UHGV virus genome: UHGV-0021788
Length of the DNA stretch: 64,000 bases
Direction: 5' to 3' (one strand)
Origin: a virus
In this document: positions 1 through 64,000 of the stretch, piece by piece
Position numbering within the stretch: position 1 is the first letter of the stretch
Layout: each line of letters opens with the position of its first letter
Program-made: the position numbers and the translations under genes
The notes under the pieces: model-generated
Database searches by the model: none
What the model saw: only the letters and a program-made list of their open reading frames with translations
What the model was told of the DNA's origin: nothing

Positions 1-1919
1 TTTATTATCTCATTATTAAATGTTATATCACTATTGTTCACTTGGAGATAACACATTATATCAGTATAATTAGAATTATGAGTGTATGTTTTTTGACCTC
101 CACCACAATATTTTCTAATTCCATTATCAATATATGATATATAAAATGTTACATTATTATTACTAGTACTAGTTACATAAGTTTTACCATTAATAAAATT
201 AGGATAACACATACTTGCACCTAAAGAACTTACACCAGTAGAAGTACCATCAATTTGTATTTGATTATTTTTCATTGTCCAAGTCAATCCACCAGAAATA
301 TTAGTGTAATTACCATCTTTAATATGGCATTTATTCTTACCAGTAACTTTATAATCTACTTTATATTTACCACCTTTAGTTGAATCATAATCTGTAAAGT
401 CGTAATTAGTATAATCTCCTTCTATTATATAAACCCTTTTACCTATTTTAAAATGGTTATTCATATTATTTCTATTAAACATAAAAAGTCTATTTGGAAC
501 TGTATCTGCGTAACTTGTCAATTTAAATACTTTTAACCCATTGTTTTGTGTATTTAATTCATTTGATACTTTTACTAATGTTGAATCTGTTTTTTGCATT
601 AATCTAAAATGTAATATTCCTTCTGAATAATCATACATGTTAAATACTATTGTATAATCAGTTGAAGGTTTTAAATTAGGTAAATCAATATAACATCCAG
701 GTTGACCATCTGTAGATTGTGTATTATATTCTATATAATTATCACTTACTACTAATTTATTACTAGTAGTATATAAATTACTTAATGTTAAATTTTCAGG
801 TACTAACTTATCCTCAAATGAAGATTTCATACCTGTAAAGTAATCAGGTATAGGTTTATTAGTATAATCTCCTTCTAAAATAATAGGATTTTCTATTTCT
901 ATGTCCAAAGGGTTTGATTGAGATATACCAAAATATAATATTTGAGAAGCAAGAGTTAAAGTGGCTTTAGTAGTAAAAGTATACATTAATTTATTATCAG
1001 TAGTAATAATATTGTTTGCTATAAAATTATTAGTACCATTTCCATTTACCAAATTTAAATATGCAACACCTTTTAATTTATTAAAACATACTGTATAAGT
1101 AGTAGACGGTTTAAACATACTAGATTTCAACCCAGGGAATTTTACATATAACCATGTTTCCTTTATAGTACTATTTGTAGTTACTTTGATATATCCATTT
1201 TTATTAGTAATATTATAAATATTAGTAGATTCAACTGGTCTTTCAAGTGTAGGTGTTTTTAAGTCTATTAAATTAACAATAGTATTACCATATATATTAG
1301 GTCTACATTTACCATCATATTCACCTTGTAAAGCTATATGATTACCTGTTTCTACTGTGTAACTTTTAGTAATTGCAACAGGGTCTTCTTGGTCACATAC
1401 GTTTACCATAGTATTACCTTCTAGTGATATATCTACCTTACCACCATCTATCCCTTCTGTTAAAGTAATATTACTATATCCATTAGTATCTAAATTAGGC
1501 ATTAATATTAATTCTTTATCTGTATCTTTATTACAGTTAACCATTGTATTACCTTGGATATCGTCTATATTTATAGCACCTTCTGTAATTCCATCTAAAC
1601 TTATAACATTTCCATTTTTATCATCTATTACATGAGTAATAGGTGTTTCCTTTTCCATTTTACTAACATTTACATTAGTATCACCTTTTATTTCTTGTAA
1701 TTCAACGATACCATCTGTACTATTATCTAATGTGATTACATTAGATTTTTCTGTTTTCTCAATATTTTCATCATTAACTTGAGATAGGATACCCTTAAGT
1801 ATCCTATCTTGATTTTTATTATCTTTTATTAATTTAGCCATACCTATTCTTTTATTAAATTCATTTAAAGATTTTCCTATGGCTTCTTTTATACTTTTTT
1901 CCATTTTATTATCTGACAT
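1..1919 (-). CDS. Partial (window-truncated) large tail-fibre/receptor-binding-like protein; N-terminal ~250 aa paralogous to the neighbouring 2244-aa protein
   Basis: ATG at 1919 on the minus strand, ORF open to position 1. Translated N-terminus ('...ITLTEGIDGGKVD..LEGNTMVNVCDQEDP.AITKSYTVETGNHIALQGEYDGKCRPNIYGNT') is near-identical to residues ~190-280 of the 1909..8643 product. Confidence 0.7.
   Translation of the reverse strand, partial: MSDNKMEKSIKEAIGKSLNEFNKRIGMAKLIKDNKNQDRILKGILSQVNDENIEKTEKSNVITLDNSTDGIVELQEIKGDTNVNVSKMEKETPITHVIDDKNGNVISLDGITEGAINIDDIQGNTMVNCNKDTDKELILMPNLDTNGYSNITLTEGIDGGKVDISLEGNTMVNVCDQEDPVAITKSYTVETGNHIALQGEYDGKCRPNIYGNTIVNLIDLKTPTLERPVESTNIYNITNKNGYIKVTTNSTIKETWLYVKFPGLKSSMFKPSTTYTVCFNKLKGVAYLNLVNGNGTNNFIANNIITTDNKLMYTFTTKATLTLASQILYFGISQSNPLDIEIENPIILEGDYTNKPIPDYFTGMKSSFEDKLVPENLTLSNLYTTSNKLVVSDNYIEYNTQSTDGQPGCYIDLPNLKPSTDYTIVFNMYDYSEGILHFRLMQKTDSTLVKVSNELNTQNNGLKVFKLTSYADTVPNRLFMFNRNNMNNHFKIGKRVYIIEGDYTNYDFTDYDSTKGGKYKVDYKVTGKNKCHIKDGNYTNISGGLTWTMKNNQIQIDGTSTGVSSLGASMCYPNFINGKTYVTSTSNNNVTFYISYIDNGIRKYCGGGQKTYTHNSNYTDIMCYLQVNNSDITFNNEII
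1288..1492. repeat. ~200-bp near-identical DNA segment shared between the two tandem fibre paralogs (copy 1)
   Basis: Matches 7848..8052 at about 90% nucleotide identity ('ccatatatattaggtctacatttaccatcatattcaccttgtaa...gggtcttcttggtcacatac'). Confidence 0.7.
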
Positions 1920-4900
1920 TATTAATCAATTCCTCCAATTCATTATATTCTTCATTGGAAATTTTATTAGCTAATAAATATCTCTCTAATCTATATTTAT
2001 ATTCATCCGTACTATATCTTTTACTTAATATATCTCTCTTTAACATCTCATAACTTGGATTGAATATTTTATTAGCTTTCCTATTATTAAATAAGACATC
2101 TTCACTATCCAATCCTAATACATTTACTTCTAATCCTTGTGTACTTACATTTTTTAATTGAAGTTCGACAATTCTATAATCCATATCACACATATAAGGT
2201 ATAATATTTTCATTTATATCTGTTGTAGTAGATTCAACATTAGATGATAATTCTTTAGTAGCTGATACGATTGGTGCTTCACCTTTATATCTAACATCTA
2301 CTGTTGGTGGTATATTAGAATTTAATATTAATGAAGAATTTTCGTAATTTTCTAACATTAACTTAGATAAATCACATTCTACTTCTTCATATATTGGTTG
2401 TGCTAATTCATATATTACTGTTGTTGGATTTTGTTGTAACCATTGTCTACCATATTCTATATTAGATGATACATTATTAGGTATATTAGAAGGTCGTGCA
2501 ATAAATATACTTACATAATTATTAGGATTTATATTTATACCATAAAGTGATTTAATATCTTGGAATCCATTGCGGTAACAAGGTAACATATTACTATAAT
2601 AAGAACCTGTCATGTCTGATATTTGATATCCATAAAGTTCTATTCTTTTAGAATTACTATAACCACCATTACCCCAATCCTCATCGTCACTACCATCTAA
2701 AGTAGCACTACCACAATTTCTTTCCACTACTATTTTATCTTCTTTTACATATACTTTATCTTTTATATCTCCTACTCCTCTTAATGGTTCATTTAAATAG
2801 AATGTTATATTATTTTCTTTATTACCATCTGTAACTTTTACATTTACTTTATATTTATTTTTTTCTTCATCATATTCTTGTTCAAATGCACTTTCCATAC
2901 CAGTAAAGTATTTAGGTATATAATTTGTTTTATCTCCTTCTAATAACATTATATCTTTTGTAGTTAATCCTTTTCCACTAAATCTTAATACACTATCTGT
3001 TAAGGTACTAGGAGTAATTATTGTAAATACATTACTAGTAGAATCTACCTTAGTACTACCTATTTTAGCTGATATTGAACCTTGAGTATTAGTAACTACT
3101 GTATATTTAGTATTAGGTTTAAGTATACAATTATATCCTGTGTTTTTTATAACCATATTAGCTGGAATTAATGAATTATTAGATATATGAGTTATATCTG
3201 TATATACTTCGAATGGATTATAATCTATAGGTTCATAAGTTGGCTGTGCTAATTCATATATAAAAGTAGGTTGTTGTTTTAGTAAGGTTTTACATTGTTC
3301 TGTATTATACTGTGATAAAGTTAACCTGTTTTCATCATTTGCTCTTATAGCACTTATTCCTTTATGATAACCACTCCAACCTTGTGCTGTTGTAAGTTCT
3401 TTATCACAAATAATATCACTACCTACAGTATTAAAATAGTCATTTAATATTATATAGCTTACCACATTGTTATCAGTTGATAAATAAGTATACACCTCTT
3501 CATTACCAGTACTTACATACTTACCACAATTTCTCTCTATATACCATTTACCATCTATTATTACATATTTATCCTTTACTCCATTAGGCAATCCTCTTAA
3601 TGGTTCATGTGTCATAGTTTGTTTATTAGATAATGTGTTATCATTATTATTGCTTACTATTTCTAATTCTTCACATTCACCTACAGATTTCATTCCTTCA
3701 AAATAACTATCTATATTTTGTTGTGTTACTTTAACATTATTTATGTTAACTCCTTGTCCGTTAAATGTTAACATATTATTTGAATTACTAGGTGTTGTAA
3801 TTTCTACTTTATTAAATCCTACTTTAGTAGTATATATTAATTCACTACCACCTAAATTAATAATTATTTCTTTAGATATATCTGAATTAAATGTTATATA
3901 ATATTTTTTATCATTATATAAATATGGTAATGTTTCTTCATATATATTAAATGAAATATTTGATACTTGAATATTAGAAGTTGTTGATAATGAGCAATTA
4001 GCTATACTACTAAATTTCAATGGATATTCAGATATTTCTTCATAATATGGTGTTGCTAATTCGTATACTACTGTTATAGGATTTTGTTGTAGATATTGTT
4101 TTAATGTATCGACATTGTTTATTTTGTCAGTAACAATCATGATATATTTATTTACGGGGTGCAATCCTATACATTTATAATTTGTATTTGCATTTATATT
4201 ATTATTATATACAAAATTATTAGATATGTTTTTTGCAAGTTTTTTATATTCCAAGTTGTTAACTCTAAGATTAAATCTTTTTAAGTTTGCTTGTGAAAAG
4301 CTATTGTCGATAGTCCAACCTTCATCATCACTACCATCAAATACAATAGTTTTCATTTTATGATAATGTTGTAATTTATTATCTTTCCATATTATTTTAT
4401 CACCTTTAAGTAATGGTGAATTTAAATATACAGTTTGAGTTGATTCAAAATTTTCTCCTACCACTCTAGTATCTACTTTATACTTACCAAAGTTTTCATC
4501 ATTTACATCTGTAACTTTTTCACATTCATATGAACTCTTTAAACTATCAAAATATCCAATTGGGTCATTTTGTGGAGTTCCTTCAATTATCATTAAATTT
4601 TCTATTTTATTTCCTTTACTTGCAATTCTTATTGTTTTATCTACTAAAGTAGAAGGAGTTGTAAAAGTAAACTTATTAGATGAATTTACAGCAATAGCAT
4701 TATTATCTAATTTATATGTTAAACTAACATTATTTTTATTATTTACATAAGCAGTATACTTAGTATTTTCTTTTAATGATATTGTATTATATCCACTATT
4801 TTTTATTACCATATTACATGGTATAGTAGAGTTATTAGATATATGAGTAGTATCTGTATATACTTCAAATGGATTATAATCTATTTGTTCATAAGTAGGT

Positions 4901-7900
4901 GTTTGTAGTTGATATATTACTGTTATAGGATTATTTTGTAACCAAGAATTAAATTCCGATACCGTAACAAAATCAGTATATATAACTACTTTTTTATTTA
5001 TAGTAGAAATACAATTATAATTAGAATCCCAAGGAGAATTATTCCAGTAAACAAATGGTATCTTATCACAAATACCCTGATGTTTATAATCATTAGTCCC
5101 ATTAATCATACTATTATCTATAGTATAACTACGTTTCCCACTAGGTTCAATTGTTTTAAAATACCAACCTTCACTACCATTAAAAGTAACACTACCACAA
5201 TTTCTCTCTATATACCATTTACCGTCTAATATTACACATTTATCCTTAACTCCATTAGGTAATCCTCTTAATGGTTCATTTAATAAAATTTCTTTTTTAT
5301 TCATAGCATATGGTACATAAGAAGTTTTTTCACCTTCTTCTAAAATTACGGTATTAGGTTTAAATAAGTATGAACCGACATTATCACCATTATTTGATAT
5401 AATCGACACCTCATACAAATCTTTATCAGAAGTTGTAAACGAAGTGCTTATTTCTGTTTGTGTAGATGCTACTATATTATCAGTAGTTACTGCTTTTTTA
5501 CCAACTTGTTCTCTTACCCATACAGCCCACATATGAGAATTAGTATTATTAATCGTTTTGTTTATATAACTTAAAGTATATTTGGTATTTGGTTTTAATT
5601 TTACATTTTGCCAATATGTTTTTTGTCTATTAGCATACCCTTCATTATCTACTTCAAGATTTAATATTGGCAATAAGTTCTTATTTTGTGATAAAATTTC
5701 GATTTTATTACCTTCACATTCACCAACACTTTTCATTCCTTTAAAATATCCAAAAGGTTGCTCTACTTTAGGTGTTACTACTATTTTAGAAGCATTAAAT
5801 CCTATGCCATTAAAATCTAAAGTTCTCCATCCTTTATCTAAAGTAGTACAAGTAATTTTATTTAATCCTTTAACTACATCTATATTAGATAATGAAGCTC
5901 CATTCATATATAATAAATTCAATTTACCCACGTTGTCACTTTCAAATTGAATTGTATAATCTGTATTTGCATACACATATTTTAAAAGTATACTTAATGC
6001 TCTAAACACTACTTTATCTATAGGCACTACAGTATCTACATCTAAATGTCCATTAGTATAACTATCTAATAATAAATTATCATTAGATAATATTATTTCT
6101 TGTGTAGGTGTTGCTAACTCATATACTACTGTTATAGGATTTTGTTGTAGCCAAGATTTAAATTCATCTAATGTGGATATATCACAACCAATTTGTATTT
6201 TACCCGTACCAGTATTTTCAATAATACTTGTTTTTAATTTAGTCGTAGAAATAGTTGGTAGTTTATCACATATACTTGTTAATACATTTGCTTTAGCATT
6301 AGTAAAATTATTGTATATATATTTATAATAAGTTTTTTCAATATCACCATTTCCACTCCAACGTTCACCATCACTACCATCTAATACAACCTCTTTATAT
6401 CTATGATTATGTATTATATTATTACCACTTTGTTCTATTGTATCTCCTTCTAATAATGGAGAATTTAAGTATAATGTTTTAATAGATTCTTTATAAGGTT
6501 CATAATCTGTTGCAGTAGTACCTTCTTCTATTTGGATATAACCTATATTATCCAATAAGTAATTAACATATTCCATACCATTAGATATTTGTACATATAA
6601 ATATCCATCAACTGATTGTATAGTTTGTGTCTTGTTAAAACCTATAGTAGCATGATTCATCCATGCTCTACTACTAGATTTACCATAATCTTTGTTTTGA
6701 GTAATACATAAATAAGGTGTCATTTCACCATTAGTTATTAATGAATCTGCTCCTACTGATATATTATAAGTTTTACCCTTTTCTACTTTAAGTGGATAAT
6801 ACCAAAATCCATAATTTGTATACTCAGTACCAAAATTTGATTGATTACGAAGTAATTCTATATTTAATTTATTCTTACCAGTAACTTTATAATCTACTTT
6901 ATATTTACCAACTTTAGTTGAGTCATAATTTGTAAAGTCGTAATTAGTATAATCTCCTTCTACTACCATAATTCTATATTTAACACTACCAGTTGTATTA
7001 GTATTATCTAAATAATTAACTAAGCATCTAACACATCCATTTAAATCATTACTAGTAGTAATTGCATATGTAAAAATTCCAGTTTTACCCGAATCTATTT
7101 GAAAACGTGACATAATAGGTAATTGTGCATTAGTAGAACCATTCGTAATAAATAACATTGAATTCAAAGTATTTTCTACAATATCAGTTACTATAGTATA
7201 AGTTGTAGAAGGTTTTATAGTTGCTAAAGGTTTTAACATTGCATTTTGATAAGTACCATCAGCAGTCATTTTTATATATTCACCGTCTAATGTTACTTTA
7301 GGATTTAATGAATAAAAGTCATCTCTACTACTGAATTTATATAAATTCTCAGGTATTAACTTATTCTCAAATGAAGATTTCATACCTGTAAAGTAATCAG
7401 GTATAGGTTTATTAGTATAATCTCCTTCTAAAAGCATAGGTTTTGTAATAGTAATTGAACCTTTACTAATACCTTTATCTAATACAATTTCAATTTTATC
7501 ATCCCCCCATCCAGAAGCAACATCTTTATTTGTAACAAATGTAGTACAAACCAACCCAATAGATTTTGCAGGTATTCTCTTTGTTATACCAGTAGTATAA
7601 CCATTTGGAAAATTTATGTTAAATTCATTTACAAGATTCTCATCACGTACAAGTGTATTTTGTGTTATGTAACTAATCAAAGTATATGTTGTAGCATTTT
7701 TAAAACCTTGAGACAAATGAAAAGTACAATATCTGTAAGTTCCTGCACCACCCTGACTTTCATAATCATAAGTATAAGTATTATCTCCGTTATCTAAAAA
7801 ATGAGTAGCATTATTGATAATATCAGTAATCATATTAACCAAAGTGTTACCATATATATTAGGTCTACATTTACCATCATATTCACCTTGTAATGCTATA

Positions 7901-8643
7901 TGATTACCTGTTTCTACTGTATAACTTTTAGTTATTGCAATAGGGTCTTCTTGGTCACATACATTTACCATAGTATTACCTTCTAGTGCCACGTCTACCT
8001 TACCACCATCTATTCCCTCAGTTAAAGTTATATTACTATATCCATTAGTATCTATATCTCCATTAAGTGTTAATTCTTCACTACCATTTGATACATGATT
8101 AACCAATGTATCTCCTGTTATCTCTTTAACATCTACTTTTCCTGGAGAATCATTAACTGTAGTAACTTCATTAACAGTAGTTTGAAGTTTTCCATTATTA
8201 CTATTAATATCATCAAATTTATGAGTAATCATAATTGGGTCTTTAGTTTTACTAAGATTCACTTCAGTATTACCTTCTAATACTACATCTACTTTACCAT
8301 TATCAACCGTATCTTCAAGTGTAACATTAATTCCTTGAGCATCTATATCTCCATTTAATACTAATTCTTTATTACTATCCTTAACATTATTTACTAAAGT
8401 ATTACCTTTTATATCATCTACTATAACAATACCTTCTTTACTATAATCTAAGGATATGTTGGTATTTTCTTCTTCTTTTTTTATATAATCATCATCAAAT
8501 GCATTTATTAATGCACTTATCTTATGATTTTGTTCTCTATTTCTTTTTTCTACTTTACCTAATTCTTCTTTTAAACTTCTATCATATTGATTAAGGGATT
8601 CGCCTAATAACCATTTTTGTTCTTCTTTATTTCCTTTACTCAT
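1909..8643 (-). CDS. Giant modular tail-fibre / receptor-binding-like structural protein (2244 aa) with a shared N-terminal anchor region and five tandem ~400-450-aa modules
   Basis: Single uninterrupted ORF. Each module ends in a conserved 'WLQQNPITVVYELATPTYE'-like motif. Each also contains the motifs 'YF.GMKS..E.E' and 'LNEPLRGLPNGVKDK..I.DGKWYIERNCG'. The N-terminus has the repeated 'GNT.VN' beta-like repeats typical of fibre shafts. Confidence 0.75.
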   Translation of the reverse strand: MSKGNKEEQKWLLGESLNQYDRSLKEELGKVEKRNREQNHKISALINAFDDDYIKKEEENTNISLDYSKEGIVIVDDIKGNTLVNNVKDSNKELVLNGDIDAQGINVTLEDTVDNGKVDVVLEGNTEVNLSKTKDPIMITHKFDDINSNNGKLQTTVNEVTTVNDSPGKVDVKEITGDTLVNHVSNGSEELTLNGDIDTNGYSNITLTEGIDGGKVDVALEGNTMVNVCDQEDPIAITKSYTVETGNHIALQGEYDGKCRPNIYGNTLVNMITDIINNATHFLDNGDNTYTYDYESQGGAGTYRYCTFHLSQGFKNATTYTLISYITQNTLVRDENLVNEFNINFPNGYTTGITKRIPAKSIGLVCTTFVTNKDVASGWGDDKIEIVLDKGISKGSITITKPMLLEGDYTNKPIPDYFTGMKSSFENKLIPENLYKFSSRDDFYSLNPKVTLDGEYIKMTADGTYQNAMLKPLATIKPSTTYTIVTDIVENTLNSMLFITNGSTNAQLPIMSRFQIDSGKTGIFTYAITTSNDLNGCVRCLVNYLDNTNTTGSVKYRIMVVEGDYTNYDFTNYDSTKVGKYKVDYKVTGKNKLNIELLRNQSNFGTEYTNYGFWYYPLKVEKGKTYNISVGADSLITNGEMTPYLCITQNKDYGKSSSRAWMNHATIGFNKTQTIQSVDGYLYVQISNGMEYVNYLLDNIGYIQIEEGTTATDYEPYKESIKTLYLNSPLLEGDTIEQSGNNIIHNHRYKEVVLDGSDGERWSGNGDIEKTYYKYIYNNFTNAKANVLTSICDKLPTISTTKLKTSIIENTGTGKIQIGCDISTLDEFKSWLQQNPITVVYELATPTQEIILSNDNLLLDSYTNGHLDVDTVVPIDKVVFRALSILLKYVYANTDYTIQFESDNVGKLNLLYMNGASLSNIDVVKGLNKITCTTLDKGWRTLDFNGIGFNASKIVVTPKVEQPFGYFKGMKSVGECEGNKIEILSQNKNLLPILNLEVDNEGYANRQKTYWQNVKLKPNTKYTLSYINKTINNTNSHMWAVWVREQVGKKAVTTDNIVASTQTEISTSFTTSDKDLYEVSIISNNGDNVGSYLFKPNTVILEEGEKTSYVPYAMNKKEILLNEPLRGLPNGVKDKCVILDGKWYIERNCGSVTFNGSEGWYFKTIEPSGKRSYTIDNSMINGTNDYKHQGICDKIPFVYWNNSPWDSNYNCISTINKKVVIYTDFVTVSEFNSWLQNNPITVIYQLQTPTYEQIDYNPFEVYTDTTHISNNSTIPCNMVIKNSGYNTISLKENTKYTAYVNNKNNVSLTYKLDNNAIAVNSSNKFTFTTPSTLVDKTIRIASKGNKIENLMIIEGTPQNDPIGYFDSLKSSYECEKVTDVNDENFGKYKVDTRVVGENFESTQTVYLNSPLLKGDKIIWKDNKLQHYHKMKTIVFDGSDDEGWTIDNSFSQANLKRFNLRVNNLEYKKLAKNISNNFVYNNNINANTNYKCIGLHPVNKYIMIVTDKINNVDTLKQYLQQNPITVVYELATPYYEEISEYPLKFSSIANCSLSTTSNIQVSNISFNIYEETLPYLYNDKKYYITFNSDISKEIIINLGGSELIYTTKVGFNKVEITTPSNSNNMLTFNGQGVNINNVKVTQQNIDSYFEGMKSVGECEELEIVSNNNDNTLSNKQTMTHEPLRGLPNGVKDKYVIIDGKWYIERNCGKYVSTGNEEVYTYLSTDNNVVSYIILNDYFNTVGSDIICDKELTTAQGWSGYHKGISAIRANDENRLTLSQYNTEQCKTLLKQQPTFIYELAQPTYEPIDYNPFEVYTDITHISNNSLIPANMVIKNTGYNCILKPNTKYTVVTNTQGSISAKIGSTKVDSTSNVFTIITPSTLTDSVLRFSGKGLTTKDIMLLEGDKTNYIPKYFTGMESAFEQEYDEEKNKYKVNVKVTDGNKENNITFYLNEPLRGVGDIKDKVYVKEDKIVVERNCGSATLDGSDDEDWGNGGYSNSKRIELYGYQISDMTGSYYSNMLPCYRNGFQDIKSLYGININPNNYVSIFIARPSNIPNNVSSNIEYGRQWLQQNPTTVIYELAQPIYEEVECDLSKLMLENYENSSLILNSNIPPTVDVRYKGEAPIVSATKELSSNVESTTTDINENIIPYMCDMDYRIVELQLKNVSTQGLEVNVLGLDSEDVLFNNRKANKIFNPSYEMLKRDILSKRYSTDEYKYRLERYLLANKISNEEYNELEELINNVR
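7848..8052. repeat. ~200-bp near-identical DNA segment shared between the two tandem fibre paralogs (copy 2)
   Basis: See copy 1 at 1288..1492. Confidence 0.7.
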
Positions 8644-8645
8644 AA

Positions 8646-9659
8646 TTATTCATCTTCACCTTCTTCATCAATAGACATTAAATTCATTTCCATATCCATA
8701 AGATAAGGAATGATATTTGAATTAACATCATTTTTATTATTTTTTGCATTAACATTATTTTCTTTTATAGTATCTCTATAAGTTGCATCAATTCTATATT
8801 TTAAAGAACAACTTGGAGTGTTATTATTAACAACATCAGTTATTGTAATTATTGTATTATCATAAATATCCAAACTATAAGGATTATCTGCTAATTTAAT
8901 AGTAATTGGTTCAACTCTTGAGCAAACAATATTAATAGGTTTCTTAGCTAAATATTCCTTTAATGCTATATTGTATTCTTTAGATATACTTAATCTTTTT
9001 TTAGATATAGTAAAATATAGCTCATTATCATCACCTAATAAAAATCCTTCTTGTTTTATTAAATCTTCTATATTTAAAATAACAGGAAAATCATCAGCTA
9101 AAGCAATTATAGGTGAAACATTAACATCTTTTAATACTGTAGAAAGTACTACTCCTTCTTCACCATTATCTAATAAAGTTTCATTAATTATTTCCCAATC
9201 CTCTTTACCATTTAATAAAAAATCAACAGTTCTTTTTATTAAATTTGCATCAATAATTTCATCATATATAGGACTTCCATTATAATTCATACTATAAAGT
9301 GGTTTATCTAATATTATATTTAAAGTAGATGTTTCTTCACCATTAGATGATGAAATATTGATTTTATTACCTGTTGGTAACATTTTTAAATCATCAGTAA
9401 GTTTAGTCTTTTGTGGTATTATTCTAGTCACTATTGCTAAACCTTTTTTAGAATATAACAACTCAAAGTTACTATCTGTGGATAATGGAGTTACTATATA
9501 TTGATTACTTACATCACTTAATAAAAATTTAATTAATTTATTTTGATATTCATCTGTAAAAGTATTCTTTTTTACTTTATCTTTTATATCTATATTTTTA
9601 TAATAATCATTTAAAGTTCTTCCTATTAACCATTTAAGTTTTTCTTTATAAGTTGACAT
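8646..9659 (-). CDS. Hypothetical virion/fibre-associated protein (337 aa)
   Basis: ORF abuts the start of the giant fibre gene (stop 8646, next start 8643) on the same strand. No recognisable catalytic motif. Confidence 0.5.
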   Translation of the reverse strand: MSTYKEKLKWLIGRTLNDYYKNIDIKDKVKKNTFTDEYQNKLIKFLLSDVSNQYIVTPLSTDSNFELLYSKKGLAIVTRIIPQKTKLTDDLKMLPTGNKINISSSNGEETSTLNIILDKPLYSMNYNGSPIYDEIIDANLIKRTVDFLLNGKEDWEIINETLLDNGEEGVVLSTVLKDVNVSPIIALADDFPVILNIEDLIKQEGFLLGDDNELYFTISKKRLSISKEYNIALKEYLAKKPINIVCSRVEPITIKLADNPYSLDIYDNTIITITDVVNNNTPSCSLKYRIDATYRDTIKENNVNAKNNKNDVNSNIIPYLMDMEMNLMSIDEEGEDE

Positions 9660-9687
9660 TTAATCACTTCCTTTACTTAAGGAGCGA

Positions 9688-9837
9688 TTATTCAACCACT
9701 CCTTCTTCTTCTAAAATTAATCCTTCAACCATGTTTAAAACATCTTTTACATCTTCTTCTGTAAAATCTATATTTTGTAAACTCTCTATAATTTTTATTG
9801 TTTCTTTAGATAGAAAACCATCTCTAATAAAACCCAT
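9688..9837 (-). CDS. Small acidic protein (49 aa), possible fibre chaperone/assembly factor
   Basis: Minus-strand ATG at 9837 preceded by 'GGAGGTG' RBS 9 nt upstream; ends TAA at 9688-9690. First gene of the minus-strand fibre operon. Confidence 0.4.
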   Translation of the reverse strand: MGFIRDGFLSKETIKIIESLQNIDFTEEDVKDVLNMVEGLILEEEGVVE

Positions 9838-10028
9838 TGTTAAATCACCTCCATTCTAATTTGTTCTATAAATAAAATAATACAATTTTTTTATTGAAAA
9901 TGGAGGAACTACATTTTTATAATAAGACCGTCTTATTATATTTACTTATGATTTATCGTACATTTTATTTGACTTTTAATAATTACGTTAGTATAATTTA
10001 TGTAAAATATAATTTGGTGGGTGATGAA

Positions 10029-12341
10029 ATGGGTAAACTTATAAGATTAGATAATCCTATTGAAATAGAATTTACTTTGGATAAGAAGGTATATAAAAGT
10101 CCTAATAGTAACTTTATGATATTAAGAGTATTTAGTGATACAATGGAAATTAAACCTTACTTAAATCCTATATATAATAATGTTAGTATGAAAGTAAATA
10201 CAGTAGGAGATATAAAATATAATGTAAAATATAAAGCTAAAATAATGGAATTAGAATATGATAAAAAATGGGGGTATTCAATCAAAGGACAAGAGATAAT
10301 ACCTTCTGATTTTTCAGCAGATTCCATTAATGATGATAATACAATGTTAAATTTTATAGAATTATTTATAGGTGAAAGTATAGCAGATAAATTAAAAAAT
10401 GTAATCGGTATATGTGATATAATAAAAAATAAAAATACCGAAGAACTATTAAAAGTACATGGAATAGGAGAAAAGACAGTAAATAAAATATATAATTCTT
10501 ATCAAGAGAATGTTGAAAACGCACATTATCTTATGACATTAAAACAATTAGGATTTACAGATAATGCTATAAATAAATTAAACACAGTATATAATAAAAA
10601 CTTATATGAAGCATGTCAACAAATAAAGAGTAATATATTTGATTTAGTATTTAAAGGATTTAGATTAGATATTATAGACAATATATTCTTAAGCAAAATG
10701 GAAGGAGATAAAAGAGACGAGAGAAGATTAGAATGTTACACTTATAAAGCTATCAACGATGTATTATATGAAGATTTTGAAAGTTTTATAAGTATTAGTA
10801 GATTTATGAGATTACCAGTAATAGAAAATACAATAGATAATGTTGGAGATAAAATATTTAATAAATGTATAGATAAATTAATAAAAGATAGAAAGATTTA
10901 TATCATAGAAGATAAATATATAACAACTTATGGTATTTATAATTGTGATGTTAATCTATATAGAAATTTAAGAAGATTAATAAATGGAGATAACAAAAGT
11001 AATGTAAATATAGATATAGATAAAGAAATAGATTACGAAGAAGAAAGATTAGGAGTAAAATTAAACAAAGGGCAAAGAAATTGTGTTAAATCTGTATTAA
11101 CTCATAATATATCTCTATTAACAGGTGGTGGAGGTGTTGGTAAGACTTTCACTTTAAACATAATATTAAATATAATGGATAGATTATATGAACCATTCTT
11201 CCCTACTTTAGTAGCCTTAAGTGGTAAAGCTAGTGGAGTATTAGCTGAATCAACTAACAGAGAAGCAAGTACAATTCATAGAGCATTAGGTTTCTCAGGT
11301 GGATTTTTTATGTATGATGCAACTAATCCATTAAAAACTGATATGTTAGTTATAGATGAAGTTTCTATGGTGTCAAATGGATTAATGCTAAGTTTATTAA
11401 GTGCTATTGAAACTGGAACTAAAATATTATTTATAGGAGATGAAAAACAGTTAACTAGTATTGGACATTCTAACACTATAAATGATTTAAATAAATTACC
11501 AATAAACAAATGTCAATTAAATGAACCTATGAGACAAGCGATGAAAAGTGGCATATTAAATGTGTGTACTGATATAAGAAATGATAAGAATCCATTTGTA
11601 AATAAAAAATTTGCATTATATGGTGAATTAAAAGATATGTCAGTTACTATAGGTGATGATAAATATTGGGAAATGATTAATGATTATGTAAAAAATTTTG
11701 ATGTTAATAATAAATTAGATTATACAGTTTTAGCTTGTACTAAAAAAGAAACAAGTAGAATAAATATAGATATTCAAAATGAATTAATAAAAAAAGGTAA
11801 ACTTAATAAAGACAGTAATTATATAGAAATTAGTACTGACCTTAAGGAAGATGATAAGAAAGTTAAAATGAAAGTATATCCAGGAAGTGTATTACTTATA
11901 ACAACAAATAAATATAACTTATTATCTGAAGAAGATTACTATAATAATAGAAAAGACGGTAAAAAATGTTTATTCAATGGTAATACTGTAATAGTAAAAG
12001 AAATATATTCTGATGCAATTAAAGTTAGTTTCAATAATGAAAACTTTATAATTCTTAGTGAATTTTATGATATATTAAGTGGTGGCTATAGCTACTCAAT
12101 ACATCGTTCTCAAGGAAGTACTATAAAATATTTATATATTTACTTAAGCAACACATATGTTGTAAAAGAAATGCTATTAGTAAATGAAGCATTATATACT
12201 GCTGTATCAAGAGGGAAAACAAGTTGTAAGTTATATGCAGAAAATTATATTATATTGACAAAAGCAATAAACAACAGAGAGATAAACAAAAGACAAACAG
12301 TATTAGAATTATTAATAGATGGTAAAATAGCTCTTAAATAA
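10029..12341 (+). CDS. RecD-like SF1 (Dda/RecD2 family) DNA helicase
   Basis: Walker A 'GGGGVGKTF', Walker B 'LVIDEVSMV', C-terminal 'YSIHRSQGST' (RecD motif V/VI-like), N-terminal helix-hairpin-helix-like segment 'KVHGIGEKTV'. ORF is open from 9894, but the ATG at 10029 follows a 'GGTGGG' RBS-like run; start uncertain. Confidence 0.75.
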   Translation: MGKLIRLDNPIEIEFTLDKKVYKSPNSNFMILRVFSDTMEIKPYLNPIYNNVSMKVNTVGDIKYNVKYKAKIMELEYDKKWGYSIKGQEIIPSDFSADSINDDNTMLNFIELFIGESIADKLKNVIGICDIIKNKNTEELLKVHGIGEKTVNKIYNSYQENVENAHYLMTLKQLGFTDNAINKLNTVYNKNLYEACQQIKSNIFDLVFKGFRLDIIDNIFLSKMEGDKRDERRLECYTYKAINDVLYEDFESFISISRFMRLPVIENTIDNVGDKIFNKCIDKLIKDRKIYIIEDKYITTYGIYNCDVNLYRNLRRLINGDNKSNVNIDIDKEIDYEEERLGVKLNKGQRNCVKSVLTHNISLLTGGGGVGKTFTLNIILNIMDRLYEPFFPTLVALSGKASGVLAESTNREASTIHRALGFSGGFFMYDATNPLKTDMLVIDEVSMVSNGLMLSLLSAIETGTKILFIGDEKQLTSIGHSNTINDLNKLPINKCQLNEPMRQAMKSGILNVCTDIRNDKNPFVNKKFALYGELKDMSVTIGDDKYWEMINDYVKNFDVNNKLDYTVLACTKKETSRINIDIQNELIKKGKLNKDSNYIEISTDLKEDDKKVKMKVYPGSVLLITTNKYNLLSEEDYYNNRKDGKKCLFNGNTVIVKEIYSDAIKVSFNNENFIILSEFYDILSGGYSYSIHRSQGSTIKYLYIYLSNTYVVKEMLLVNEALYTAVSRGKTSCKLYAENYIILTKAINNREINKRQTVLELLIDGKIALK

Positions 12342-12350
12342 TTAGAAAAG

Positions 12351-12378
12351 GAGAGTAAAAAATACTCTTCTTTTTTTA
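12351..12378 (+). terminator. Rho-independent terminator after helicase gene
   Basis: Hairpin 'agagta-aaaaa-tactct' followed by a T7 run. Confidence 0.5.
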
Positions 12379-12482
12379 AAAAGTGTTTACAAATTTTTGC
12401 AAAAAGTTTATATAATATATATAGGAATTAACCAAAATGTTAATAAAATAGTCTTATATAATATTTGAAAGGAGTAATTTAT

Positions 12483-12695
12483 ATGAACACACTAAAAAAG
12501 AAAAGAATGGAACTTGGAGTTACACAAGATTACTTAGCAGAAAAAATAGGTGTCTCAAAAATTACTATAAATCGTTGGGAAAATGATGCAAGAATACCTA
12601 ATATTTGTGATTTGGAAAATATAATTAGATATTATCAATTAACCGATGAAGAATTACATGAATTTATTTCATATGTAAATAAAAATAATAGATAA
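12483..12695 (+). CDS. XRE-family helix-turn-helix transcriptional regulator
   Basis: 'LGVTQDYLAEKIGVSKITINRWEN' HTH_3 signature; ATG at 12483 preceded by 'AAGGAG'. Confidence 0.75.
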   Translation: MNTLKKKRMELGVTQDYLAEKIGVSKITINRWENDARIPNICDLENIIRYYQLTDEELHEFISYVNKNNR

Positions 12696-12711
12696 AGGAA
12701 ATGATGAAGCA

Positions 12712-14235
12712 ATGAAGCATTTTGATTTAGAATTTGAAAATTCATTAAGGATGGCAGAAAAAAGAGCTTACCTTTCTGATATAATACCAAGTAGTGAAAT
12801 GCAGTTATGGAATAATAAAAATCTAGTAGTGATACAAGCACCAACTGGCTGTGGAAAATCAACTTTAATACAAACTACATTATATGATTTAGCAAAAACA
12901 CAAAGTAAAAAAATTTTAATACTTGTCAACAGAGAGAAACTAAAGAAAGAATTTGAAACTGATATAATTAATAATAAAAAAGAGGATGTGATTGATGTTA
13001 TGACTTATCAAACTTTAGAGGCTTATACAAAAAATCATGGAACTCAATATGATTTGTCAGAATATGATTATGTAATATCAGATGAATCACATTATTTTCA
13101 CAATGATAGCTTATTCAATAAATACACTCAAGAATCATTTGACAATATAATAAATAGTAATTCAGTAAAGGTATTTATGAGTGCTACAAATAAATCATTG
13201 ATTAATTATTTAGATTATTATGAATATGATTATAAACTATATTCATTAGATACCGACTATTCATATGCTAATATAACATTCTTTAATAAAAAATTATACA
13301 TATATGATTTACTTAGAAGTTTAAAAGAAGAAGGTGAAAAAGCAATTATATTCATGCAAGATATAATGTTAGCTTATGAAATATATGACATGTTTAAAGA
13401 TGATAGTCTTTTCTTATGTAGTAAATCAAATAAACAATATTATAGATATGTAAATGAAGATAAAATAAATAATATGCTAGAGAATAAAAAATTTGATTGC
13501 TTATTTCTTATAACAACAACTGTTTTTGAAAATGGAAATAATATAAAAGATGAAAATCTACATCATATGATTATACAACTTAGTGATTTAGATAGTATTC
13601 AACAATGTATAGGTAGAAAAAGAATTGAATGTTCAGATGATTATTTGAATATTGCTATATGCAATTTAAATAATCAAGCTTTAGGTGGTTTATTAACTAA
13701 AAATAAAGAAGTTGTGAGAGGTGCTGAATTATTAATAAGATTAGGTGAAAGGGCTTATGTGTCAAGATATTCAAAAGACTATGACCCTTGTGTTTATGAT
13801 ATTTATAATGATGCTGAAAAAAGAGTTGAAAAAAGAATAAATAGTTTTAGATATTTTAAATGTAAAAATAATATTAAAATGTATTCTAAATGGTTAGCCG
13901 ATGAAGATAAAATGGGATTCAAAAAAGATGTTATTAAATTATTTGGAAAAGAATGGGAAGGAGGAATATATTGTTTTAATGAAGACGAAATAAAAGGTAA
14001 ACAAACATTAAATGAATATATGGAATCTATTAAAGATAAAGATTTGCTAAAGGACGAACAAAAGGATTTAATAAAAAAGATTGGGCTAAAGGATAGTCGA
14101 AATGGTAGATTGATTAAATCTGTTAATTTTCTAAATAATTACTTATCTGAAGAAGGATATAAATATCAAATAGAAAATAAAAGAAAGAGAATAAATAATA
14201 AACAAGTTACAGTTTGGATTGTTAAAAATAAATAA
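12712..14235 (+). CDS. SF2 (DEAD/DEAH-like) helicase / ATPase
   Basis: Walker A 'APTGCGKST', DExH-like 'VISDESHYF', C-terminal helicase motif VI-like 'QQCIGRKRI'. Confidence 0.65.
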   Translation: MKHFDLEFENSLRMAEKRAYLSDIIPSSEMQLWNNKNLVVIQAPTGCGKSTLIQTTLYDLAKTQSKKILILVNREKLKKEFETDIINNKKEDVIDVMTYQTLEAYTKNHGTQYDLSEYDYVISDESHYFHNDSLFNKYTQESFDNIINSNSVKVFMSATNKSLINYLDYYEYDYKLYSLDTDYSYANITFFNKKLYIYDLLRSLKEEGEKAIIFMQDIMLAYEIYDMFKDDSLFLCSKSNKQYYRYVNEDKINNMLENKKFDCLFLITTTVFENGNNIKDENLHHMIIQLSDLDSIQQCIGRKRIECSDDYLNIAICNLNNQALGGLLTKNKEVVRGAELLIRLGERAYVSRYSKDYDPCVYDIYNDAEKRVEKRINSFRYFKCKNNIKMYSKWLADEDKMGFKKDVIKLFGKEWEGGIYCFNEDEIKGKQTLNEYMESIKDKDLLKDEQKDLIKKIGLKDSRNGRLIKSVNFLNNYLSEEGYKYQIENKRKRINNKQVTVWIVKNK

Positions 14236-14366
14236 TGGTGTAATTTTTGTACATAAACTAAAATAGAATTTGTGCAAAAATTGTATGTAAGCTTAAATAG
14301 AGCTTGTGCAGAAATTGTATGTAAGCTTATAAAAAATGGTGTAATTTTTGTACATAAACTAAAATC
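14234..14366. repeat. Intergenic direct repeats (two 31-bp copies plus two 26-bp copies), iteron-like
   Basis: 'aatggtgtaatttttgtacataaactaaaat' at 14234 and 14335; 'ttgtgca(a/g)aaattgtatgtaagctta' at 14270 and 14304. Confidence 0.7.
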
Positions 14367-14397
14367 TCTCTATAGGAAATAAAGTTTATGCGAAAAT

Positions 14398-14434
14398 AAA
14401 AAAAGGAACAGAAAATTAATCTGTTCCTTTTTTA
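14398..14434. terminator. Bidirectional rho-independent terminator between the convergent helicase and lysis operons
   Basis: 'aaaaaggaacag-aaaattaat-ctgttcctttttt': perfect 7-bp stem flanked by A-run and T-run. Confidence 0.7.
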
Positions 14435-15159
14435 TTATCTAAAACCTTATTAATTATATTCATTCCATTTTTCTCTTTATGTTTATTAAATGATAAGAGA
14501 TAATCTTTGGCACTTTGTTTTTTAGGTTTTTTTAATAATTTATCAACTATTTCTTTATTTGTTTTTTTAGTGTTTGTTATTTTAACAGTGACACTCGCAT
14601 GTTTTTCTTTTTTAGATTTTTTTTCTTTAGGAGTTTTATCTTCTATTGATGTAATTCTATGCATTTGTTTTAACAACATATGATAATATCCGTGGTCACA
14701 TCCATTTTCTACCCAGTACATATCTCCTAAATCTTGTATATAATAACACGAATTAAAATAATAAGTGTTGGATTTTCTAACGCCAGACATTACAGCAAGT
14801 TTATCAATCATTGCTTTATAACCGTCTTTGATGTTTTTAAATCTCATCCAACCATGTTTGGCTTTTAGACCTCCAGGGTTGTTATAGCTTCTAAAAAGAT
14901 GACTTTTACCATAGCCTGTTTCTATACTTGTCATTGCTACAACTAATGTTGCATCCACTCCTACTTTATCACAGTATTCATAGATATAGTCAACACAACC
15001 CATTAATTTTTTACTAGTATTTCTATTGTATAAAAATACTTTAGCTTGATAAGGTGTTGATGTATTATCGGTTGCTATTATTGGTTTACTCGCATAACTG
15101 GAGCAAGGAAGTAAAACCATTAACATACATAAGAATAAAGTAAATATTTTCTTTTTCAT
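14416..15159 (-). CDS. Secreted GH73 family N-acetylglucosaminidase (mannosyl-glycoprotein endo-beta-N-acetylglucosaminidase-like)
   Basis: N-terminal signal peptide 'MKKKIFTLFLCMLMVLLPCSSYAS'; GH73 catalytic region 'VAMTSIETGYGKS...YNNPGGLKA'. Confidence 0.7.
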   Translation of the reverse strand: MKKKIFTLFLCMLMVLLPCSSYASKPIIATDNTSTPYQAKVFLYNRNTSKKLMGCVDYIYEYCDKVGVDATLVVAMTSIETGYGKSHLFRSYNNPGGLKAKHGWMRFKNIKDGYKAMIDKLAVMSGVRKSNTYYFNSCYYIQDLGDMYWVENGCDHGYYHMLLKQMHRITSIEDKTPKEKKSKKEKHASVTVKITNTKKTNKEIVDKLLKKPKKQSAKDYLLSFNKHKEKNGMNIINKVLDNKKGTD

Positions 15160-16046
15160 TATTTATCATCTCGATAAAAAATATTCATATCAACTTTACC
15201 TATACCATCAATATAACCCTTATCAGTGTATTGCCACATTCTAAATTTACCTAGTTTTATACATTTTCCATTCCATGAAGCAATCCATGTATAATGACTA
15301 TTCAATAAATCTTTTGTAAAATAATTATCACTAAAATCCAAATTTGTATATATACCACTATCGTATCCATCTTTTTCTACTATTCTACAAAATTCGTTTC
15401 CAAGAGATGTAACTAATTTTTTAGTGGGTCTAACTCCAAATTGAGTAGAATATCGTACTGAATCATATTCATAATCAAACCATACTCCTAATGTTATATG
15501 CTTTCTGTATGGTTCAATTAATTTTAAACAGAAATTTGTCTCTTTCTTGACATCATTTAAATCCATAGCATAACTAAAATGATACACACCTATTTCCATA
15601 TCATTTTTTATAGCTTGTTCTATATTATATTTAAATTTATAATCTTCTGTTTTAGCATATCCAGTTCTTATTATACAAAAGTCTATCCCTGCCTTTTTAA
15701 CTCTCTTCCAATCTATAGTCCCATTCCATTTAGAAACATCTATTCCTTTAAGTTGTTTCTTATCTGATTTTATATTACCCTTCTTTTTAGATTCTTTCTT
15801 TATCTCTTTTTCCAATTCTGTATTGTTGCTTATTACTTTAGTTTTCTCTTCTTTGTTTTTTCTACTTTCTTCAACTTTAGAATTCTTTCCGATAAGAGAA
15901 TTTATCAAATCTAAACCATTATTTTTTGGTCTTTGATTACTGTTGTCTAAAATATTGTAAATAATGTCAGTTGGTTGGGCATTAATTGTTTGTATTGGGA
16001 AAGTTAATACACATAATGCAATTAAAAAAGACAGTATCTTTTTCAA
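15159..16046 (-). CDS. Secreted GH25 family muramidase (lysozyme)
   Basis: Signal peptide 'MKKILSFLIALCVLTFPIQTINAQ'; GH25 signature 'GIDVSKWNGTIDWKRVKKAGIDFCIIRTGYAK...GVYHFSYA'. Confidence 0.8.
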   Translation of the reverse strand: MKKILSFLIALCVLTFPIQTINAQPTDIIYNILDNSNQRPKNNGLDLINSLIGKNSKVEESRKNKEEKTKVISNNTELEKEIKKESKKKGNIKSDKKQLKGIDVSKWNGTIDWKRVKKAGIDFCIIRTGYAKTEDYKFKYNIEQAIKNDMEIGVYHFSYAMDLNDVKKETNFCLKLIEPYRKHITLGVWFDYEYDSVRYSTQFGVRPTKKLVTSLGNEFCRIVEKDGYDSGIYTNLDFSDNYFTKDLLNSHYTWIASWNGKCIKLGKFRMWQYTDKGYIDGIGKVDMNIFYRDDK

Positions 16047-16047
16047 T

Positions 16048-16659
16048 CTAGTCGTCTTCTTTATCTTTTGGTATTATTACTCTGAAAGTTAATACACCAG
16101 CAACAACAAATAATCCCATTTTAAACAAATCAACCAAAATATTAACAAAGCTTTCTTGTAAAGTTGTAAACCATGCTCCTTGTGGTGATATGCCTAAAGC
16201 TAAAATGAACATAATTATCCACATTATCCCTATTGCTAGTTTTTGTTTGTTTCTTTGAAACCAAGTTTTTTTAGGATTAGGACAACATTTTTCACAATGG
16301 CATCCTGTTGGATGTTGTTCAGTTTTAGGGGATTCAACAACCATTTTCTTTTCCACAATACAAGATTCAACACCTTTGCAAGTAAGATGCTCATATTGTT
16401 CTTGTTGAATTTCACCATTAATAGGACAACCTATTCCATTTTTACTTGTGCTATTTAAGATGTTATTTATTTCATCTAGTTTTTTCATTTCAGCACATAA
16501 CTCATCTTTTTTCAATCTTATGTCTAAGTTTTGAGTTTCTCTTATTCTTTTTTCTTCTAAAGCTTCTTTAATCTCACGAATGTTTTCATTTCTATCTTTC
16601 TCATTCATAGTAATTTTTTCAGCTCCTTCTAACATGTTTTTGATTTTTAGAGATTTCAT
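16048..16659 (-). CDS. Membrane protein with coiled-coil and Cys-rich N-terminal domain and two C-terminal TM helices; possible holin-like lysis protein
   Basis: Translationally coupled upstream of GH25/GH73 (stop 16048, next start 16046); TM segments 'LAIGIMWIIMFILALGI' and 'GLFVVAGVLTFRVIIP'. Confidence 0.4.
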   Translation of the reverse strand: MKSLKIKNMLEGAEKITMNEKDRNENIREIKEALEEKRIRETQNLDIRLKKDELCAEMKKLDEINNILNSTSKNGIGCPINGEIQQEQYEHLTCKGVESCIVEKKMVVESPKTEQHPTGCHCEKCCPNPKKTWFQRNKQKLAIGIMWIIMFILALGISPQGAWFTTLQESFVNILVDLFKMGLFVVAGVLTFRVIIPKDKEDD

Positions 16660-16743
16660 GCTTCCACCTCACAATCTCTTATTTTTTTGATAATTATTTT
16701 ACATATATTTAATAATACATTTTTATTAATTTTATTAAAACTA

Positions 16744-16780
16744 TTTACTTTTAATAAAAGTTTTAGTATATTATATATAT
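16744..16780 (+). promoter_or_regulatory. Conserved sigma-A-type promoter cassette (copy 1a, degenerate -10)
   Basis: 'tttacttttaataaaagttttagtatattatat'; member of a 10-copy family. Confidence 0.5.
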
Positions 16781-16797
16781 AAAATTTTTTAAATATG

Positions 16798-16846
16798 TTT
16801 ACTTTTAACAAAAGTATTAGTATAATATAAGTAAAAGGAAGGAGAT
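16798..16846 (+). promoter_or_regulatory. Conserved promoter + RBS cassette (copy 1b) driving 16853 gene
   Basis: 'tttacttttaacaaaagtattagtataatataagtaaaaggaaggag'; -35 TTTACT, 17-nt spacer, -10 TATAAT, then GGAGG. Confidence 0.65.
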
Positions 16847-16852
16847 GAAGGT

Positions 16853-17176
16853 ATGAAAAATCCAGTTAATCAAATTCACAAAAAAATGTTAGAAGAATTT
16901 GAAAGTAAAAGAAAATATAATAAAAGAATGATAGAAGAAGATGTATCATGGAGAAAAGTACCGTTTGAAATAAAAAAAATATTTTATGAAGCATACGATT
17001 TAACAAATGAATTGTCAGATGAATTGTTAATAAAAATAGAAGATAGTAAAGAAGAATTTGATTATGAGATAGATGAATACTTTAATTATATTATGTTGGA
17101 GGAAGAATGGTATAATTTAATATTTTTCTCATTATGCAGAAAATATGGAATAGATAAAAATGTTCTATCAATTTAG
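16853..17176 (+). CDS. Hypothetical early protein (107 aa)
   Basis: ORF with promoter/RBS cassette immediately upstream. Confidence 0.6.
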   Translation: MKNPVNQIHKKMLEEFESKRKYNKRMIEEDVSWRKVPFEIKKIFYEAYDLTNELSDELLIKIEDSKEEFDYEIDEYFNYIMLEEEWYNLIFFSLCRKYGIDKNVLSI

Positions 17177-17230
17177 TGAAATATAAAATAAAAATAAAGT
17201 AAATATAGTTAGAAAATGGAGAGATAATGA

Positions 17231-18256
17231 ATGGAAGAAAAAGAAAAAAGAGCAATAGATATAGAAGATATGTTTGAAGTCTGTACTATAAAAGATGAAC
17301 ATGGGGAAGATGGTTATAGTTTAGGAACATACAAGGACAGACAAGCCCTAAGTGGTTTTTATATAAAAGCTAAAAGAGATAGTTTATTAGAGAGAGTAGA
17401 GGGTTTCTTTTGTGGTAAATTTAAATTAGAAAATGACCCTGAAAATTATAGACAAGAAGCGAGGATAGAGCTTTGGTTATCAATAGATAAATATTATAAT
17501 AAACTTGGCTATGATGATAGTGTTAAAGGAGATGGATTAATATTTACCAATTGCAAATATAAGGCAATGGATATGGCTAAATTGGCTAAAGGAAATGTAT
17601 CTGTTTGTGACAGAACAACTGGTAAATATTATATAAATAAAATAGAATCATTTGAACAGAAGTTCATTGAAGAAAATGATAAGATGAGAAATCAAAAAGA
17701 TGAGAAATATTTAAGTGAAAAATATAATATTGAAGATTTTAATAAAGTATTTACTGGAGAATATGAAACAACAAATGAATTTATTCGATGGTTTGAAAAA
17801 AATAAAAGTTATATATTAACAAAAAAACAAATAGATTATTTAAATGGAGATGCAATAATAAAAAACGCAAGTGGTGTTTGGATAATAAATAAAAATATAA
17901 GAAAAAGAGTAGAAAGTTGTTATGCAAATGATAAATTAAAAAAAGAAAGAATTAAGAAATTAAATAAAAAATTAAAGAGTGTAAATTATTTATTAGAATT
18001 TAGTGATGAAGAAGATTTGATTAATAGACTTAAAAGAATGTCAAAGAGAAAAGATGATAGGATTTTAATGAAATTATTTGAATATCTAAGTAAAGATGAA
18101 TGTATTCTATTAACTAGAATATTAAATGATAAAGACTATGAAGTTGAAAATAAAAAATTTTATTATAACATAATAGAAATATTAATAAATGAAGAAGTAT
18201 ACATAAATAATTTAATTGAAAATATGAAGAAGGAAGGTGAAATCCCTTGGGATTAA
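17231..18256 (+). CDS. Hypothetical early protein (341 aa)
   Basis: ORF with AGGAG-like RBS context; no confident domain. Confidence 0.55.
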   Translation: MEEKEKRAIDIEDMFEVCTIKDEHGEDGYSLGTYKDRQALSGFYIKAKRDSLLERVEGFFCGKFKLENDPENYRQEARIELWLSIDKYYNKLGYDDSVKGDGLIFTNCKYKAMDMAKLAKGNVSVCDRTTGKYYINKIESFEQKFIEENDKMRNQKDEKYLSEKYNIEDFNKVFTGEYETTNEFIRWFEKNKSYILTKKQIDYLNGDAIIKNASGVWIINKNIRKRVESCYANDKLKKERIKKLNKKLKSVNYLLEFSDEEDLINRLKRMSKRKDDRILMKLFEYLSKDECILLTRILNDKDYEVENKKFYYNIIEILINEEVYINNLIENMKKEGEIPWD

Positions 18257-18831
18257 ATAGAAGAAGTATTATGAATACTAATGAAAATACAACTAAAAAT
18301 GCTAGTAAAATAAGTTTAAGTGATTCTCAAAAAGAGGCAATAAAAATAGCAATAGCTAATAAAAAAGAAAATAGAGAAATAGACATATGTACTTTAGAGG
18401 AAAATAAAGAGGATATAAAGGAAGTTACTACTGAAAAGGTAGAATTAGCTAATGACATGGTTAAAACTCCAATAGAGCCAATTAATGAGGTTACAGATAC
18501 AATTGAAGAAGATACTAATGTTGTAGAGGTAGTCGAGGAAAAAGTGGTTGAAGAAGTAGCCGAAGTTCAAGAAAATGAAAAAGAAGAAATAGAAGATTTA
18601 AATACAGAAAAAGATGATATAGCAAAAATAATAGAAGAAGAAAGTAATAAATCAGAAGAAGATAAAAAAGTTATATGTTTAGATACTGGAATAGTATATG
18701 AAAACAGTAAAGATGCAGAAAGTAAAACTGTCGCTAAAGCCAATGCAATCACTAGATGTTGTAGAGGAAATTGTAAGAAAGCTGGTAAATTGAGATGGCA
18801 ATATTACAGTGATTATTTACTTGAAAAATAA
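18247..18831 (+). CDS. Acidic hypothetical protein with C-terminal Cys cluster ('CLDTG...TRCCRGNCKKAGKLRWQYY')
   Basis: ORF overlaps previous stop; Glu-rich centre; possible zinc-ribbon at C-terminus. Confidence 0.5.
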   Translation: MGLNRRSIMNTNENTTKNASKISLSDSQKEAIKIAIANKKENREIDICTLEENKEDIKEVTTEKVELANDMVKTPIEPINEVTDTIEEDTNVVEVVEEKVVEEVAEVQENEKEEIEDLNTEKDDIAKIIEEESNKSEEDKKVICLDTGIVYENSKDAESKTVAKANAITRCCRGNCKKAGKLRWQYYSDYLLEK

Positions 18832-18841
18832 AATAAAAACA

Positions 18842-18881
18842 TTTGACTTTTAATGAAAATATTAGTATTATATAAGTAAAG
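18842..18881 (+). promoter_or_regulatory. Conserved promoter cassette (copy 2)
   Basis: 'tttgacttttaatgaaaatattagtattatataagtaaag': -35 TTGACT, 17-nt spacer, -10 TATTAT. Confidence 0.6.
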
Positions 18882-18990
18882 CTACGATAAATCAATAAAA
18901 AACATATATAGTTGTCTTACATAAAAAATGTAATATTTCAATTAATACACCATAAACGGTATATTAATTAATATGTAAGGAGAGATAACA

Positions 18991-19785
18991 ATGACTGAAA
19001 AAGAATTTGTAAGGGCATTGGTAGCAGAATGTAAAAGGAATGGATATAGAATATCGCAACCTAATGTTAAGAAAGTAATAAAATCTTTAAGAAATTTGAC
19101 ATTTAAAACTTGCTTAGAAGGAGAAGAAGTTAGATTGTTAGGGTTTTGCACATTTACACCTGAAGAAACAAGAGATGTAATCCTACCAAATGGAGAACAC
19201 AATAAAAAGAGAACTGTCATAAGAGTAAAATTAACAGAAGTATTTAAAAGAAGGTTTAGAGATACAGCAGTATTAGTAAGAGATGGAGCTATGGATATAT
19301 CAGATATTCATTATAATATGTTCTTTGAAGATGATGAAGAATATGATGATTTATTTGATGATTTAGATGAAGAAATAGAGGAAATAGAAGAACAGATAGC
19401 AGAACTAGAAGATGAAGATGATGAAAATGAAATTGACGACGACGACGAAGAAGATACAGATACAGATGAAGAAGATGATGATGAAGAATTAGATAGCGAA
19501 GAGGATAATGATGCTGATGACGACAATATAGACAATGAAGAAACTGCTGATGATGAGGAAGAAGACGACAACTTAAATACAGAAGAAATGGAAGAAAATG
19601 ACGATGATGAAGATACAGATGATGATACTGATTCTGATGATGAATTAGAAGAAGAAGAAGATGAAACTGATGATGAAGATGATGATGAAGATGATGATGA
19701 AGAAAATTCTGAAACAGAAGAACTAATAGAAAAATTAAATAGTTTGTATGAAGAATTTAAAAGTAATTTAAGAGGTGGAAAATAG
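18991..19785 (+). CDS. HU/IHF-fold DNA-binding domain (~90 aa) fused to a ~170-aa polyacidic (D/E-rich) tail
   Basis: N-terminus 'MTEKEFVRALVAECKRNGYRISQPNVKKVIKSLRNLTFKTCLEGEEVRLLGFCTFTPEETRDVILPNGEHNKKRTVIRVKL' aligns with the HU pattern (helix-helix, 'V.L.GFG.F', beta-arm). It is followed by 'EDDEEYDDLFDDLDEEIEEIEE...DDEDDDEDDDEE'. Confidence 0.7.
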   Translation: MTEKEFVRALVAECKRNGYRISQPNVKKVIKSLRNLTFKTCLEGEEVRLLGFCTFTPEETRDVILPNGEHNKKRTVIRVKLTEVFKRRFRDTAVLVRDGAMDISDIHYNMFFEDDEEYDDLFDDLDEEIEEIEEQIAELEDEDDENEIDDDDEEDTDTDEEDDDEELDSEEDNDADDDNIDNEETADDEEEDDNLNTEEMEENDDDEDTDDDTDSDDELEEEEDETDDEDDDEDDDEENSETEELIEKLNSLYEEFKSNLRGGK

Positions 19786-20177
19786 TGGAATTAAGGGCTA
19801 TAAACAATATTAGTGATGTAATCATAAGTACAGAAAATTGTAGTAAATATTTATTAAAAACAATTAACTCTATAAAATTAATTTATTACAATAATGAAAT
19901 CTATATTAAACTATCTATTGAAGTATTTTCAGAAAAAGAAATAGAATTATATAAAAAGTTCATACAAAAAACAATAGAAGAAGAAAAAAGTGAAGTATTT
20001 ATAGATTTTTGTATAAATGAAATAGATACAAATGGTGATAGGTGTAATAAATATAATCATTTAGGTTGTTCTTATGGTATGCCAAACAATATATGTTTAT
20101 TAGAATTAAATTACACTGAAATTACATCAATAGATTATTATTTTAAAATTAATGATATTAATGAATTAAATTTATAA
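19785..20177 (+). CDS. Hypothetical protein (130 aa)
   Basis: ORF translationally coupled to previous (ATAGTGG overlap). Confidence 0.5.
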   Translation: MELRAINNISDVIISTENCSKYLLKTINSIKLIYYNNEIYIKLSIEVFSEKEIELYKKFIQKTIEEEKSEVFIDFCINEIDTNGDRCNKYNHLGCSYGMPNNICLLELNYTEITSIDYYFKINDINELNL

Positions 20178-20198
20178 TTAAAAAGGAGAGATGTTATT

Positions 20199-20408
20199 AT
20201 GGCAAAAATTTCAAAGAGTATGAGTTTTAAAAATTTTAGTTTTCGTATTAATAAAGATGAAGTATTAAATAAAGATGTTATATATTTAGTTGAAGAAACT
20301 AAAGATGACCAATTATTCCATTCATTAGATGAAATATTAGAATATTTTGCTGATGAAGATGGATTATCAATGACTATAAAAATAGAAAAGAACCTTGGCG
20401 AAGAATAG
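20199..20408 (+). CDS. Hypothetical small protein (69 aa)
   Basis: 'AAAGGAGAG' RBS 7 nt upstream of ATG. Confidence 0.5.
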   Translation: MAKISKSMSFKNFSFRINKDEVLNKDVIYLVEETKDDQLFHSLDEILEYFADEDGLSMTIKIEKNLGEE

Positions 20409-20444
20409 TAATAAAAAAGAAAAAATAATTGAGGTGAAATAATA

Positions 20445-20714
20445 GTGATAACAAGTCCAAAAAGATTAAGAAGTAAACATGGGGTATTTGAAAAAGAATA
20501 TGATATGATAGAATATCCTGAAGGTGTAGATATACAATTAGCTTATGAGTTCAATGTTTATAACTTAGGTGAGGTAAATGTAGAAATACAATTTAATGAA
20601 GAAGGAGATTTCTTAACTTTAGAACCAGGTGAAGGATTTGAAGTTTTCCTACCTATAACTCATGCTGTAGTTAAAACAAATAATAGTAGGCTAAAATATT
20701 CTTATTGGTTTTGA
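20445..20714 (+). CDS. Hypothetical small protein (89 aa)
   Basis: 'GAGGTG' RBS upstream; ORF. Confidence 0.5.
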   Translation: MITSPKRLRSKHGVFEKEYDMIEYPEGVDIQLAYEFNVYNLGEVNVEIQFNEEGDFLTLEPGEGFEVFLPITHAVVKTNNSRLKYSYWF

Positions 20715-20912
20715 TTTTTTTAAAAAAAAGAGTTTACAAAAGTGGGTAAAAATGTTATATTATATATATAAGATAAAATTATGTTTGGTTATATTAATTA
20801 TTCCTTCTAATTAGTGATTATAAAAGTATAATTAATGTTTTCCAAACAACAATATGATTTTATAATAAATATTTCATATACATCACCCCCTTTTATATAT
20901 TATATCCACTCA

Positions 20913-20947
20913 GTTCGTTTGAGTGGATATTTTTTTAAAAAAAAGAA
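20913..20947 (+). terminator. Rho-independent terminator
   Basis: 'atccactcagttcgtttgagtggat' hairpin followed by a T7 run. Confidence 0.7.
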
Positions 20948-20989
20948 ATAGTAGATATCACATCATTTGTTGTATATATAATAATTTAT

Positions 20990-21019
20990 GGTAGAAAAGT
21001 AATTTTCTACCTTTTTTTA
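20990..21019 (+). terminator. Rho-independent terminator
   Basis: 'ggtagaaaagtaattttctacc' followed by a T7 run. Confidence 0.65.
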
Positions 21020-21068
21020 TTTACTTTTAATAAGAGTTTTAGTATAATATAAGTAAAGGATAATAGTA
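21020..21068 (+). promoter_or_regulatory. Conserved promoter + RBS cassette (copy 3)
   Basis: 'tttacttttaataagagttttagtataatataagtaaagga'. Confidence 0.65.
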
Positions 21069-21090
21069 GATATAAAAGGAGAGATTGTAT

Positions 21091-22344
21091 ATGTTAGATG
21101 AAAAGTTCTTAAAAAGAGAAGATGAAACATTAGAAGAATATCAACTGAGATTATCCGTAATGAAACTAAAAGATGGAGAAGATATAGAATGGCAAGATAT
21201 TAAAGAATTATTAAACAGTGATGAACATAGAGATACGCTTAGAAGAAAAGGAAAAGGTCTTGTCATGGCTTACGATATATATGAAGAAAAGATAGCAAAA
21301 TTAGAAGATGAATATTATTATAAACTTAAAAAAATGAAAGAAAAAGTCGATGAAGAAGTAGAAGATAAAAGATTGAAAGAAATTAATAATAAAGTACTAC
21401 AACTTGAAAAAGAAAAAATAAAGCTGAAAGACCAACGTAATGATTTAAATGCTACAAAAAGAACAATAGCTAGAGTAGAACATTTAGTTGAATGTATGGA
21501 AGATAAAATAGAAGAATTAAGTAAAACTAAACCATTGCTTGAAAAAGAAATTATTAAACCAATCAATAGTACAGTTGGGATAGCAATGATATCAGATATA
21601 CATTTAGGGGTTGGAGTTGATAATGAATTATCACAATATAACCCTGAAATATGTAAGAAGAAAATGAGTTATTATATTAATGAAGTTATTAGATATGGAG
21701 AATTTAATAATATAAGTGAATTATATGTGTTAGGCTTAGGTGACTATGTTACTGGAATCATAAGAAATACAAATAGATTAGAATCAAGATTAAATATAGT
21801 TCAACAAGTTTTAACAGTAAGTGAATTGCTATCTGAATCCATTGGAAGATTATCAGAACATTTTATGTGTAAGGTAGGTTTAGTTCAAGGTAATCATGAT
21901 GAAGTTAGATTAGGTGATAAAGATAATACATTAATAGAAGAATCATTTACATTTTTTATAGATGAATATATAAAACAACGATTAAGAGAAAATAAAAATG
22001 TTGAATTTTTACCAGTTGAAGATAAAGAAAAAGAATACATAACATTTAAAATAAATGGATTAAATTTTTTTGCATCTCATGGACAAAGAGATAAAGACAG
22101 ACAACTTGATAGAACTATTGAAATGTTTGATGAAAAAATAGATGTTATATTAAGAGGTCATTTTCATCAACCATCAAAACATTATAAGAATAAAACATTA
22201 GTAATAACCAATGGGTGTTACTCAGGCGAACCATATTCGAAAAGAGCTAGATTATATACACCTAGTATTCAGAAGTTCTTAATATTTGATGAATGTGGGT
22301 TAGTATGTGATTATGACATTAATATAGATAGATATGAAAATTAA
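21091..22344 (+). CDS. Calcineurin-like metallophosphoesterase with N-terminal coiled-coil domain
   Basis: Motifs 'ISDIHLG', 'GLGDYVTG', 'GNHDE', 'ASHGQRD', 'ILRGHFHQ'. ATG at 21091 is 7 nt after 'AAAGGAGAG'; the ORF track start at 21085 is a TTG. Confidence 0.7.
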   Translation: MLDEKFLKREDETLEEYQLRLSVMKLKDGEDIEWQDIKELLNSDEHRDTLRRKGKGLVMAYDIYEEKIAKLEDEYYYKLKKMKEKVDEEVEDKRLKEINNKVLQLEKEKIKLKDQRNDLNATKRTIARVEHLVECMEDKIEELSKTKPLLEKEIIKPINSTVGIAMISDIHLGVGVDNELSQYNPEICKKKMSYYINEVIRYGEFNNISELYVLGLGDYVTGIIRNTNRLESRLNIVQQVLTVSELLSESIGRLSEHFMCKVGLVQGNHDEVRLGDKDNTLIEESFTFFIDEYIKQRLRENKNVEFLPVEDKEKEYITFKINGLNFFASHGQRDKDRQLDRTIEMFDEKIDVILRGHFHQPSKHYKNKTLVITNGCYSGEPYSKRARLYTPSIQKFLIFDECGLVCDYDINIDRYEN

Positions 22345-22524
22345 CATATATAAATTTTATTATACGGTGAGATATTATATAAAAATATTAAAAATGTAAA
22401 AAGTAGTCTTATAAAAATAGTGTAAGTTAATGTGGAAGGACGGTTTCACAGCTTACAAATTTCCTTCTTTTTTACTATACTATTCTTATAATAATCTATA
22501 TTTACTTTAATATCTCTCCGATTT

Positions 22525-22564
22525 GGGTATCATAGTCCTTTCAACTATGATACCCTTTTTTTAT
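22525..22564 (+). terminator. Rho-independent terminator / attenuator-like hairpin upstream of late genes
   Basis: 'gggtatcatagtcctttcaactatgataccc' followed by a T8 run. Confidence 0.6.
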
Positions 22565-22589
22565 TATATAAAACAGAAAGGAGAAAAAT

Positions 22590-23083
22590 ATGGCAAAAGC
22601 AAAAAAAGAAATAAAGAAAATAATATGTACTACTTGTGGAAGAGAATTGCCTGAAAAAGATTTTGGTAAATCTTACTCATTTAGAGATAAACTAAATGGA
22701 AGATTGCCAATTTGCAAAGACTGTTGTGCTAGTTTATATGATAAGCTAATGGTAGATTATCAAGATGAAATGAAAGCATTATATAGATTTTGTATGATAT
22801 TAGATTTATATTTTTCTAAGGATACAGTTATGGGATTAATAAGTAAGAATAGAAATTCCGAAAGTAATCTTGGATATTTATATGTATTAAAATATAATTT
22901 AGTACAATATAAAAATAAAACATTCCAAGATACAACGGCATTTGTAAATATATTTGGTATGACTGAAGAAGAAATGGAAGAAGCATTATATTTGAATACT
23001 GAAAAAACAAAAGAAGAAATAGAAAGAAAAACTAAAAAAATAGTTACTCCAGAAGTAATCAAGCGTTGGGGTAATTGCCCCCT
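22590..23083 (+). CDS. Exon 1 of a three-exon gene immediately upstream of terL (possible small terminase subunit; Zn-ribbon N-terminus 'CTTCGRELPEKDF...PICKDCC')
   Basis: ORF runs into the group I intron 5' region; the in-frame stop at 23091 lies inside conserved intron sequence 'ccctatgtttataaaaaacatag'. Exon end approximate. Confidence 0.5.
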
Positions 23084-23439
23084 ATGTTTATAAAAAACAT
23101 AGCAAACCTTTTGAATTGCTGGAAACCCCTAAAGCTTAATACACTACAACGTGGCTAGAAATGGCGAACGTGAATGTTACGAAAGTAGAAAAAAGTTGTT
23201 AAGATGATATATGGTTAAATCCTAAGTATTGTTAATAATGGGCAATCAGCAACTAAGATTCTAAATGATAATTTATCATATGAATAAAGTCCAACGACTA
23301 GAGCATAGCTCGTACACTCAAGCGAGTGGAAGTGGAAGGTGTCCTATAAATATAGGATAATGATATAGTCTAATCTCATATGAAAATATGAGCAGTCGAA
23401 AGACGGTATGTATGTGGCGAATACATATGAATATAAATG
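23084..23439 (+). mobile_element. Group I intron A (family 1, no ORF, ~356 nt)
   Basis: P 'gaattgctggaaa' (23117), Q 'aatcagcaac' (23243), R 'ccaacgactagag' (23292), S 'aatgatatagtc' (23360). P2 hairpin 'ctatgttt...aaacatag'; P9-like hairpin and 3' 'gaatataaatg'. Confidence 0.8.
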
Positions 23440-23809
23440 TTCAGATTTAGAGTTAGACGATTATATTTTTCTTGAAGATAGATATAATCAGATGCTTTTA
23501 GCCTATGATGATAAGAACCCTTCATCATTGTGGTCATATCAAGAAATATGTATGAATTATTTACTCCTTAGAAAAGATAGAGGAAATGTTCAACTTCAAA
23601 AAAGTATCCAAGAAATTAATAGTAAATTACAAGCAGATTGTAAAATGAAGTTATCACAAATAGATAATGATGATGATGATAATGCTTGTTTTGGAAAGTT
23701 TATAGATAAAATAGAATTATATGAACCATGTAATAAAAAATTACCATTCTTTGAAGATATAGATGGAATAAGACAATACTTAAAACGATGGAAACAAAAA
23801 GCCACGACT
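23440..23809 (+). CDS. Exon 2 of the terminase-small-like gene
   Basis: Open frame continuing from 23408 ORF; ends at 'gccacgact' before the intron B conserved block; in-frame with exon 3 by U/G-rule junctions. Confidence 0.45.
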
Positions 23810-24203
23810 GTATAGAAATATGCAGTGGACACAGATTTAATTGCAGGTAATTCCTAAAGCCTTACACCAAAACGGAAGGTGAAAACCTAAACGGCAACGG
23901 TACGAAAGTAGAAAAAACGTAAGGATGAATATAAGGTTAAATCCTAAGTATTCAAACATATTTATATATGTTAAAATGGATGTTCATGCAAGGAAGTTCT
24001 TAAGTGATATATTATTATATCATATGGAAAACCTTCAACGACTAGAGTTTAAATACTCGTAGGGTATAAGTGATTGATACTCGAAAAGGTCTGCCCTTAA
24101 CAGGTAGTGCTGAAGGTGAAGAAATAGTCTAGTCACTCTAGGAAACTAGGTGCTTAGAATTAACTAAGGTTTATAGTGTAGCGACTATAAATAAATATTA
24201 ACG
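23810..24203 (+). mobile_element. Group I intron B (family 1 variant, no ORF, ~394 nt)
   Basis: P 'taattgcaggtaattcc', Q 'ggatgttcatgcaagg', R 'ccttcaacgactagag' (24033), S 'agaaatagtctag' (24127). Its 5' and P/Q regions are near-identical to the TMP intron K. Confidence 0.75.
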
Positions 24204-24380
24204 TTCGTTTTGCCTTTTGCGAAGCAGTGGAAACTAGCTAAAAATGATGTATTAGAAGGAGAGGAAGGAATAGAGGATTATGAAGATGTAGATAAAATAT
24301 ATAATGAACAAAATAAAAATAAAGTCGAAGCAGAGAATGAAGTAGATAACGAGGTAGGTGAGGAAGACAATGACGAGTAG
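24204..24380 (+). CDS. Exon 3 of the terminase-small-like gene (acidic C-terminus '...EGEEGIEDYEDVDK...EEDNDE'), overlapping terL start
   Basis: 177-nt open frame ending TAG 24378-80, beginning directly after the intron-B terminal G. Confidence 0.45.
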   Translation, partial: FVLPFAKQWKLAKNDVLEGEEGIEDYEDVDKIYNEQNKNKVEAENEVDNEVGEEDNDE

Positions 24381-24920
24381 CGTAAAAGAAAATATCGAAG
24401 AAGAAAAAATACTTTCTGACGAAGTCATGAAAAGTCCTCATAAAAAAAGAAGAAATTTATCCCAAAGAAAAAAAGATAGATTAAATGAAGGTATGAAAAT
24501 ATGGACTGCATTCTATAGGTTAAACATCCATAGATTCGCACTCGATTTTTTGGGACTTAATTTATATCCGTTCCAAATTATATTGCTTTATATGATGAAT
24601 ATAATGTATAGCACTTGCCTAATATGTGCCAGAGGGTTATCGAAATCGTATATGACAGCAATATTTCTTTGTTGTAAAGCAATATTATATCCAAATAGTT
24701 TAATTGTAGTTTCTTGTTCAACTAAGGAGCAAGCCAGAAATCTTATAAAGGAGAAGATAGCTAAAGAACTATGTTCTCAGTCAAAAATGTTAAATAGAGA
24801 AATTGCTAAAGTAGTCACCGGTACTAATGAAACAGTGGTCATCTTCAATAACGGTAGTACTATTCAAGCGGTGAATGCTTCTCAAAATACAAGAGGTCTT
24901 AGATGTCATGTACTCGTGGT
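24358..24920 (+). CDS. Large terminase subunit, exon 1 (ATPase N-terminal part incl. Walker A)
   Basis: GTG start; 'CLICARGLSKSY' Walker A-like; ends '...RGLRCHVLVV' immediately before the expected Walker B 'DE'. Confidence 0.7.
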
Positions 24921-24989
24921 AGTAATCTGCCTAGATATACATATATATAAAAGTATATCCGTAATTGGGTAAAATCGGTAAAAGCTAAG

Positions 24990-25044
24990 TTTTACTTTAC
25001 ATTTTATAGTTATTATAGTATAATATAAGTAAGGAGGGGATATT
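24990..25044 (+). promoter_or_regulatory. Conserved promoter + RBS cassette (copy 4) inside intron C
   Basis: 'ttttactttacattttatagttattatagtataatataagtaaggagggg'. Confidence 0.6.
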
Positions 25045-25794
25045 ATGAGTAGAGTTGGTGAAAAAATTATTGATAATTATGGTGTTGAAATGGAAATTAT
25101 AGAATATACAAATTGTAAAAAAATAAAAGTAAGATTTAACGATGAATATGGAGTTATAATCAATACAAGATATGATTGTTTTATAGATAAGAGAATAAAA
25201 AACCCATATAGAAAATCATTTCAAGGAGTAGGATATATAGGTGTAGGTAAATATTCTTCAAAAAACACCGAAATAATGAATTGTTGGAGTAATATGTTAA
25301 AAAGATGTTATAAAGAAAACGGTAAAGATATAACATATGAAGATTGTTATGTTTGTGAAGAATGGCATAATTTTCAAAACTTCGCTAAATGGTATGAAGA
25401 AAATTATTATGAAGTAGATGGTAAATCTACATTTCTTGATAAGGATATATTATATAAAGGTAATAAAATATATTCTCCTGAAACTTGTGTGTTTGTACCA
25501 AGGTTAATAAATAATCTTTTTACCAAGAGACAAAATGAACGTGGCTTATATCCTATTGGTGTAGAACCATATAAAAACACAAATAAATTTATATCAATAA
25601 TTAGTGAAACTCATAGATATACAAAAACAAAAAGAACACATTTAGGTATTAGAGATACAATTGAAGAAGCATTTTATTTATATAAAATATATAAAGAAAA
25701 ATTAATAAAAGATATTGCAAATGAATATAAGAACGATATACCTAAAAAATTATATTATGCATTACATAATTATAAAGTAGAAATAACAGATTAA
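25045..25794 (+). CDS. Intron-encoded putative homing endonuclease / DNA-binding protein with AP2-like domain (different family from the other six)
   Basis: 'THLGIRDTIEEAFYLYKIYKEKL' resembles the AP2 DNA-binding domain common in phage HNH/NUMOD homing endonucleases. Lacks the 'LPFDFYLP' motif. No HNH/GIY-YIG motif recognised by eye. Confidence 0.45.
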   Translation: MSRVGEKIIDNYGVEMEIIEYTNCKKIKVRFNDEYGVIINTRYDCFIDKRIKNPYRKSFQGVGYIGVGKYSSKNTEIMNCWSNMLKRCYKENGKDITYEDCYVCEEWHNFQNFAKWYEENYYEVDGKSTFLDKDILYKGNKIYSPETCVFVPRLINNLFTKRQNERGLYPIGVEPYKNTNKFISIISETHRYTKTKRTHLGIRDTIEEAFYLYKIYKEKLIKDIANEYKNDIPKKLYYALHNYKVEITD

Positions 25795-26051
25795 ATAAAA
25801 TATGCCAATACCGAGTTAACTGATAAAATTAAAAAGTTGTCAGTAATGTAGAGCATAGAGATTGAACCTTTGTAAGAACTATTATATAATAGTTCTTTTT
25901 TGATTACAAAGAATAAAATATTTCCAAGAGTATCCAACACCTTATTGTATGAGGTGAAAATGTATGCCAAGCTTATAGGAAACTATAAGAGGTGGATGTG
26001 TGAATTGACACACTATTAATAGATAAAAAGCTCCACGATAAAACTTTGAGA

Positions 26052-26083
26052 TGAGTACAGAATGATACAAGGAGTAACATATA
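26052..26083 (+). CDS. Large terminase mini-exon 2 (32 nt) encoding '(V)DEYRMIQGVT' = Walker B
   Basis: Joining 24920|26052 gives '...VLVVDEYRMIQGV' (canonical TerL Walker B 'hhhhDE'). 5' exon ends in U, intron in G. Confidence 0.55.
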
Positions 26084-26442
26084 GCTCCCTATGTTTATAA
26101 AAAGCATAGAAAAACTCTTTAATTGCTGGAATATCCTAAAGCCAATTAAACTACAACGTAGAGTTAAAACTCAAGCGTGAACGTGGCGAAAGCAGAAAAA
26201 ATTAATTGGATAGCATAAGGTTAAATCCTAAGTGCTATAGACAATGGACAATCAGCAGGGAAGTCCCTTTAAAATGGGAAACCTTCAACGACTAGAACGC
26301 AAGTTCGTAGGGTGTAAGTGATTGACACTCGAAATGGGAGTTACCTAATTAAATAGGTAGTGATATAGTCTAGTCTTATATGAAAATATAAGCAGTTCAT
26401 AAGAGAACGTACATAATGTAGCGAATTATGTAGAATATAACG
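26084..26442 (+). mobile_element. Group I intron D (family 1, no ORF, ~359 nt)
   Basis: P 'taattgctggaat' (26120), Q 'aatcagcaggg' (26253), R 'ccttcaacgactagaac' (26293), S 'gtgatatagtctag' (26372). Confidence 0.8.
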
Positions 26443-26580
26443 GTTTTGATACCTTAAACTCAGTATTAAGACCATTCTTAAACTGTGTTAGAATACCAAA
26501 ATTTAAAAATAGAGATGATGGAAAATACGCAGATTATCCAACTGAGGAAAACCAAGAAATTTACTTAAGCAGTGCGTGGT
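26443..26580 (+). CDS. Large terminase exon 3 ('CFDTLNSVLRPFLNCVRIPKFKNRDDGKYADYPTEENQEIYLSSAW')
   Basis: Only open frame across this 138-nt segment between introns D and C'; frame-consistent with exons 2 and 4 under U/G-rule junctions. Confidence 0.5.
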
Positions 26581-26685
26581 AAATTCGTGCCACTTTATAT
26601 AGCGATATATAAAACAAATTGGGCAAAATCGGTCATAGTAAATCGTGAGATTAAGCTGATAAGAGAGACTAAGTATTGTTTAAAA

Positions 26686-26740
26686 TTTTACTTTTAATAA
26701 AAAATATAGTATAATATAAGTAATGGGGGTGAATATTAAA
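26686..26740 (+). promoter_or_regulatory. Conserved promoter + RBS cassette (copy 5)
   Basis: 'ttttacttttaataaaaaatatagtataatataagtaatggggg'. Confidence 0.6.
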
Positions 26741-27472
26741 ATGAATAAAATAACTACAGAAATAGCATTAAAACGAATTAATGATAAAATAAAAGAAACT
26801 AATACAACATTATATGTTGTTAATTTTGAATATGTAAAAAAGAAAAGTATAATTTATATGAAATGTAAAGTATGTGGAAAAGAAGTTGAAAGAGATTATT
26901 GGAGATTTATTCATGCAGGTGGAAAATGTGAATGCCAATATAAATATAGAAGATGGACTGAAGAAAGATGCATAGAATTAATAAAAAATAATGATTATAA
27001 TGATGAATATGAATTTGTAAATTTCAATACAGGAGCTAATATTACAATAAAACATAATATATGTAATCATGAATTTACTAGAGCTTCTTGGAATATAAAA
27101 GACAATGGTTTAAAATGTCCATCATGTTATCCACTTGATAGTGCAGGAGAATTGAATATTGAGAATTATTTAAAATCAAAAAATATTTTATATCAAAAAC
27201 AGAAAAGATTTAAAGGATGTAAAAATAAAAAGACATTACCATTTGATTTTTATTTACCACAATATAATTGTTGTATAGAATTCGATGGCGAACAACATTT
27301 TAAACCTGTCGAACACTTAGGTGGAGAAAAACACTATAATAATACAGTCATAAATGATGAAATAAAAAATGAATTTTGTAGAAAAAATAATATACTTTTA
27401 TTAAGAGTACCTTTTTATAAAATAAATGATGTAAATGATATTATTGAAAATTTTTTAAACAATATAAGTTAA
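26741..27472 (+). CDS. Intron-encoded modular homing endonuclease: 2 Cys/His DNA-binding-like repeats + C-terminal Vsr/DUF559-like (PD-(D/E)xK-variant) nuclease
   Basis: 'TLPFDFYLPQYNCCIEFDGEQHF...NILLLRVPF' matches the Vsr/DUF559 pattern (D...hIE.DG..H...R). ATG 26741 after 'GGGGGTG'. Confidence 0.65.
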   Translation: MNKITTEIALKRINDKIKETNTTLYVVNFEYVKKKSIIYMKCKVCGKEVERDYWRFIHAGGKCECQYKYRRWTEERCIELIKNNDYNDEYEFVNFNTGANITIKHNICNHEFTRASWNIKDNGLKCPSCYPLDSAGELNIENYLKSKNILYQKQKRFKGCKNKKTLPFDFYLPQYNCCIEFDGEQHFKPVEHLGGEKHYNNTVINDEIKNEFCRKNNILLLRVPFYKINDVNDIIENFLNNIS

Positions 27473-27712
27473 TACCGAGGTAAGATAGAAAATTAAAAAG
27501 TTCTATCCACCGTAACGCATAGAGATTGAACCTTTGTAAGAACTATTATATAATAGTTCTTTTTTAATTGCAAAGAATAAAATATCTCCAAGAGTGCCCA
27601 CTTCTATATTGTATAGAAGAAAATATATGCTGGACTGGGTATGAATCGACATACCATAATGCGAGGAAACTCCCAGAACTAGAGGATAAAAAGCCTTTAG
27701 GGTAACAAAACG

Positions 27713-28797
27713 TTGAGAATCATTGGAGTTATGACCTTTATTCTTCCCATGTTAAGAAAATGTTAGCAGGTGATGATTATTTTGTATGTAATCTGCCTTA
27801 TCAATTATCTGCCTATCATGGAATATTAACTAAAAAAAGAATACAAGATATTTTATCAGATGAGAATATGTCAGAAATATCATTTACGATGGAATTTGAA
27901 GCGTTATTTTATTCTGATAAAGATACTAGTTATTTTAAATCAAGTGATATATTACCTTGTAGAACATTAGAGTATGCATGGTATCCTCCAACACCAGAGG
28001 AATATTATAGAAATAAAAATAAAGAGAAAAAGAGTTATTATTTAAAGAAATTAAATGATAAAGAACTTAGAGTAATCAGTTGTGATATAGCTTTAATGAA
28101 CAGTAAAAATGGACATGACAATGATAATGCCGTATTTACTTTTATAAGAAGTATTCCAAAGAATCAAAATTATATATCACAAGTTTTATGGCAACAAACT
28201 CATGAAGGATACAAAGCTAAGCAATTAGCATTAAATATAAAAAGATTATATTTTGATACTCAAAGTGATTATATAGTACTAGATACTGCCGGTAGTGGTA
28301 TATCTGTATTAGATGAGTTAGGTGAATACACAACTGATGTAGAAAGAGGAATAGTTTATCCTCCATTAAAAGCAATGAATGATGAAAAATATGAAGAACG
28401 TTGTGGTTATTCAGAAGCACAAAAATCTATATTTTGTGTTAATGGTAGTACAAAGTTTAACCATGAAATTGCAGTAACTCTTAAAACAGCATTCCAAAAT
28501 AAAACCATTAGATTATTAAAAACACAATTTGAAGCAGATGATTTTATAGAGGGATATAATAAAATGTCTCCTAAAGAACAAGCTGATAAGTTGATGCCTT
28601 ATGTTCAAACTTCTTTAATGCAAGATGAAATAACTCAATTGGAATATGAAGTAAAAGATTCTTATATTAAACTTTATGAAACAACAGGTAAACGTAAAGA
28701 TAGATATTCAAGTTTAGCTTATGGTAATTACTTTATAAGAGAAAGAGAAAAAAAATTAAAGAAAAAGAAAAAAGGTGGATTAGCTAATCTATGGTAG
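27713..28797 (+). CDS. Large terminase exon 4 (nuclease domain)
   Basis: 'FENHWSYDL...RVISCDIALMNSKNGHDNDNAVFTF' (RNase-H-like nuclease first Asp motif); size and position before the portal gene. Confidence 0.7.
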
Positions 28798-28834
28798 TCT
28801 TATTAAAATATTGAGAAAGAAAGGGATGATATAA

Positions 28835-30295
28835 GTGAGTGAAGAAAAAAAGCAAAAGAAGTTGTTTGCTGAAACTTCTGTAGCTAACAATGCACAAAAA
28901 TATACAACTAAACCAGTTAAATATAGTGCTAGTGAAATAATGGGATTCTTAGAAGACCCACAAGCAAATGCACTTAATTTACAAAAAGCTAGTATTTGGT
29001 TGTATTATAATAGCGGTATTTATAATAGATTAATTAATAACTATGCTGGTATGAATATTTATGATTTATATTTATATCCAACTACAATTAGTAAATTTTC
29101 TAAATCAAAAAGAAAAATAACTCCTGAAAAATTATATAAAGATTATTTAGATATAAGTAATTTATTAGAAAGAATTAGTTGGAAGTCTAATTATCGTAAT
29201 ATAGGAATTAATCTTATGATACAAGGAGAAGTTTTCTTATATGATGTATCTGATAATCAAGGTACTATATTAAAAGAGATACCAACAGAAATATGTAAAA
29301 TATGTAAGGTTATAAATGATAATCTATATAAATATGCGATTAATATTAATAAATTAGGTACAGTTGATTATTATTCAATGATGCCTATGGGATTACAAAG
29401 ATTATATGACCAACATAAGGCAGGTACATTACCACCTGAACAATATTTAGGAACTGCTGGTTCTGGTTATGTAATAGTAGATGACCCAGAAGCAATATGT
29501 TTGAGTTTAAATAATATGACTTCAACAAAATCTGTTCCACCTTTATCTTATTTATTTCCTTCATTATTAAGATTAATGGAAGAAGAAGAAAATGAAGTTG
29601 TGGAAAATAAAGCCAATAACTTAAAAATGATACATATGCAATATGATGTAGATGATGAAGGTGAATCAAAAATAGCAGAAGCAGACCTTATAAAAATGCA
29701 TAATTCAGCTAAAGCTAATTTGCCAGTAGGAGTTTGTGTAAATACCAATCCTTTAAAAGTACAAGCGTTAACATTACAAAGAACTGGTAATGTAAATGCA
29801 AGTAATAGACAAACATTAACTGAATTAGTTTATAATAATTCAGGTGTTAATAGTGAAATATTCAATGGTAATCAAAGTAATAACCAAGCTATTCTTACTG
29901 GAGTAACAGCAGATGAAATATATTGTGATACTTTAAATAATCTATTTGAAAATTATACTAAATATAGAATAAAACAATTAAAAAGAAATCCTTTATGGAT
30001 GGTTAGATTTGTAAGAAATACGCAATACAATAAACAAATTTTAATAACTGAATCAATGCAAGGTTGTACAGTGGGATTATCAAGAATGAAATTTTTAGCT
30101 TGTAATCATTATGCACCATTAGAAGCATTATCATTACTTGAATTTGAAACTGAAAATGGTATAGATGAATTTTTTGTACCTCTAGCTACTTCTTATACTC
30201 AAAGTGGAGATGAGGAAGATTTAGGTAGACCTAAAAATTCAGATAACCCTGATAATCAAAAAGATGTTGGTGAGAATCCTGATAGCACTAAATAA
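28835..30295 (+). CDS. Portal protein (486 aa)
   Basis: Size, position directly after terL, acidic C-terminus; GTG start after 'AAAGGGATG' context. Confidence 0.6.
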   Translation: MSEEKKQKKLFAETSVANNAQKYTTKPVKYSASEIMGFLEDPQANALNLQKASIWLYYNSGIYNRLINNYAGMNIYDLYLYPTTISKFSKSKRKITPEKLYKDYLDISNLLERISWKSNYRNIGINLMIQGEVFLYDVSDNQGTILKEIPTEICKICKVINDNLYKYAININKLGTVDYYSMMPMGLQRLYDQHKAGTLPPEQYLGTAGSGYVIVDDPEAICLSLNNMTSTKSVPPLSYLFPSLLRLMEEEENEVVENKANNLKMIHMQYDVDDEGESKIAEADLIKMHNSAKANLPVGVCVNTNPLKVQALTLQRTGNVNASNRQTLTELVYNNSGVNSEIFNGNQSNNQAILTGVTADEIYCDTLNNLFENYTKYRIKQLKRNPLWMVRFVRNTQYNKQILITESMQGCTVGLSRMKFLACNHYAPLEALSLLEFETENGIDEFFVPLATSYTQSGDEEDLGRPKNSDNPDNQKDVGENPDSTK

Positions 30296-30381
30296 TACTT
30301 CGTTTTTCGATATTTTATTAAAAATATCGTCTTATAAATAATATGTAAGATTGACATTTTTCAAAGGAGAGTGTTGCTTTT

Positions 30382-30576
30382 ATGCTTGTTTATACGACTG
30401 ATGAAAGTATAAAAGATAAATTGTTAGATAATAAACAAGTCTTAAGAAAACAAAAAGAAGTTAATGGAGAAATGATTTATGTATTCTTTATTAATGATAT
30501 GAGTTTATTAAATAGAAAATTTAGTAAAGAAGAAAATAGTAAAATAATATTAGTAAATAACAAATTTACCTTCTAA
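30382..30576 (+). CDS. Small hypothetical protein (64 aa)
   Basis: ORF with 'AAAGGAGAG' RBS. Confidence 0.45.
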   Translation: MLVYTTDESIKDKLLDNKQVLRKQKEVNGEMIYVFFINDMSLLNRKFSKEENSKIILVNNKFTF

Positions 30577-30577
30577 T

Positions 30578-31160
30578 TTGAAAGGAGGTGTAATTATGGA
30601 TAACAAGCTTAGACTACCTATTAGAAAATTTGAAAGTACAGATGAAGTTTTAGCTAATACAAATTTTAAAAAAGTTAAGATATACATTATGCATACAGGT
30701 GAAAATCTTAATGGTTCTGTATTTTCATTAGATAGTATAAATGATTCAATAGATACACTTGCAAACATTCCAATATTGGCATTTGTTGAAAAAACTGATG
30801 GACAAGATAATAAAGATTTTGCAGGACATGAAACTGATTTAGATATATTTACAGATAAAGATGGAACAATTAAAGTAAGAGAATATTATAAAGAAGTACC
30901 TATTGGAGTAATACCTGAAAGTAATGAATATTTCTTTGAAGAAAAAGATGGAGAAACATACTTAGGGTGTTATGGTTACATATGGAAATGTTATTCTAAT
31001 GATGCTTATGACATATTAGAAGAAGACCAAGAAAAAGAAGTCTCTATGGAAATTTATATAAATAATTGTTCTTATGATAGAAAACAAAGATGTAATATTA
31101 ATAAATTTGAATTTCTTGGAGTAACAGTTTTAGGTGCAAAATATCCAGGAGTAATTAGCT
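30578..31160 (+). CDS. Head-morphogenesis gene exon 1 (protease/scaffold-like N-terminal part); exon end approximate
   Basis: ORF (TTG start, 'GGAGGTG' RBS) runs into the intron E 5' block 'tccctatattaag'. Position between portal and capsid genes. Confidence 0.4.
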
Positions 31161-31362
31161 CCCTATATTAAGTGATTAGTATAGAAAATTCTCTGAATTG
31201 CTTGTAATCCCTAAAGTCAACTAAACTACAACGTGATTGGAAACGATGAGCGTGAACGTGGCGAAAGCAGAAAAAATTAGTTGAATGGTATATGGTTAAA
31301 CCCTAAGTACTTTTGCAATGGGTGTCTAGCAGGTAAGATTCTAAATTTATTTAAATTAAATG

Positions 31363-31416
31363 TTTGACTTTTAATAACAAAATAGGTATAATATAAGTAA
31401 ATGGGGAGGTGATTAA
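31363..31416 (+). promoter_or_regulatory. Conserved promoter + RBS cassette (copy 6)
   Basis: 'tttgacttttaataacaaaataggtataatataagtaaatggggagg'. Confidence 0.65.
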
Positions 31417-32505
31417 ATGGCATGGAATAAAAATTCTATAAAAGAATATATAGATAAAACACAATATGAATTAATTAATTTTAAAATATTCGATGGGTTG
31501 AATTCTATAATATTAATAAGATGTAAAAAATGTGAAGAAGTTTATGAAATAAAATTCAGCAACTTTAAAAGAAAAAAAGATAAGAATTATTGTAAGAATT
31601 GTGAATTTATAAATAAAAAGAATGAGCTTATCAATAAATGTATAGAATTTGCAAATGATATAAATTATAAAGTTCTTAATGTTTTTTACGAAAACGAAAG
31701 ATGGTTTGTCGAATTACAATGCAACAATGGTCATGCTTTATATATTACTAGAATTGAACATTTTTTAAACAATCATTTATGTAGACAATGTGCAAATGAA
31801 TCTTTGATTATATGGGATGAAAATGCTATTAAAGAAGCTATAGAAAAAGAGAAATATCAATTAATTGAGATTCTTGAAAATAAGGGATATGAAAGTAAGA
31901 TATCTATTTGGTGTGGTAATAAAAATCATAGCCCATATACAACATATTTTTCAGAATTTCAAAAAAATCATAGATGTAGACAATGTTATAGTGGAAGTAA
32001 AATAAAATGGAAAAAAGATGATATAATTTGTTATGTTGAAAAAGAAAAGGAAAAATTTATAGATTTTATAGAATATAATGGTTTCAATTCTACTATTAAA
32101 ATATTATGCGAAAAGCATGGAGAATACAAAATTAGATTCGACCATTTCATAGAAGGTCAAAGATGCCCTATATGTAAAGAATCTAAAGGAGAAAAGAAAA
32201 TAAGAGAAAATTTAGAAAAACTTAATATTGAATTTGAACACCAATATACTTTCAAGGACTGTAAATGTTATAAAGAATTGCCATTTGATTTTTATTTACC
32301 TCAATATAATATGGTTATAGAATATGACGGAGAACTACATTATCAAATAGTTGATTATTTTGGTGGATTAGATAAATTTATAAATATCAAAATAAGAGAT
32401 ACTATTAAAACTGAGTATTGCAAAAATAACAATATTAAACTTATAAGAATACCATATTGGAATTTTAAAAATATTGAAAAAATAATTTGTCAAGAATTTA
32501 ATTAA
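31417..32505 (+). CDS. Intron-encoded modular homing endonuclease: 4 Cys/His repeats + Vsr/DUF559-like nuclease
   Basis: 'ELPFDFYLPQYNMVIEYDGELHYQ...NIKLIRIPYW'. Repeats each ~60 aa with C..C/H...C..C spacing ('CKKCEE', 'CRQCANE', 'CRQCYSG', 'CPICKESKGE'). Confidence 0.65.
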   Translation: MAWNKNSIKEYIDKTQYELINFKIFDGLNSIILIRCKKCEEVYEIKFSNFKRKKDKNYCKNCEFINKKNELINKCIEFANDINYKVLNVFYENERWFVELQCNNGHALYITRIEHFLNNHLCRQCANESLIIWDENAIKEAIEKEKYQLIEILENKGYESKISIWCGNKNHSPYTTYFSEFQKNHRCRQCYSGSKIKWKKDDIICYVEKEKEKFIDFIEYNGFNSTIKILCEKHGEYKIRFDHFIEGQRCPICKESKGEKKIRENLEKLNIEFEHQYTFKDCKCYKELPFDFYLPQYNMVIEYDGELHYQIVDYFGGLDKFINIKIRDTIKTEYCKNNNIKLIRIPYWNFKNIEKIICQEFN

Positions 32506-32760
32506 ATAAATATGAATAAACTTCAACGACTATTGAAATAATTGTAAGAACCTTATCAGAGGTTCTTTTTGATTGCAATTAAAGTAAAGTACTCTTAAGT
32601 AAGAGGAAGTAGAGAATGTCTTATTTAATTAATGTAAGATGAAGTAGAAAATGTCTTATTTAATTAATGTAAGATAATGATATAGTCTCAACGTTTAGCG
32701 AAAGCTAAAGAAGTTCATAAGAGAACTGCGTAAGAATAACGAACTTATGTGAAGATATTG

Positions 32761-33974
32761 CTATGGGGGAAGATTGTATACTTAGTATGAATTTTTCCAA
32801 AGAAGATGGTGAATATAAAGAATATTTATCTTCTGTTGAAAAATTAAATAAATTATTAAAATGTCAAAGAGAGGAGGGATTAAGTGTGGATGTAAATAAA
32901 GAAACTTCTACTGTTGAAAACAAAGAAGAATTTGCTGAAGAAAATAAAGACGAAGAAGTTTGTCCTACTTGTGGAAAAAATCCTTGCGAATGCAAAAAAG
33001 AAAATCATGCAGTTAATGATGATGAAGAAGATAAAGCAGATGACAAAGTAGATGATGATGAAGAAGAAGATAAAGACAAGGATAAAGAAGATGAATCTTG
33101 TAAAAAGAAAAATCATGCAACTGAAGATAAAGCAGATGATGATAAAAAAGACGATAAAGAAGATGATAAATCTGACGATGACAAAGATGAAGAAGAAGAT
33201 GATGATAAATCAGATGAAGAAGACAAAGATAAAGAAGATGAATCTTGTAAAAAGAAAAATCATACAGTAGAAGATGACAAAGCAGACTTTGGACTTTCTT
33301 TAAATAATACATTTAAAGCCATAAGAAAGCAATTAGAATCTTACACTTACGAATATGTGAGCTATTGGGGTGACACTTATACTTGGAGAAAATATTATGT
33401 AGTAGAATTAATCCCTGAAGATTCAGTTGTTGTTATAGAAGATGAAGAAGAAAATGAATTCTATGGAATAACTTATTCTATAAATAATGATGATGTTGCT
33501 TTAGATTTGGATAATAAAGTATTATATATTCAAGAATGGAGAGCCAAAGAAACTAGTTCTGCTAGATTTGAAAATACTGATAAAAAAGAAAAATATACTA
33601 CTAAAGATGAAGTATATCAAGCAGTTGGAAAAGAATTAAAAGAACTTAGACAATTTAAAGCTGATATAGAAGCTCAAGAAGAAAAAGCTCAATTCGATGA
33701 AAAAGTTAATAATATTTTATCACAATTTGAATTCAGTGAAGAAGAAACTTCTGATTTAGTAGAAAAAGTTTATAACAAATCAATTAATTTAGATATGTTT
33801 GAAACTTGCTTATTTGCTTTAGAAGCTAAAAAGAATAGAGCTGAAAAAGAAAAATTTGCTAAAATAGAAAAAGAAAACAGTTTAAATATAGTTGATTCTA
33901 AAAAAGAAGAACAAGCAAAACCAAAATCAAGATTTGATTATCTATTAAAAGAATTTGGAAATAAAAATAAATAA
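32761..33974 (+). CDS. Head-morphogenesis gene exon 2: scaffold-like, highly charged protein with tandem acidic 'DESCKKKNH..EDKADD' repeats
   Basis: Open frame continues upstream of the annotated ATG (32763) to the intron 3' end; coiled-coil/charged composition typical of scaffolding proteins. Confidence 0.45.
33000..33290 (+). repeat. Tandem in-frame acidic repeats within the scaffold-like gene
   Basis: 'gaagatgaatcttgtaaaaagaaaaatcat' occurs twice (33090, 33235) with flanking D/E/K-rich units. Confidence 0.6.
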
Positions 33975-33994
33975 TAAAAGGAGCATGAAAAAAC

Positions 33995-34519
33995 ATGGAT
34001 GTAAAAAATATAGTTAGATTAGACATAATCGAAGGTAAACCAAGAACATTCGTTTATGATAAAAACTTAGAAAATGGATTTTTCCTAGAAATAGATGGAA
34101 AAGCTGAAAATACTGTATTAGGAGTTCAAGCTGATTATGAAGCTTATAAAGTTAAATTAGCTACTGCTGATACTAAAAGAGCTAATTTATTATTCCATTG
34201 CAGTGTTGCAAACCAATATGATGAAAGAAAATTACCTTGTGAATTTGAATTAGAAGCAGGTAGACCAGGAAGAGGATATCAACCAGTTTTAGGTGACATA
34301 GTTACTATACCAGAAAAATTAGTTGCCGATACTGTAGTTGAAAAAGACGAATTAAAATTAGGAGCAGATGGTAAATTAGCTAAAGCTTCTACTGGTGATA
34401 CTGTATTAGCTGTTGTTGAAGCTAAAGAAGACATAGTAATACCTATGTATAAATATGAATTTGGAAAACAAGGTGTAGACGATGCAGTACAAAAATCATT
34501 AGTAATAAGATTTGTATAA
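33995..34519 (+). CDS. Hypothetical head protein (174 aa; possible decoration/auxiliary capsid protein)
   Basis: Position between scaffold-like and major capsid genes; strong RBS 'AAAGGAG'. Confidence 0.4.
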   Translation: MDVKNIVRLDIIEGKPRTFVYDKNLENGFFLEIDGKAENTVLGVQADYEAYKVKLATADTKRANLLFHCSVANQYDERKLPCEFELEAGRPGRGYQPVLGDIVTIPEKLVADTVVEKDELKLGADGKLAKASTGDTVLAVVEAKEDIVIPMYKYEFGKQGVDDAVQKSLVIRFV

Positions 34520-34562
34520 AATATAAAATATAAAATAAATAAAATATAAGATAAAAAGGAGA

Positions 34563-35017
34563 ATGAGACGAATGTCAGAATTAAATATAACTGATGTAAG
34601 AGATATGGCTTACAGTCTATATAAAGGTAAAACTGCTAATTTTGATGCTGAATCTGCAAATGAAGCTATCAAAAATATAATACTTAAAACAGCTGGATGT
34701 GAAGATGGTTGGGATATGTATAAATTCATGGATAACAAATACAAAGTATTTGCTATAATGAGAGAAATATTAACACCAGTTGTAGCTGAAAATGTTTTAG
34801 CAAGATTTGAATCTTGGGTAGACATAGAAGACATAGCTTTAGGTGATACTAAAGACTTTGAAATAATGAATCAAGAATTATTTGAAATAGGATATGTAGC
34901 TGATGGTACTTCTGAATTAAGAAGACAAAACTTAACTCATGGTAAAATCACTATGACTGGTTTCCAATTAGGAGCTAAATTATATACTGAATTTGACGAT
35001 TTTAGAAGGGGTAACTT
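34563..35017 (+). CDS. Major capsid protein exon 1
   Basis: ORF ends in the conserved intron 5' block ('tagacagccccctatgtttgtaaaaagcatag'). Joined product ~340 aa in head-module position, with strong RBS and a downstream hairpin. Confidence 0.55.
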
Positions 35018-35228
35018 AGTTTACTAGACAGCCCCCTATGTTTGTAAAAAGCATAGCAAATCCTTTTAATTGCTGGAAACTCCTAAAGCTCAATTCACTA
35101 CAACGTAGAGTTAAAACTCAAGCGTGAATGTTACGAAAGTAGAAAAAAGTAATTGAGATTACCCAAGGTTAAATCCTAAAGGTGAATGAATGGACAATCA
35201 GCAGGGAAGATTTTGATTAACACTTAAT

Positions 35229-35275
35229 TTTTTATAAGTTTATGAGTATAATATAAATAAATGGAGGTGATGAAA
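35229..35275 (+). promoter_or_regulatory. Conserved promoter + RBS cassette (copy 7, weaker -35)
   Basis: 'ttataagtttatgagtataatataaataaatggaggtg'. Confidence 0.5.
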
Positions 35276-36187
35276 ATGGCAAGAAAGATTTGGAATGAAA
35301 TTACAATAAAAGAATTTATAGAAAATGAAACAAATTATAAATTCATATCAATAGTTAAATTAAACGGAATGAAATCAATGGTATTAGTATGGTGTGGTAA
35401 TCCTAATCATAAGCCTTATAAAGTTCGATTTGATGCATTTAAAGGTACTTCTAAAAAAGAAGGAACGAGATGTGAACAATGTAGAAGAGAAAAAGATACC
35501 ATTTGGACTAAAGATGAAATTATAAAATATGTAGAATCTCAAGATTATAAATTTATAAGATTTGTAAAATTTAATAAATATGCAAGTACAATAGAAATTC
35601 AATGTAATAAAGGACACGAATCATATGAAACATACTTTAGTAATTTCTATAATAATAGAAGATGTTTTCAATGTCATATAATATGGTCTAAAAAAGATAT
35701 TATTAATTTTGTAGAATCTCAAGATTATAAATTTATAAGATTTATAACATATGAAAAAAATAATAGTTTAATAGAGATAAAGTGTCCTAAAGGACATATG
35801 AATCAAGTTAGATTTAGAAAATTTAAAGAAGGAACTAGATGCCCAAAATGTAATAAATCTAAAGGTGAGGAAAGAGTAAAAGATATATTAAAAGAAATGT
35901 GTATAGATTTTAAATCACAATACAAATTCAAAGATTGTAAATGTAAAAAAGAGTTGCCATTTGATTTTTACATACCTTCATTAAATATTGCAATAGAATA
36001 TGATGGAATACAACATTTTGAAATATTACCACATTGGGGTGGCATTGATAAACTTATAGAAACTAAAATACATGATGAAATAAAAACACAATATTGTAAA
36101 AGAAAAAGAATAAAACTTATTAGAATTCCTTATTGGGAATTTAAAAATATAGAAAATATACTTATAAAAGAATTAGTGTTAAATTAG
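35276..36187 (+). CDS. Intron-encoded modular homing endonuclease: 3 Cys/His repeats + Vsr/DUF559-like nuclease
   Basis: 'ELPFDFYIPSLNIAIEYDGIQHFE...RIKLIRIPYW'; ATG 35276 after 'GGAGGTG'. Confidence 0.65.
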   Translation: MARKIWNEITIKEFIENETNYKFISIVKLNGMKSMVLVWCGNPNHKPYKVRFDAFKGTSKKEGTRCEQCRREKDTIWTKDEIIKYVESQDYKFIRFVKFNKYASTIEIQCNKGHESYETYFSNFYNNRRCFQCHIIWSKKDIINFVESQDYKFIRFITYEKNNSLIEIKCPKGHMNQVRFRKFKEGTRCPKCNKSKGEERVKDILKEMCIDFKSQYKFKDCKCKKELPFDFYIPSLNIAIEYDGIQHFEILPHWGGIDKLIETKIHDEIKTQYCKRKRIKLIRIPYWEFKNIENILIKELVLN

Positions 36188-36345
36188 AATAACCTTCAAC
36201 GACTAGAGCATAAGCTCGTACACTCAAGTGAGTGGAAATGGAGGATGCCTAGAAATAGGTAGTGATATAGTCTTGTCTCATGTGAAAGCATGAGTAGTTC
36301 ATAAGAGAACGGATTAGGAGTAACGACCCTAGTTGAAAATAAACG

Positions 36346-36913
36346 CAGAACTGATTTTGCTGAATGGATAAGTAGATTAGGAAAATCTTTTGAAGTTAAA
36401 ATAGGTGAATATATAGTTAGAGGTATAGAAGATGCTTACACTAGCTTAGGTGCTAAATTTGGTGTAACTGGTGCATACCAAGATGAAAAAATGGTTGAAT
36501 TAATAGAAAGAGTTGAAGCCAAAACTGGACAAAAAGCTACTATATACGGAACTAAATCTGCTTTAGCTAAATTAAGAACTGGTGCAGATGGAGCATTCCA
36601 AGCTTACTTATCAGATAGTGACAAAGAAAACATAAGTAAAACTGGTAGAGTTGGAGATTACTATGGAACTCCTGTTGTTGAAATACCTCAATCAGTTAAC
36701 AGAAAAGACGAATTTATGTTAAATAATAAAATGCTTTATGTAATACCTAATGGAACTAAAATAATAAAATTATTATTTGAAGGCGATGTAGATGTTATAG
36801 AAGTATCTGACCCAGCAGTAAGAAAAGATATGCAATTTGAATATATGTTCATGAGAAGAATACAATTAGGTGTTTGTAAAGCTTCTGTTTATGGAATATA
36901 CAAAATGAACTAA
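36346..36913 (+). CDS. Major capsid protein exon 2
   Basis: Open frame from the intron 3' end through annotated ORF 36491..36913 ('...GTPVVEIPQSVN...'). Confidence 0.55.
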
Positions 36914-36978
36914 TTTATAAATAGTAAAAAAGGGAGGATATAATTCTCCCTCGTATAATTATTTAAAGGAGAGATAAT

Positions 36979-37569
36979 ATGCGTGAAAGAAAAAAAGATA
37001 GATTAGATAAAAAAACAATCAGTGAAATGAAAAGAGATTTAAAGGATGCAGATATAACAATTAAAAATAATTCTATATTTGAAGTTGTTCTTAGAAGTGA
37101 TAAAAATGGTGGAAGCTATATATCTTTAAAACCAACCGAAGAAGAAGATATAACTTTTAGTGATTTACAAAGTATAGTAAAAAAACAAAAGAGTTTATTT
37201 GAAGATTTTTCAGTTTTAATAGAAGATGTATATTGTCCAGATAATGATAATATTGGTATAGAAGAATTAGAACAAATAGTAGGATTAGGAAGAATTAAAA
37301 AAGGCATGGAAGAAATCCCTGATGAAGAGTATTTTGATGATTTACTTTCAGCAGACTGTAGTACAGATGAGTTTTTCTATGAAGTGGATAAAATGAAGAT
37401 TCAAGTAATTAATAGATTAATTGAAAGAGCTATTTATTTATATAAAGAAAAAGAATTTTCTAATAACTTTAAAATGTCTTATTTAGAGAAAAAACTTGGT
37501 GTACAAAATGTTTTTGATGATGTGGATAGAAGTATGAAGAAGATACAATCAGATGTAGATAGATTATAA
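36979..37569 (+). CDS. Hypothetical head/connector protein (196 aa)
   Basis: ORF with 'AAAGGAGAG' RBS. Confidence 0.45.
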   Translation: MRERKKDRLDKKTISEMKRDLKDADITIKNNSIFEVVLRSDKNGGSYISLKPTEEEDITFSDLQSIVKKQKSLFEDFSVLIEDVYCPDNDNIGIEELEQIVGLGRIKKGMEEIPDEEYFDDLLSADCSTDEFFYEVDKMKIQVINRLIERAIYLYKEKEFSNNFKMSYLEKKLGVQNVFDDVDRSMKKIQSDVDRL

Positions 37570-37576
37570 GAAGGAG

Positions 37577-38044
37577 GTGTTCATAATGACACCTGTTTCA
37601 AACATATATGCAAGAATATCAGTTCTTATTGAGGATTCGAGATATTGCAAAATATCTGATGAAGAAATTGAGTTTATATTTGAAAAATATATAGAAACTG
37701 CAATTGTTCTTTTTAAAGAATTAAATAAAAAATATAAACCTAGAGTAGTAGAAGATGAATTTGGCGAAAAATTTATTAAGAAAACTATAAATTCTGATGA
37801 TGAAGATTTAGATTTAGAAGAAGAAGTTATATTAGCTCATGGTATGATAATATCATGGCACAATAGTGTAGTTCTTAGAGATAGATTCTTAAAACAAAAT
37901 CTTAATACAAGCGATTTCCAACAATTATCTAATGCTACAATGTTAGCTAATAATGAAGTCTTACATGAAAGAATTCAAAAAGATTTCATTAAAATGAGGA
38001 TAAGATACAGAAATAGAGATTGGTCAGGTGATGGATTTGAATAA
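37577..38044 (+). CDS. Hypothetical head-tail connector protein (155 aa)
   Basis: ORF, 'AGAAGGAGGTG' RBS. Confidence 0.45.
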   Translation: MFIMTPVSNIYARISVLIEDSRYCKISDEEIEFIFEKYIETAIVLFKELNKKYKPRVVEDEFGEKFIKKTINSDDEDLDLEEEVILAHGMIISWHNSVVLRDRFLKQNLNTSDFQQLSNATMLANNEVLHERIQKDFIKMRIRYRNRDWSGDGFE

Positions 38045-39008
38045 TAAAGATTATCTTCAAATATTTAGAAGAAGAATGTATACTAATAGAGTTTGTAATC
38101 CATCAGAAGCAGGAACACTGGAAGCTAGAGAAACCTTCGATGATTTAATAGATAATAAACTTGCACCAACTGTACATACAGTTCCTTATGTAAAAAGAGA
38201 TAATGTTGGAAAAAGTACTAAAGATTGTGAGATTAATGTTTTGGTTGAAGATACTTCTAAGAATGACCAAAAAACAAATGATGAAAAATACTTTAGTTTT
38301 AAATGGGAAATGGATGTTAATAGTGGAGATATATTATTTTGGCATGGATTATGGTGGGTAATGTATCATGAAGAAAAGAGAGCAGTATTATCACATAAAA
38401 CTTTTACAGCTAAAAAATGTAATTTTTCATATGATTTTGATTTTCATGGAAAAAGATATATCGTACCAATGTTAGTAACAAACTTAACATTATATAGCGA
38501 TGGTTTAAAAGACAAAGTTTATATGTCTAATGAAGATGGTAAGAGAAGATTAACTTTTACAGATAATGAATTAACAAAACCACTTGATTGTGGTCTTAAA
38601 ATAATGGTTAGTGGTAAAGTCTTTGAAATTACTCATATAGATGATTTCAGTAGACCAGGTGTAAAAGATTGTATTATCGGACAAATTTTTTCAACATCAC
38701 TGGATGATAAAAAGAATAATCATGCTTATAATAAAGTAAATGATATAATTGATGAAAGTGGAATTATAGGTCTTGATTATATATATTTAGGTGGTAATGA
38801 AGTTTATACAACAAATGAAGAAGTTATCAGATGGGAAATAGAAGCAAAAGATAACTGTGTTTACATAGATACTAAATATAGTGGCAAAGGTTGTAGGATA
38901 ATTTGTACGGATGATATTGATTATATAGGCACTAAGGTTAAATTAAAAATAATAAGAAGAAATCAAGAAGATATAATTAAAGAAATTTTAGTGAAGGGGA
39001 TGTTTTAG
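38028..39008 (+). CDS. Hypothetical structural protein (326 aa)
   Basis: ORF overlapping previous stop (coupled). Confidence 0.45.
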   Translation: MMDLNNKDYLQIFRRRMYTNRVCNPSEAGTLEARETFDDLIDNKLAPTVHTVPYVKRDNVGKSTKDCEINVLVEDTSKNDQKTNDEKYFSFKWEMDVNSGDILFWHGLWWVMYHEEKRAVLSHKTFTAKKCNFSYDFDFHGKRYIVPMLVTNLTLYSDGLKDKVYMSNEDGKRRLTFTDNELTKPLDCGLKIMVSGKVFEITHIDDFSRPGVKDCIIGQIFSTSLDDKKNNHAYNKVNDIIDESGIIGLDYIYLGGNEVYTTNEEVIRWEIEAKDNCVYIDTKYSGKGCRIICTDDIDYIGTKVKLKIIRRNQEDIIKEILVKGMF

Positions 39009-39011
39009 AAT

Positions 39012-39512
39012 ATGGCATTATATGGTTATACGAATAAAGTGTTAGCTGAGATTTATGCACATTTAATGAAACACCCAGAGCTAACAAAATTCTTATATTA
39101 TACTGATAATGAATATAAAGAAAAAGATATACTAGAACAAGAAAAACCAACAATTAGTGATATAGCAAATAAAAAAATATTTATGTATAAAAGAGTAGAA
39201 GAAACAGTTAAAGATGCTGGTGCTTATATGTTTATAGATGTATATAGAATTACTCCTACAAAAATTGGGGGTAAGATTAGAGAAGTAACTTTTACAGTAG
39301 ATATATTAGTTCATCAAGATTGTGTTGATACAATGAATGGTAATAGAGCAATTTGTATATTATGTGCCCTAGAAGAATCATTAGGTGAGTATGTAAAAAA
39401 ACATTCCATTGGTTCTATTGATTTAATTAGGGTTGCACCTATATTAGGTATAATTAAAGAATTTATTGGATATCAAATGCAATTTAAAGCATATGGATTC
39501 AATGGAGATTAA
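39012..39512 (+). CDS. Hypothetical tail-completion/neck protein (166 aa)
   Basis: ORF; position. Confidence 0.4.
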   Translation: MALYGYTNKVLAEIYAHLMKHPELTKFLYYTDNEYKEKDILEQEKPTISDIANKKIFMYKRVEETVKDAGAYMFIDVYRITPTKIGGKIREVTFTVDILVHQDCVDTMNGNRAICILCALEESLGEYVKKHSIGSIDLIRVAPILGIIKEFIGYQMQFKAYGFNGD

Positions 39513-39515
39513 TAT

Positions 39516-40340
39516 ATGAAAAAGGTAAAAGAAGAAAAATTATATTTTGGTATACCTATAAAGTTTAACAATGAAGTTACTTTATATCAACCAACTTTAA
39601 AAGATATAATTTATAGTGATTTATCTTTTGAGGCTCTAGTAGAACCATTTATGTCTTTAGATAAAAGAAATTTTGAATCAGAAGAAGAAAATAGTGAATT
39701 AAATAATTTTGATATGTTTTTTATTCAAATATTTACTTCTTATCTATCTGTACTTAAAAATGGTGAAAATATCACTTTACAAGAATGGTTAGATTCAGAA
39801 ATCTCTAAAGGCTTAGTAATTAATAGGCTTGTAAAAGTTATTAAATTTTTGTTCAAGACTGATGATGTTCAAGTTTCAATATGTGAAAATATCATTGATA
39901 AATTGGATGATAATTATATTTTAATCAATAAGTCTTATAAAATAAATAGAAACAACTATGAGGACTTTAAATGGATAATCTGTGATATCTTTGATACAGA
40001 TATGAAAGTAGAAAAAAAACGTCCTCAAACTGAAGAAGAAGATGAACTTGCTAAAAGATTCGCTAAGAAGAAAGCAAGTTATGAGAAACAATATGGTAGA
40101 GAAGCTAGAGAAGGTAGAAATAAAGACCATTTAACAATTTATACTCTAGTTAACTACATAGTAAATAATAAAAATTCTCAATACACTTATGAAAGTATAC
40201 AAGATTTAACAATATATCAAATTAAAAATACTTTCAAATATTATCAAAATCAAGAAAGTTATGATATAGATATCAGATATAGAACTAGTGGTAATTTTAA
40301 AATAGATAAAAAAAGTGAACATTGGTTCTTTGATAAATAA
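39516..40340 (+). CDS. Hypothetical structural protein (274 aa)
   Basis: ORF; position. Confidence 0.4.
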   Translation: MKKVKEEKLYFGIPIKFNNEVTLYQPTLKDIIYSDLSFEALVEPFMSLDKRNFESEEENSELNNFDMFFIQIFTSYLSVLKNGENITLQEWLDSEISKGLVINRLVKVIKFLFKTDDVQVSICENIIDKLDDNYILINKSYKINRNNYEDFKWIICDIFDTDMKVEKKRPQTEEEDELAKRFAKKKASYEKQYGREAREGRNKDHLTIYTLVNYIVNNKNSQYTYESIQDLTIYQIKNTFKYYQNQESYDIDIRYRTSGNFKIDKKSEHWFFDK

Positions 40341-40373
40341 AATATAAAATAATAAAAAGAAAGGTGATTATAA

Positions 40374-40559
40374 ATGGCTACACTTTTTGCTATAAAAGAT
40401 GCTATAGATTTAAAAATAACTAAAAAAGGTGAACAAACAGTTTTCACTACAATAGACTATTTAAATGATTGTCAAATAGAAATGGACTCAGAACAAGTAT
40501 ATGCACTTAAAAAAGGAGATAACTACATATCATTCTCAAGTGGTAGAACAGGAATAACT
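40374..40559 (+). CDS. Major tail (tube) protein exon 1
   Basis: ORF ends 'GITY*' inside the intron 5' block; junction 40559(U)|41699 gives '...SGRTGIT-ALTMNCQV...' in frame. Confidence 0.55.
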
Positions 40560-40765
40560 TATTAATAATAAAACGTTCCCTATGTTTGTAAAAAGCATAG
40601 CAAATCCTTTTAATTGCTGGAAACTCCTAAAGCTCAATTCACTAAAACATAATCTGAAAATGATAAGTGTGAATGTTACGAAAGTAGAAAAAAGTAATTG
40701 AGATTACCCAAGGTTAAATCCTAAAGGTGAATGAATGGACAATCAGCAGGTAAGATTTATATTTA

Positions 40766-40822
40766 TTTTACTTTACTTTTAATAATTAAATTTGTATAAT
40801 ATAAGTAAATGGAGGTGGCAAA
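40766..40822 (+). promoter_or_regulatory. Conserved promoter + RBS cassette (copy 8)
   Basis: 'ttttactttacttttaataattaaatttgtataatataagtaaatggaggtgg'. Confidence 0.6.
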
Positions 40823-41536
40823 ATGGGAGTTATTAAATATGATTATGATTTCGTTAAAAAATATATCGAAAGTTTTAATTATAAATTATTAAGTGATTAT
40901 ATTGGTATACATGATAAAATAACATTAAAATGTCCTAAAAACCATATTTATAAAACTTCATTTAATAGTTTTTATAGTAACAACTGTAGATGTGGAAAAT
41001 GTAAAAATTTAGAAACAGCAAATAAGAGAAAATATTCAATTGAATACGTTAAAGAATATTTAAATTTATTTGGATATAAATTATTAACAGAAAACTATAT
41101 TAACAATAAACAAAAATTAAAAATAGAATGTGAAAAGGGACACATTTTCTATATGAGTTTTAGTAAATTTAAAAATGCAAAACAAAGATGTCCAGTGTGC
41201 AAAATGTCAAGTGGCGAACAAGAAATTTATAGAATATTACATAAATATTTTGATGACATTGAAATACAATATAAATTTAATGACTGTAAAGATAAAAAAA
41301 GACTTCCATTTGATTTTTATTTACCTCAATATAATTGTTGTATAGAATTTGATGGTATTCAACATTTTGAATATCAGCCACATTTTGGAACTTATTCTAA
41401 ATTTTTAAAACAGCAAAAAAGAGATGAAATAAAAACAGAATATTGTAAAAAAAATAATATAAAATTAATAAGAATAGCTTATTATGAATTTGATAAAATA
41501 GATGAAATTATAAAAAATGAATTAAAAGTAAAATAA
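40823..41536 (+). CDS. Intron-encoded modular homing endonuclease: 2-3 Cys/His repeats + Vsr/DUF559-like nuclease
   Basis: 'RLPFDFYLPQYNCCIEFDGIQHFE...NIKLIRIAYY'. Confidence 0.65.
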   Translation: MGVIKYDYDFVKKYIESFNYKLLSDYIGIHDKITLKCPKNHIYKTSFNSFYSNNCRCGKCKNLETANKRKYSIEYVKEYLNLFGYKLLTENYINNKQKLKIECEKGHIFYMSFSKFKNAKQRCPVCKMSSGEQEIYRILHKYFDDIEIQYKFNDCKDKKRLPFDFYLPQYNCCIEFDGIQHFEYQPHFGTYSKFLKQQKRDEIKTEYCKKNNIKLIRIAYYEFDKIDEIIKNELKVK

Positions 41537-41698
41537 TAAATATGAATAAACTTCAACGACTATCCCTAAATGGGAGTACACTCAAGTGGGTGGAAATGGA
41601 GGATACCTAGAAATAGGTAGTGATATAGTCTACTCTTACATGAAAATGTAAGCAGTCGAAAGACGGTATGAGATTAACGACCTCATGCGAATGTTAAG

Positions 41699-42070
41699 GC
41701 ATTGACAATGAATTGTCAAGTAATGGACGATGACTTCTTATGTATGATGCTTGGTGCTACTAAAAGTTCAGATGGTAAAATATCTGTAACATCTTCAGTT
41801 CCAAACCAAAGTTATACAGCAGAAGGTACTTTTAGAACTACTTCATTAGCTGGAGACCAATACAAAAAAATAAAATTCTACAACTTAAAAGCACAAGTTT
41901 CAGCTGACTTAACTTTATCTGCTTCTGATGTTTCTGAATTCTCATTAAAATTAGATATAATGGCAGATGATACTGGTAAAATATTAGATATAGAAAACAC
42001 TACTGGTGGTATATCTGCTGGATTTAATGAACCAGAAGTTGTTTCTATAAAAACTAAAGCTGATAAATAA
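41699..42070 (+). CDS. Major tail (tube) protein exon 2
   Basis: Open frame from the intron terminal G through 42070; Ser/Thr-rich beta-type sequence typical of siphovirus tube proteins; strong terminator follows. Confidence 0.55.
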   Translation, partial: ALTMNCQVMDDDFLCMMLGATKSSDGKISVTSSVPNQSYTAEGTFRTTSLAGDQYKKIKFYNLKAQVSADLTLSASDVSEFSLKLDIMADDTGKILDIENTTGGISAGFNEPEVVSIKTKADK

Positions 42071-42091
42071 TTAAATATATACTTGATAAAT

Positions 42092-42129
42092 GGTGAGAGA
42101 TAACTACTATCTCTTACCATTTTTTTTAT
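42092..42129 (+). terminator. Rho-independent terminator after tail tube gene
   Basis: 'ggtgagagataactactatctcttacc' followed by a T8 run. Confidence 0.75.
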
Positions 42130-42173
42130 GCCCTAATAGTCTTATTTTAGATATGTAAAATAAAAAGAAGGAG

Positions 42174-42728
42174 ATGATTTTTGTGGATAGATTAGCATTC
42201 ACAAGCGATTTAATCGCAGACGATATAAGATGTAAATTAAAAGTTATAAGTAAAGAGGATGGTGAACCTAGCTATATAACTGTATGGAATATTAAAGGTG
42301 AAAGAAGACAAGAAGTATTAAATGAATTAAATACTATTATGGAATTACATAATGAAGATGATGAAAAATTATTTAATATGTTTTATACTAACCTTATCTT
42401 AGAATTTACTGATTTAGTAATGGATACTGATGATGTATTATTTTTATTAAATGATAGTACATTAGCTGGAAAAATGTTAATGCAAGAATTTAATGATATG
42501 ATATATGAAATACAATATGAAATAGCTATGGATAACTTACAACAAACTAGAAATTTAGCTATGGCTTTAATAACTCAAACTGCAATAGATGAAATGAATT
42601 ATGCACAAGAAAGAGTAGACAGAGCTAAAGATAAAAGAGATAAAAATATTTTTATAGATTTAGAAAAAGAAAAAAGAGAAAAACATCTTGCCTGTAAAAG
42701 AAAAGGAAATAAAAAATATAAAAAATAG
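42174..42728 (+). CDS. Tail assembly chaperone-like protein (184 aa, acidic/helical, basic C-terminus)
   Basis: Position between tube and tape measure genes; composition. Confidence 0.45.
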   Translation: MIFVDRLAFTSDLIADDIRCKLKVISKEDGEPSYITVWNIKGERRQEVLNELNTIMELHNEDDEKLFNMFYTNLILEFTDLVMDTDDVLFLLNDSTLAGKMLMQEFNDMIYEIQYEIAMDNLQQTRNLAMALITQTAIDEMNYAQERVDRAKDKRDKNIFIDLEKEKREKHLACKRKGNKKYKK

Positions 42729-42731
42729 GAT

Positions 42732-43157
42732 GTGATTGAATTGGTTTTTGATTCAATGGGACAACTAGAAGCATATGTATTAAGGGCAATGAATGATTGT
42801 GCTAAATTAAGTGCAGATAAAATGTTAGATATAATGACAGAAGAATTAGAAAATAGAGTTTATGATAATTATTCACCTAACATATATGTAAGAACAGGTG
42901 ATTTGATGAATACACCTCAAGTAATTTCTGCTAATTCAACTGGAATGCATACTGAATTTGTAGATAATGGTGGTTGGTTTAGTTTAGTAGGTGCAACAAA
43001 AGGGCAACATTTCTTTGCTTTAGAAGGATTAGAAGGTGGTCATTCTTGGGGAAGAGAAGCAACGAATGCTTACCCATTTGCTTACACTAGATGTCTTTCT
43101 GAAATACCAGATTATTATAGAAAATGTTTAGTGGCATTTGGGATACCAATAGTTTAA
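42732..43157 (+). CDS. Second tail-assembly-chaperone-position ORF (141 aa), same frame as the previous ORF, separated by a single TAG
   Basis: GTG at 42732; upstream ORF stop TAG at 42726-28 is in the same frame. Confidence 0.45.
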   Translation: MIELVFDSMGQLEAYVLRAMNDCAKLSADKMLDIMTEELENRVYDNYSPNIYVRTGDLMNTPQVISANSTGMHTEFVDNGGWFSLVGATKGQHFFALEGLEGGHSWGREATNAYPFAYTRCLSEIPDYYRKCLVAFGIPIV

Positions 43158-43191
43158 TCAATCTATTAATAAGAAAGAGTGGTGGTAATTA

Positions 43192-46100
43192 GTGAGCGAA
43201 TTTGATATAAGAATTGGTACGCAACTAGATACTAGTAAAGCGTTACAAGAATTAATGGAATTTGTCAAAAAATATGACAATAAAGAAAAGATAAATATAG
43301 ACATAGGTCAATCAAAAGGTGCTAATAATGTAAAGAATACAACTAAAGCTATGAAAGAAATGCAAAAAATAGCTAAGACATTAGGAAATACAAAGATTGA
43401 CGTAGGTAGTAACATAGGTAAAGCAACCAATGAAGCTACCAAATCATTAGAAAATAGTATAGATAAACAAGCCAAATCTATTGCTAAAATAACTAGTGGT
43501 GCACAAAGAGATTTAACTAAAGATGCTCAAAAGGGTATTGAAAATAGTCTTAAAGGTATTACTACAGAAATGAAGAATACCCAAAGAAATGTCGACAAGA
43601 TGATTGGTACTCTTGAACGAGCTAAGAAGGTTGAATTAATAGACCAAAAAGGTTTAGATGAAGGATTAGCTAAATTAAAAGATATGAAAGCTAACCTTAG
43701 AATAGACAATGTTGGTGATGTAGAGAAAAAATTAGGCGAAGTAGCAAATGACTATAAAAGATTAATGTCAGATGCAACTAAAGAAGCATTTAATAATGTT
43801 GAAGTATCAGGATTATTAGAGGATTTAAAAGTTGTTAGAGAAGCTATGTCAGCTAAAAACATGGACTTAACTGGTGTTGATACTTTAATTTCTAAAGCTA
43901 AACAACTTACTTCTTTAAGTGTTGACCAAATGTTAAAACAATATAAAGAGTTAAGACAAGTATTTAGTAAAGAATTAAAGATACCATTAGGTTTAAATGG
44001 TGTAATGAATGCTGAAACTGCAATTAAAAATGTTTTAGATTATAAAAACAAATTAACTGCTAAAATTTCAGTTGAAACAAATTCAGAGCAAGTAGATATT
44101 TTAAGAGATAAAATAGTAAGATGTGATGAAGTTGTTAAACAACTTGAAGGAGACTTAAATTTAGTAGGTAGAAGTACAGCATTAAACTTAATGGAACAAT
44201 CCAATGAAAGAGAATTAGATACATTAAGTGCTAAGTTAAAGAGATGTAAGAATGATTATGCTAACTTAGAAAAAGAAAGACAAAGATTAAATAGAGATAG
44301 TAGATACATTGGAACAGAAGATTTAAGTAATATAGAAAAACAATCATTAGCTATAAAGAAAGCTCTTGATAGTTTAAATATTGGAAATTTAAATACAGAT
44401 AAAATAAATAAAGTTACTGGCGATATAAATAATTTAAGAAAAACAATAGAATTAACTGGTAATTCAGCTAAAAAATTAGATATAGAAGCAACAGTTAAAG
44501 TAGATATGAAAACTGCTCAAGACCAATTAAATGGTATGTATTCTGCTTTAATAAAATCTAATAAATCTACCGTAATGGTTAAAAAATATAAAGATGAATT
44601 AGAAGGATTATTTGATTTATCTAAAACTAATCCAGGTGTAGCATTAGATAAAATAAGTGGTTTTATAGAAAAAGTAAATAAAGAAGCAAGTAATAAAGGT
44701 TTAGGTAAGATAACTGGTGGTTTAGACCAATATAAACAATATTTAAAAGATTATGAAACATTAGTTAAAAAGGCTAGTGGTACTACAGATATTGGTTTTG
44801 CAAAAGCTTACAAATCAGAAGTTACACAAATAGAAAAAGCATTAGACCAATTAGAAAGTGGATTTAATCAAACTCAAAAATCTATGGCTAAAGCTTTAAG
44901 ATTAGAATCAATTAATAAGAACACTCAAGAGTTTACTAATCAAGTTGAAAAATCTATTAAGAAAACTCAAGAATATAAAAAAGAGTTACAAACTCTTAAT
45001 AAAGATGTAAATTTTGATGGTCTTACTTCTAAATTAGGTCAAAAAGTCAAAGAAGAATTTGACGGAATGATTAACAAAACTAATCAATTAGAAAAAAGAC
45101 TTGGTAATATGTTATCATCAGGTAACATAAATACTACTGAATTATCTAAATTAAAATCAGAACTTGAAAGTACTTTTTCTGGTCTTTCTAAACTTAAAGA
45201 TACTAGTATTAAAATTAAAACTGATGAAACTATATCAGGACTTAATAAAATTAAAAAAGATTTAGAATCATTAGGTCAAGATACTAGTCAAATAGAAAGA
45301 GTTATTAATGCATTAAAACAACTTAAAGCTAATTTCAGTGGTGGTACAGCAGGTTATAAAGAATTAGCTAATGGAATAAAAGCTATTGGAAAAGATAATA
45401 ACTTGGAAAAACTAAATAGTTCTTTAGAAAAATCAACTAAAAAATTTAATAACTTAGCTAAGGTTGTTGGAGAATTAAAGGTTAAAAATATAGGAAATAT
45501 AGACCAAGGTGCTTTTCAATCTTTAGACAGTCAAGTTGCACGAATACAATCTCATATAGAAGGTTTAAATAAAAAAGATATATCTTTAATAGATGTTAAA
45601 AAGGTTGAAGCTGAAGTAAATGAATTAAGCAACTGTGTAGAAAAAACGAGTAGTGAATTAACTCAGTATAGTAGATATTTAGAAGAATATAAAAGATTAT
45701 CTAGCCAAGCAGGTAAAACAAATGATGTTAATTTAGCTACAAAATATCAACAAGAAGCAGAAGGTATAAAAGGTGTATTAACTCAATTAGAAAGCGAATT
45801 TACACAAGCTCAAAAATCTATTGCTCAAGGATTAAAAACAGATGCCTTCTCAAATGCTAATGAAAAAATGTCTTCTGAAATTAATAAAACAATTAATACA
45901 GTTGATGGTCTTAAAGAAAAACTTAATTCATTAAATAAAGATGTACATTTTGAAAATATGACATCTGAATTAGGTAAAGGATTAAATGACCAATTTAATA
46001 CTTTAACTAGTAAAGGTGAAGAATTAAAAAATAAATTAAGTAAAATATTAGCATCTGATAATGTGGATATTTCTGCTTTAAGTAAAATTAAAAAAGAAAT

Positions 46101-48327
46101 AAATGAGTTTGCAAGTGAAGTTAATAATTTAAAAAATTCTGCAATGGATAATGTTATTAGAGAATCTTTTGATAACATTAAAATACCTAATTTAAATAAA
46201 CAACTAGAAGCAGTTAAAGATTTAATGTCACTTAAAAATATGGATACTAGTGGTATAGATGCCTTAATAGAAAGAACTAAAAAACTATCAAGCTTAAGCG
46301 TAGATAAAATAGGTCAAGAATTTAAGGAAATACAAAATGCACTTGGTAAAGAAATTAATTTACGTTTAGGTACTAGTGGTATTAAAGATATAGAATCTGC
46401 ATTAAAAGTCATATTACAATATAGAAATGAATTAAAAAATAAAATAGCAGTAGAAACAGACCCATCAAAAGTAAAAGACCTTAATAGTCAATTAGAAAAA
46501 ACTGAAAGCATAATAGAAAAACTTAAAGGTCAAACAAGTAATGGGCTTGGTGCAAGTTTAATTGGTGATGCTGACAAAAACAATTTGAAACAATTAGAAG
46601 ATACTGCTGATAAATTAAAGAAAACATTCTCTAATTTAGAAAACGAAGTAAATAAATTAAACAATGAAGCATTGAATAAAGTTGACATAAGTCAATTAAG
46701 AGAAATGAATGAAGTTGTTAATGATGTAAAGAAAAATTTAGCATCTATTGGAGAAGGAAATGTTAATGTTAATTCAATAAATAAAACAGCACAAGACATA
46801 GAAAAATTAAAAGGACTAATAGAAAACACTAAAAAGACAATTAGTGATATGAAATTGGAAGTTTCATTTAATGTTAAATCAAATGAAGCAGAACAATATT
46901 TAGCAGGTTTTGAATCAGCATTATTAAGATTAGGTAAATCAACCAGTGGAATAAATGCTTTAAAGAGTGAATTTGAAAGTATAAAAAATTCAGCTAATGG
47001 AAATTTAAGTAGTGCCATAAAAATGATTGATGACTTTATTAACAAATTAAAACAAATGGGTAGTAAACAAGGCTTAGGCAACATAAGTGGTACTATGTCT
47101 CAATATAAACAATATACTAAAGAATTACAACAAGCCATGAGTGGGGCATTAAAATCTAGTGGTTCTGATACAGCTAAAGGATTTGAACAACAAGCTGAAC
47201 GAATAAAGAGTGCTATAAAACGTTTGGTTGCAAGTTTCAAAGAATCACAAAGAGAATCGGCTAATGCTTTTAATGGTAGTACATTTAGTGGTTTTTCTTC
47301 TAAATATGAAGCTGAAATAAATAAAGTTGAAAAAAGCATAAACAGATTTAAATCATCAATGCAAAACTTAGATAAAGCTGTAAACTTTAAAGGCTTTCAA
47401 ACAAATTTAGGTAAAGGTTTATCTGAAGAATTTGACCAAATAATGGCGAAAGCTGAACAATTAAGGGATAAATTAAAGAGTGCATTATCTTCTGGTACAT
47501 TTGATATAAGTGAAATAAATAGAATAAAAGATGAATTAAAACAAGTTGAACAAGAAGCAGATTCATTAAAACAAAAATCTATAGTATTAAAATGTGCTGA
47601 AAGTATAACAGAATTAGAAAGACTTAGTGGTAAGATAAAAGATATAGGTGGAGACACATCAAAAATAGAAGAATTAAAAAATAAATTTGTTACACTTGGT
47701 ACAGGTATAAGAGAAGGTACTACAGGAATAGATGATGCAATTTCTAAATTAAAATCCTTATCTTCCGAAGCACAAAGAACTGCTAGTTCTTTTGAATCAA
47801 CTACTGGTAAAATAGGTTCTTTTGGTTCTAAAATACAAGGTTTCTTTAGTTCTATAAAGAATTCATTTAGTACTTTTACTATTGGTAATTTAATGGCTGA
47901 TGGTATAAATCAAGCTGTTTATCAAATAAAAGATACTATAACAGGTTTAGATGAAGCAATGGCTGAATTTAAAAGGGTTGCTCCTGATAACTTTAGTTTA
48001 AATACATCTAATTTACAAAGTGTTGCTAATGAAGCAAGAGAAATAGGTATTAGTGTTGGACAATCAGTAGAAGATGTTATCACTGGAATGAGTACTGCAT
48101 TACAAGCAGGTGCAGGTGATATTAAAACAGCTTCTGAAATAGCTAAGAGTTCTGCTATATTCCAAAATGTTACAGATATGAGTGCAAAGGGTGCTTCAAA
48201 AGCTATTTCTTCAATGGTTAACCAATATTATGATATGGATTCAGCATTAAATCAAGTTGACCACGGTGTAGGTAAATCCGTAAAAGGGTACAACAACCTA
48301 ACCGAAGCGATGGATTTGGTAATTGAT
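43192..48327 (+). CDS. Tape measure protein (TMP) exon 1 (~1712 aa); 3' end approximate
   Basis: GTG start after 'AAGAAAGAGTGGTGG'; long coiled-coil repeats; conserved TMP region '...NLTEAMDLVID'. The ORF-track tail 'LPFILEII*' is intron sequence conserved with intron J ('ttgccgt(c)tt..ata(g)aaata...attagaggg'). Confidence 0.65.
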
Positions 48328-48615
48328 TTGCCGTTTATATTAGAAATAATATAAATTATTAGAGGGCAAAATCGGTGAAGACTAAGTTTTTATAAATATG
48401 TTGATACCGAGATAACTTATTAGATTGCGAAAGGCTAATAAGTATTGTAGAGCATAGGAATTGAATAAATATAATATTCCCAAGAGTGCCCTCCATTCTA
48501 ACGTAAAAAGACGAGGATGAAAATATATGCCATACTGAGCTAGAATTGACTAGCTGATGAAAATGAGGGAAACCTCCAGAGCATAAGATAAAAAGCTTAT
48601 GGATAATAACAATAG
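48328..48615 (+). mobile_element. Group I intron H (family 2, no ORF, ~290 nt); boundaries approximate
   Basis: P 'aaaatcggtgaagactaagt' (48369), Q 'gataccgag' (48402), R 'gtagagcataggaattgaa' (48447), S 'gaaaatatatgcc' (48521), 3' 'gataaaaagcttatggataataacaatag'. Confidence 0.65.
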
Positions 48616-48640
48616 AAATTACGCTGGTTAGAATTAGCCA

Positions 48641-49008
48641 GGCTATATGGAAACATGTAGTACAAATCTCTTTTGAATTGCTGGAAAGGACTTAGAGCCT
48701 ATTGAACTACAACGTAGATGGAAACATCAAGCGTGAATGTTTAAAAATCAATAGGATTGTTTAATCAGCAGGTAAGATTCTAAGTAATAATTTTATATTA
48801 TTATATGAATAAACTTCAACGACTATCCCTTGGATGTTGAAATACATCAATAGGAGTACGGCTCAAGTGATTGGAGTGGGTGAGAATCCCTTAAATGGAA
48901 GTGGAAGAGGACTTATAAAGGTTCAAGATATAGTCTACTCTCGTAGGAAATCTACGAGCAGTCCTTTTTTGGACGGTATATGTGTAGCGAACATATATGA
49001 ATATTAAG
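48641..49008 (+). mobile_element. Group I intron I (family 1, no ORF, ~368 nt); 5' boundary approximate
   Basis: P 'gaattgctggaaagg' (48676), Q 'taatcagcaggtaagattc' (48764), R 'aacttcaacgactatccc' (48823), S 'aagatatagtctac' (48928), 3' 'gaatattaag'. Retains 'atgaataaacttcaacg', the sequence found at the 3' end of HEG insertions. Confidence 0.75.
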
Positions 49009-49396
49009 GAATAACTTTGCGATTTCATCTGATGGTGTAACAGAAGCATTACAACGTGGTGGTTCTGTATTATCTAACTATGGAGTAGATTTAAAAGATT
49101 CTATTGCAATGATAACTGGGGCAAATGAATCTTTACAAGACCCCGCTCGTATAGGTAATGGTTTAAAATCTATAGCAATTAACCTTTCAGGTATTAAAAC
49201 AAATGCAAAAACAGGTGCTCTTGAATTAAATAAAACAGCAAAAGCATTGCAAGAAACTGCTAAGATAGATATATTTACTGATAGTACTAAAACACAAGTT
49301 AAAGATGTTGTTACTATAATGGATGAAGTAAAAGATAAATGGGCTTCTTTAACTGATGTTGAACAAAAAGGATTGTCAGAAGCTATAGCTGGTAAT
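49009..49396 (+). CDS. TMP exon (conserved TMP core '...NNFAISSDGVTEALQRGGSVLSNYGVDLKDSIAMITGANESLQDPARIGNGLKSIAINLSG...')
   Basis: Open frame from the intron-I terminal G through 'AIAGN' at 49396; the downstream TAA (49400) and the next 50 nt are closed in all frames and so are intronic. Confidence 0.7.
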
Positions 49397-49768
49397 ATGT
49401 AAGATTAGTAAATTTATATAAATTTTTATAAAATACAAAAATCTTAAAATTGCCGTCTTTGATAGAAATATTAAAGATAATTAGAGGGATGTATCGGTGA
49501 AGCCTAAGTCGAAAGATATGGTAATACCGAGGGTATCTTAACAGAGAATATCCGTAACGCATAGGGAGTGAGCGATATTGTTAGCAATAACCTCCCCACG
49601 AGCTTCCTCCACGATTATATATAGGATAATCACTTATAGATGTTGCTACTATAAGTTCTAACGTTAAACGAGAGTGAAAATATATGCTGGACTTATGAGA
49701 AATCATAAGAAGTGGATGTGTGAATCGACACACTATTAATAGATAAAAAGCTCCACGATAACAAATCG
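49397..49768 (+). mobile_element. Group I intron J (family 2, no ORF, 372 nt)
   Basis: P 'gtatcggtgaagcctaagt' (49490), Q 'aataccgagg' (49521), R 'ccgtaacgcatagggagtgagcg' (49551), S 'gaaaatatatgctgg' (49677), P9 'gtggatgtgtgaatcgacacac...ctccacg'. Junction 49396(U)|49769 gives in-frame '...AIAGN-KTQAGVFQALMTGW...'. Confidence 0.75.
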
Positions 49769-52700
49769 AAAACCCAAGCCGGTGTATTCCAAGCATTGAT
49801 GACAGGTTGGGAAAGAGTTCGTCAATTCCAAAAAGAATACAATGAAGGTTGGATGATAGGTTCAGCCCAAAGAGAAAATGAAATCTTTATGGATTCCATT
49901 GCTGGTAAAATGAATACTTTAAAAGAAAATCTTAAAGGATTATTAACTAGCAATGTTACAACAGATATGTTTAAAGGTCTATTAGATGGTGCTAATAAAG
50001 TAGTAGAAGCAGTAGGAAAAATAAGTTCAAGCTTAGGTAAAATTGGTTCAGCTGGTGCTTTAGTAGGTATTTCATCTTTCGTAAAAACTTTAGCAAATTT
50101 GGATAAAGCTAAAACAATAGGTGGTGGTTTTACAGGATTTGATAAAGTTTTAGAAGTAATACAAGGTACTGCTGTTACTTCTTCTGGTGAAATAAAAACA
50201 CTAGGCGATAGTTTTAAAGAATTAGGTGTTAAGACAACTCTATCTAAAGTAGCATTAGGATTATTTAAAGGTGTATTAATGGGTATTGCATTTACTGCTG
50301 TTGTTAAAGGAATAGATGCTATGGTAAAAGCATGGGATAATTATATTCATGCAACAGAAAATGCAGTAAAGGCTTCTAAGGAAAGACAAGATGGATTTAG
50401 AGATGAAGCACAAACATTAAGTACTAAAAAATCAAGTCTACAAGAAATAGCTAAAGAATATGATAATTTAAATAATAAATCTGATAAAACTGCTGAAGAT
50501 TTAACTAGATTAAATGAATTAAAACAACAAATAGGACAAATAGCTCCTGACCTTGTTAAAGGATATGATTCAGCAGGTAATCCAATATTAAATCTTACTA
50601 CTAGTATGCAAGGTTATATAGCTGAATTAGATAAAGCAATTGCTAAACAACGAGAATTATATAATTATGAAACTAAAAAACAAGCACAAGAATACATGAA
50701 GAAAAATGACACTAAAAATGGTGCTCAAGACCCAGATAGGAATTCTTATGAAACTGAATTAAATCATCTTCAAAATGCAAATGATAGAAAAACTAGAGAA
50801 GAAAAAAGATATACTGGTAGCTTAAAAAATATTATTAAAGATAGAAATAAATATAGAGAAGACCAAGAAAAAAGCATTAATGAAAGATTAGAAAGGATTA
50901 GAAACGCACAAACAGAAGTTAATAATAGAGATGCTACAATTGAAGATAATTATGTTAACGAATTTAATAAGAAAACCAAATTAGCTGAAAAAGAACAAAA
51001 TAAATTTGCTACCTTTATGAAAGGGTTAAATTGGGGTACTTATGGCGAAGCAGAAGCCAATAGAATGTCTAAAGGTTTACAAAAATTATCTGAAAAGACT
51101 GCATTCACAACTCAAGAGATGACAAAAGGATTATCAGGTAGTCTATCAAAAAAAGTTTCAGAAGAAATTTCTAAAGTAAATGCAGAATTCAAAAAAACAA
51201 ATGCTGTAAATGAATGGGGAAAAGGTTTAAGAAAAATAGCTAATGAAACAGGAAAATTTGATTTTTCAAATTGGAGTAATTACTTATCAGAAGTTCAAAC
51301 TCGTTTTGAACAAGGAGTAAGTACTAATGAACAATATACACATTCATTAGGAATTATGGCTGATGCTATGGAAGATTTAACTGGTATAGATTCAGATGTA
51401 TTCTTACCAGCTTTAAAAGGTGGAGCAGATTTAGAAGAAGCCTTTAAATCAGCAACTGAAGGCTTAAATGGTTTTATGAGTGCTTATGGTTCTTCTACTG
51501 CAAAATTACAACAAGGTGATTCATTTGCTAAAAAATTAGAATCTCAATTTAAAGAACTTCAAAATTTTGAAACTGAATTTGAAGGTCAATATGAGATGCA
51601 AGGTAAAGTTAGTGTAGATTGGTTAGTAGAACAAAAAGATAATGAAGATTTACCTAAGCAATTAAGAACTATAATAGATGCAGTAACAAAAGATGGAGAA
51701 GTAACAGAAGTAGAAGAAAAATTAGTATTAGCTTGTGAAACAGAAATAAAAGATAAAGGTAAATTAGAACAAAGCACAATAGATGCAATAAATCAAGTTA
51801 TGGATGGAACATGGGATGTAAATAAAACTATTGAAATAGGTGGTATGGAATTTACATCATCTGAAATAAGAGAATTAATGTCATTGGCAGACCAATTAGG
51901 TATATCTTTAGAAGGTTTAAATATTGGTGATACAGGATTAGAAGGAGAAAATCAAAAAGCTCAAGCATTAAAAGATACAATAGATTCAATTACAGATAGA
52001 GATATAAAAGTAGCAATAGAAGCAGAAGGATTTGAGAATTCAGACCAAGTTAACAACATAATGACAGTTATTGACCAAATAGATGGAAAACAAGCCAAAG
52101 TCGATTTTATAGCAGATGCTTCTCAATACTTTATGGAAAATGATAGTGTTGAATCAGCAATAAAAGCTATGCCTGATGAAATAAAACTTAAATATAATAT
52201 TGGTGTTGAAGGCGATGAAAGACTAGAAGGAATACAAAGTAGACTTGAAAAATTACCAAAAGATATTAGAACTATGGTATATGCTCAAACATATGGTGTT
52301 GAAAATGTTGAAATGCTAGAAAACATAGTAGATGCTTTTGGTGGAAAAACTGCAACAGCAATATTACAGTTAGATGGTATAGATGAAGCTCTTAGAAATG
52401 CTAGTACATTTGAGGAACAATTAAAAATAATTGGAGATTTTATATGTCAACCTGGAGTAGAAATAGAAGGTAAAGATGACATAATTAAAACAATTGATGA
52501 AATATTAAAGAAATTAAAAGAAACAGATGAAAAAGAAAGTAATCCTAAAATAAATGTAGAAGGAGATACTTCTGGTGCAGAGAAAGTAGAAAAAGAAGTA
52601 GACAATGTAGGCAATAAAAAAGGTACTGCTAAAGCAGATGTGGATGGAGATACTTCTGGTGCAGAGAAAGTAGAAAAAGAAGTAGACAATGTAGATGGTA

Positions 52701-55700
52701 AAGAAGGTACTGCTAAGACAAAAATAGAAGGAGATACTTCTGGAGCTGAAAAAGTAAAGAAAGAAGTAGATAATTTAGCTGTCAACAAAAAAGGTACGGT
52801 TACTTTATTAGTAAATGGTCAAGAAAAAATAGCTGAAGCTAAAGTTGTCAAAGGTCAATTAGAAGTAGATGGTAAAGCAGTTACAAGTATTTCTGTTAAT
52901 GGTAAAGACCAATTACCAATAGCTATTAATGAAAAAGGTCAATTAGAAGTAAATGGTCAAGCTATAACTGATGTAACTGTAAAAAATGGAGACCAATTAA
53001 AATTAACAAGAAATGAAAAAGGTCAATTAGAAGTAAATGGTCAAGCTATAACTGATATCAAGGTATATGGGAAAGAAAATGTTAAAGATGCAAAAAAAGA
53101 TGTTGATGATTTAACCAAAGATAATAAAAATGTTAGTATTAACATTGATGTTTCATTAAAAGAAACTGTTGGTGAAATATTATCAAGATTTGGATTAAAT
53201 AAGAAAACAGAAAATGTTGAAATTAATGTAACATGTAATGATAATGCAACTCCAGTATTAGAAAAAATAATGGCAAGACAAGATAAAACTATACAAATAA
53301 AAGTAGACTGCCAAGATAATGCAACATCTAAAATAAACAGTATAGCTAAAATAGGAAATAAAACTGTAACAGTTACAATAAATTGTCAAGATAATGCAAC
53401 ATCTAAAATAAACAGTATAGCTAGTATGGGTAATAAATCTGTAACAGTTACAATAAATTGTCAAGATAATGCAAGTTCTACAATAAATAGAGTTACAAGT
53501 GCACCTTCTTCTAAAGCAATAAATGTTGTAGTAACTTGTACAAATGGTGGAGCAGTTCTTAATACTCTTTCTCAATTAGCTAGTAAAGTAATACCTAGTA
53601 AAAAATTTACTATAAACTGTACAGATAGTGCTAGTAGTGTAGTAAGTAGAGTTAATGGTTTAAAAATATCTGATAAGAAATTTACTATAAATTGTACAGA
53701 TAATGCAACTGCTAAAATAAATAAAGTTATTAGTAAAAAAATACCAAATAAATCATTTACTATAAGTTGTACTGATAATGCTAGTAGTAAATTAAGTAGT
53801 ATTATAAGTAAAATAAGTAATATTCGTAGTAAATCAGTAACAATTACTACTAATCATGTAAGCACAGGCGACCATTCATCTGTTGGTGAACCAACAATTG
53901 TTGATTTACAACCTCAACCATTTAGTAGTACTCAAGCTTCTAATCCTCAAGTGCAATCATTAGGAGAACAAGTTCAAGTATTAAGCGATAGTGTGCAACA
54001 ACAAACTGACAACAATAATGAAGTTAGCGTAATGGCTAAGAAAACATATAAAGCTAATATTGATACAGGTTTAACAGTAAGTGCAGTTAAATATAATATT
54101 GATTTATTAACTAACATGACTAATATGCTTAAAAAATTAGGAACTCAAGTTGATATATTAAAAGCTAAACAAGAAAGAACTTGGGGTACTGCAAGTGCTA
54201 AGTTACTTAGAAATCAAATTTCTTTACTAACTAAACAACAAGATTTAACTAAAATAAATATTAAAAACATGGAAGGTATGGCTAAAAAACTTAAAGGTAG
54301 TTTACAAAAACAAGGATTTAAGTTTAAAGATGATGGAACTATAAGTAATTACAATAGTAAGCTTATAAAAATGCAAAAAAATGTTGAAAGTTTAGAGAAA
54401 GCTGAAAAAGCACTAGAAGACCAAATAAGTAAAACTGAAAAACAAATTTCAAAATCTGAAAAGAAATCTTCAAGTAAGAAGAAATCAACTAGTAAGAAAA
54501 AGAAAAGTACTAGTAAGAAAAAGAGTACGAGCAAAAAGAAGAAAACTTCAAGCAAGAAGAAATCAACTAAGAAAAAGAGCACTAAGAAGAAAACTACTAA
54601 GAAGAAGAGTGCTAGTAGAAGCAATAGAAAAACTACATCAAGTAAAGCTAGTAAAAAGAAGACTACTAAGAAGAAAAAATCAACTAGTAAGAAAAAAAGT
54701 ACATCAACTAAGAAGAAGAGTACTAAAAAGAGTACTAAAAAGAAGACTACTTCTAAGAAGAAATCAACCACTAAGAAGAAAAGTACATCTTCAAGCAAGA
54801 AATCAAAAGCAACTAAAGCATTAGAAAAGAAAAAGAGCGGATTAGAAAAGAAAAAGGATGCAATAAGCAAACAATTAGAAAAAGCACAAAAAGAATTATC
54901 AGAAACTCAAAGCAAATTAAATGAATATTATAATTTACAATTTAGTGAAATTCCTGAAGCTCAACAACAATGGGAAGAATATGCTAATGCTATAGCAGAA
55001 GCTAAGGCAGAAATAATTAGATGTGAATTAGAAGCTAAAACATTCTTTAAGACAGTTAAGATGGAAATGAAAGATGCTATGATTAGCAGAAATGAAACTT
55101 GGGCAGATACATTTATGTTGAAGGCTGATTTAAGTAGTTGGTCTAAAGCAATAGGATATATTAAAGAAGCTAATAAATTATTAGCAAAAAATCAACAACA
55201 TCAACAATCAAAATTAGAAACAGCTCAAGCAAGAGCAGAAGATAACAAGGCATTTTTAAAGAAACAAGGATTTAAATTTGATAAAAATGGATATGTAACA
55301 GGTGCTGAAAAAACTTTACAAAAACTTAAAAAGAAGAAATCATCACAAGAATATGATGCTATAAAAGAAGCATTTGATAGTTATGTTGATGATATGTATG
55401 AAAATATTCCCAAAGCTGAAAATGAATGGTGGAAATTAGAACAGGAAATAAAAGAAAATGAAAGACAAATAAAAGAAACTACTAAATCTATGAATGATTT
55501 AGTTAATTCAGCTAAAGTAGATAAATTAACTAGACAATTTGATGTACTTTCAAATACTTTAGATATATTAGACCTTAAAATGGAACGTGCTTATGGAGCT
55601 AATAAAATAGACTATATGAAACAACAACTTGATATATTATCTAATATGAAAAGTAAGAATCAAGAAATCATTAATCAAAATACTGAGTTATTAAATAATA

Positions 55701-56615
55701 GTAAGAAACAATTAGTTAAATATGGCATTACATTTGATGAAGATGGCAATATAGACAATCTATCAAAAGCATTGAAAAAATTAGATAATCTACAAGATAT
55801 GGAAGATTTAAAAGATTTAGCTGATGAATATAATGATTATAAAGATTCAATAGATGATGCTAGTAAATCAATTGAAGAAGAAACTAATAAACAACTTGAA
55901 TTAAAAGATTCAATGATGGAAATTAGAGAAGAAATGAGAAAACTTAGAGATGATGCATGGGTTAAAACTTATGAAAATGGTCTAAAAGTTATTCAAAATC
56001 GTATTGATACAATAGATTCTTTATTAGATTTAGAAGATGAAAATCAATTTAGTTTACTAAATCAAAAAATTGAAGAATATAAGAATTTAACTAAAGCGAC
56101 TGAGGATAGTTTGGCTTATCAAAAACATAGAAAAATCACTATGCAAAAAACATTGATTGATTATGGTTTCACTATTAATGATGATGGTACAATAGATGGA
56201 ACTGCTAATAAATTAGAACAACTTAAAAATACATTATCTGAAACTGAATTTGGTATAGTAAGTGATACATTAGAAGATTATTTTGATACTGCTTTAGATA
56301 CAATTCCTGAATTAGAAAGAGAATTAATAAAATATCAAAAAGATTTAAAAGATATACAAAATACTAAACTAGAAAAGACTAAAACTATTGAAGAAAAAAT
56401 TACTGAAATATATAACGATGAAATAGATAAAAGAACTAAAAAGATACAAGAAGAAGCAGAAGCACAAACTAAAGCACTTAATAAAGCCAAAGAATCTTAT
56501 CAGAGATGGAGAGACGAAGTTGACTATAAAGATGATTATAATAAACAATTAAAAACTGTTGAAGATTTACAAAAGAAAATAGAAATAGCAAAACGAGATG
56601 ACAGCCTAACTGGGT
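49769..56615 (+). CDS. TMP main exon (~2282 aa)
   Basis: Open frame from the intron-J terminal G (upstream of annotated 49796 start) to 'DSLTG'; TM-like hydrophobic hairpins near the N-terminus of this exon ('LGLFKGVLMGIAFTAVVKGI'), long coiled coils. Confidence 0.7.
52557..52800 (+). repeat. Three tandem ~84-nt in-frame repeats in TMP ('EGDTSGAEKVEKEVDNV..K.GTAK')
   Basis: Copies starting at about 52563, 52646 and 52730. Confidence 0.75.
52845..53060 (+). repeat. Tandem 'KGQLEVNGQAITD..V' repeats in TMP
   Basis: 'gaaaaaggtcaattagaagtaaatggtcaagctataactgat' duplicated (52930, 53015) plus a diverged first copy. Confidence 0.7.
53215..53840 (+). repeat. ~9 tandem Cys-containing ~20-aa repeats in TMP ('TINCQDNATSKINSIA' / 'FTINCTDNA..K...')
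   Basis: Repeated 'aattgtcaagataatgcaa' / 'aattgtacagataatgc' units. Confidence 0.7.
54460..54820 (+). repeat. Lys/Ser/Thr low-complexity tract (~120 aa of 'KKKSTSKKK...') inside TMP
   Basis: Continuous 'aagaagaaatcaactagtaagaaaaag' style repeats; composition almost purely K/S/T. Confidence 0.8.
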
Positions 56616-56825
56616 AATGTTGCCCTAGTCGTAAAGTAATTTGCGACTGAAAATAGATTTAATTGCAGGTAATCCCTAAAGCTCTACACCACAATATATC
56701 TGAAAAGAATATATGAAGGTACGAAAGTAGAAAAAACGTAGAGATTCTCATATGGTTAAATCCTAAGTGAGAGTAACAATGGGTGTTCATGCAAGGAAGA
56801 TTCTAAATTAAATTATTTTAAATAT

Positions 56826-56877
56826 TTTACTTTTAATAAAATAAGCAGTATAATATAAATAAGGAAGGGGTGAAATT
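56826..56877 (+). promoter_or_regulatory. Conserved promoter + RBS cassette (copy 9)
   Basis: 'ttttacttttaataaaataagcagtataatataaataaggaagggg'. Confidence 0.6.
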
Positions 56878-58002
56878 ATGAAAACTAAGTGGACAAAAGA
56901 AGCAATAATAAAATATATAGAGGAACAAGATTATATTTTTATAAATTTTATAAAATTTGATAAATTAAGCTCAAGAATATTAATAAGATGTAATAATAAA
57001 AAGCATAAACCATATGAAGTTACTTTTGCTAATTTCAAAACTGGGAAAAGATGTCCAAAATGCAGTGAAATAAAAAGAAGAAAAAAAAGAACAATATGGA
57101 ATAAAGAAAAAATAATTGATTTTGTAGAAGATAATAACTATGAATTTATTGAATTTGTTAAATTTGATAAAATTGAAAGTATAATTAAGGTATGGTGTAA
57201 AAATTTAAAACATGAACCATATAATGTTAAATTTGCAAATTTTAAAAATGGACAAAGATGTAGAAAATGTTCTGATGAAATAAAAAGTAAAAAATTTTCG
57301 CATAATTATGAATATGTCAAAGAATATATTGAATCATTTGGATATAAAATGTTATCAAACGAATATATAAATTTACATAGCGAAATAAAAATATTATGTG
57401 ACAAACATGGGATATATAAGACAACATTTCAATTATTTAAAATGGCGAAATATAAATGCCCAAAGTGTTCGGATGAACATAGAGGAGAATATCATAAATT
57501 AAATTATGAATATATTAAAGAATATATTGAATCATTTGGATATGAAATATTATCAAATGAATATATAAATATGAAAACAAATATATTGGTAAAGTGTCCA
57601 AATGGTCATAAATCATATTTTACTAATTTTGATAGGTTTAAAAGAGGAGACAGATGCCCTTATTGTAACGAATCTAAAGGTGAGAAAAAAATTAATGAGA
57701 TTTTAAATAAATATAATATGAATTTTAAATCACAATATAAATTTAATAATTGTAAAAGTAAAAGAGAATTACCATTTGATTTTTATATATCTGATTTAAA
57801 TATAGCGATAGAATATGATGGAATACAGCATTATAAAATAATAGAATATTTTAGTGGACTTGATGGTTTCATAACCACTAAAATACATGATGTTATAAAA
57901 ACAAGATATTGTGAAGATAATAATATAAAATTAATTAGAATACCGTATTGGGAATATGATGATATAGAAAGTATATTAATAAAAGAACTTAATTTAAAAT
58001 AA
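56878..58002 (+). CDS. Intron-encoded modular homing endonuclease: 4 Cys/His repeats + Vsr/DUF559-like nuclease
   Basis: 'ELPFDFYISDLNIAIEYDGIQHYK...NIKLIRIPYW'. Four ~65-aa repeats each with C/H...C..C ('CPKCSE', 'CRKCSDE', 'CPKCSDE', 'CPYCNESKGE'). Confidence 0.65.
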   Translation: MKTKWTKEAIIKYIEEQDYIFINFIKFDKLSSRILIRCNNKKHKPYEVTFANFKTGKRCPKCSEIKRRKKRTIWNKEKIIDFVEDNNYEFIEFVKFDKIESIIKVWCKNLKHEPYNVKFANFKNGQRCRKCSDEIKSKKFSHNYEYVKEYIESFGYKMLSNEYINLHSEIKILCDKHGIYKTTFQLFKMAKYKCPKCSDEHRGEYHKLNYEYIKEYIESFGYEILSNEYINMKTNILVKCPNGHKSYFTNFDRFKRGDRCPYCNESKGEKKINEILNKYNMNFKSQYKFNNCKSKRELPFDFYISDLNIAIEYDGIQHYKIIEYFSGLDGFITTKIHDVIKTRYCEDNNIKLIRIPYWEYDDIESILIKELNLK

Positions 58003-58175
58003 TTTAACATGAATAACCTTCAACGACTAGAATGCGAATTCGTAGGGTGTAAGTGATTGACACTCGAAAAGGTCTACCCTTAATATTAAGGTGAAGAAAT
58101 AGTCTAGTCTCATATGAAAGTATGAGCAGTTCATAAGAGAACGGTATATGTTTAGCGAACATATATGAATATAAG

Positions 58176-58795
58176 CGCAAAAACGTTTAGCTGATTTGAT
58201 GAAGGAATTAAAAGAAGAACAAGAAAATCTTGAAGATTTAGTTCAAGACAAAATAGATTCGGATATAAATAACATGTTTGATGACCAAATAGACAAGATA
58301 GAAGAAAATTCTGATGAAGAAGTTAAGAATTTGGAAAAAACATGGTCAGAAAGCAAAATAGCTGAAATGGTTAAACAAGCACTCGATACTGGAGTCTTTA
58401 CAGATATTGATGGAAATATCAAAACTCTTCAAACAGCATTAATGGATTTTGCTAATACAAGTTCTGATTATTTTGGAGTTATGGGTAGTTCATTAAAGAA
58501 AGAATTATTAGACAATCTTAATGTAGCATTGGAAACTATGAAAGAACTTCAAAAAATGTCAGATAATTATACAGCTCCTAATATAGATTATAGTAATACG
58601 GTACTTCCAAAAGATAGTACTATTAATACTTCTCCACAAGTTTCTAGTAATGTTGAAACTAATAATATTACAATTGGAGATACAAATATTACAATTCAAG
58701 GTAGTGCAGATAATGTTACTTTAGGAAAAGTAGATGAAATGTTAAAAGATTACAAAGCAAGTATTTGTAAGGAAATTGTTAAAAATATGAAATAA
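58176..58795 (+). CDS. TMP terminal exon (~206 aa)
   Basis: Open frame from the intron-K terminal G; annotated ORF 58196..58795 is its 3' part; terminator follows. Confidence 0.65.
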
Positions 58796-58801
58796 ATTTA
58801 C

Positions 58802-58840
58802 GAAGGAAGGGTTAAAATATAACTCTTCCTTCTTATTTTA
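58802..58840 (+). terminator. Rho-independent terminator after TMP
   Basis: 'gaaggaagggttaaaatataactcttccttc' followed by 'ttatttta'. Confidence 0.7.
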
Positions 58841-58871
58841 TATATGTAAGATAAAAGAAAGGAGAAAGAAT

Positions 58872-59582
58872 ATGGCAAAGCCTGATTATTTAAAATTTAA
58901 AATATGTAGTACTTGTAAAAACATATTGCATATAAGTAAATTTAATAAAAATAAAAAATGTAAATATGGGGTTTCATCTCGATGTAGAGAATGTGATAGA
59001 AAATATCATAAAAAATATTATGAGAATAATAAAGAAAAAATAATAGAAATAAATAAAGAATATTATAAGGATAATAAAGAAAAAATTTTAGAATATCATA
59101 AGGAATATTATGAAGACAATAAAGAAGAAATCTATAAAAGAACAAGACAATATGCAATTGATAATAAAGAGAAATCTAATGAATATAAAAGAAAATATAA
59201 AAAAAATAATCCTGATAAAATATTTAATGATAGTATAAAAAGAAGATTAAATGAAAAAACACAAGGTAACGGAATCACTAAAGAACAATGGTATGAAATG
59301 ATGAAATTTTTTGATTGGAAATGTGCTTATAGTGGAGAATATATAGGTGGAAATAATGATAATAGAACCATAGACCATATTGTACCTTTAAACAATAGTG
59401 GAGAACATGAAATTTGGAATTGTGTACCTATGTATCAACCTTACAACAGTGGGAAACGTGATAGAAATATGTTAGAATGGTATTTAAAACAAGAATATTT
59501 CTCAATAGAAAAATTAACTAAAATATATGAATGGAGAATATATGCATATAATAAATGGGGTGATGATATAAATGGCAAGTAG
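58872..59582 (+). CDS. Free-standing HNH endonuclease with N-terminal Zn-ribbon and Tyr-rich tandem repeats
   Basis: 'CSTCKNILHISKFNKNKKCKYGVSSRCRECD'; repeats 'NKEKI(I/L)E..KEYY.DN'; HNH core 'DHIVPLNNSGEHEIWNCVPM...N..K'. Confidence 0.7.
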   Translation: MAKPDYLKFKICSTCKNILHISKFNKNKKCKYGVSSRCRECDRKYHKKYYENNKEKIIEINKEYYKDNKEKILEYHKEYYEDNKEEIYKRTRQYAIDNKEKSNEYKRKYKKNNPDKIFNDSIKRRLNEKTQGNGITKEQWYEMMKFFDWKCAYSGEYIGGNNDNRTIDHIVPLNNSGEHEIWNCVPMYQPYNSGKRDRNMLEWYLKQEYFSIEKLTKIYEWRIYAYNKWGDDINGK

Positions 59583-60354
59583 TTTTTGGAATGGTAGCTT
59601 TTATTTCAATAATGTATATTCTGAAACTTTCAATGTTGTAATAATTGATTTTGATAGTTCGGATAGACTAAAACAAATAGGAAGTACAATTAATATAGAA
59701 TTAAATGAAGAAAATACACTTAATGGAAAAAAGAGTTATATTGAAGGAACTCGCACTTCTGAAAATATAATTTTACAATTAATGAAAAAAAATGGTGATA
59801 TATGGAGTGATGGAGATATAATCAATGTATATAATTGGTTATTCCAAAAAGATTTTAAAAAATTCCAAACAGTAGATTATTCTAGTGGATATAATCTATG
59901 TTATTATTTAAAAGCAGTAAGTTTTTCAAAATTTTTAACTCCTGATTTTAGGGGTTATTTAGAAATAGAATTTATGAGTTATGCTCCTTATTGCTATTCT
60001 ATACCAACAAACAGACTTAGTTTGAGTGCCAATGGTCAATCAGGTGTTTTATTTAATTATAGTAATCTATATGAAACATATAAACCAAAAATTAAAATAA
60101 CTGCTTCAAATAGTGATAGTATTAAAATATTAAATAATACAAATGGTACTTTTGTAGAATTAAGTGGATTAAACAATGGAGAAATGGTTACGGTAGATTG
60201 TGCTATGGGAACTGTAATAAACAGTGGTGGAGCTAATAGATTTGAAACATTAAAAAATTATAATTTATTAGAATTAGATAAAGGAAATAATAATATAACA
60301 CTTACTGGAAGTGCAAATATAGAATTTATTTGCGAATTTCCTGTAATTATATAG
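59572..60354 (+). CDS. Distal tail protein (Dit-like, 260 aa)
   Basis: Position immediately after TMP; size; overlapping start (coupled). Confidence 0.5.
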   Translation: MASSFWNGSFYFNNVYSETFNVVIIDFDSSDRLKQIGSTINIELNEENTLNGKKSYIEGTRTSENIILQLMKKNGDIWSDGDIINVYNWLFQKDFKKFQTVDYSSGYNLCYYLKAVSFSKFLTPDFRGYLEIEFMSYAPYCYSIPTNRLSLSANGQSGVLFNYSNLYETYKPKIKITASNSDSIKILNNTNGTFVELSGLNNGEMVTVDCAMGTVINSGGANRFETLKNYNLLELDKGNNNITLTGSANIEFICEFPVII

Positions 60355-60365
60355 TAGGTGATTAA

Positions 60366-62051
60366 ATGAAAATAAGAGGTGCTAAAGATTCATACAATCT
60401 AATATTAAGTAAAATGAATGGAAAAAAATTAGGTATCATACCTTGTTCTATTATAGAAAGTATGCAAAAGGGTGTTAAAACTGTTAGTGAATTTACATTT
60501 TCAGTTAATAAATATTATGGTGAAAATAATGAAATAAATCCTCTGTACGATGAACTTAAAACAGAAAGATTTATATTTTTAGATGAAGATGAATGTTATG
60601 TAATAAAAAATATAAGTGAAGAAAATGAGAAGAAAAAAACTATAACAGCTTATTCGAGAGAAAAAAAATTATTTAAAAATATAGCAGAATTTGAGGATAT
60701 TACACTAACATTAAAAACTCCATATGCTGATATAGAAGGTTGTTTTAGTTTAGATGAATTATTATATGATGCAACTGGTTGGCATGTTGGATATGTAAGT
60801 CCTAAAGTTTTATATAAATCAAAAGAAACAATATTGGATAATGTTACAGGGGAAATAATAGTAGAATTGACAAAGGAAGAAAAATTAAGATACCAAGAAA
60901 GTGTATCGTCAAATTGGTATGATTTTATTAATGATGATATATCAGAACAATTTGAATGTTTTCCTGTATTTAACAGCTATGATAAAACAGTTGATTTATA
61001 TGATGATGAAGAATTAGGTAATGACCCTAATTTAATGTTGTCTTATGACAATTATCTTAAGAGTATGGAAAAAGAAGATGATACAGAAGATATTACAACT
61101 GTATTAATATTATCAGGAAATGATGATTTAACTATAAGTGAAGTTAATCCTAGTGGTGATACTTATGTGGAAAATTTTTCATATTTTATGGAAAATGAAG
61201 AAATGAGTACTGAATTAATAAATGCATTAAATAAATATTATCAAATGGTAAATGTAAGAGCAGTAACATGGAATCAATTGAGAACAGAAAAAGAAGAAAA
61301 AACTGCTACATTAACACAGAAGAAAAATAGATTATTAATAGTTTATGCACAAATGAAATCTATTGAATTTACTATGAAACAAACTACTGATGAAAAGTTT
61401 AATGCTCAACAACAAGAAAGATTAGTAAAACTAAATGATGAAAAAGTATTATTAGAAAAAGAAGTAACGGAATTAGATGAAAACATTAGAAATATAGATG
61501 CTTCAATAGAAAATATAAATAAATTATGTAAGAAAAAATATGCAACTGATGAAAATGGTGTATTGATATTTACCGAGAGTTTATTGAATGAATTAAAAGA
61601 TTTTATATATCAGGATACTTATAGTAATGATTCTATTACAGATGGATTAACCTTAATGAGAATAGGTAAAAAACAATTAAAAGAAAGTTGTTATCCTACT
61701 AAAACTTGGACTATTGATTCTGTTAATTTTATTGAAAAATTAATTGATAATGGTTTTAGACAACATTGGAATGGAGAATTAGGCTTAGGAGATATGATAG
61801 TATTAAAAGGTGAAGAAACGATTGAAGTTGTATATTTAATAAATTATACACAAAATTTTAAAGATAAAACAATCGAATTACAATTATCTAATAAAAAAGA
61901 TGAAAATACATTTTCACTATCAATAGGTGAGAGATTAACACAAGGTAAAGAGGCTTATGAAATAGCTAAAAAAAGTAGAAGTACTATTAATAGAGTAAAT
62001 AAGAATAGAGTAGGACTTAATTATGACAAGATTAATAAAAAAATTTTATAG
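60366..62051 (+). CDS. Tail-associated lysin / tail endopeptidase-like protein (Tal-like, 561 aa)
   Basis: Position after Dit; size; coiled-coil centre. Confidence 0.5.
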   Translation: MKIRGAKDSYNLILSKMNGKKLGIIPCSIIESMQKGVKTVSEFTFSVNKYYGENNEINPLYDELKTERFIFLDEDECYVIKNISEENEKKKTITAYSREKKLFKNIAEFEDITLTLKTPYADIEGCFSLDELLYDATGWHVGYVSPKVLYKSKETILDNVTGEIIVELTKEEKLRYQESVSSNWYDFINDDISEQFECFPVFNSYDKTVDLYDDEELGNDPNLMLSYDNYLKSMEKEDDTEDITTVLILSGNDDLTISEVNPSGDTYVENFSYFMENEEMSTELINALNKYYQMVNVRAVTWNQLRTEKEEKTATLTQKKNRLLIVYAQMKSIEFTMKQTTDEKFNAQQQERLVKLNDEKVLLEKEVTELDENIRNIDASIENINKLCKKKYATDENGVLIFTESLLNELKDFIYQDTYSNDSITDGLTLMRIGKKQLKESCYPTKTWTIDSVNFIEKLIDNGFRQHWNGELGLGDMIVLKGEETIEVVYLINYTQNFKDKTIELQLSNKKDENTFSLSIGERLTQGKEAYEIAKKSRSTINRVNKNRVGLNYDKINKKIL

Positions 62052-62066
62052 GAAGGAGTTGGTTTA

Positions 62067-64000
62067 ATGTTATTACCTAACATTCCTGCAACGACATATA
62101 TATCTTGGACTGGATTAGTAATAATTGATAAATCAGATAATACACCATACATAGTAAATGATGGTAAATCTTGTATGAAGTATATATATTGGGATATGAA
62201 TGATAATCCATATGTATTAAAAGAAAGTAATGAATGGATAAAAGAAACAGCAACTAAAAAAATGATATATATAAATGAAAATGGTATAGGAACACAAGTT
62301 CCCCATGATGATTATGATATTTATTATAATGATACTGGTAATGGAAGTTCTTCTCAATTAACAGGTGAAGCATTAGGTAAATATAATGAATTAAATGGAA
62401 AATATATGACAATAAAAGAAGATGTAGATGGGATTAAACAAGTATTAGGTTCTACTGAAAGTGGTTCAGGTTCTTTAGTTGAAAGGGTTAATAAAATAGA
62501 AAAAACTGCTGAAGAAACTAAAGAAACAATATCCACTGTTGAAAAAAACTTTAGTAATAACAAAGAGTTAGAAGAATTAAGAAATAATATAAACGTTTCA
62601 ATGATAAATCTGGGTGAAACATTAGCTCAATACGAAGAATTGATAACAAAAGTATCAGAAGATATGGAAGTTTCATCTGATGAAAAAATAGATATATCAG
62701 CTATACAAAACCAATTACTAGATAATTATACTGTTATGTCACAATATCATCAAGTTTTAATTGAAAGATTAAAAAGTTCAGAGGAAGATAATACTGATAC
62801 AATAAATAATTTAAATAAAAATTTAGATGCATTAAATACTTCTATTAATAATTTAAATTCATTAGTTAATGATTCTATAAGTGATAATACAATAGTTCCT
62901 AGTGAAATTACTACTATGTTAAATGCAATAGCTAATGTGGCTGTAAAAAATACTCAATATAAAAATGCAGTATCAGATGCAATATTATTAGGCATAGGTG
63001 GTAAATTAGTAGAAAGTATTTTAGATATAAGAAAAACTTCTAATAATTTTAGTCAAACAATATCTAAAATGGAAGAAGATATTGATGGTAAAACAGGTTT
63101 AAAAGTTTTAGTTCAAAAAAATGCCACTGCAATTAAACAAACTGCTGATAATTTAACTTTGAATTATGTTAAGTATAATGAAACTACTTCTCAATTAACT
63201 ATTGGAGATAATGTAATCAAACTAGATGCTGGAAAAGTATTAATGACAGGAACATTAACTTGGGATAGTTTGGACGATTCAGCTAAAAAGAACTTAAAAG
63301 GTGAAGCAGGTTCTGCTCAATATATAATGTTAGTTGGAGACCAAATATTTAAATACGATAAAGATGGAAATCCTAATGTTTCAGCAATAACTTTAAATGT
63401 TCAAGTATCCAATATACAAAATCCTGTATTCGACTGGTATTATAGAGATGCTAAAGTATCTAGTGAATGGACAAATATACCTAGCAATTCTAACTTAAGT
63501 TCATTTATATTAAAACATGATGACCCAATATGGGGAAATAATTCAAATTCTATCACTATAAAAGTGGTATGTGGTGATTACACAGATGAAATGACTATTG
63601 TAAAATTACACGATGGTGTAATTGGTGAAGATGCTAAATCAGTATCAATTAATGGTAACCAATTATTTAGATACAAAGGTGGTTTTACAGAAACCCCAAA
63701 TCCAACTTCAATCACATTAACTGCTACTAGAAATAATATATCAGCTGATAAAACTTCAAGATGGTATTATAGAGTTTCTGAAAGTGATGATTGGACAGAA
63801 ATAACTTCATCAAAAAACGCAAATACTTTAATAGTAAATCATGATAGTTATTTTGGTGATTCAAAAATATTAATGATAAGATATGAAGTAGAAACTTATT
63901 ATGATATTATGACATTAGCAAAAATCACTGATGGTGCAGATGGATATGCAGTATTATTAACTAATGAAAATCATAGCGTTCCTTGTGATGAAAATGGTAA
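62067..64000 (+). CDS. Partial (3'-truncated) tail fibre / host-specificity protein with coiled-coil stalk
   Basis: ATG 62067 after 'GGAAGGAG'; open to the window end (>640 aa); coiled-coil heptads and 'W.Y' rich beta region. Confidence 0.6.
   Translation, partial: MLLPNIPATTYISWTGLVIIDKSDNTPYIVNDGKSCMKYIYWDMNDNPYVLKESNEWIKETATKKMIYINENGIGTQVPHDDYDIYYNDTGNGSSSQLTGEALGKYNELNGKYMTIKEDVDGIKQVLGSTESGSGSLVERVNKIEKTAEETKETISTVEKNFSNNKELEELRNNINVSMINLGETLAQYEELITKVSEDMEVSSDEKIDISAIQNQLLDNYTVMSQYHQVLIERLKSSEEDNTDTINNLNKNLDALNTSINNLNSLVNDSISDNTIVPSEITTMLNAIANVAVKNTQYKNAVSDAILLGIGGKLVESILDIRKTSNNFSQTISKMEEDIDGKTGLKVLVQKNATAIKQTADNLTLNYVKYNETTSQLTIGDNVIKLDAGKVLMTGTLTWDSLDDSAKKNLKGEAGSAQYIMLVGDQIFKYDKDGNPNVSAITLNVQVSNIQNPVFDWYYRDAKVSSEWTNIPSNSNLSSFILKHDDPIWGNNSNSITIKVVCGDYTDEMTIVKLHDGVIGEDAKSVSINGNQLFRYKGGFTETPNPTSITLTATRNNISADKTSRWYYRVSESDDWTEITSSKNANTLIVNHDSYFGDSKILMIRYEVETYYDIMTLAKITDGADGYAVLLTNENHSVPCDENG

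Follow-up and report, generated by a model that had tools for sequence, protein, structure and literature searches.

Organization of the five paralogous intron ORFs

The window, the whole 64,000-nucleotide stretch of virus genome UHGV-0021788 analyzed here, is an AT-rich phage genome segment (~26% GC) with a virion module on the plus strand from ~21 kb. It contains five paralogous intron ORFs, designated HEG 1 to HEG 5, all on the plus strand and all ending in a common C-terminal domain of ~110 aa; identity among the five is 31-33% overall and ~50% over these C-terminal 110 aa. HEG 1 (26741-27472) encodes 243 aa, composed of two CapR-like, predicted zinc modules (~26723-26938 and ~26939-27130) followed by a Vsr-like nuclease domain (~27140-27469). 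HEG 2 (31417-32505, 362 aa) and HEG 5 (56878-58002, 374 aa) each possess four modules ahead of the nuclease, those of HEG 5 being two 'W-type' and two 'Y-type' units. HEG 3 (35276-36187; 303 aa, or 308 aa from 35261) has three modules and HEG 4 (40823-41536, 237 aa), the protein modeled with AF2, has two. The longest reading of the ORF ending at 27472 starts at 26723 and would give 249 aa; comparison with the other four ORFs marks 26723-26740 as a probable Shine-Dalgarno region, and the start originally placed at 26741 is preferred.

A six-frame hmmsearch of the 64-kb window with the nuclease profile returned exactly five genes, at E 1e-45 to 1e-50, with no further match under E 0.7, which reduces the family from the six members originally predicted to five. 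The sixth intron ORF of the window, at 25045-25794, encodes an HNH/AP2-type homing endonuclease unrelated to these five; it matches PHROG 953/374 ('HNH endonuclease') and, weakly, an AP2 domain. The C-terminal motif first proposed for the family proved too strict, its first part fitting two of the five proteins and its second part three, and a relaxed form, LPFDFY[LI]...N..IE[FY]DG..H[FY] ... I.L[LI]R[IV][PA][YF], fits all five.

Introns and their alleles in related phages

The predicted intron location of the ORFs is confirmed by alleles in related phages. The comparison set comprises related IMG/VR contigs from sample 3300045988 (147-204 kb, L numbers below), 93-99% identical in shared genes, in which the intervening sequence around each HEG is either precisely absent or present without its ORF. 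All five host genes (terL, protease-scaffold, capsid, tail-tube and tape-measure) read through after intron removal, and terL, once spliced from its four exons, can be aligned over its full length with the terminases of Clostridioides phage LIBA2945 and phage SPbeta, both of which are uninterrupted. Absence of the whole intron with restoration of the frame was found at five sites: terL C, terL B, MCP, tube and TMP.

The capsid-gene (MCP) intron, at 35012-36345, carries HEG 3 and has a group I core that aligns to terL intron B. MCP is uninterrupted in L003/L004, where it is 99% identical and the exons are joined (...GATTTTAGAAGAGG^TAGAACTGATTTTGC... in L003), and the same intron and HEG are present in L006-L009, with HEG 3 orthologs in L006-L011. 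The tube group I intron (40555-41699) lies in the tail tube-like gene 40374-42070 and leaves an open spliced frame; this site of HEG 4 is uninterrupted in L010 and L013 (...AGAACAGGAA^CATTGACAATG... in L013). The TMP group I intron (56615-58177), near the end of the tape-measure gene, likewise leaves the spliced frame open, and the site of HEG 5 is empty in L017 and L020 (...AGCTTAACTGGA^CAAAAACGTTTAGC... in L017). The group I intron of the protease-scaffold (prohead) gene, with its ORF in P6, spans 31152-32760, its 3' end being predicted by analogy only. L003 and L014 retain this intron and lack the HEG 2 ORF cassette, and no intron-less allele was found at the protease site among the related contigs.

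The ORF-less terL intron B (26075-26442), which is missing from L025 and L026 and matches RF00028 at 72.8 bits (E 1e-18) when scanned alone, served as the reference group I core for the four ORF-bearing introns of the same type (type 2). With their ORFs deleted, the protease, MCP, tube and TMP introns align to it over the whole core (P3, P4-P6, P7, P8 and the P9 GAAA hairpin, the last with compensatory changes); in all four, the ORF cassette replaces the P6 loop. Judged from these alignments, four of the five HEG-bearing introns are clearly assignable to group I with the ORF in P6.

Intron-less alleles set the type-2 5' boundaries at 26074/26075, 35011/35012, 40554/40555 and 56614/56615, with 31151/31152 predicted. 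Each boundary falls one base before the U of a covarying P1-like helix (GGAG/CUCC, GGGG/CCCC or GGAA/UUCC), so that the last 5'-exon base is G or A instead of the usual U and the U.G pair uses the first intron base; these introns end in G. In terL introns A and C, the canonical U precedes the 5' site and the intron likewise ends in G. For the type-2 introns, canonical cleavage behind the U was rejected, as it would require a non-G last base in four of five and would produce a stop codon in the tape-measure gene. Also rejected for this type were a 5' splice site after the U of GGAGU and a 3' splice site at TAACG^A, in the loop of a covarying hairpin, both contradicted by in-frame stops and by the intron-less alleles.

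The intron load amounts to at least 12 intervening sequences in ~35 kb of virion genes (23063-58177). Rfam scans of the whole window and of 11-20 kb stretches reported only two ORF-less group I introns, both upstream of terL (23063-23392, 85 bits; 23802-24152, 44.5 bits). Shorter segments scanned by themselves revealed terL intron B and, in the tape-measure gene, three introns with RF00028 matches at 48311-48553 (36 bits), 48619-48958 (68.9 bits) and 49435-49709 (28 bits); long scans miss most introns. When 18 kb of the window were compared with GenBank phages by megablast, no close relative appeared. The sole match was the capsid-gene intron core (35066-35179, 114 nt), 83% identical to unannotated sequence of Staphylococcus phages PMBT8, PT1-1 and PT94, which points to an intron type common to distant Firmicute phages.

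terL intron C, the host of HEG 1

HEG 1 resides in terL intron C, which spans 1132 nt (26581-27712, plus strand). The intron-less L025 allele joins 26580 to 27713 exactly (...TACCTTAGTAGTGCCTGGT^TTGAGAATCATTGG...), leaving the HEG 1 site empty, and an ortholog of HEG 1 is present in L026. The final base of the 5' exon is a U that lies in a P1-like GUGGU/GCCAC pairing, and the intron itself terminates in G. RF00028 was not matched by the 3' part of this intron or by its ORF-less relative in L027. The 3' core resembles 48467-48601 (nhmmer E 4e-6), a segment adjoining the 36-bit RF00028 match. With RF00028 silent and the nhmmer resemblance as the one link to group I, we call terL intron C self-splicing-type; it is probably a group I intron. 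terL intron A (24921-26048), which carries the HNH ORF 25045-25794, is of the same type and lacks that ORF in L025.

A 12-bp perfect hairpin (AAGAACTATTAT/ATAATAGTTCTT) followed by a T run occurs in terL introns C and A (27538-27567 and 25874-25903, respectively), 65-80 nt beyond the ORF. In sequence it looks like an intrinsic terminator inside terL; as it is kept in ORF-less copies, it may simply be an intron helix.

Cassette heads and free-standing endonuclease ORFs

HEG 1 is preceded on the plus strand by a promoter-like site (26687-26715; TTTACT-17 nt-TATAAT) and then by the putative, GGAGG-like Shine-Dalgarno sequence GGGGGTGA. The same head, TTTACT/TTGACT-17-TATAAT with TATAAGTAAATGGAGG, precedes most intron ORFs, the unrelated HNH ORF of terL intron A included, with -10 boxes at 25019-25024, 26710-26715, 31387-31392, 40795-40800 and 56849-56854. 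Of this head, the 35276 ORF retains only the -10 box and the Shine-Dalgarno portion. Similar promoter-like sequence lies upstream of ordinary genes (16744-16833, 18838-18878 and 21020-21055), and the cassettes thus appear to use the phage's own promoter type. A free-standing HNH ORF (58872-59582; Pfam HNH_4, 22.3 bits) sits between the tape-measure gene and the next gene, and L017, L018, L021 and L022, the related contigs covering this position, lack 58879-59571.

Tandem CapR-like modules

The N-terminal regions comprise 15 modules, distributed 2, 4, 3, 2 and 4 over HEG 1 to HEG 5 and matching the module profile at E 1e-14 to 1e-26. A six-frame search of the 64 kb with the repeat profile found nothing else of note outside the five genes. 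The two to four Cys/His-spaced repeats of ~60-65 aa anticipated from the sequence are therefore borne out as modules of ~62 aa (59-75 aa; mean pairwise identity 30%, n = 15) with four conserved Cys/His positions, and so are the copy numbers, except that the 40823 ORF has two where two or three had been counted. Shared by the modules are a helix (W/Y-x-K-E-x-I-x-x-[YF]-[IV]-E), a strand of hydrophobic residues, a turn carrying C-x(2-4)-H/C, the segment F-x-x-F and C-x(1-2)-C. The first ligand pair, C-x(2-4)-H/C, is present in all 15 modules with small register shifts: its Cys occupies the aligned column in 14 of 15, and its second ligand is His, replaced by Cys in two modules. The second pair (C..C or C.C) is invariant (15/15). 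The alignment thus retains all four ligand positions, the point on which the reading of the repeats as metal-binding had been made to depend. Two flavors are distinguished, a 'W-type' (W..E.I..FVE..[DN]Y.FI) and a 'Y-type' (Y.YVKEYIESFGY.LLS).

Pfam CapR (PF21817) matches HEG 5 at 29.0 bits, above its gathering cut-off of 24.2, and DUF4379 matches HEG 2 (25.8 bits) and HEG 5 (25.2 bits) above a cut-off of 24.5. Eight of the 15 single modules match CapR below cut-off, and most metagenomic homologs carry precomputed CapR, DUF4379 or DUF723 matches. The best match of the module, a weak one, is a DUF4379 protein of a mitoribosome assembly intermediate; Pfam labels DUF4379 a 'probable treble clef zinc finger'. 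These profile matches support a relationship of the repeats to the CapR-homology/DUF4379 treble-clef families, and the modules are predicted zinc fingers.

A Vsr-like C-terminal nuclease domain

The HEG 4 model reached a pLDDT of 92.9. A fold search placed the C-terminal domain with Vsr, I-Bth0305I and DUF559, and Foldseek gave this top group as well; RAP-domain mitoribosomal proteins were also among the fold matches. An alignment of 60 homologs shows no variation at D164, E175, G178, H181, D201 and K204 (HEG 4 numbering) and conservation of at least 90% at E132 and D177; all five paralogs retain the six candidate catalytic positions. The active site of the EDxHD family is described as the counterparts of Vsr D51, H64, H69 and D97, together with an acidic residue where Vsr has F62 (PMC3239194). 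In hhalign columns, E132, D164, E175 and D177 fall on Vsr E25, D51, F62 and H64, an alignment to a single Vsr sequence with a probability of 1.4%. From motif spacing and the numbering of PMC3239194, H181 and D201 would fall at Vsr H69 and D97; D177 then takes the x position of EDxHD, and E175 is an additional acidic residue.

Sequence profiles gave fainter signals. The window proteins match Pfam DUF2726 (E 1e-3) and DUF559 (E 0.026) below threshold, so that the DUF559 match expected of the C terminus was indeed seen, yet under the cut-off. Among 27 homologous nuclease domains, the weak matches are to DUF2726 (12/27, best E 1e-7), DUF559 (11/27), PvuRts1I_N (10/27) and RAP (4/27). Searches of PDB sequences with full-length and nuclease-only profiles returned nothing below E 0.4, and neither Vsr nor 3R3P was found by PDB profile searches at E up to 10; an NCBIfam search gave no match. 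With sequence similarity to DUF559 and I-Bth0305I below threshold, the link rests on fold and motif. The original Vsr/DUF559/I-Bth0305I assignment accordingly holds in fold and motif and fails in significant sequence similarity, and the lack of a significant match to I-Bth0305I or Vsr agrees with the 'outgroup' status reported in PMC12350094. The model supports a Vsr/PD-(D/E)xK-like nuclease fold for the C-terminal domain.

Site-specific lineages and family distribution

Orthologous HEGs at one site are 93-97% identical, whereas between sites the identity of HEGs is ~50-60% in the nuclease and only ~30% in the arrays. The tube gene of L010 and L013 carries a 3-module HEG at a different site, 45 nt upstream of the HEG 4 site (window position 40554), and so speaks neither for nor against a module number fixed by site. 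Relatives carry extra introns, most with same-family HEGs of 2-5 modules, at sites that are empty in the window. Such sites lie in the portal gene (L025 6558-7873 and L027/L029 ~6500-7850; window site ~29733), in the tube gene (L014 8615-9998 and L013 9618-9996; window site ~41808) and in the tape-measure gene (L017 3512-5724 and L020; window site ~58395). The tube gene of relatives has second and third intron sites. The phage lineage is a mosaic of occupied and empty intron sites.

Beyond this lineage, the proteins match PHROG 559/9084/7140 (E down to 1e-76), and a full phmmer scan with a limit of E 1e-3 retrieved 22,251 cluster representatives (clusters at 50% identity), ranging from 150 to ~670 aa. 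By tblastn, the family is present in 556 GenBank phage records, some of them annotated 'homing endonuclease EDxHD' or 'group I intron-associated VSR homing endonuclease'. Campylobacter phages contain up to 19 matching places per genome.

Proposed homing mechanism and alternatives

The five ORFs are most likely paralogous intron-encoded homing endonuclease genes of a 'CapR-like array + EDxHD/Vsr-like nuclease' type. Architecture, fold, residue conservation, intron location and the presence or absence of intron and ORF among close relatives are directly seen. We infer that the modules bind zinc and DNA and that the proteins cleave and home. Each gene would form a self-contained cassette of promoter-like site, Shine-Dalgarno sequence and ORF, lodged in a peripheral loop of a self-splicing intron within an essential virion gene; the intron would splice out of the mRNA, and the host gene would still work. 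The two to four N-terminal zinc modules, each predicted to run from a helix through a β-hairpin with C/H ligands to a C-x2-C knuckle at the start of a helix, may bind an extended target in the intron-less allele that a co-infecting relative carries. The C-terminal Vsr-fold domain would then cut near the insertion site with Mg2+, using the candidate residues E132, D164, E175, D177, H181 and D201 (HEG 4), and repair by recombination from the intron-bearing genome would copy intron and HEG into the cut site.

Modular target recognition tuned to each insertion site, as originally suggested, is plausible, with different HEG lineages occupying different sites. A stricter form, in which the tandem modules make up a DNA-reading array and every ~62-aa module reads a fixed number of base pairs, strikes us as rather doubtful. 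Under it, an array would gain new targets as its modules are shuffled, duplicated or lost; HEG 5 combines 'W-type' with 'Y-type' modules.

The ORF-less copies make intron and ORF separable, and the endonuclease target could therefore differ from the intron-less exon junction. The ORF cassettes might be mobile alone, invading or exchanging between resident ORF-less introns, or cutting elsewhere, with the intron as a safe harbor. ORF-less forms of the protease intron (L003, L014), of terL intron A (L025) and of a terL C-like intron (L027) would fit, as would the common promoter/Shine-Dalgarno head and similar tail shared by different introns and the many paralogs at many sites in one phage group. 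At five sites, however, it is the entire intron that is either there or missing, and each site has its own HEG lineage (93-97% identity vs ~30% in the N terminus), the pattern that site-specific homing predicts; loss of the ORF from an intron is, moreover, an expected decay path of the homing cycle. We therefore consider movement of the cassette alone improbable and retain homing of intron and HEG as the preferred reading.

Loss of endonuclease activity deserves consideration because CapR itself is a domesticated binding domain of homing endonucleases, and both the RAP-domain fold matches and the weak DUF4379 match of the module lead to mitoribosomal proteins. The window proteins could by this route be domesticated or inactive, serving as DNA- or RNA-binding regulators or as splicing helpers, in the manner of CapR or the RAP/FASTK Vsr-like domains. 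Had catalysis been lost, the six candidate catalytic positions would not be expected to persist in every one of the five paralogs and to be invariant or at least 90% conserved over 60 sequences, and intron polymorphism among near-identical genomes argues for ongoing mobility, which makes domestication very unlikely. The 'HNH endonuclease' label, given to PHROG 559 and to many of the tblastn matches in GenBank, is scarcely tenable for these proteins: Pfam HNH was not found at E up to 1, the conserved domain has a predicted Vsr/PD-(D/E)xK-like fold, and the Cys/His clusters lie in the repeated binding modules instead of a ββα-metal nuclease motif.

Five paralogs at five defined sites constitute a natural experiment. 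Matched intron-less targets exist at four allele-confirmed HEG sites (terL C, MCP, tube and TMP) in genomes that are 93-99% identical, and these paired intron-plus and intron-minus alleles make target-site mapping and DNA reading by the modules directly testable. A modular array, if real, would account for the spread of one family to many sites within a single phage lineage, and would provide a new programmable scaffold for binding, with a small nuclease attached. For annotation, the terL, capsid, tube and tape-measure genes are split in this phage group and gene callers will fragment them; the endonuclease family itself is very large (~22,000 50%-identity cluster representatives) and routinely mislabeled 'HNH endonuclease' or 'hypothetical'.

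Comparison with known systems

Proteins of the same architecture, encoded in phage group I and II introns, were described in 2025 as forming a large outgroup to the EDxHD/Vsr homing endonucleases (PMC12350094). As in that family, several ~60-aa CapR/DUF4379/DUF723-related domains precede a ~100-aa EDxHD/Vsr-related C-terminal domain. Judged by sequence, the window proteins are further members of this bioinformatically described family. They differ in module number, which is three to five there and only two in two of the window members (2-5 in relatives), and in their host genes, which are terL, capsid, tube and tape-measure genes in another phage lineage.

I-Bth0305I, the EDxHD prototype (PDB 3R3P), shares the nuclease fold and the order of N-terminal binding domain and C-terminal nuclease; the order originally noted for the window proteins is thus correct, but does not set them apart. 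Its N terminus contains two NUMOD/helix-turn-helix motifs instead of CapR/DUF4379-like modules, and its spacing from the His to the last Asp is 9 residues, compared with 20 in the window proteins. Vsr, DUF559 and DUF2726 have the core fold and the D...E.DG..H...D motif in common with the window proteins, which remain under the Pfam cut-offs. Vsr, unlike them, has a zinc site of its own and intercalating residues for T:G mismatches, and lacks a repeat array.

CapR is a DNA-binding repressor derived from phage homing endonucleases and needs two Cys pairs for DNA binding (PMC8096241). The same kind of N-terminal zinc-finger domain (PF21817) occurs in CapR and in the T5orf172-type HEGs of vibriophage ICP1, where it is joined to T5orf172 (GIY-YIG superfamily) or stands alone as a repressor; in the window proteins, by contrast, it is predicted to be repeated two to four times and joined to a Vsr-like nuclease. 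I-TevI (GIY-YIG) is likewise a modular phage intron endonuclease, its nuclease tethered to small DNA-binding units that include a Cys4 zinc finger, but it has the opposite domain order, a different nuclease fold and one zinc finger in place of a tandem array.

Follow-up and report, generated by a model that had tools for sequence, protein, structure and literature searches.

A tape measure protein gene of five exons and four group I introns in a siphovirus-type phage distantly related to phiCD211

Several group I introns can be present in a single phage gene, as in orf142 of Twort, which contains three of them. The polymerase, terminase and RNR genes of the Bastillevirinae are further multi-intron cases, in which small internal exons lie between neighbouring introns and some of the introns have endonuclease ORFs (PMC11878797). 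Differently from these multi-intron genes, the host gene described here encodes a tape measure protein (TMP), and a comparison of about six close genomes reveals 11 insertion sites, a single copy having as many as seven introns. The nearest annotated relatives are large siphophages of the phiCD211 type, from Clostridioides difficile (~131 kb), and the kinship is distant. In phiCD211 (phiCDIF1296T; NC_029048.2, CDS 26972-28597 and 29182-35712) the TMP belongs to the same family (PHROG 13137/10871), likewise sits in a siphovirus tail module and is 25-32% identical to the TMP studied here over the core and the C-terminal modules. Its core contains two group I introns, one of family A and one of family B, which flank a 33-nt micro-exon; these introns are found at other codons, and none is present in the C-terminal region. 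The database record annotates the split TMP and an Intron_gpI, while one intron and the micro-exon were missed. The phiCD211 TMP is also shorter, about 2,750 aa versus 4,329 aa, and is devoid of the N-terminal duplication, of the GDTSGAEKV, KGQLEV and NCQDNA arrays and of the K/S/T tract. A siphovirus TMP of more than 4,000 aa is likewise found in P23-45 and P74-26 (gp96), where it is linked to a tail that, at nearly 1 micrometre, is extremely long (PMC10770324, PMC10034513). However, no sequence relationship with gp96 is detectable; gp96 includes a virion RNA polymerase at its N-terminus as well as a metallopeptidase domain, neither of which is found in the present TMP, the P23-45 paper mentions no introns (PMC10770324), and the host is a thermophile rather than a low-G+C organism. 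The gene reported here is an extreme case of known kinds.

The window analysed is a stretch of 64,000 nucleotides from virus genome UHGV-0021788. We consider the region 43192..58795 to be, with a probability of about 0.88, a single TMP gene of a large siphovirus-type phage, distant to the phiCD211 group, with five exons, four group I introns and a ruler role. The gene, its parts and the tail genes that follow it are:

43192..58795, + strand: whole TMP gene, five exons and four group I introns
43192..48320, + strand: exon 1, aa 1-1709 plus 2 nt, GTG start (ORF list, homologue alignment, PHROG)
48321..48615, + strand: intron 1, an ORF-less family-A group I intron of 295 nt (RF00028 36 bits, E 3.6e-7)
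48616..48628, + strand: micro-exon, 13 nt, a followed by AAT TAC GCT GGT; completes a Val codon and encodes NYAG
48629..49009, + strand: intron 2, an ORF-less family-B group I intron of 381 nt (RF00028 68.9 bits)
49010..49393, + strand: exon 2, 128 codons, NNFAISSDG...SEAIAG (PF10145 profile positions 87-201)
49394..49768, + strand: intron 3, an ORF-less family-A group I intron of 375 nt (RF00028 28.2 bits, E 7.9e-5)
49769..56614, + strand: exon 3, 2,282 codons, continuous ORF (PHROG 10871 TMP, E 5e-150)
56615..58177, + strand: intron 4, a family-B group I intron of 1,563 nt whose P6 loop contains an ORF
56878..58002, + strand: intron-4 ORF, 374 aa, in the P6 loop (PHROG 559, E 1e-75)
58178..58795, + strand: exon 4, 205 codons plus the stop at 58793-58795 (ORF list)
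59572..60354, downstream of the TMP: Dit (PF20195, PF20753, PF22768)
60366..62051, downstream of the TMP: minor tail protein (PHROG 6211)

In the unspliced sequence, the listed ORFs are 43192..48354, 49109..49402, 49796..56617 and 58196..58795, separated by gaps with stops in all frames. Joined as above, the exons give 12,990 nt and a protein of 4,329 aa (480 kDa) with no internal stops; a 13-kb open frame in DNA of 25% G+C excludes a chance origin. The junctions were set from uninterrupted homologues, intron-less alleles and phiCD211. The N-terminus of exon 1 (MSEFDIRIGTQLDTS) is common to the homologues, and this exon matches the PHROG TMP families 13137, 4211 and 167. The micro-exon supplies the NYAG seen in homologues (AMDLVNYAGNNFAISS), which read (L/V)NY(A/S)GNNFAISS at this point of the protein alignment, and intron-less alleles contain GT(G/C)AATTATGC(T/A)GGC in one piece across it. 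Exon 2 matches PF10145 (47.4 bits, cut-off 33.2) and aligns with the uninterrupted Peptostreptococcus TMPs P0009 and P0012, which run across junctions 1-3. Exon 3 gives tblastn matches to the TMPs of phiCD211, AR1086-1 and LIBA phages, and exon 4 is colinear with the C-terminus of the phiCD211 TMP, which aligns across junction 4. In addition, TIGR01760 matches the spliced core as one stretch, with 66.4 bits (cut-off 28.8) over positions 18-332 of a profile of 349.

An earlier note on this DNA had proposed one TMP gene of ~4,300 codons with four introns and a micro-exon, and the spliced product bears this out. Its exon coordinates were right to within 1-7 nt: the end of exon 1 moves from ~48327 to 48320, and exon 2, given as 49009-49396, is placed at 49010-49393 because homologues read AIAG followed directly by K, with the extra Asn absent. 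The junction proposed between exons 3 and 4, 56615/58176, corresponds to an intron at 56616-58175 (U56615/G58175), which is canonical and in frame with one more Ser codon in this window only; it is corrected to 56614/58178.

Further evidence on the junctions comes from related phage contigs, whose exons are 91-98% identical to those of the window gene. These closest relatives are uncultured viral contigs of 173-204 kb; since all of them derive from a single metagenome (IMG 3300045988), their independence is not complete. For every intron site of the window gene, at least one of the contigs L003, L006 and L008 is contiguous exactly at the predicted junction. Intron 1 is precisely absent in L003 and L006, the latter reading straight from 48320 to 48616; intron 2 is absent in the same two contigs, intron 3 in L003 (GCTGGA joined to AAAACC) and intron 4 in L003 and L008 (ACTGGA joined to CAAAAACG). 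The nucleotide at -1 differs synonymously among the intron-less alleles. Removal of four, seven, six and five introns from L003, L004, L005 and L006 yields open frames of 4,383, 4,357, 4,357 and 4,356 aa, respectively. The relatives carry introns at seven sites beyond those of the window, and the sites become 13 when phiCD211 is counted; all are confined to two stretches, which are the most conserved of the gene. Near-identical genomes with differing intron sets represent a natural experiment on how group I introns and endonucleases colonise the conserved parts of an essential structural gene, and the same set bears on the handling of 13-nt exons and on any relaxing of the 5' splice-site rule.

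Based on sequence and covariance matches, the four gaps are classed as group I introns. Introns 1 and 3 form a divergent family A, whereas introns 2 and 4 are of a classical, Twort/AR9-like type, family B. The gathering score of Rfam RF00028 is 50 bits; introns 1 and 3 score below it and intron 2 above it, as does an ORF-less sibling of intron 4 in L004 (18324-18697, 59.7 bits), whose first ~210 nt are identical to those of intron 4 and whose 3' end is similar. For family A, alifold supports P2, P3, P4/5, P6 and P8 with 12 compensatory pairs. In intron 1 the 5' exon ends in UUGGU, the IGS is GCCG, P10 is AAAU/AUUU and the last nucleotide is G; intron 3 has the same IGS and a longer P1 loop. 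A terminal G is found in all four introns (48615, 49009, 49768 and 58177). Intron DNA of the window matches introns of many phages, that of intron 2 resembling introns of Staphylococcus and Bacillus AR9/PBS1 phages; an alternative register of this intron, 48628-49008, leads to an identical protein. The P1 type GGGU/GCC, the P3-P9 motifs (TTCAACGACTA, GATATAGTC), the terminal G and the ORF in a peripheral loop are shared with T4 td-like introns (RF00028). Unlike the td type, several family-B sites would keep the wobble U within the intron, and family A is divergent, with sub-gathering Rfam scores. The intron-4 ORF is a putative homing endonuclease, as suggested by its position in a peripheral loop, its nuclease family and its presence or absence among introns that are identical in other respects (it is missing from the counterpart in L004 and L005). 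Besides PHROG 559, it matches PHROG 9084 (homing endonuclease), PHROG 7140 (intron encoded nuclease) and, in Pfam, CapR and the DUF4379 treble clef; it contains zinc-ribbon repeats and a C-terminal nuclease-like region, and searches of PDB and NCBIfam gave zero matches.

In group I introns the 5' exon ends in U, which takes part in P1 as a U.G wobble pair. A U is found at -1 of introns 1-3, with P1 being UGGU/GCCG in introns 1 and 3 and compatible with the rule in intron 2. The intron-4 junction that agrees with relatives and intron-less alleles puts G at -1 and makes the wobble U the first intron nucleotide. Similarly, at several family-B sites the sole frame-preserving junction keeps this U inside the intron, with the exon ending in G and not in U. 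We tentatively propose, as a possibility less likely than not, that the TMP gene is an intron sink, with at least 11 sites in two conserved stretches, in which some family-B introns (sites S1, S8, S9, S10 and S11) are spliced after an exonic G or C, the P1 wobble U being the first intron nucleotide. Confirmation of non-U splicing on cDNA would provide natural group I ribozymes that break a near-universal U.G cleavage-site rule.

In the proposed mechanism, the gene would be transcribed as one pre-mRNA, from which the four ribozymes would excise themselves, and ligation of the five exons, including the 13-nt one, would generate the 12,990-nt frame for the 4,329-aa protein. By analogy with other TMPs, this would thread the tail tube during assembly, starting from the Dit/Tal initiator, encoded shortly after the TMP gene, and would determine the length of the tube. 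The introns would be mobile parasites, intron 4 bringing its own endonuclease, that target the two most conserved stretches.

The regions recognised on the protein are:

43693..47988, + strand: internal duplication, aa 168-808 versus aa 957-1599, 30% identity (BLASTP of the halves, E 6e-80)
47947..50041, + strand: TP901-type TMP core, aa ~1586-1933, spanning introns 1-3 (TIGR01760, 66.4 bits)
50237..50329, + strand: the only hydrophobic, membrane-span-like segment, aa 1999-2029, TLSKVALGLFKGVLMGIAFTAVVKGIDAMVK (Kyte-Doolittle scan)
52545..53813, + strand: repeat arrays (TRF)
52545-52797, + strand: array 1, 84 nt x 3.0 (TRF)
52850-53052, + strand: array 2, 84 nt x 2.4 (TRF)
53312-53487, + strand: array 3, 75 nt x 2.3 (TRF)
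53581-53813, + strand: array 4, 75 nt x 3.1 (TRF)
54428..54838, + strand: K/S/T-rich polycationic tract, aa 3396-3532, 137 aa

Judged from database matches, this TMP is the longest of its family found in this work among the matches listed. A search of 1.84 billion representative proteins gave 409 matches, and in the best 150 of these the largest homologous ORF has 2,928 aa. The extra length consists of the duplication and the repeat arrays. The duplication, of ~640 aa near the N-terminus, appears to be ancient and doubles a region predicted to be helical: in a single-sequence AF2 model aa 2-801 are 81% helix, with a mean pLDDT of only 48, and the shorter relatives P0008, P0011, P0013 and P0016 have one copy of the module. 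The arrays comprise 28-aa units, GDTSGAEKVEKEVDN (three copies) and KGQLEVNGQAITD (about three), and about nine copies of a 25-aa unit, (V/F)T(V/I)NC(Q/T)DNA(T/S)SKI(N)S. In the single-sequence model of aa 2765-3150, 44% is strand and 4% helix, confident helix being absent, and a Foldseek search against PDB found nothing under E = 1. The K/S/T tract contains 64 K, 36 S and 24 T (90.5%), and the 300-aa block around it has a net charge of about +67; its length of 136-137 aa is kept in four relatives despite substitutions. The C-terminal region is made of repeated modules of ~150-300 aa, in common with phiCD211. TRF recovers the four internal repeat arrays of the earlier note, and its 120-aa tract of K/S/T only is present but K/S/T-rich, the best 120-aa window having 114 such residues. 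Its view that such features are unusual in TMPs does not hold, since in a survey 95.5% of TMPs had homorepeats and about half had tandem repeats (PMC13585406), nor is the size unprecedented, as it had implied, the TMP of Thermus phage P23-45 having 5,002 aa (PMC10770324). Transmembrane domains are also listed among the features typical of many TMPs (PMC10770324).

From the genes alone, a tail of ~0.6 micrometre (about 0.55-0.75) can be taken as a reasonable guess for this phage. The usual rule for TMPs is 0.13-0.18 nm of tail per residue, which for 4,329 aa gives 545-760 nm; the rule may overestimate the tail, because about 400-650 aa are not predicted to be helical, namely the K/S/T tract and the repeat arrays, which are strand-rich in a single-sequence model of low confidence. 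For a phage of a low-G+C host, the gene would predict a tail longer than half a micrometre. It is unlikely, although this deserves the most weight among the alternatives, that the protein is a single TMP with a tail far below 0.6 micrometres, large parts being non-extended or removed by proteolysis, as in the trimming of lambda gpH. The 25-aa repeats are modelled as strands (pLDDT 70-87), the 28-aa ones have no confident helix (pLDDT below 45) and the K/S/T tract is of low complexity; however, these doubtful segments amount to at most ~650 of 4,329 aa, and the remaining ~3,700 aa at 0.15 nm would still give ~550 nm. Moreover, the length of the tract and of the whole TMP is conserved among relatives, the 5,002-aa TMP of P23-45 is paired with an extremely long tail despite its RNA polymerase (PMC10770324, PMC10034513), and a review attributes "intriguingly long tails" to phiCD211-like phages (PMC9784644).

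We regard as improbable that the ruler is fused to an effector or enzyme that is ejected, the size reflecting an added function and not length only. The virion RNA polymerase of P23-45 gp96 is a precedent (PMC10770324), and no role is assigned to the polycationic K/S/T tract or to the strand-rich repeats; against this, Pfam, NCBIfam and PHROGs revealed no enzymatic domain, Foldseek gave no significant fold match, and the extra N-terminal length is a copy of an existing module predicted to be helical. Less credible still is that the five pieces are separate proteins, or a split TMP gene in decay, with inserts that are mobile elements staying in the RNA. Automatic annotation does split such pieces into CDS, both in phiCD211 and in the truncated metagenome proteins P0008, P0011, P0013 and P0016, but in five genomes, with nucleotide differences of 5-9%, all pieces are in frame after removal of the ribozyme-like inserts, an exon of 13 nt is too short to be a gene, group I cores are present in the inserts, intron-less alleles exist, and the TP901 core would be left in pieces that do not function. 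Since annotation fragments intron-split TMP genes, TMP lengths and the tail predictions derived from them are underestimated in databases.

Upstream of the TMP, an HMM/PHROG search of the ORFs 42174..42728 and 42732..43157 identified no tail assembly chaperones. The two ORFs share the same frame, with a TAG codon and one further codon between them.

[quoted passage not shown] The window has a G+C content of about 25%, and genes lie on the + strand throughout 17 kb-64 kb. In the ORF list the gene appears as four long, in-frame pieces on the + strand, 43192..48354, 49109..49402, 49796..56617 and 58196..58795, and the three gaps between them contain stops in every frame. The resulting layout is as follows.

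43192-48320, + strand, TMP exon
48321-48615, + strand, intron 1, family A
48616-48628, + strand, TMP micro-exon
48629-49009, + strand, intron 2, family B
49010-49393, + strand, TMP exon
49394-49768, + strand, intron 3, family A
49769-56614, + strand, TMP exon
56615-58177, + strand, intron 4, family B
58178-58795, + strand, TMP exon

With a query spliced across the gaps, 23 related proteins were found. The alignment with P0009 and P0012, two uninterrupted proteins annotated as Peptostreptococcus tape measure proteins, is continuous over the first three junctions (...AMD(L)LNY(A/S)GNNFAISS... and ...GLSEAIAGK(H/T)...FQALM...), and it is this read-through that fixes the 13-nt micro-exon (a^AAT TAC GCT GGT, where ^ marks a junction). 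At the C-terminal junction the TMP of Clostridium phage phiCD211 (NC_029048.2) is colinear, ...RDSSLSG-QKKLKDLQKQLKEEQ... against ...RDDSLTG(S)QKRLADLMKELKEEQ... in the window. Thus the layout of the earlier note, a single gene with four introns and a micro-exon, holds, while the uninterrupted homologues shift its boundaries by 1-7 nt. Predicted spliced reads for introns 1-3 are GATTTGGT^AAATTACGCTGG(T/G)^AATAAC and GCTGGT^AAAACC, and predicted junction-spanning peptides are DLVNYAGNNFAISSDGVTEALQR, GLSEAIAGK and DDSLTG(S)QK.

Profile matches identify the gene as a TMP: PF10145 for exon 2, PHROG tape-measure families for exons 1 and 3, and TIGR01760, in a single stretch, for the spliced core. 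Downstream of the TMP are found a free-standing HNH gene, Dit and a minor tail protein. The former, endonuclease VII-like, occupies 58872-59582, between the TMP stop and Dit; it is present at the same position in L005, one of the related viral loci, and absent there in L003, L004 and L006.

Among annotated phages, tblastn places the large C. difficile siphophages phiCD211/phiCDIF1296T, AR1086-1 and LIBA2945/6276 nearest, with 25-32% identity. The phiCD211 record gives the TMP as two CDS (541 and 2,176 aa) with one Intron_gpI feature between them; in its DNA at 28567-29181, a family-A intron is followed by a 33-nt micro-exon (EKVGTALKTIG) and then by a family-B intron, and the annotated Met start of the second CDS lies partly inside an intron. 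Given these two introns and the micro-exon, a cultured phage shares the split-TMP architecture, which its annotation shows only in part.

The four TMP introns are group I introns of two families. Introns 1 and 3, which belong to family A, have the motifs TTAGAGGG..GGTGAAG..TACCGAG..CTAACG..AATATATGC in common, and an alignment of four family members gives a fold with P2, P3, P4/5, P6 and P8 helices and 12 compensatory pairs; both introns have canonical ends, the 5' exon ..UGGU pairing with GCCG and the last nucleotide being G, and a 4-bp P10 between intron 1 and the micro-exon is visible in the sequence itself. In family B (introns 2 and 4) the R and S elements are of the classical type, TTCAACGACTA and GATATAGTC, and the DNA is similar to that of introns in Staphylococcus Twort-like and jumbo phages, Bacillus AR9/PBS1 and others. 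The lack of GUGYG...AY and the stops in all frames led to the rejection of group II introns and inteins.

The Rfam group I model RF00028 detects the TMP introns only in short stretches, with good scores when at most 2 kb are searched: 68.9 bits at 48619-48958 (gathering score 50), 36 bits at 48311-48553 (E 3.6e-7) and 28.2 bits at 49435-49709 (E 7.9e-5), the last two below the gathering score. Searches of the whole window, 11 kb or 4.4 kb returned one intron or none; these negatives were discarded as filter artefacts, since the same introns score well in the shorter stretches. Intron 4 itself has no Rfam match, because its 1.1-kb ORF (374 aa) cannot be spanned by the model; a sibling without the ORF, with the first ~210 nt identical and a similar 3' end, is found in L004 and scores 59.7 bits, and from it the ORF can be placed in the P6 loop. 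No match to the 374-aa product was found in the PDB sequence search or NCBIfam; its C-terminus may resemble the Vsr-like EDxHD endonuclease I-Bth0305I, and the intron-less site, the putative target of this endonuclease-like ORF, reads ...TTAACTGGACAAAAACG...

A scan of viral contigs revealed six related loci on five contigs, 173-204 kb long and derived from a single sample (metagenome IMG/VR 3300045988), with exons 91-98% identical to those of the window; an exon-3 peptide scan of the contigs of 185,579 species-representative genomes found no relative. Insertion sites were mapped by aligning the spliced window CDS to these relatives.

Introns per TMP gene in the window and in related loci
Window: 4
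L003: 4, none at the sites used in the window
L006: 5
L005: 6
L007+L008: 6
L004: 7

All four TMP introns of the window have intron-less alleles: no insert interrupts L006 and L003 at the sites of introns 1 and 2, or L003 at those of introns 3 and 4, the last of which is uninterrupted in L008 as well; without introns the junctions read exactly GATTTAGTGAATTATGCTGGCAATAAT, GCTGGAAAAACC and ACTGGACAAAAACG. The relatives have seven additional sites, and every insert carries family-A or family-B core motifs. After intron removal the frames are open over 4,383 aa in L003, 4,357 aa in L004 and L005 and 4,356 aa in L006. The 11 sites (S1-S11) are all confined to two short stretches: aa 1705-1878, within the TP901 core, holds seven, and aa 4082-4229, the C-terminal segment that, as read from the alignment, aligns best with phiCD211, holds four; the other ~4,000 aa contain none in the window or its relatives. 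Clustering at conserved sequence is usual for homing elements that recognise such sequence.

At 48320, 48628 and 49393, the -1 positions (last nucleotide of the 5' exon) of introns 1-3, the intron-containing alleles of the window and the intron-less ones of L003 and L006 show synonymous differences (GGT versus GGC or GGA; TTGGT versus TTAGT). These changes would remove the P1 wobble U in intron-less alleles and could in addition affect the target sites of endonucleases.

The splice register is not uniform among the sites. At S4 and at the family-A sites, frame and length are preserved by the junction with U at -1 and G at the end of the intron. Conversely, for family-B introns at S1, S9 (L004-L006), S10 and S11, the only junction that agrees with the intron-less alleles, keeps the frame and has a terminal intron G is one with G at -1 (GGG^UAAUGUUGCCC; GGAG^UAAAUUAGCUCC; GAGG^UAACAUACAGCCUCC), so that the P1 wobble U becomes the first intron nucleotide; at S8, C is found at -1. 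A listing of the canonical U(-1)/omega-G junctions at all sites in the relatives showed that they fail at these same four sites, giving +1/+2 nt or a stop. Cleavage after the wobble U would there add 1 nt and break a frame otherwise conserved over 13 kb. Frameshift rescue was dismissed as far-fetched. Intron 4 of the window has G at both 58175 and 58177, and both of its readings are therefore in frame: the canonical one, 56615^58176 (ACTGGGT^CGCAAAAACG), adds one Ser, whereas the non-canonical one, 56614^58178 (ACTGGG^CAAAAACG), with G at -1, gives a length identical to that of intron-less alleles. In the relatives the position equivalent to 58175 is A, which favours the non-canonical reading. 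The record of a homologous Staphylococcus phage intron, checked for an annotated join at -1 nt, has no annotation there.

The extra length of the protein has more than one origin. A module present once in shorter relatives occurs here in two diverged copies, at residues 168-808 and 957-1599, with 30% identity (E 6e-80). Exon 3 contributes two 28-aa arrays, some nine 25-aa units and a K/S/T tract, all absent from phiCD211; repeated modules (..G(F/I)xFxxDGxI..), found also in phiCD211, make up the C-terminal third. The four tandem arrays are present as previously described, and so is the tract, although it is 90% K/S/T over 137 aa rather than composed of these residues only. Low-confidence single-sequence AlphaFold models, which are weak evidence, gave 81% helix (mean pLDDT 48) for the N-terminal 800 aa, strands (pLDDT 70-87) for the 25-aa repeats and pLDDT below 45 for the 28-aa repeats. 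The repeat-region model had no Foldseek match below E = 1, and Pfam, PHROG and NCBIfam searches found no enzymatic domain in the TMP.

Tape measure proteins span 0.126-0.175 nm of tail per residue. With these ratios, 4,329 aa would correspond to 545-760 nm, and still to ~550 nm without the ~650 non-helical aa. A long tail is our inference from TMP length; its support consists of the general TMP rule, the precedent of P23-45/P74-26, whose 5,002-aa TMP goes with a tail almost 1 micrometre long (PMC10770324, PMC10034513), and a review's mention of "intriguingly long tails" (PMC9784644) in phiCD211-type phages, which are siphoviruses without sheath genes (PMC5786514). The largest single homologous ORF among the best 150 of 409 homologues, from 1.84 billion representative proteins, has 2,928 aa, which places this lineage at the extreme of its TMP family in a comparison that undercounts intron-split genes.

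Giant TMPs are already known, as in P23-45 (PMC10770324), and repeats and homorepeats in TMPs have precedent (PMC13585406), contrary to the earlier note, which held internal repeats to be unusual. Precedents likewise exist for group I introns in structural and tail genes of phages (PMC3706429; also the phiCD211 annotation) and for several introns per gene, small internal exons and exon skipping (PMC11878797). The novelty is the combination and its degree: a 4,329-aa TMP, four introns here, 11 sites and up to seven introns among near-identical genomes.

Outside the TMP gene, RF00028 scores above the gathering score at two further places.

23063-23392, group I intron, 85.1 bits, between ORFs 22590..23093 and 23408..23815
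26085-26392, group I intron, 72.8 bits, between ORFs 25045..25794 and 26723..27472

Family-A/B core motifs occur in five more ORF gaps of the structural module (~23839-24150, ~27473-27700, ~31171-32763, ~35027-36491 and ~40340-41702), three of which contain ORFs (31417..32505, 35261..36187, 40823..41536) of the PHROG 559/9084/7140 endonuclease family, as does intron 4. Taken together with the TMP introns and the two above, the motifs suggest a total of at least 11 group I introns at 23 kb-58 kb.

Tail chaperones are expected directly upstream of the TMP, usually expressed by -1 frameshift. At 42174-43157, in that position, two ORFs of 184 aa and 141 aa share one reading frame with AAA AAA TAG GAT between them, which looks more like possible stop-codon read-through than a -1 frameshift; no tRNA genes were found within the window. 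In L003, a 202-aa ORF (2907-3515) is inserted immediately upstream of the TMP start, its first ~11 nt being the same as those of the TMP gene; possible readings are an inserted gene or an N-terminal extension that a stop interrupts. Another very large ORF, of 2,244 aa, lies at the left end of the window (1909-8643, - strand).
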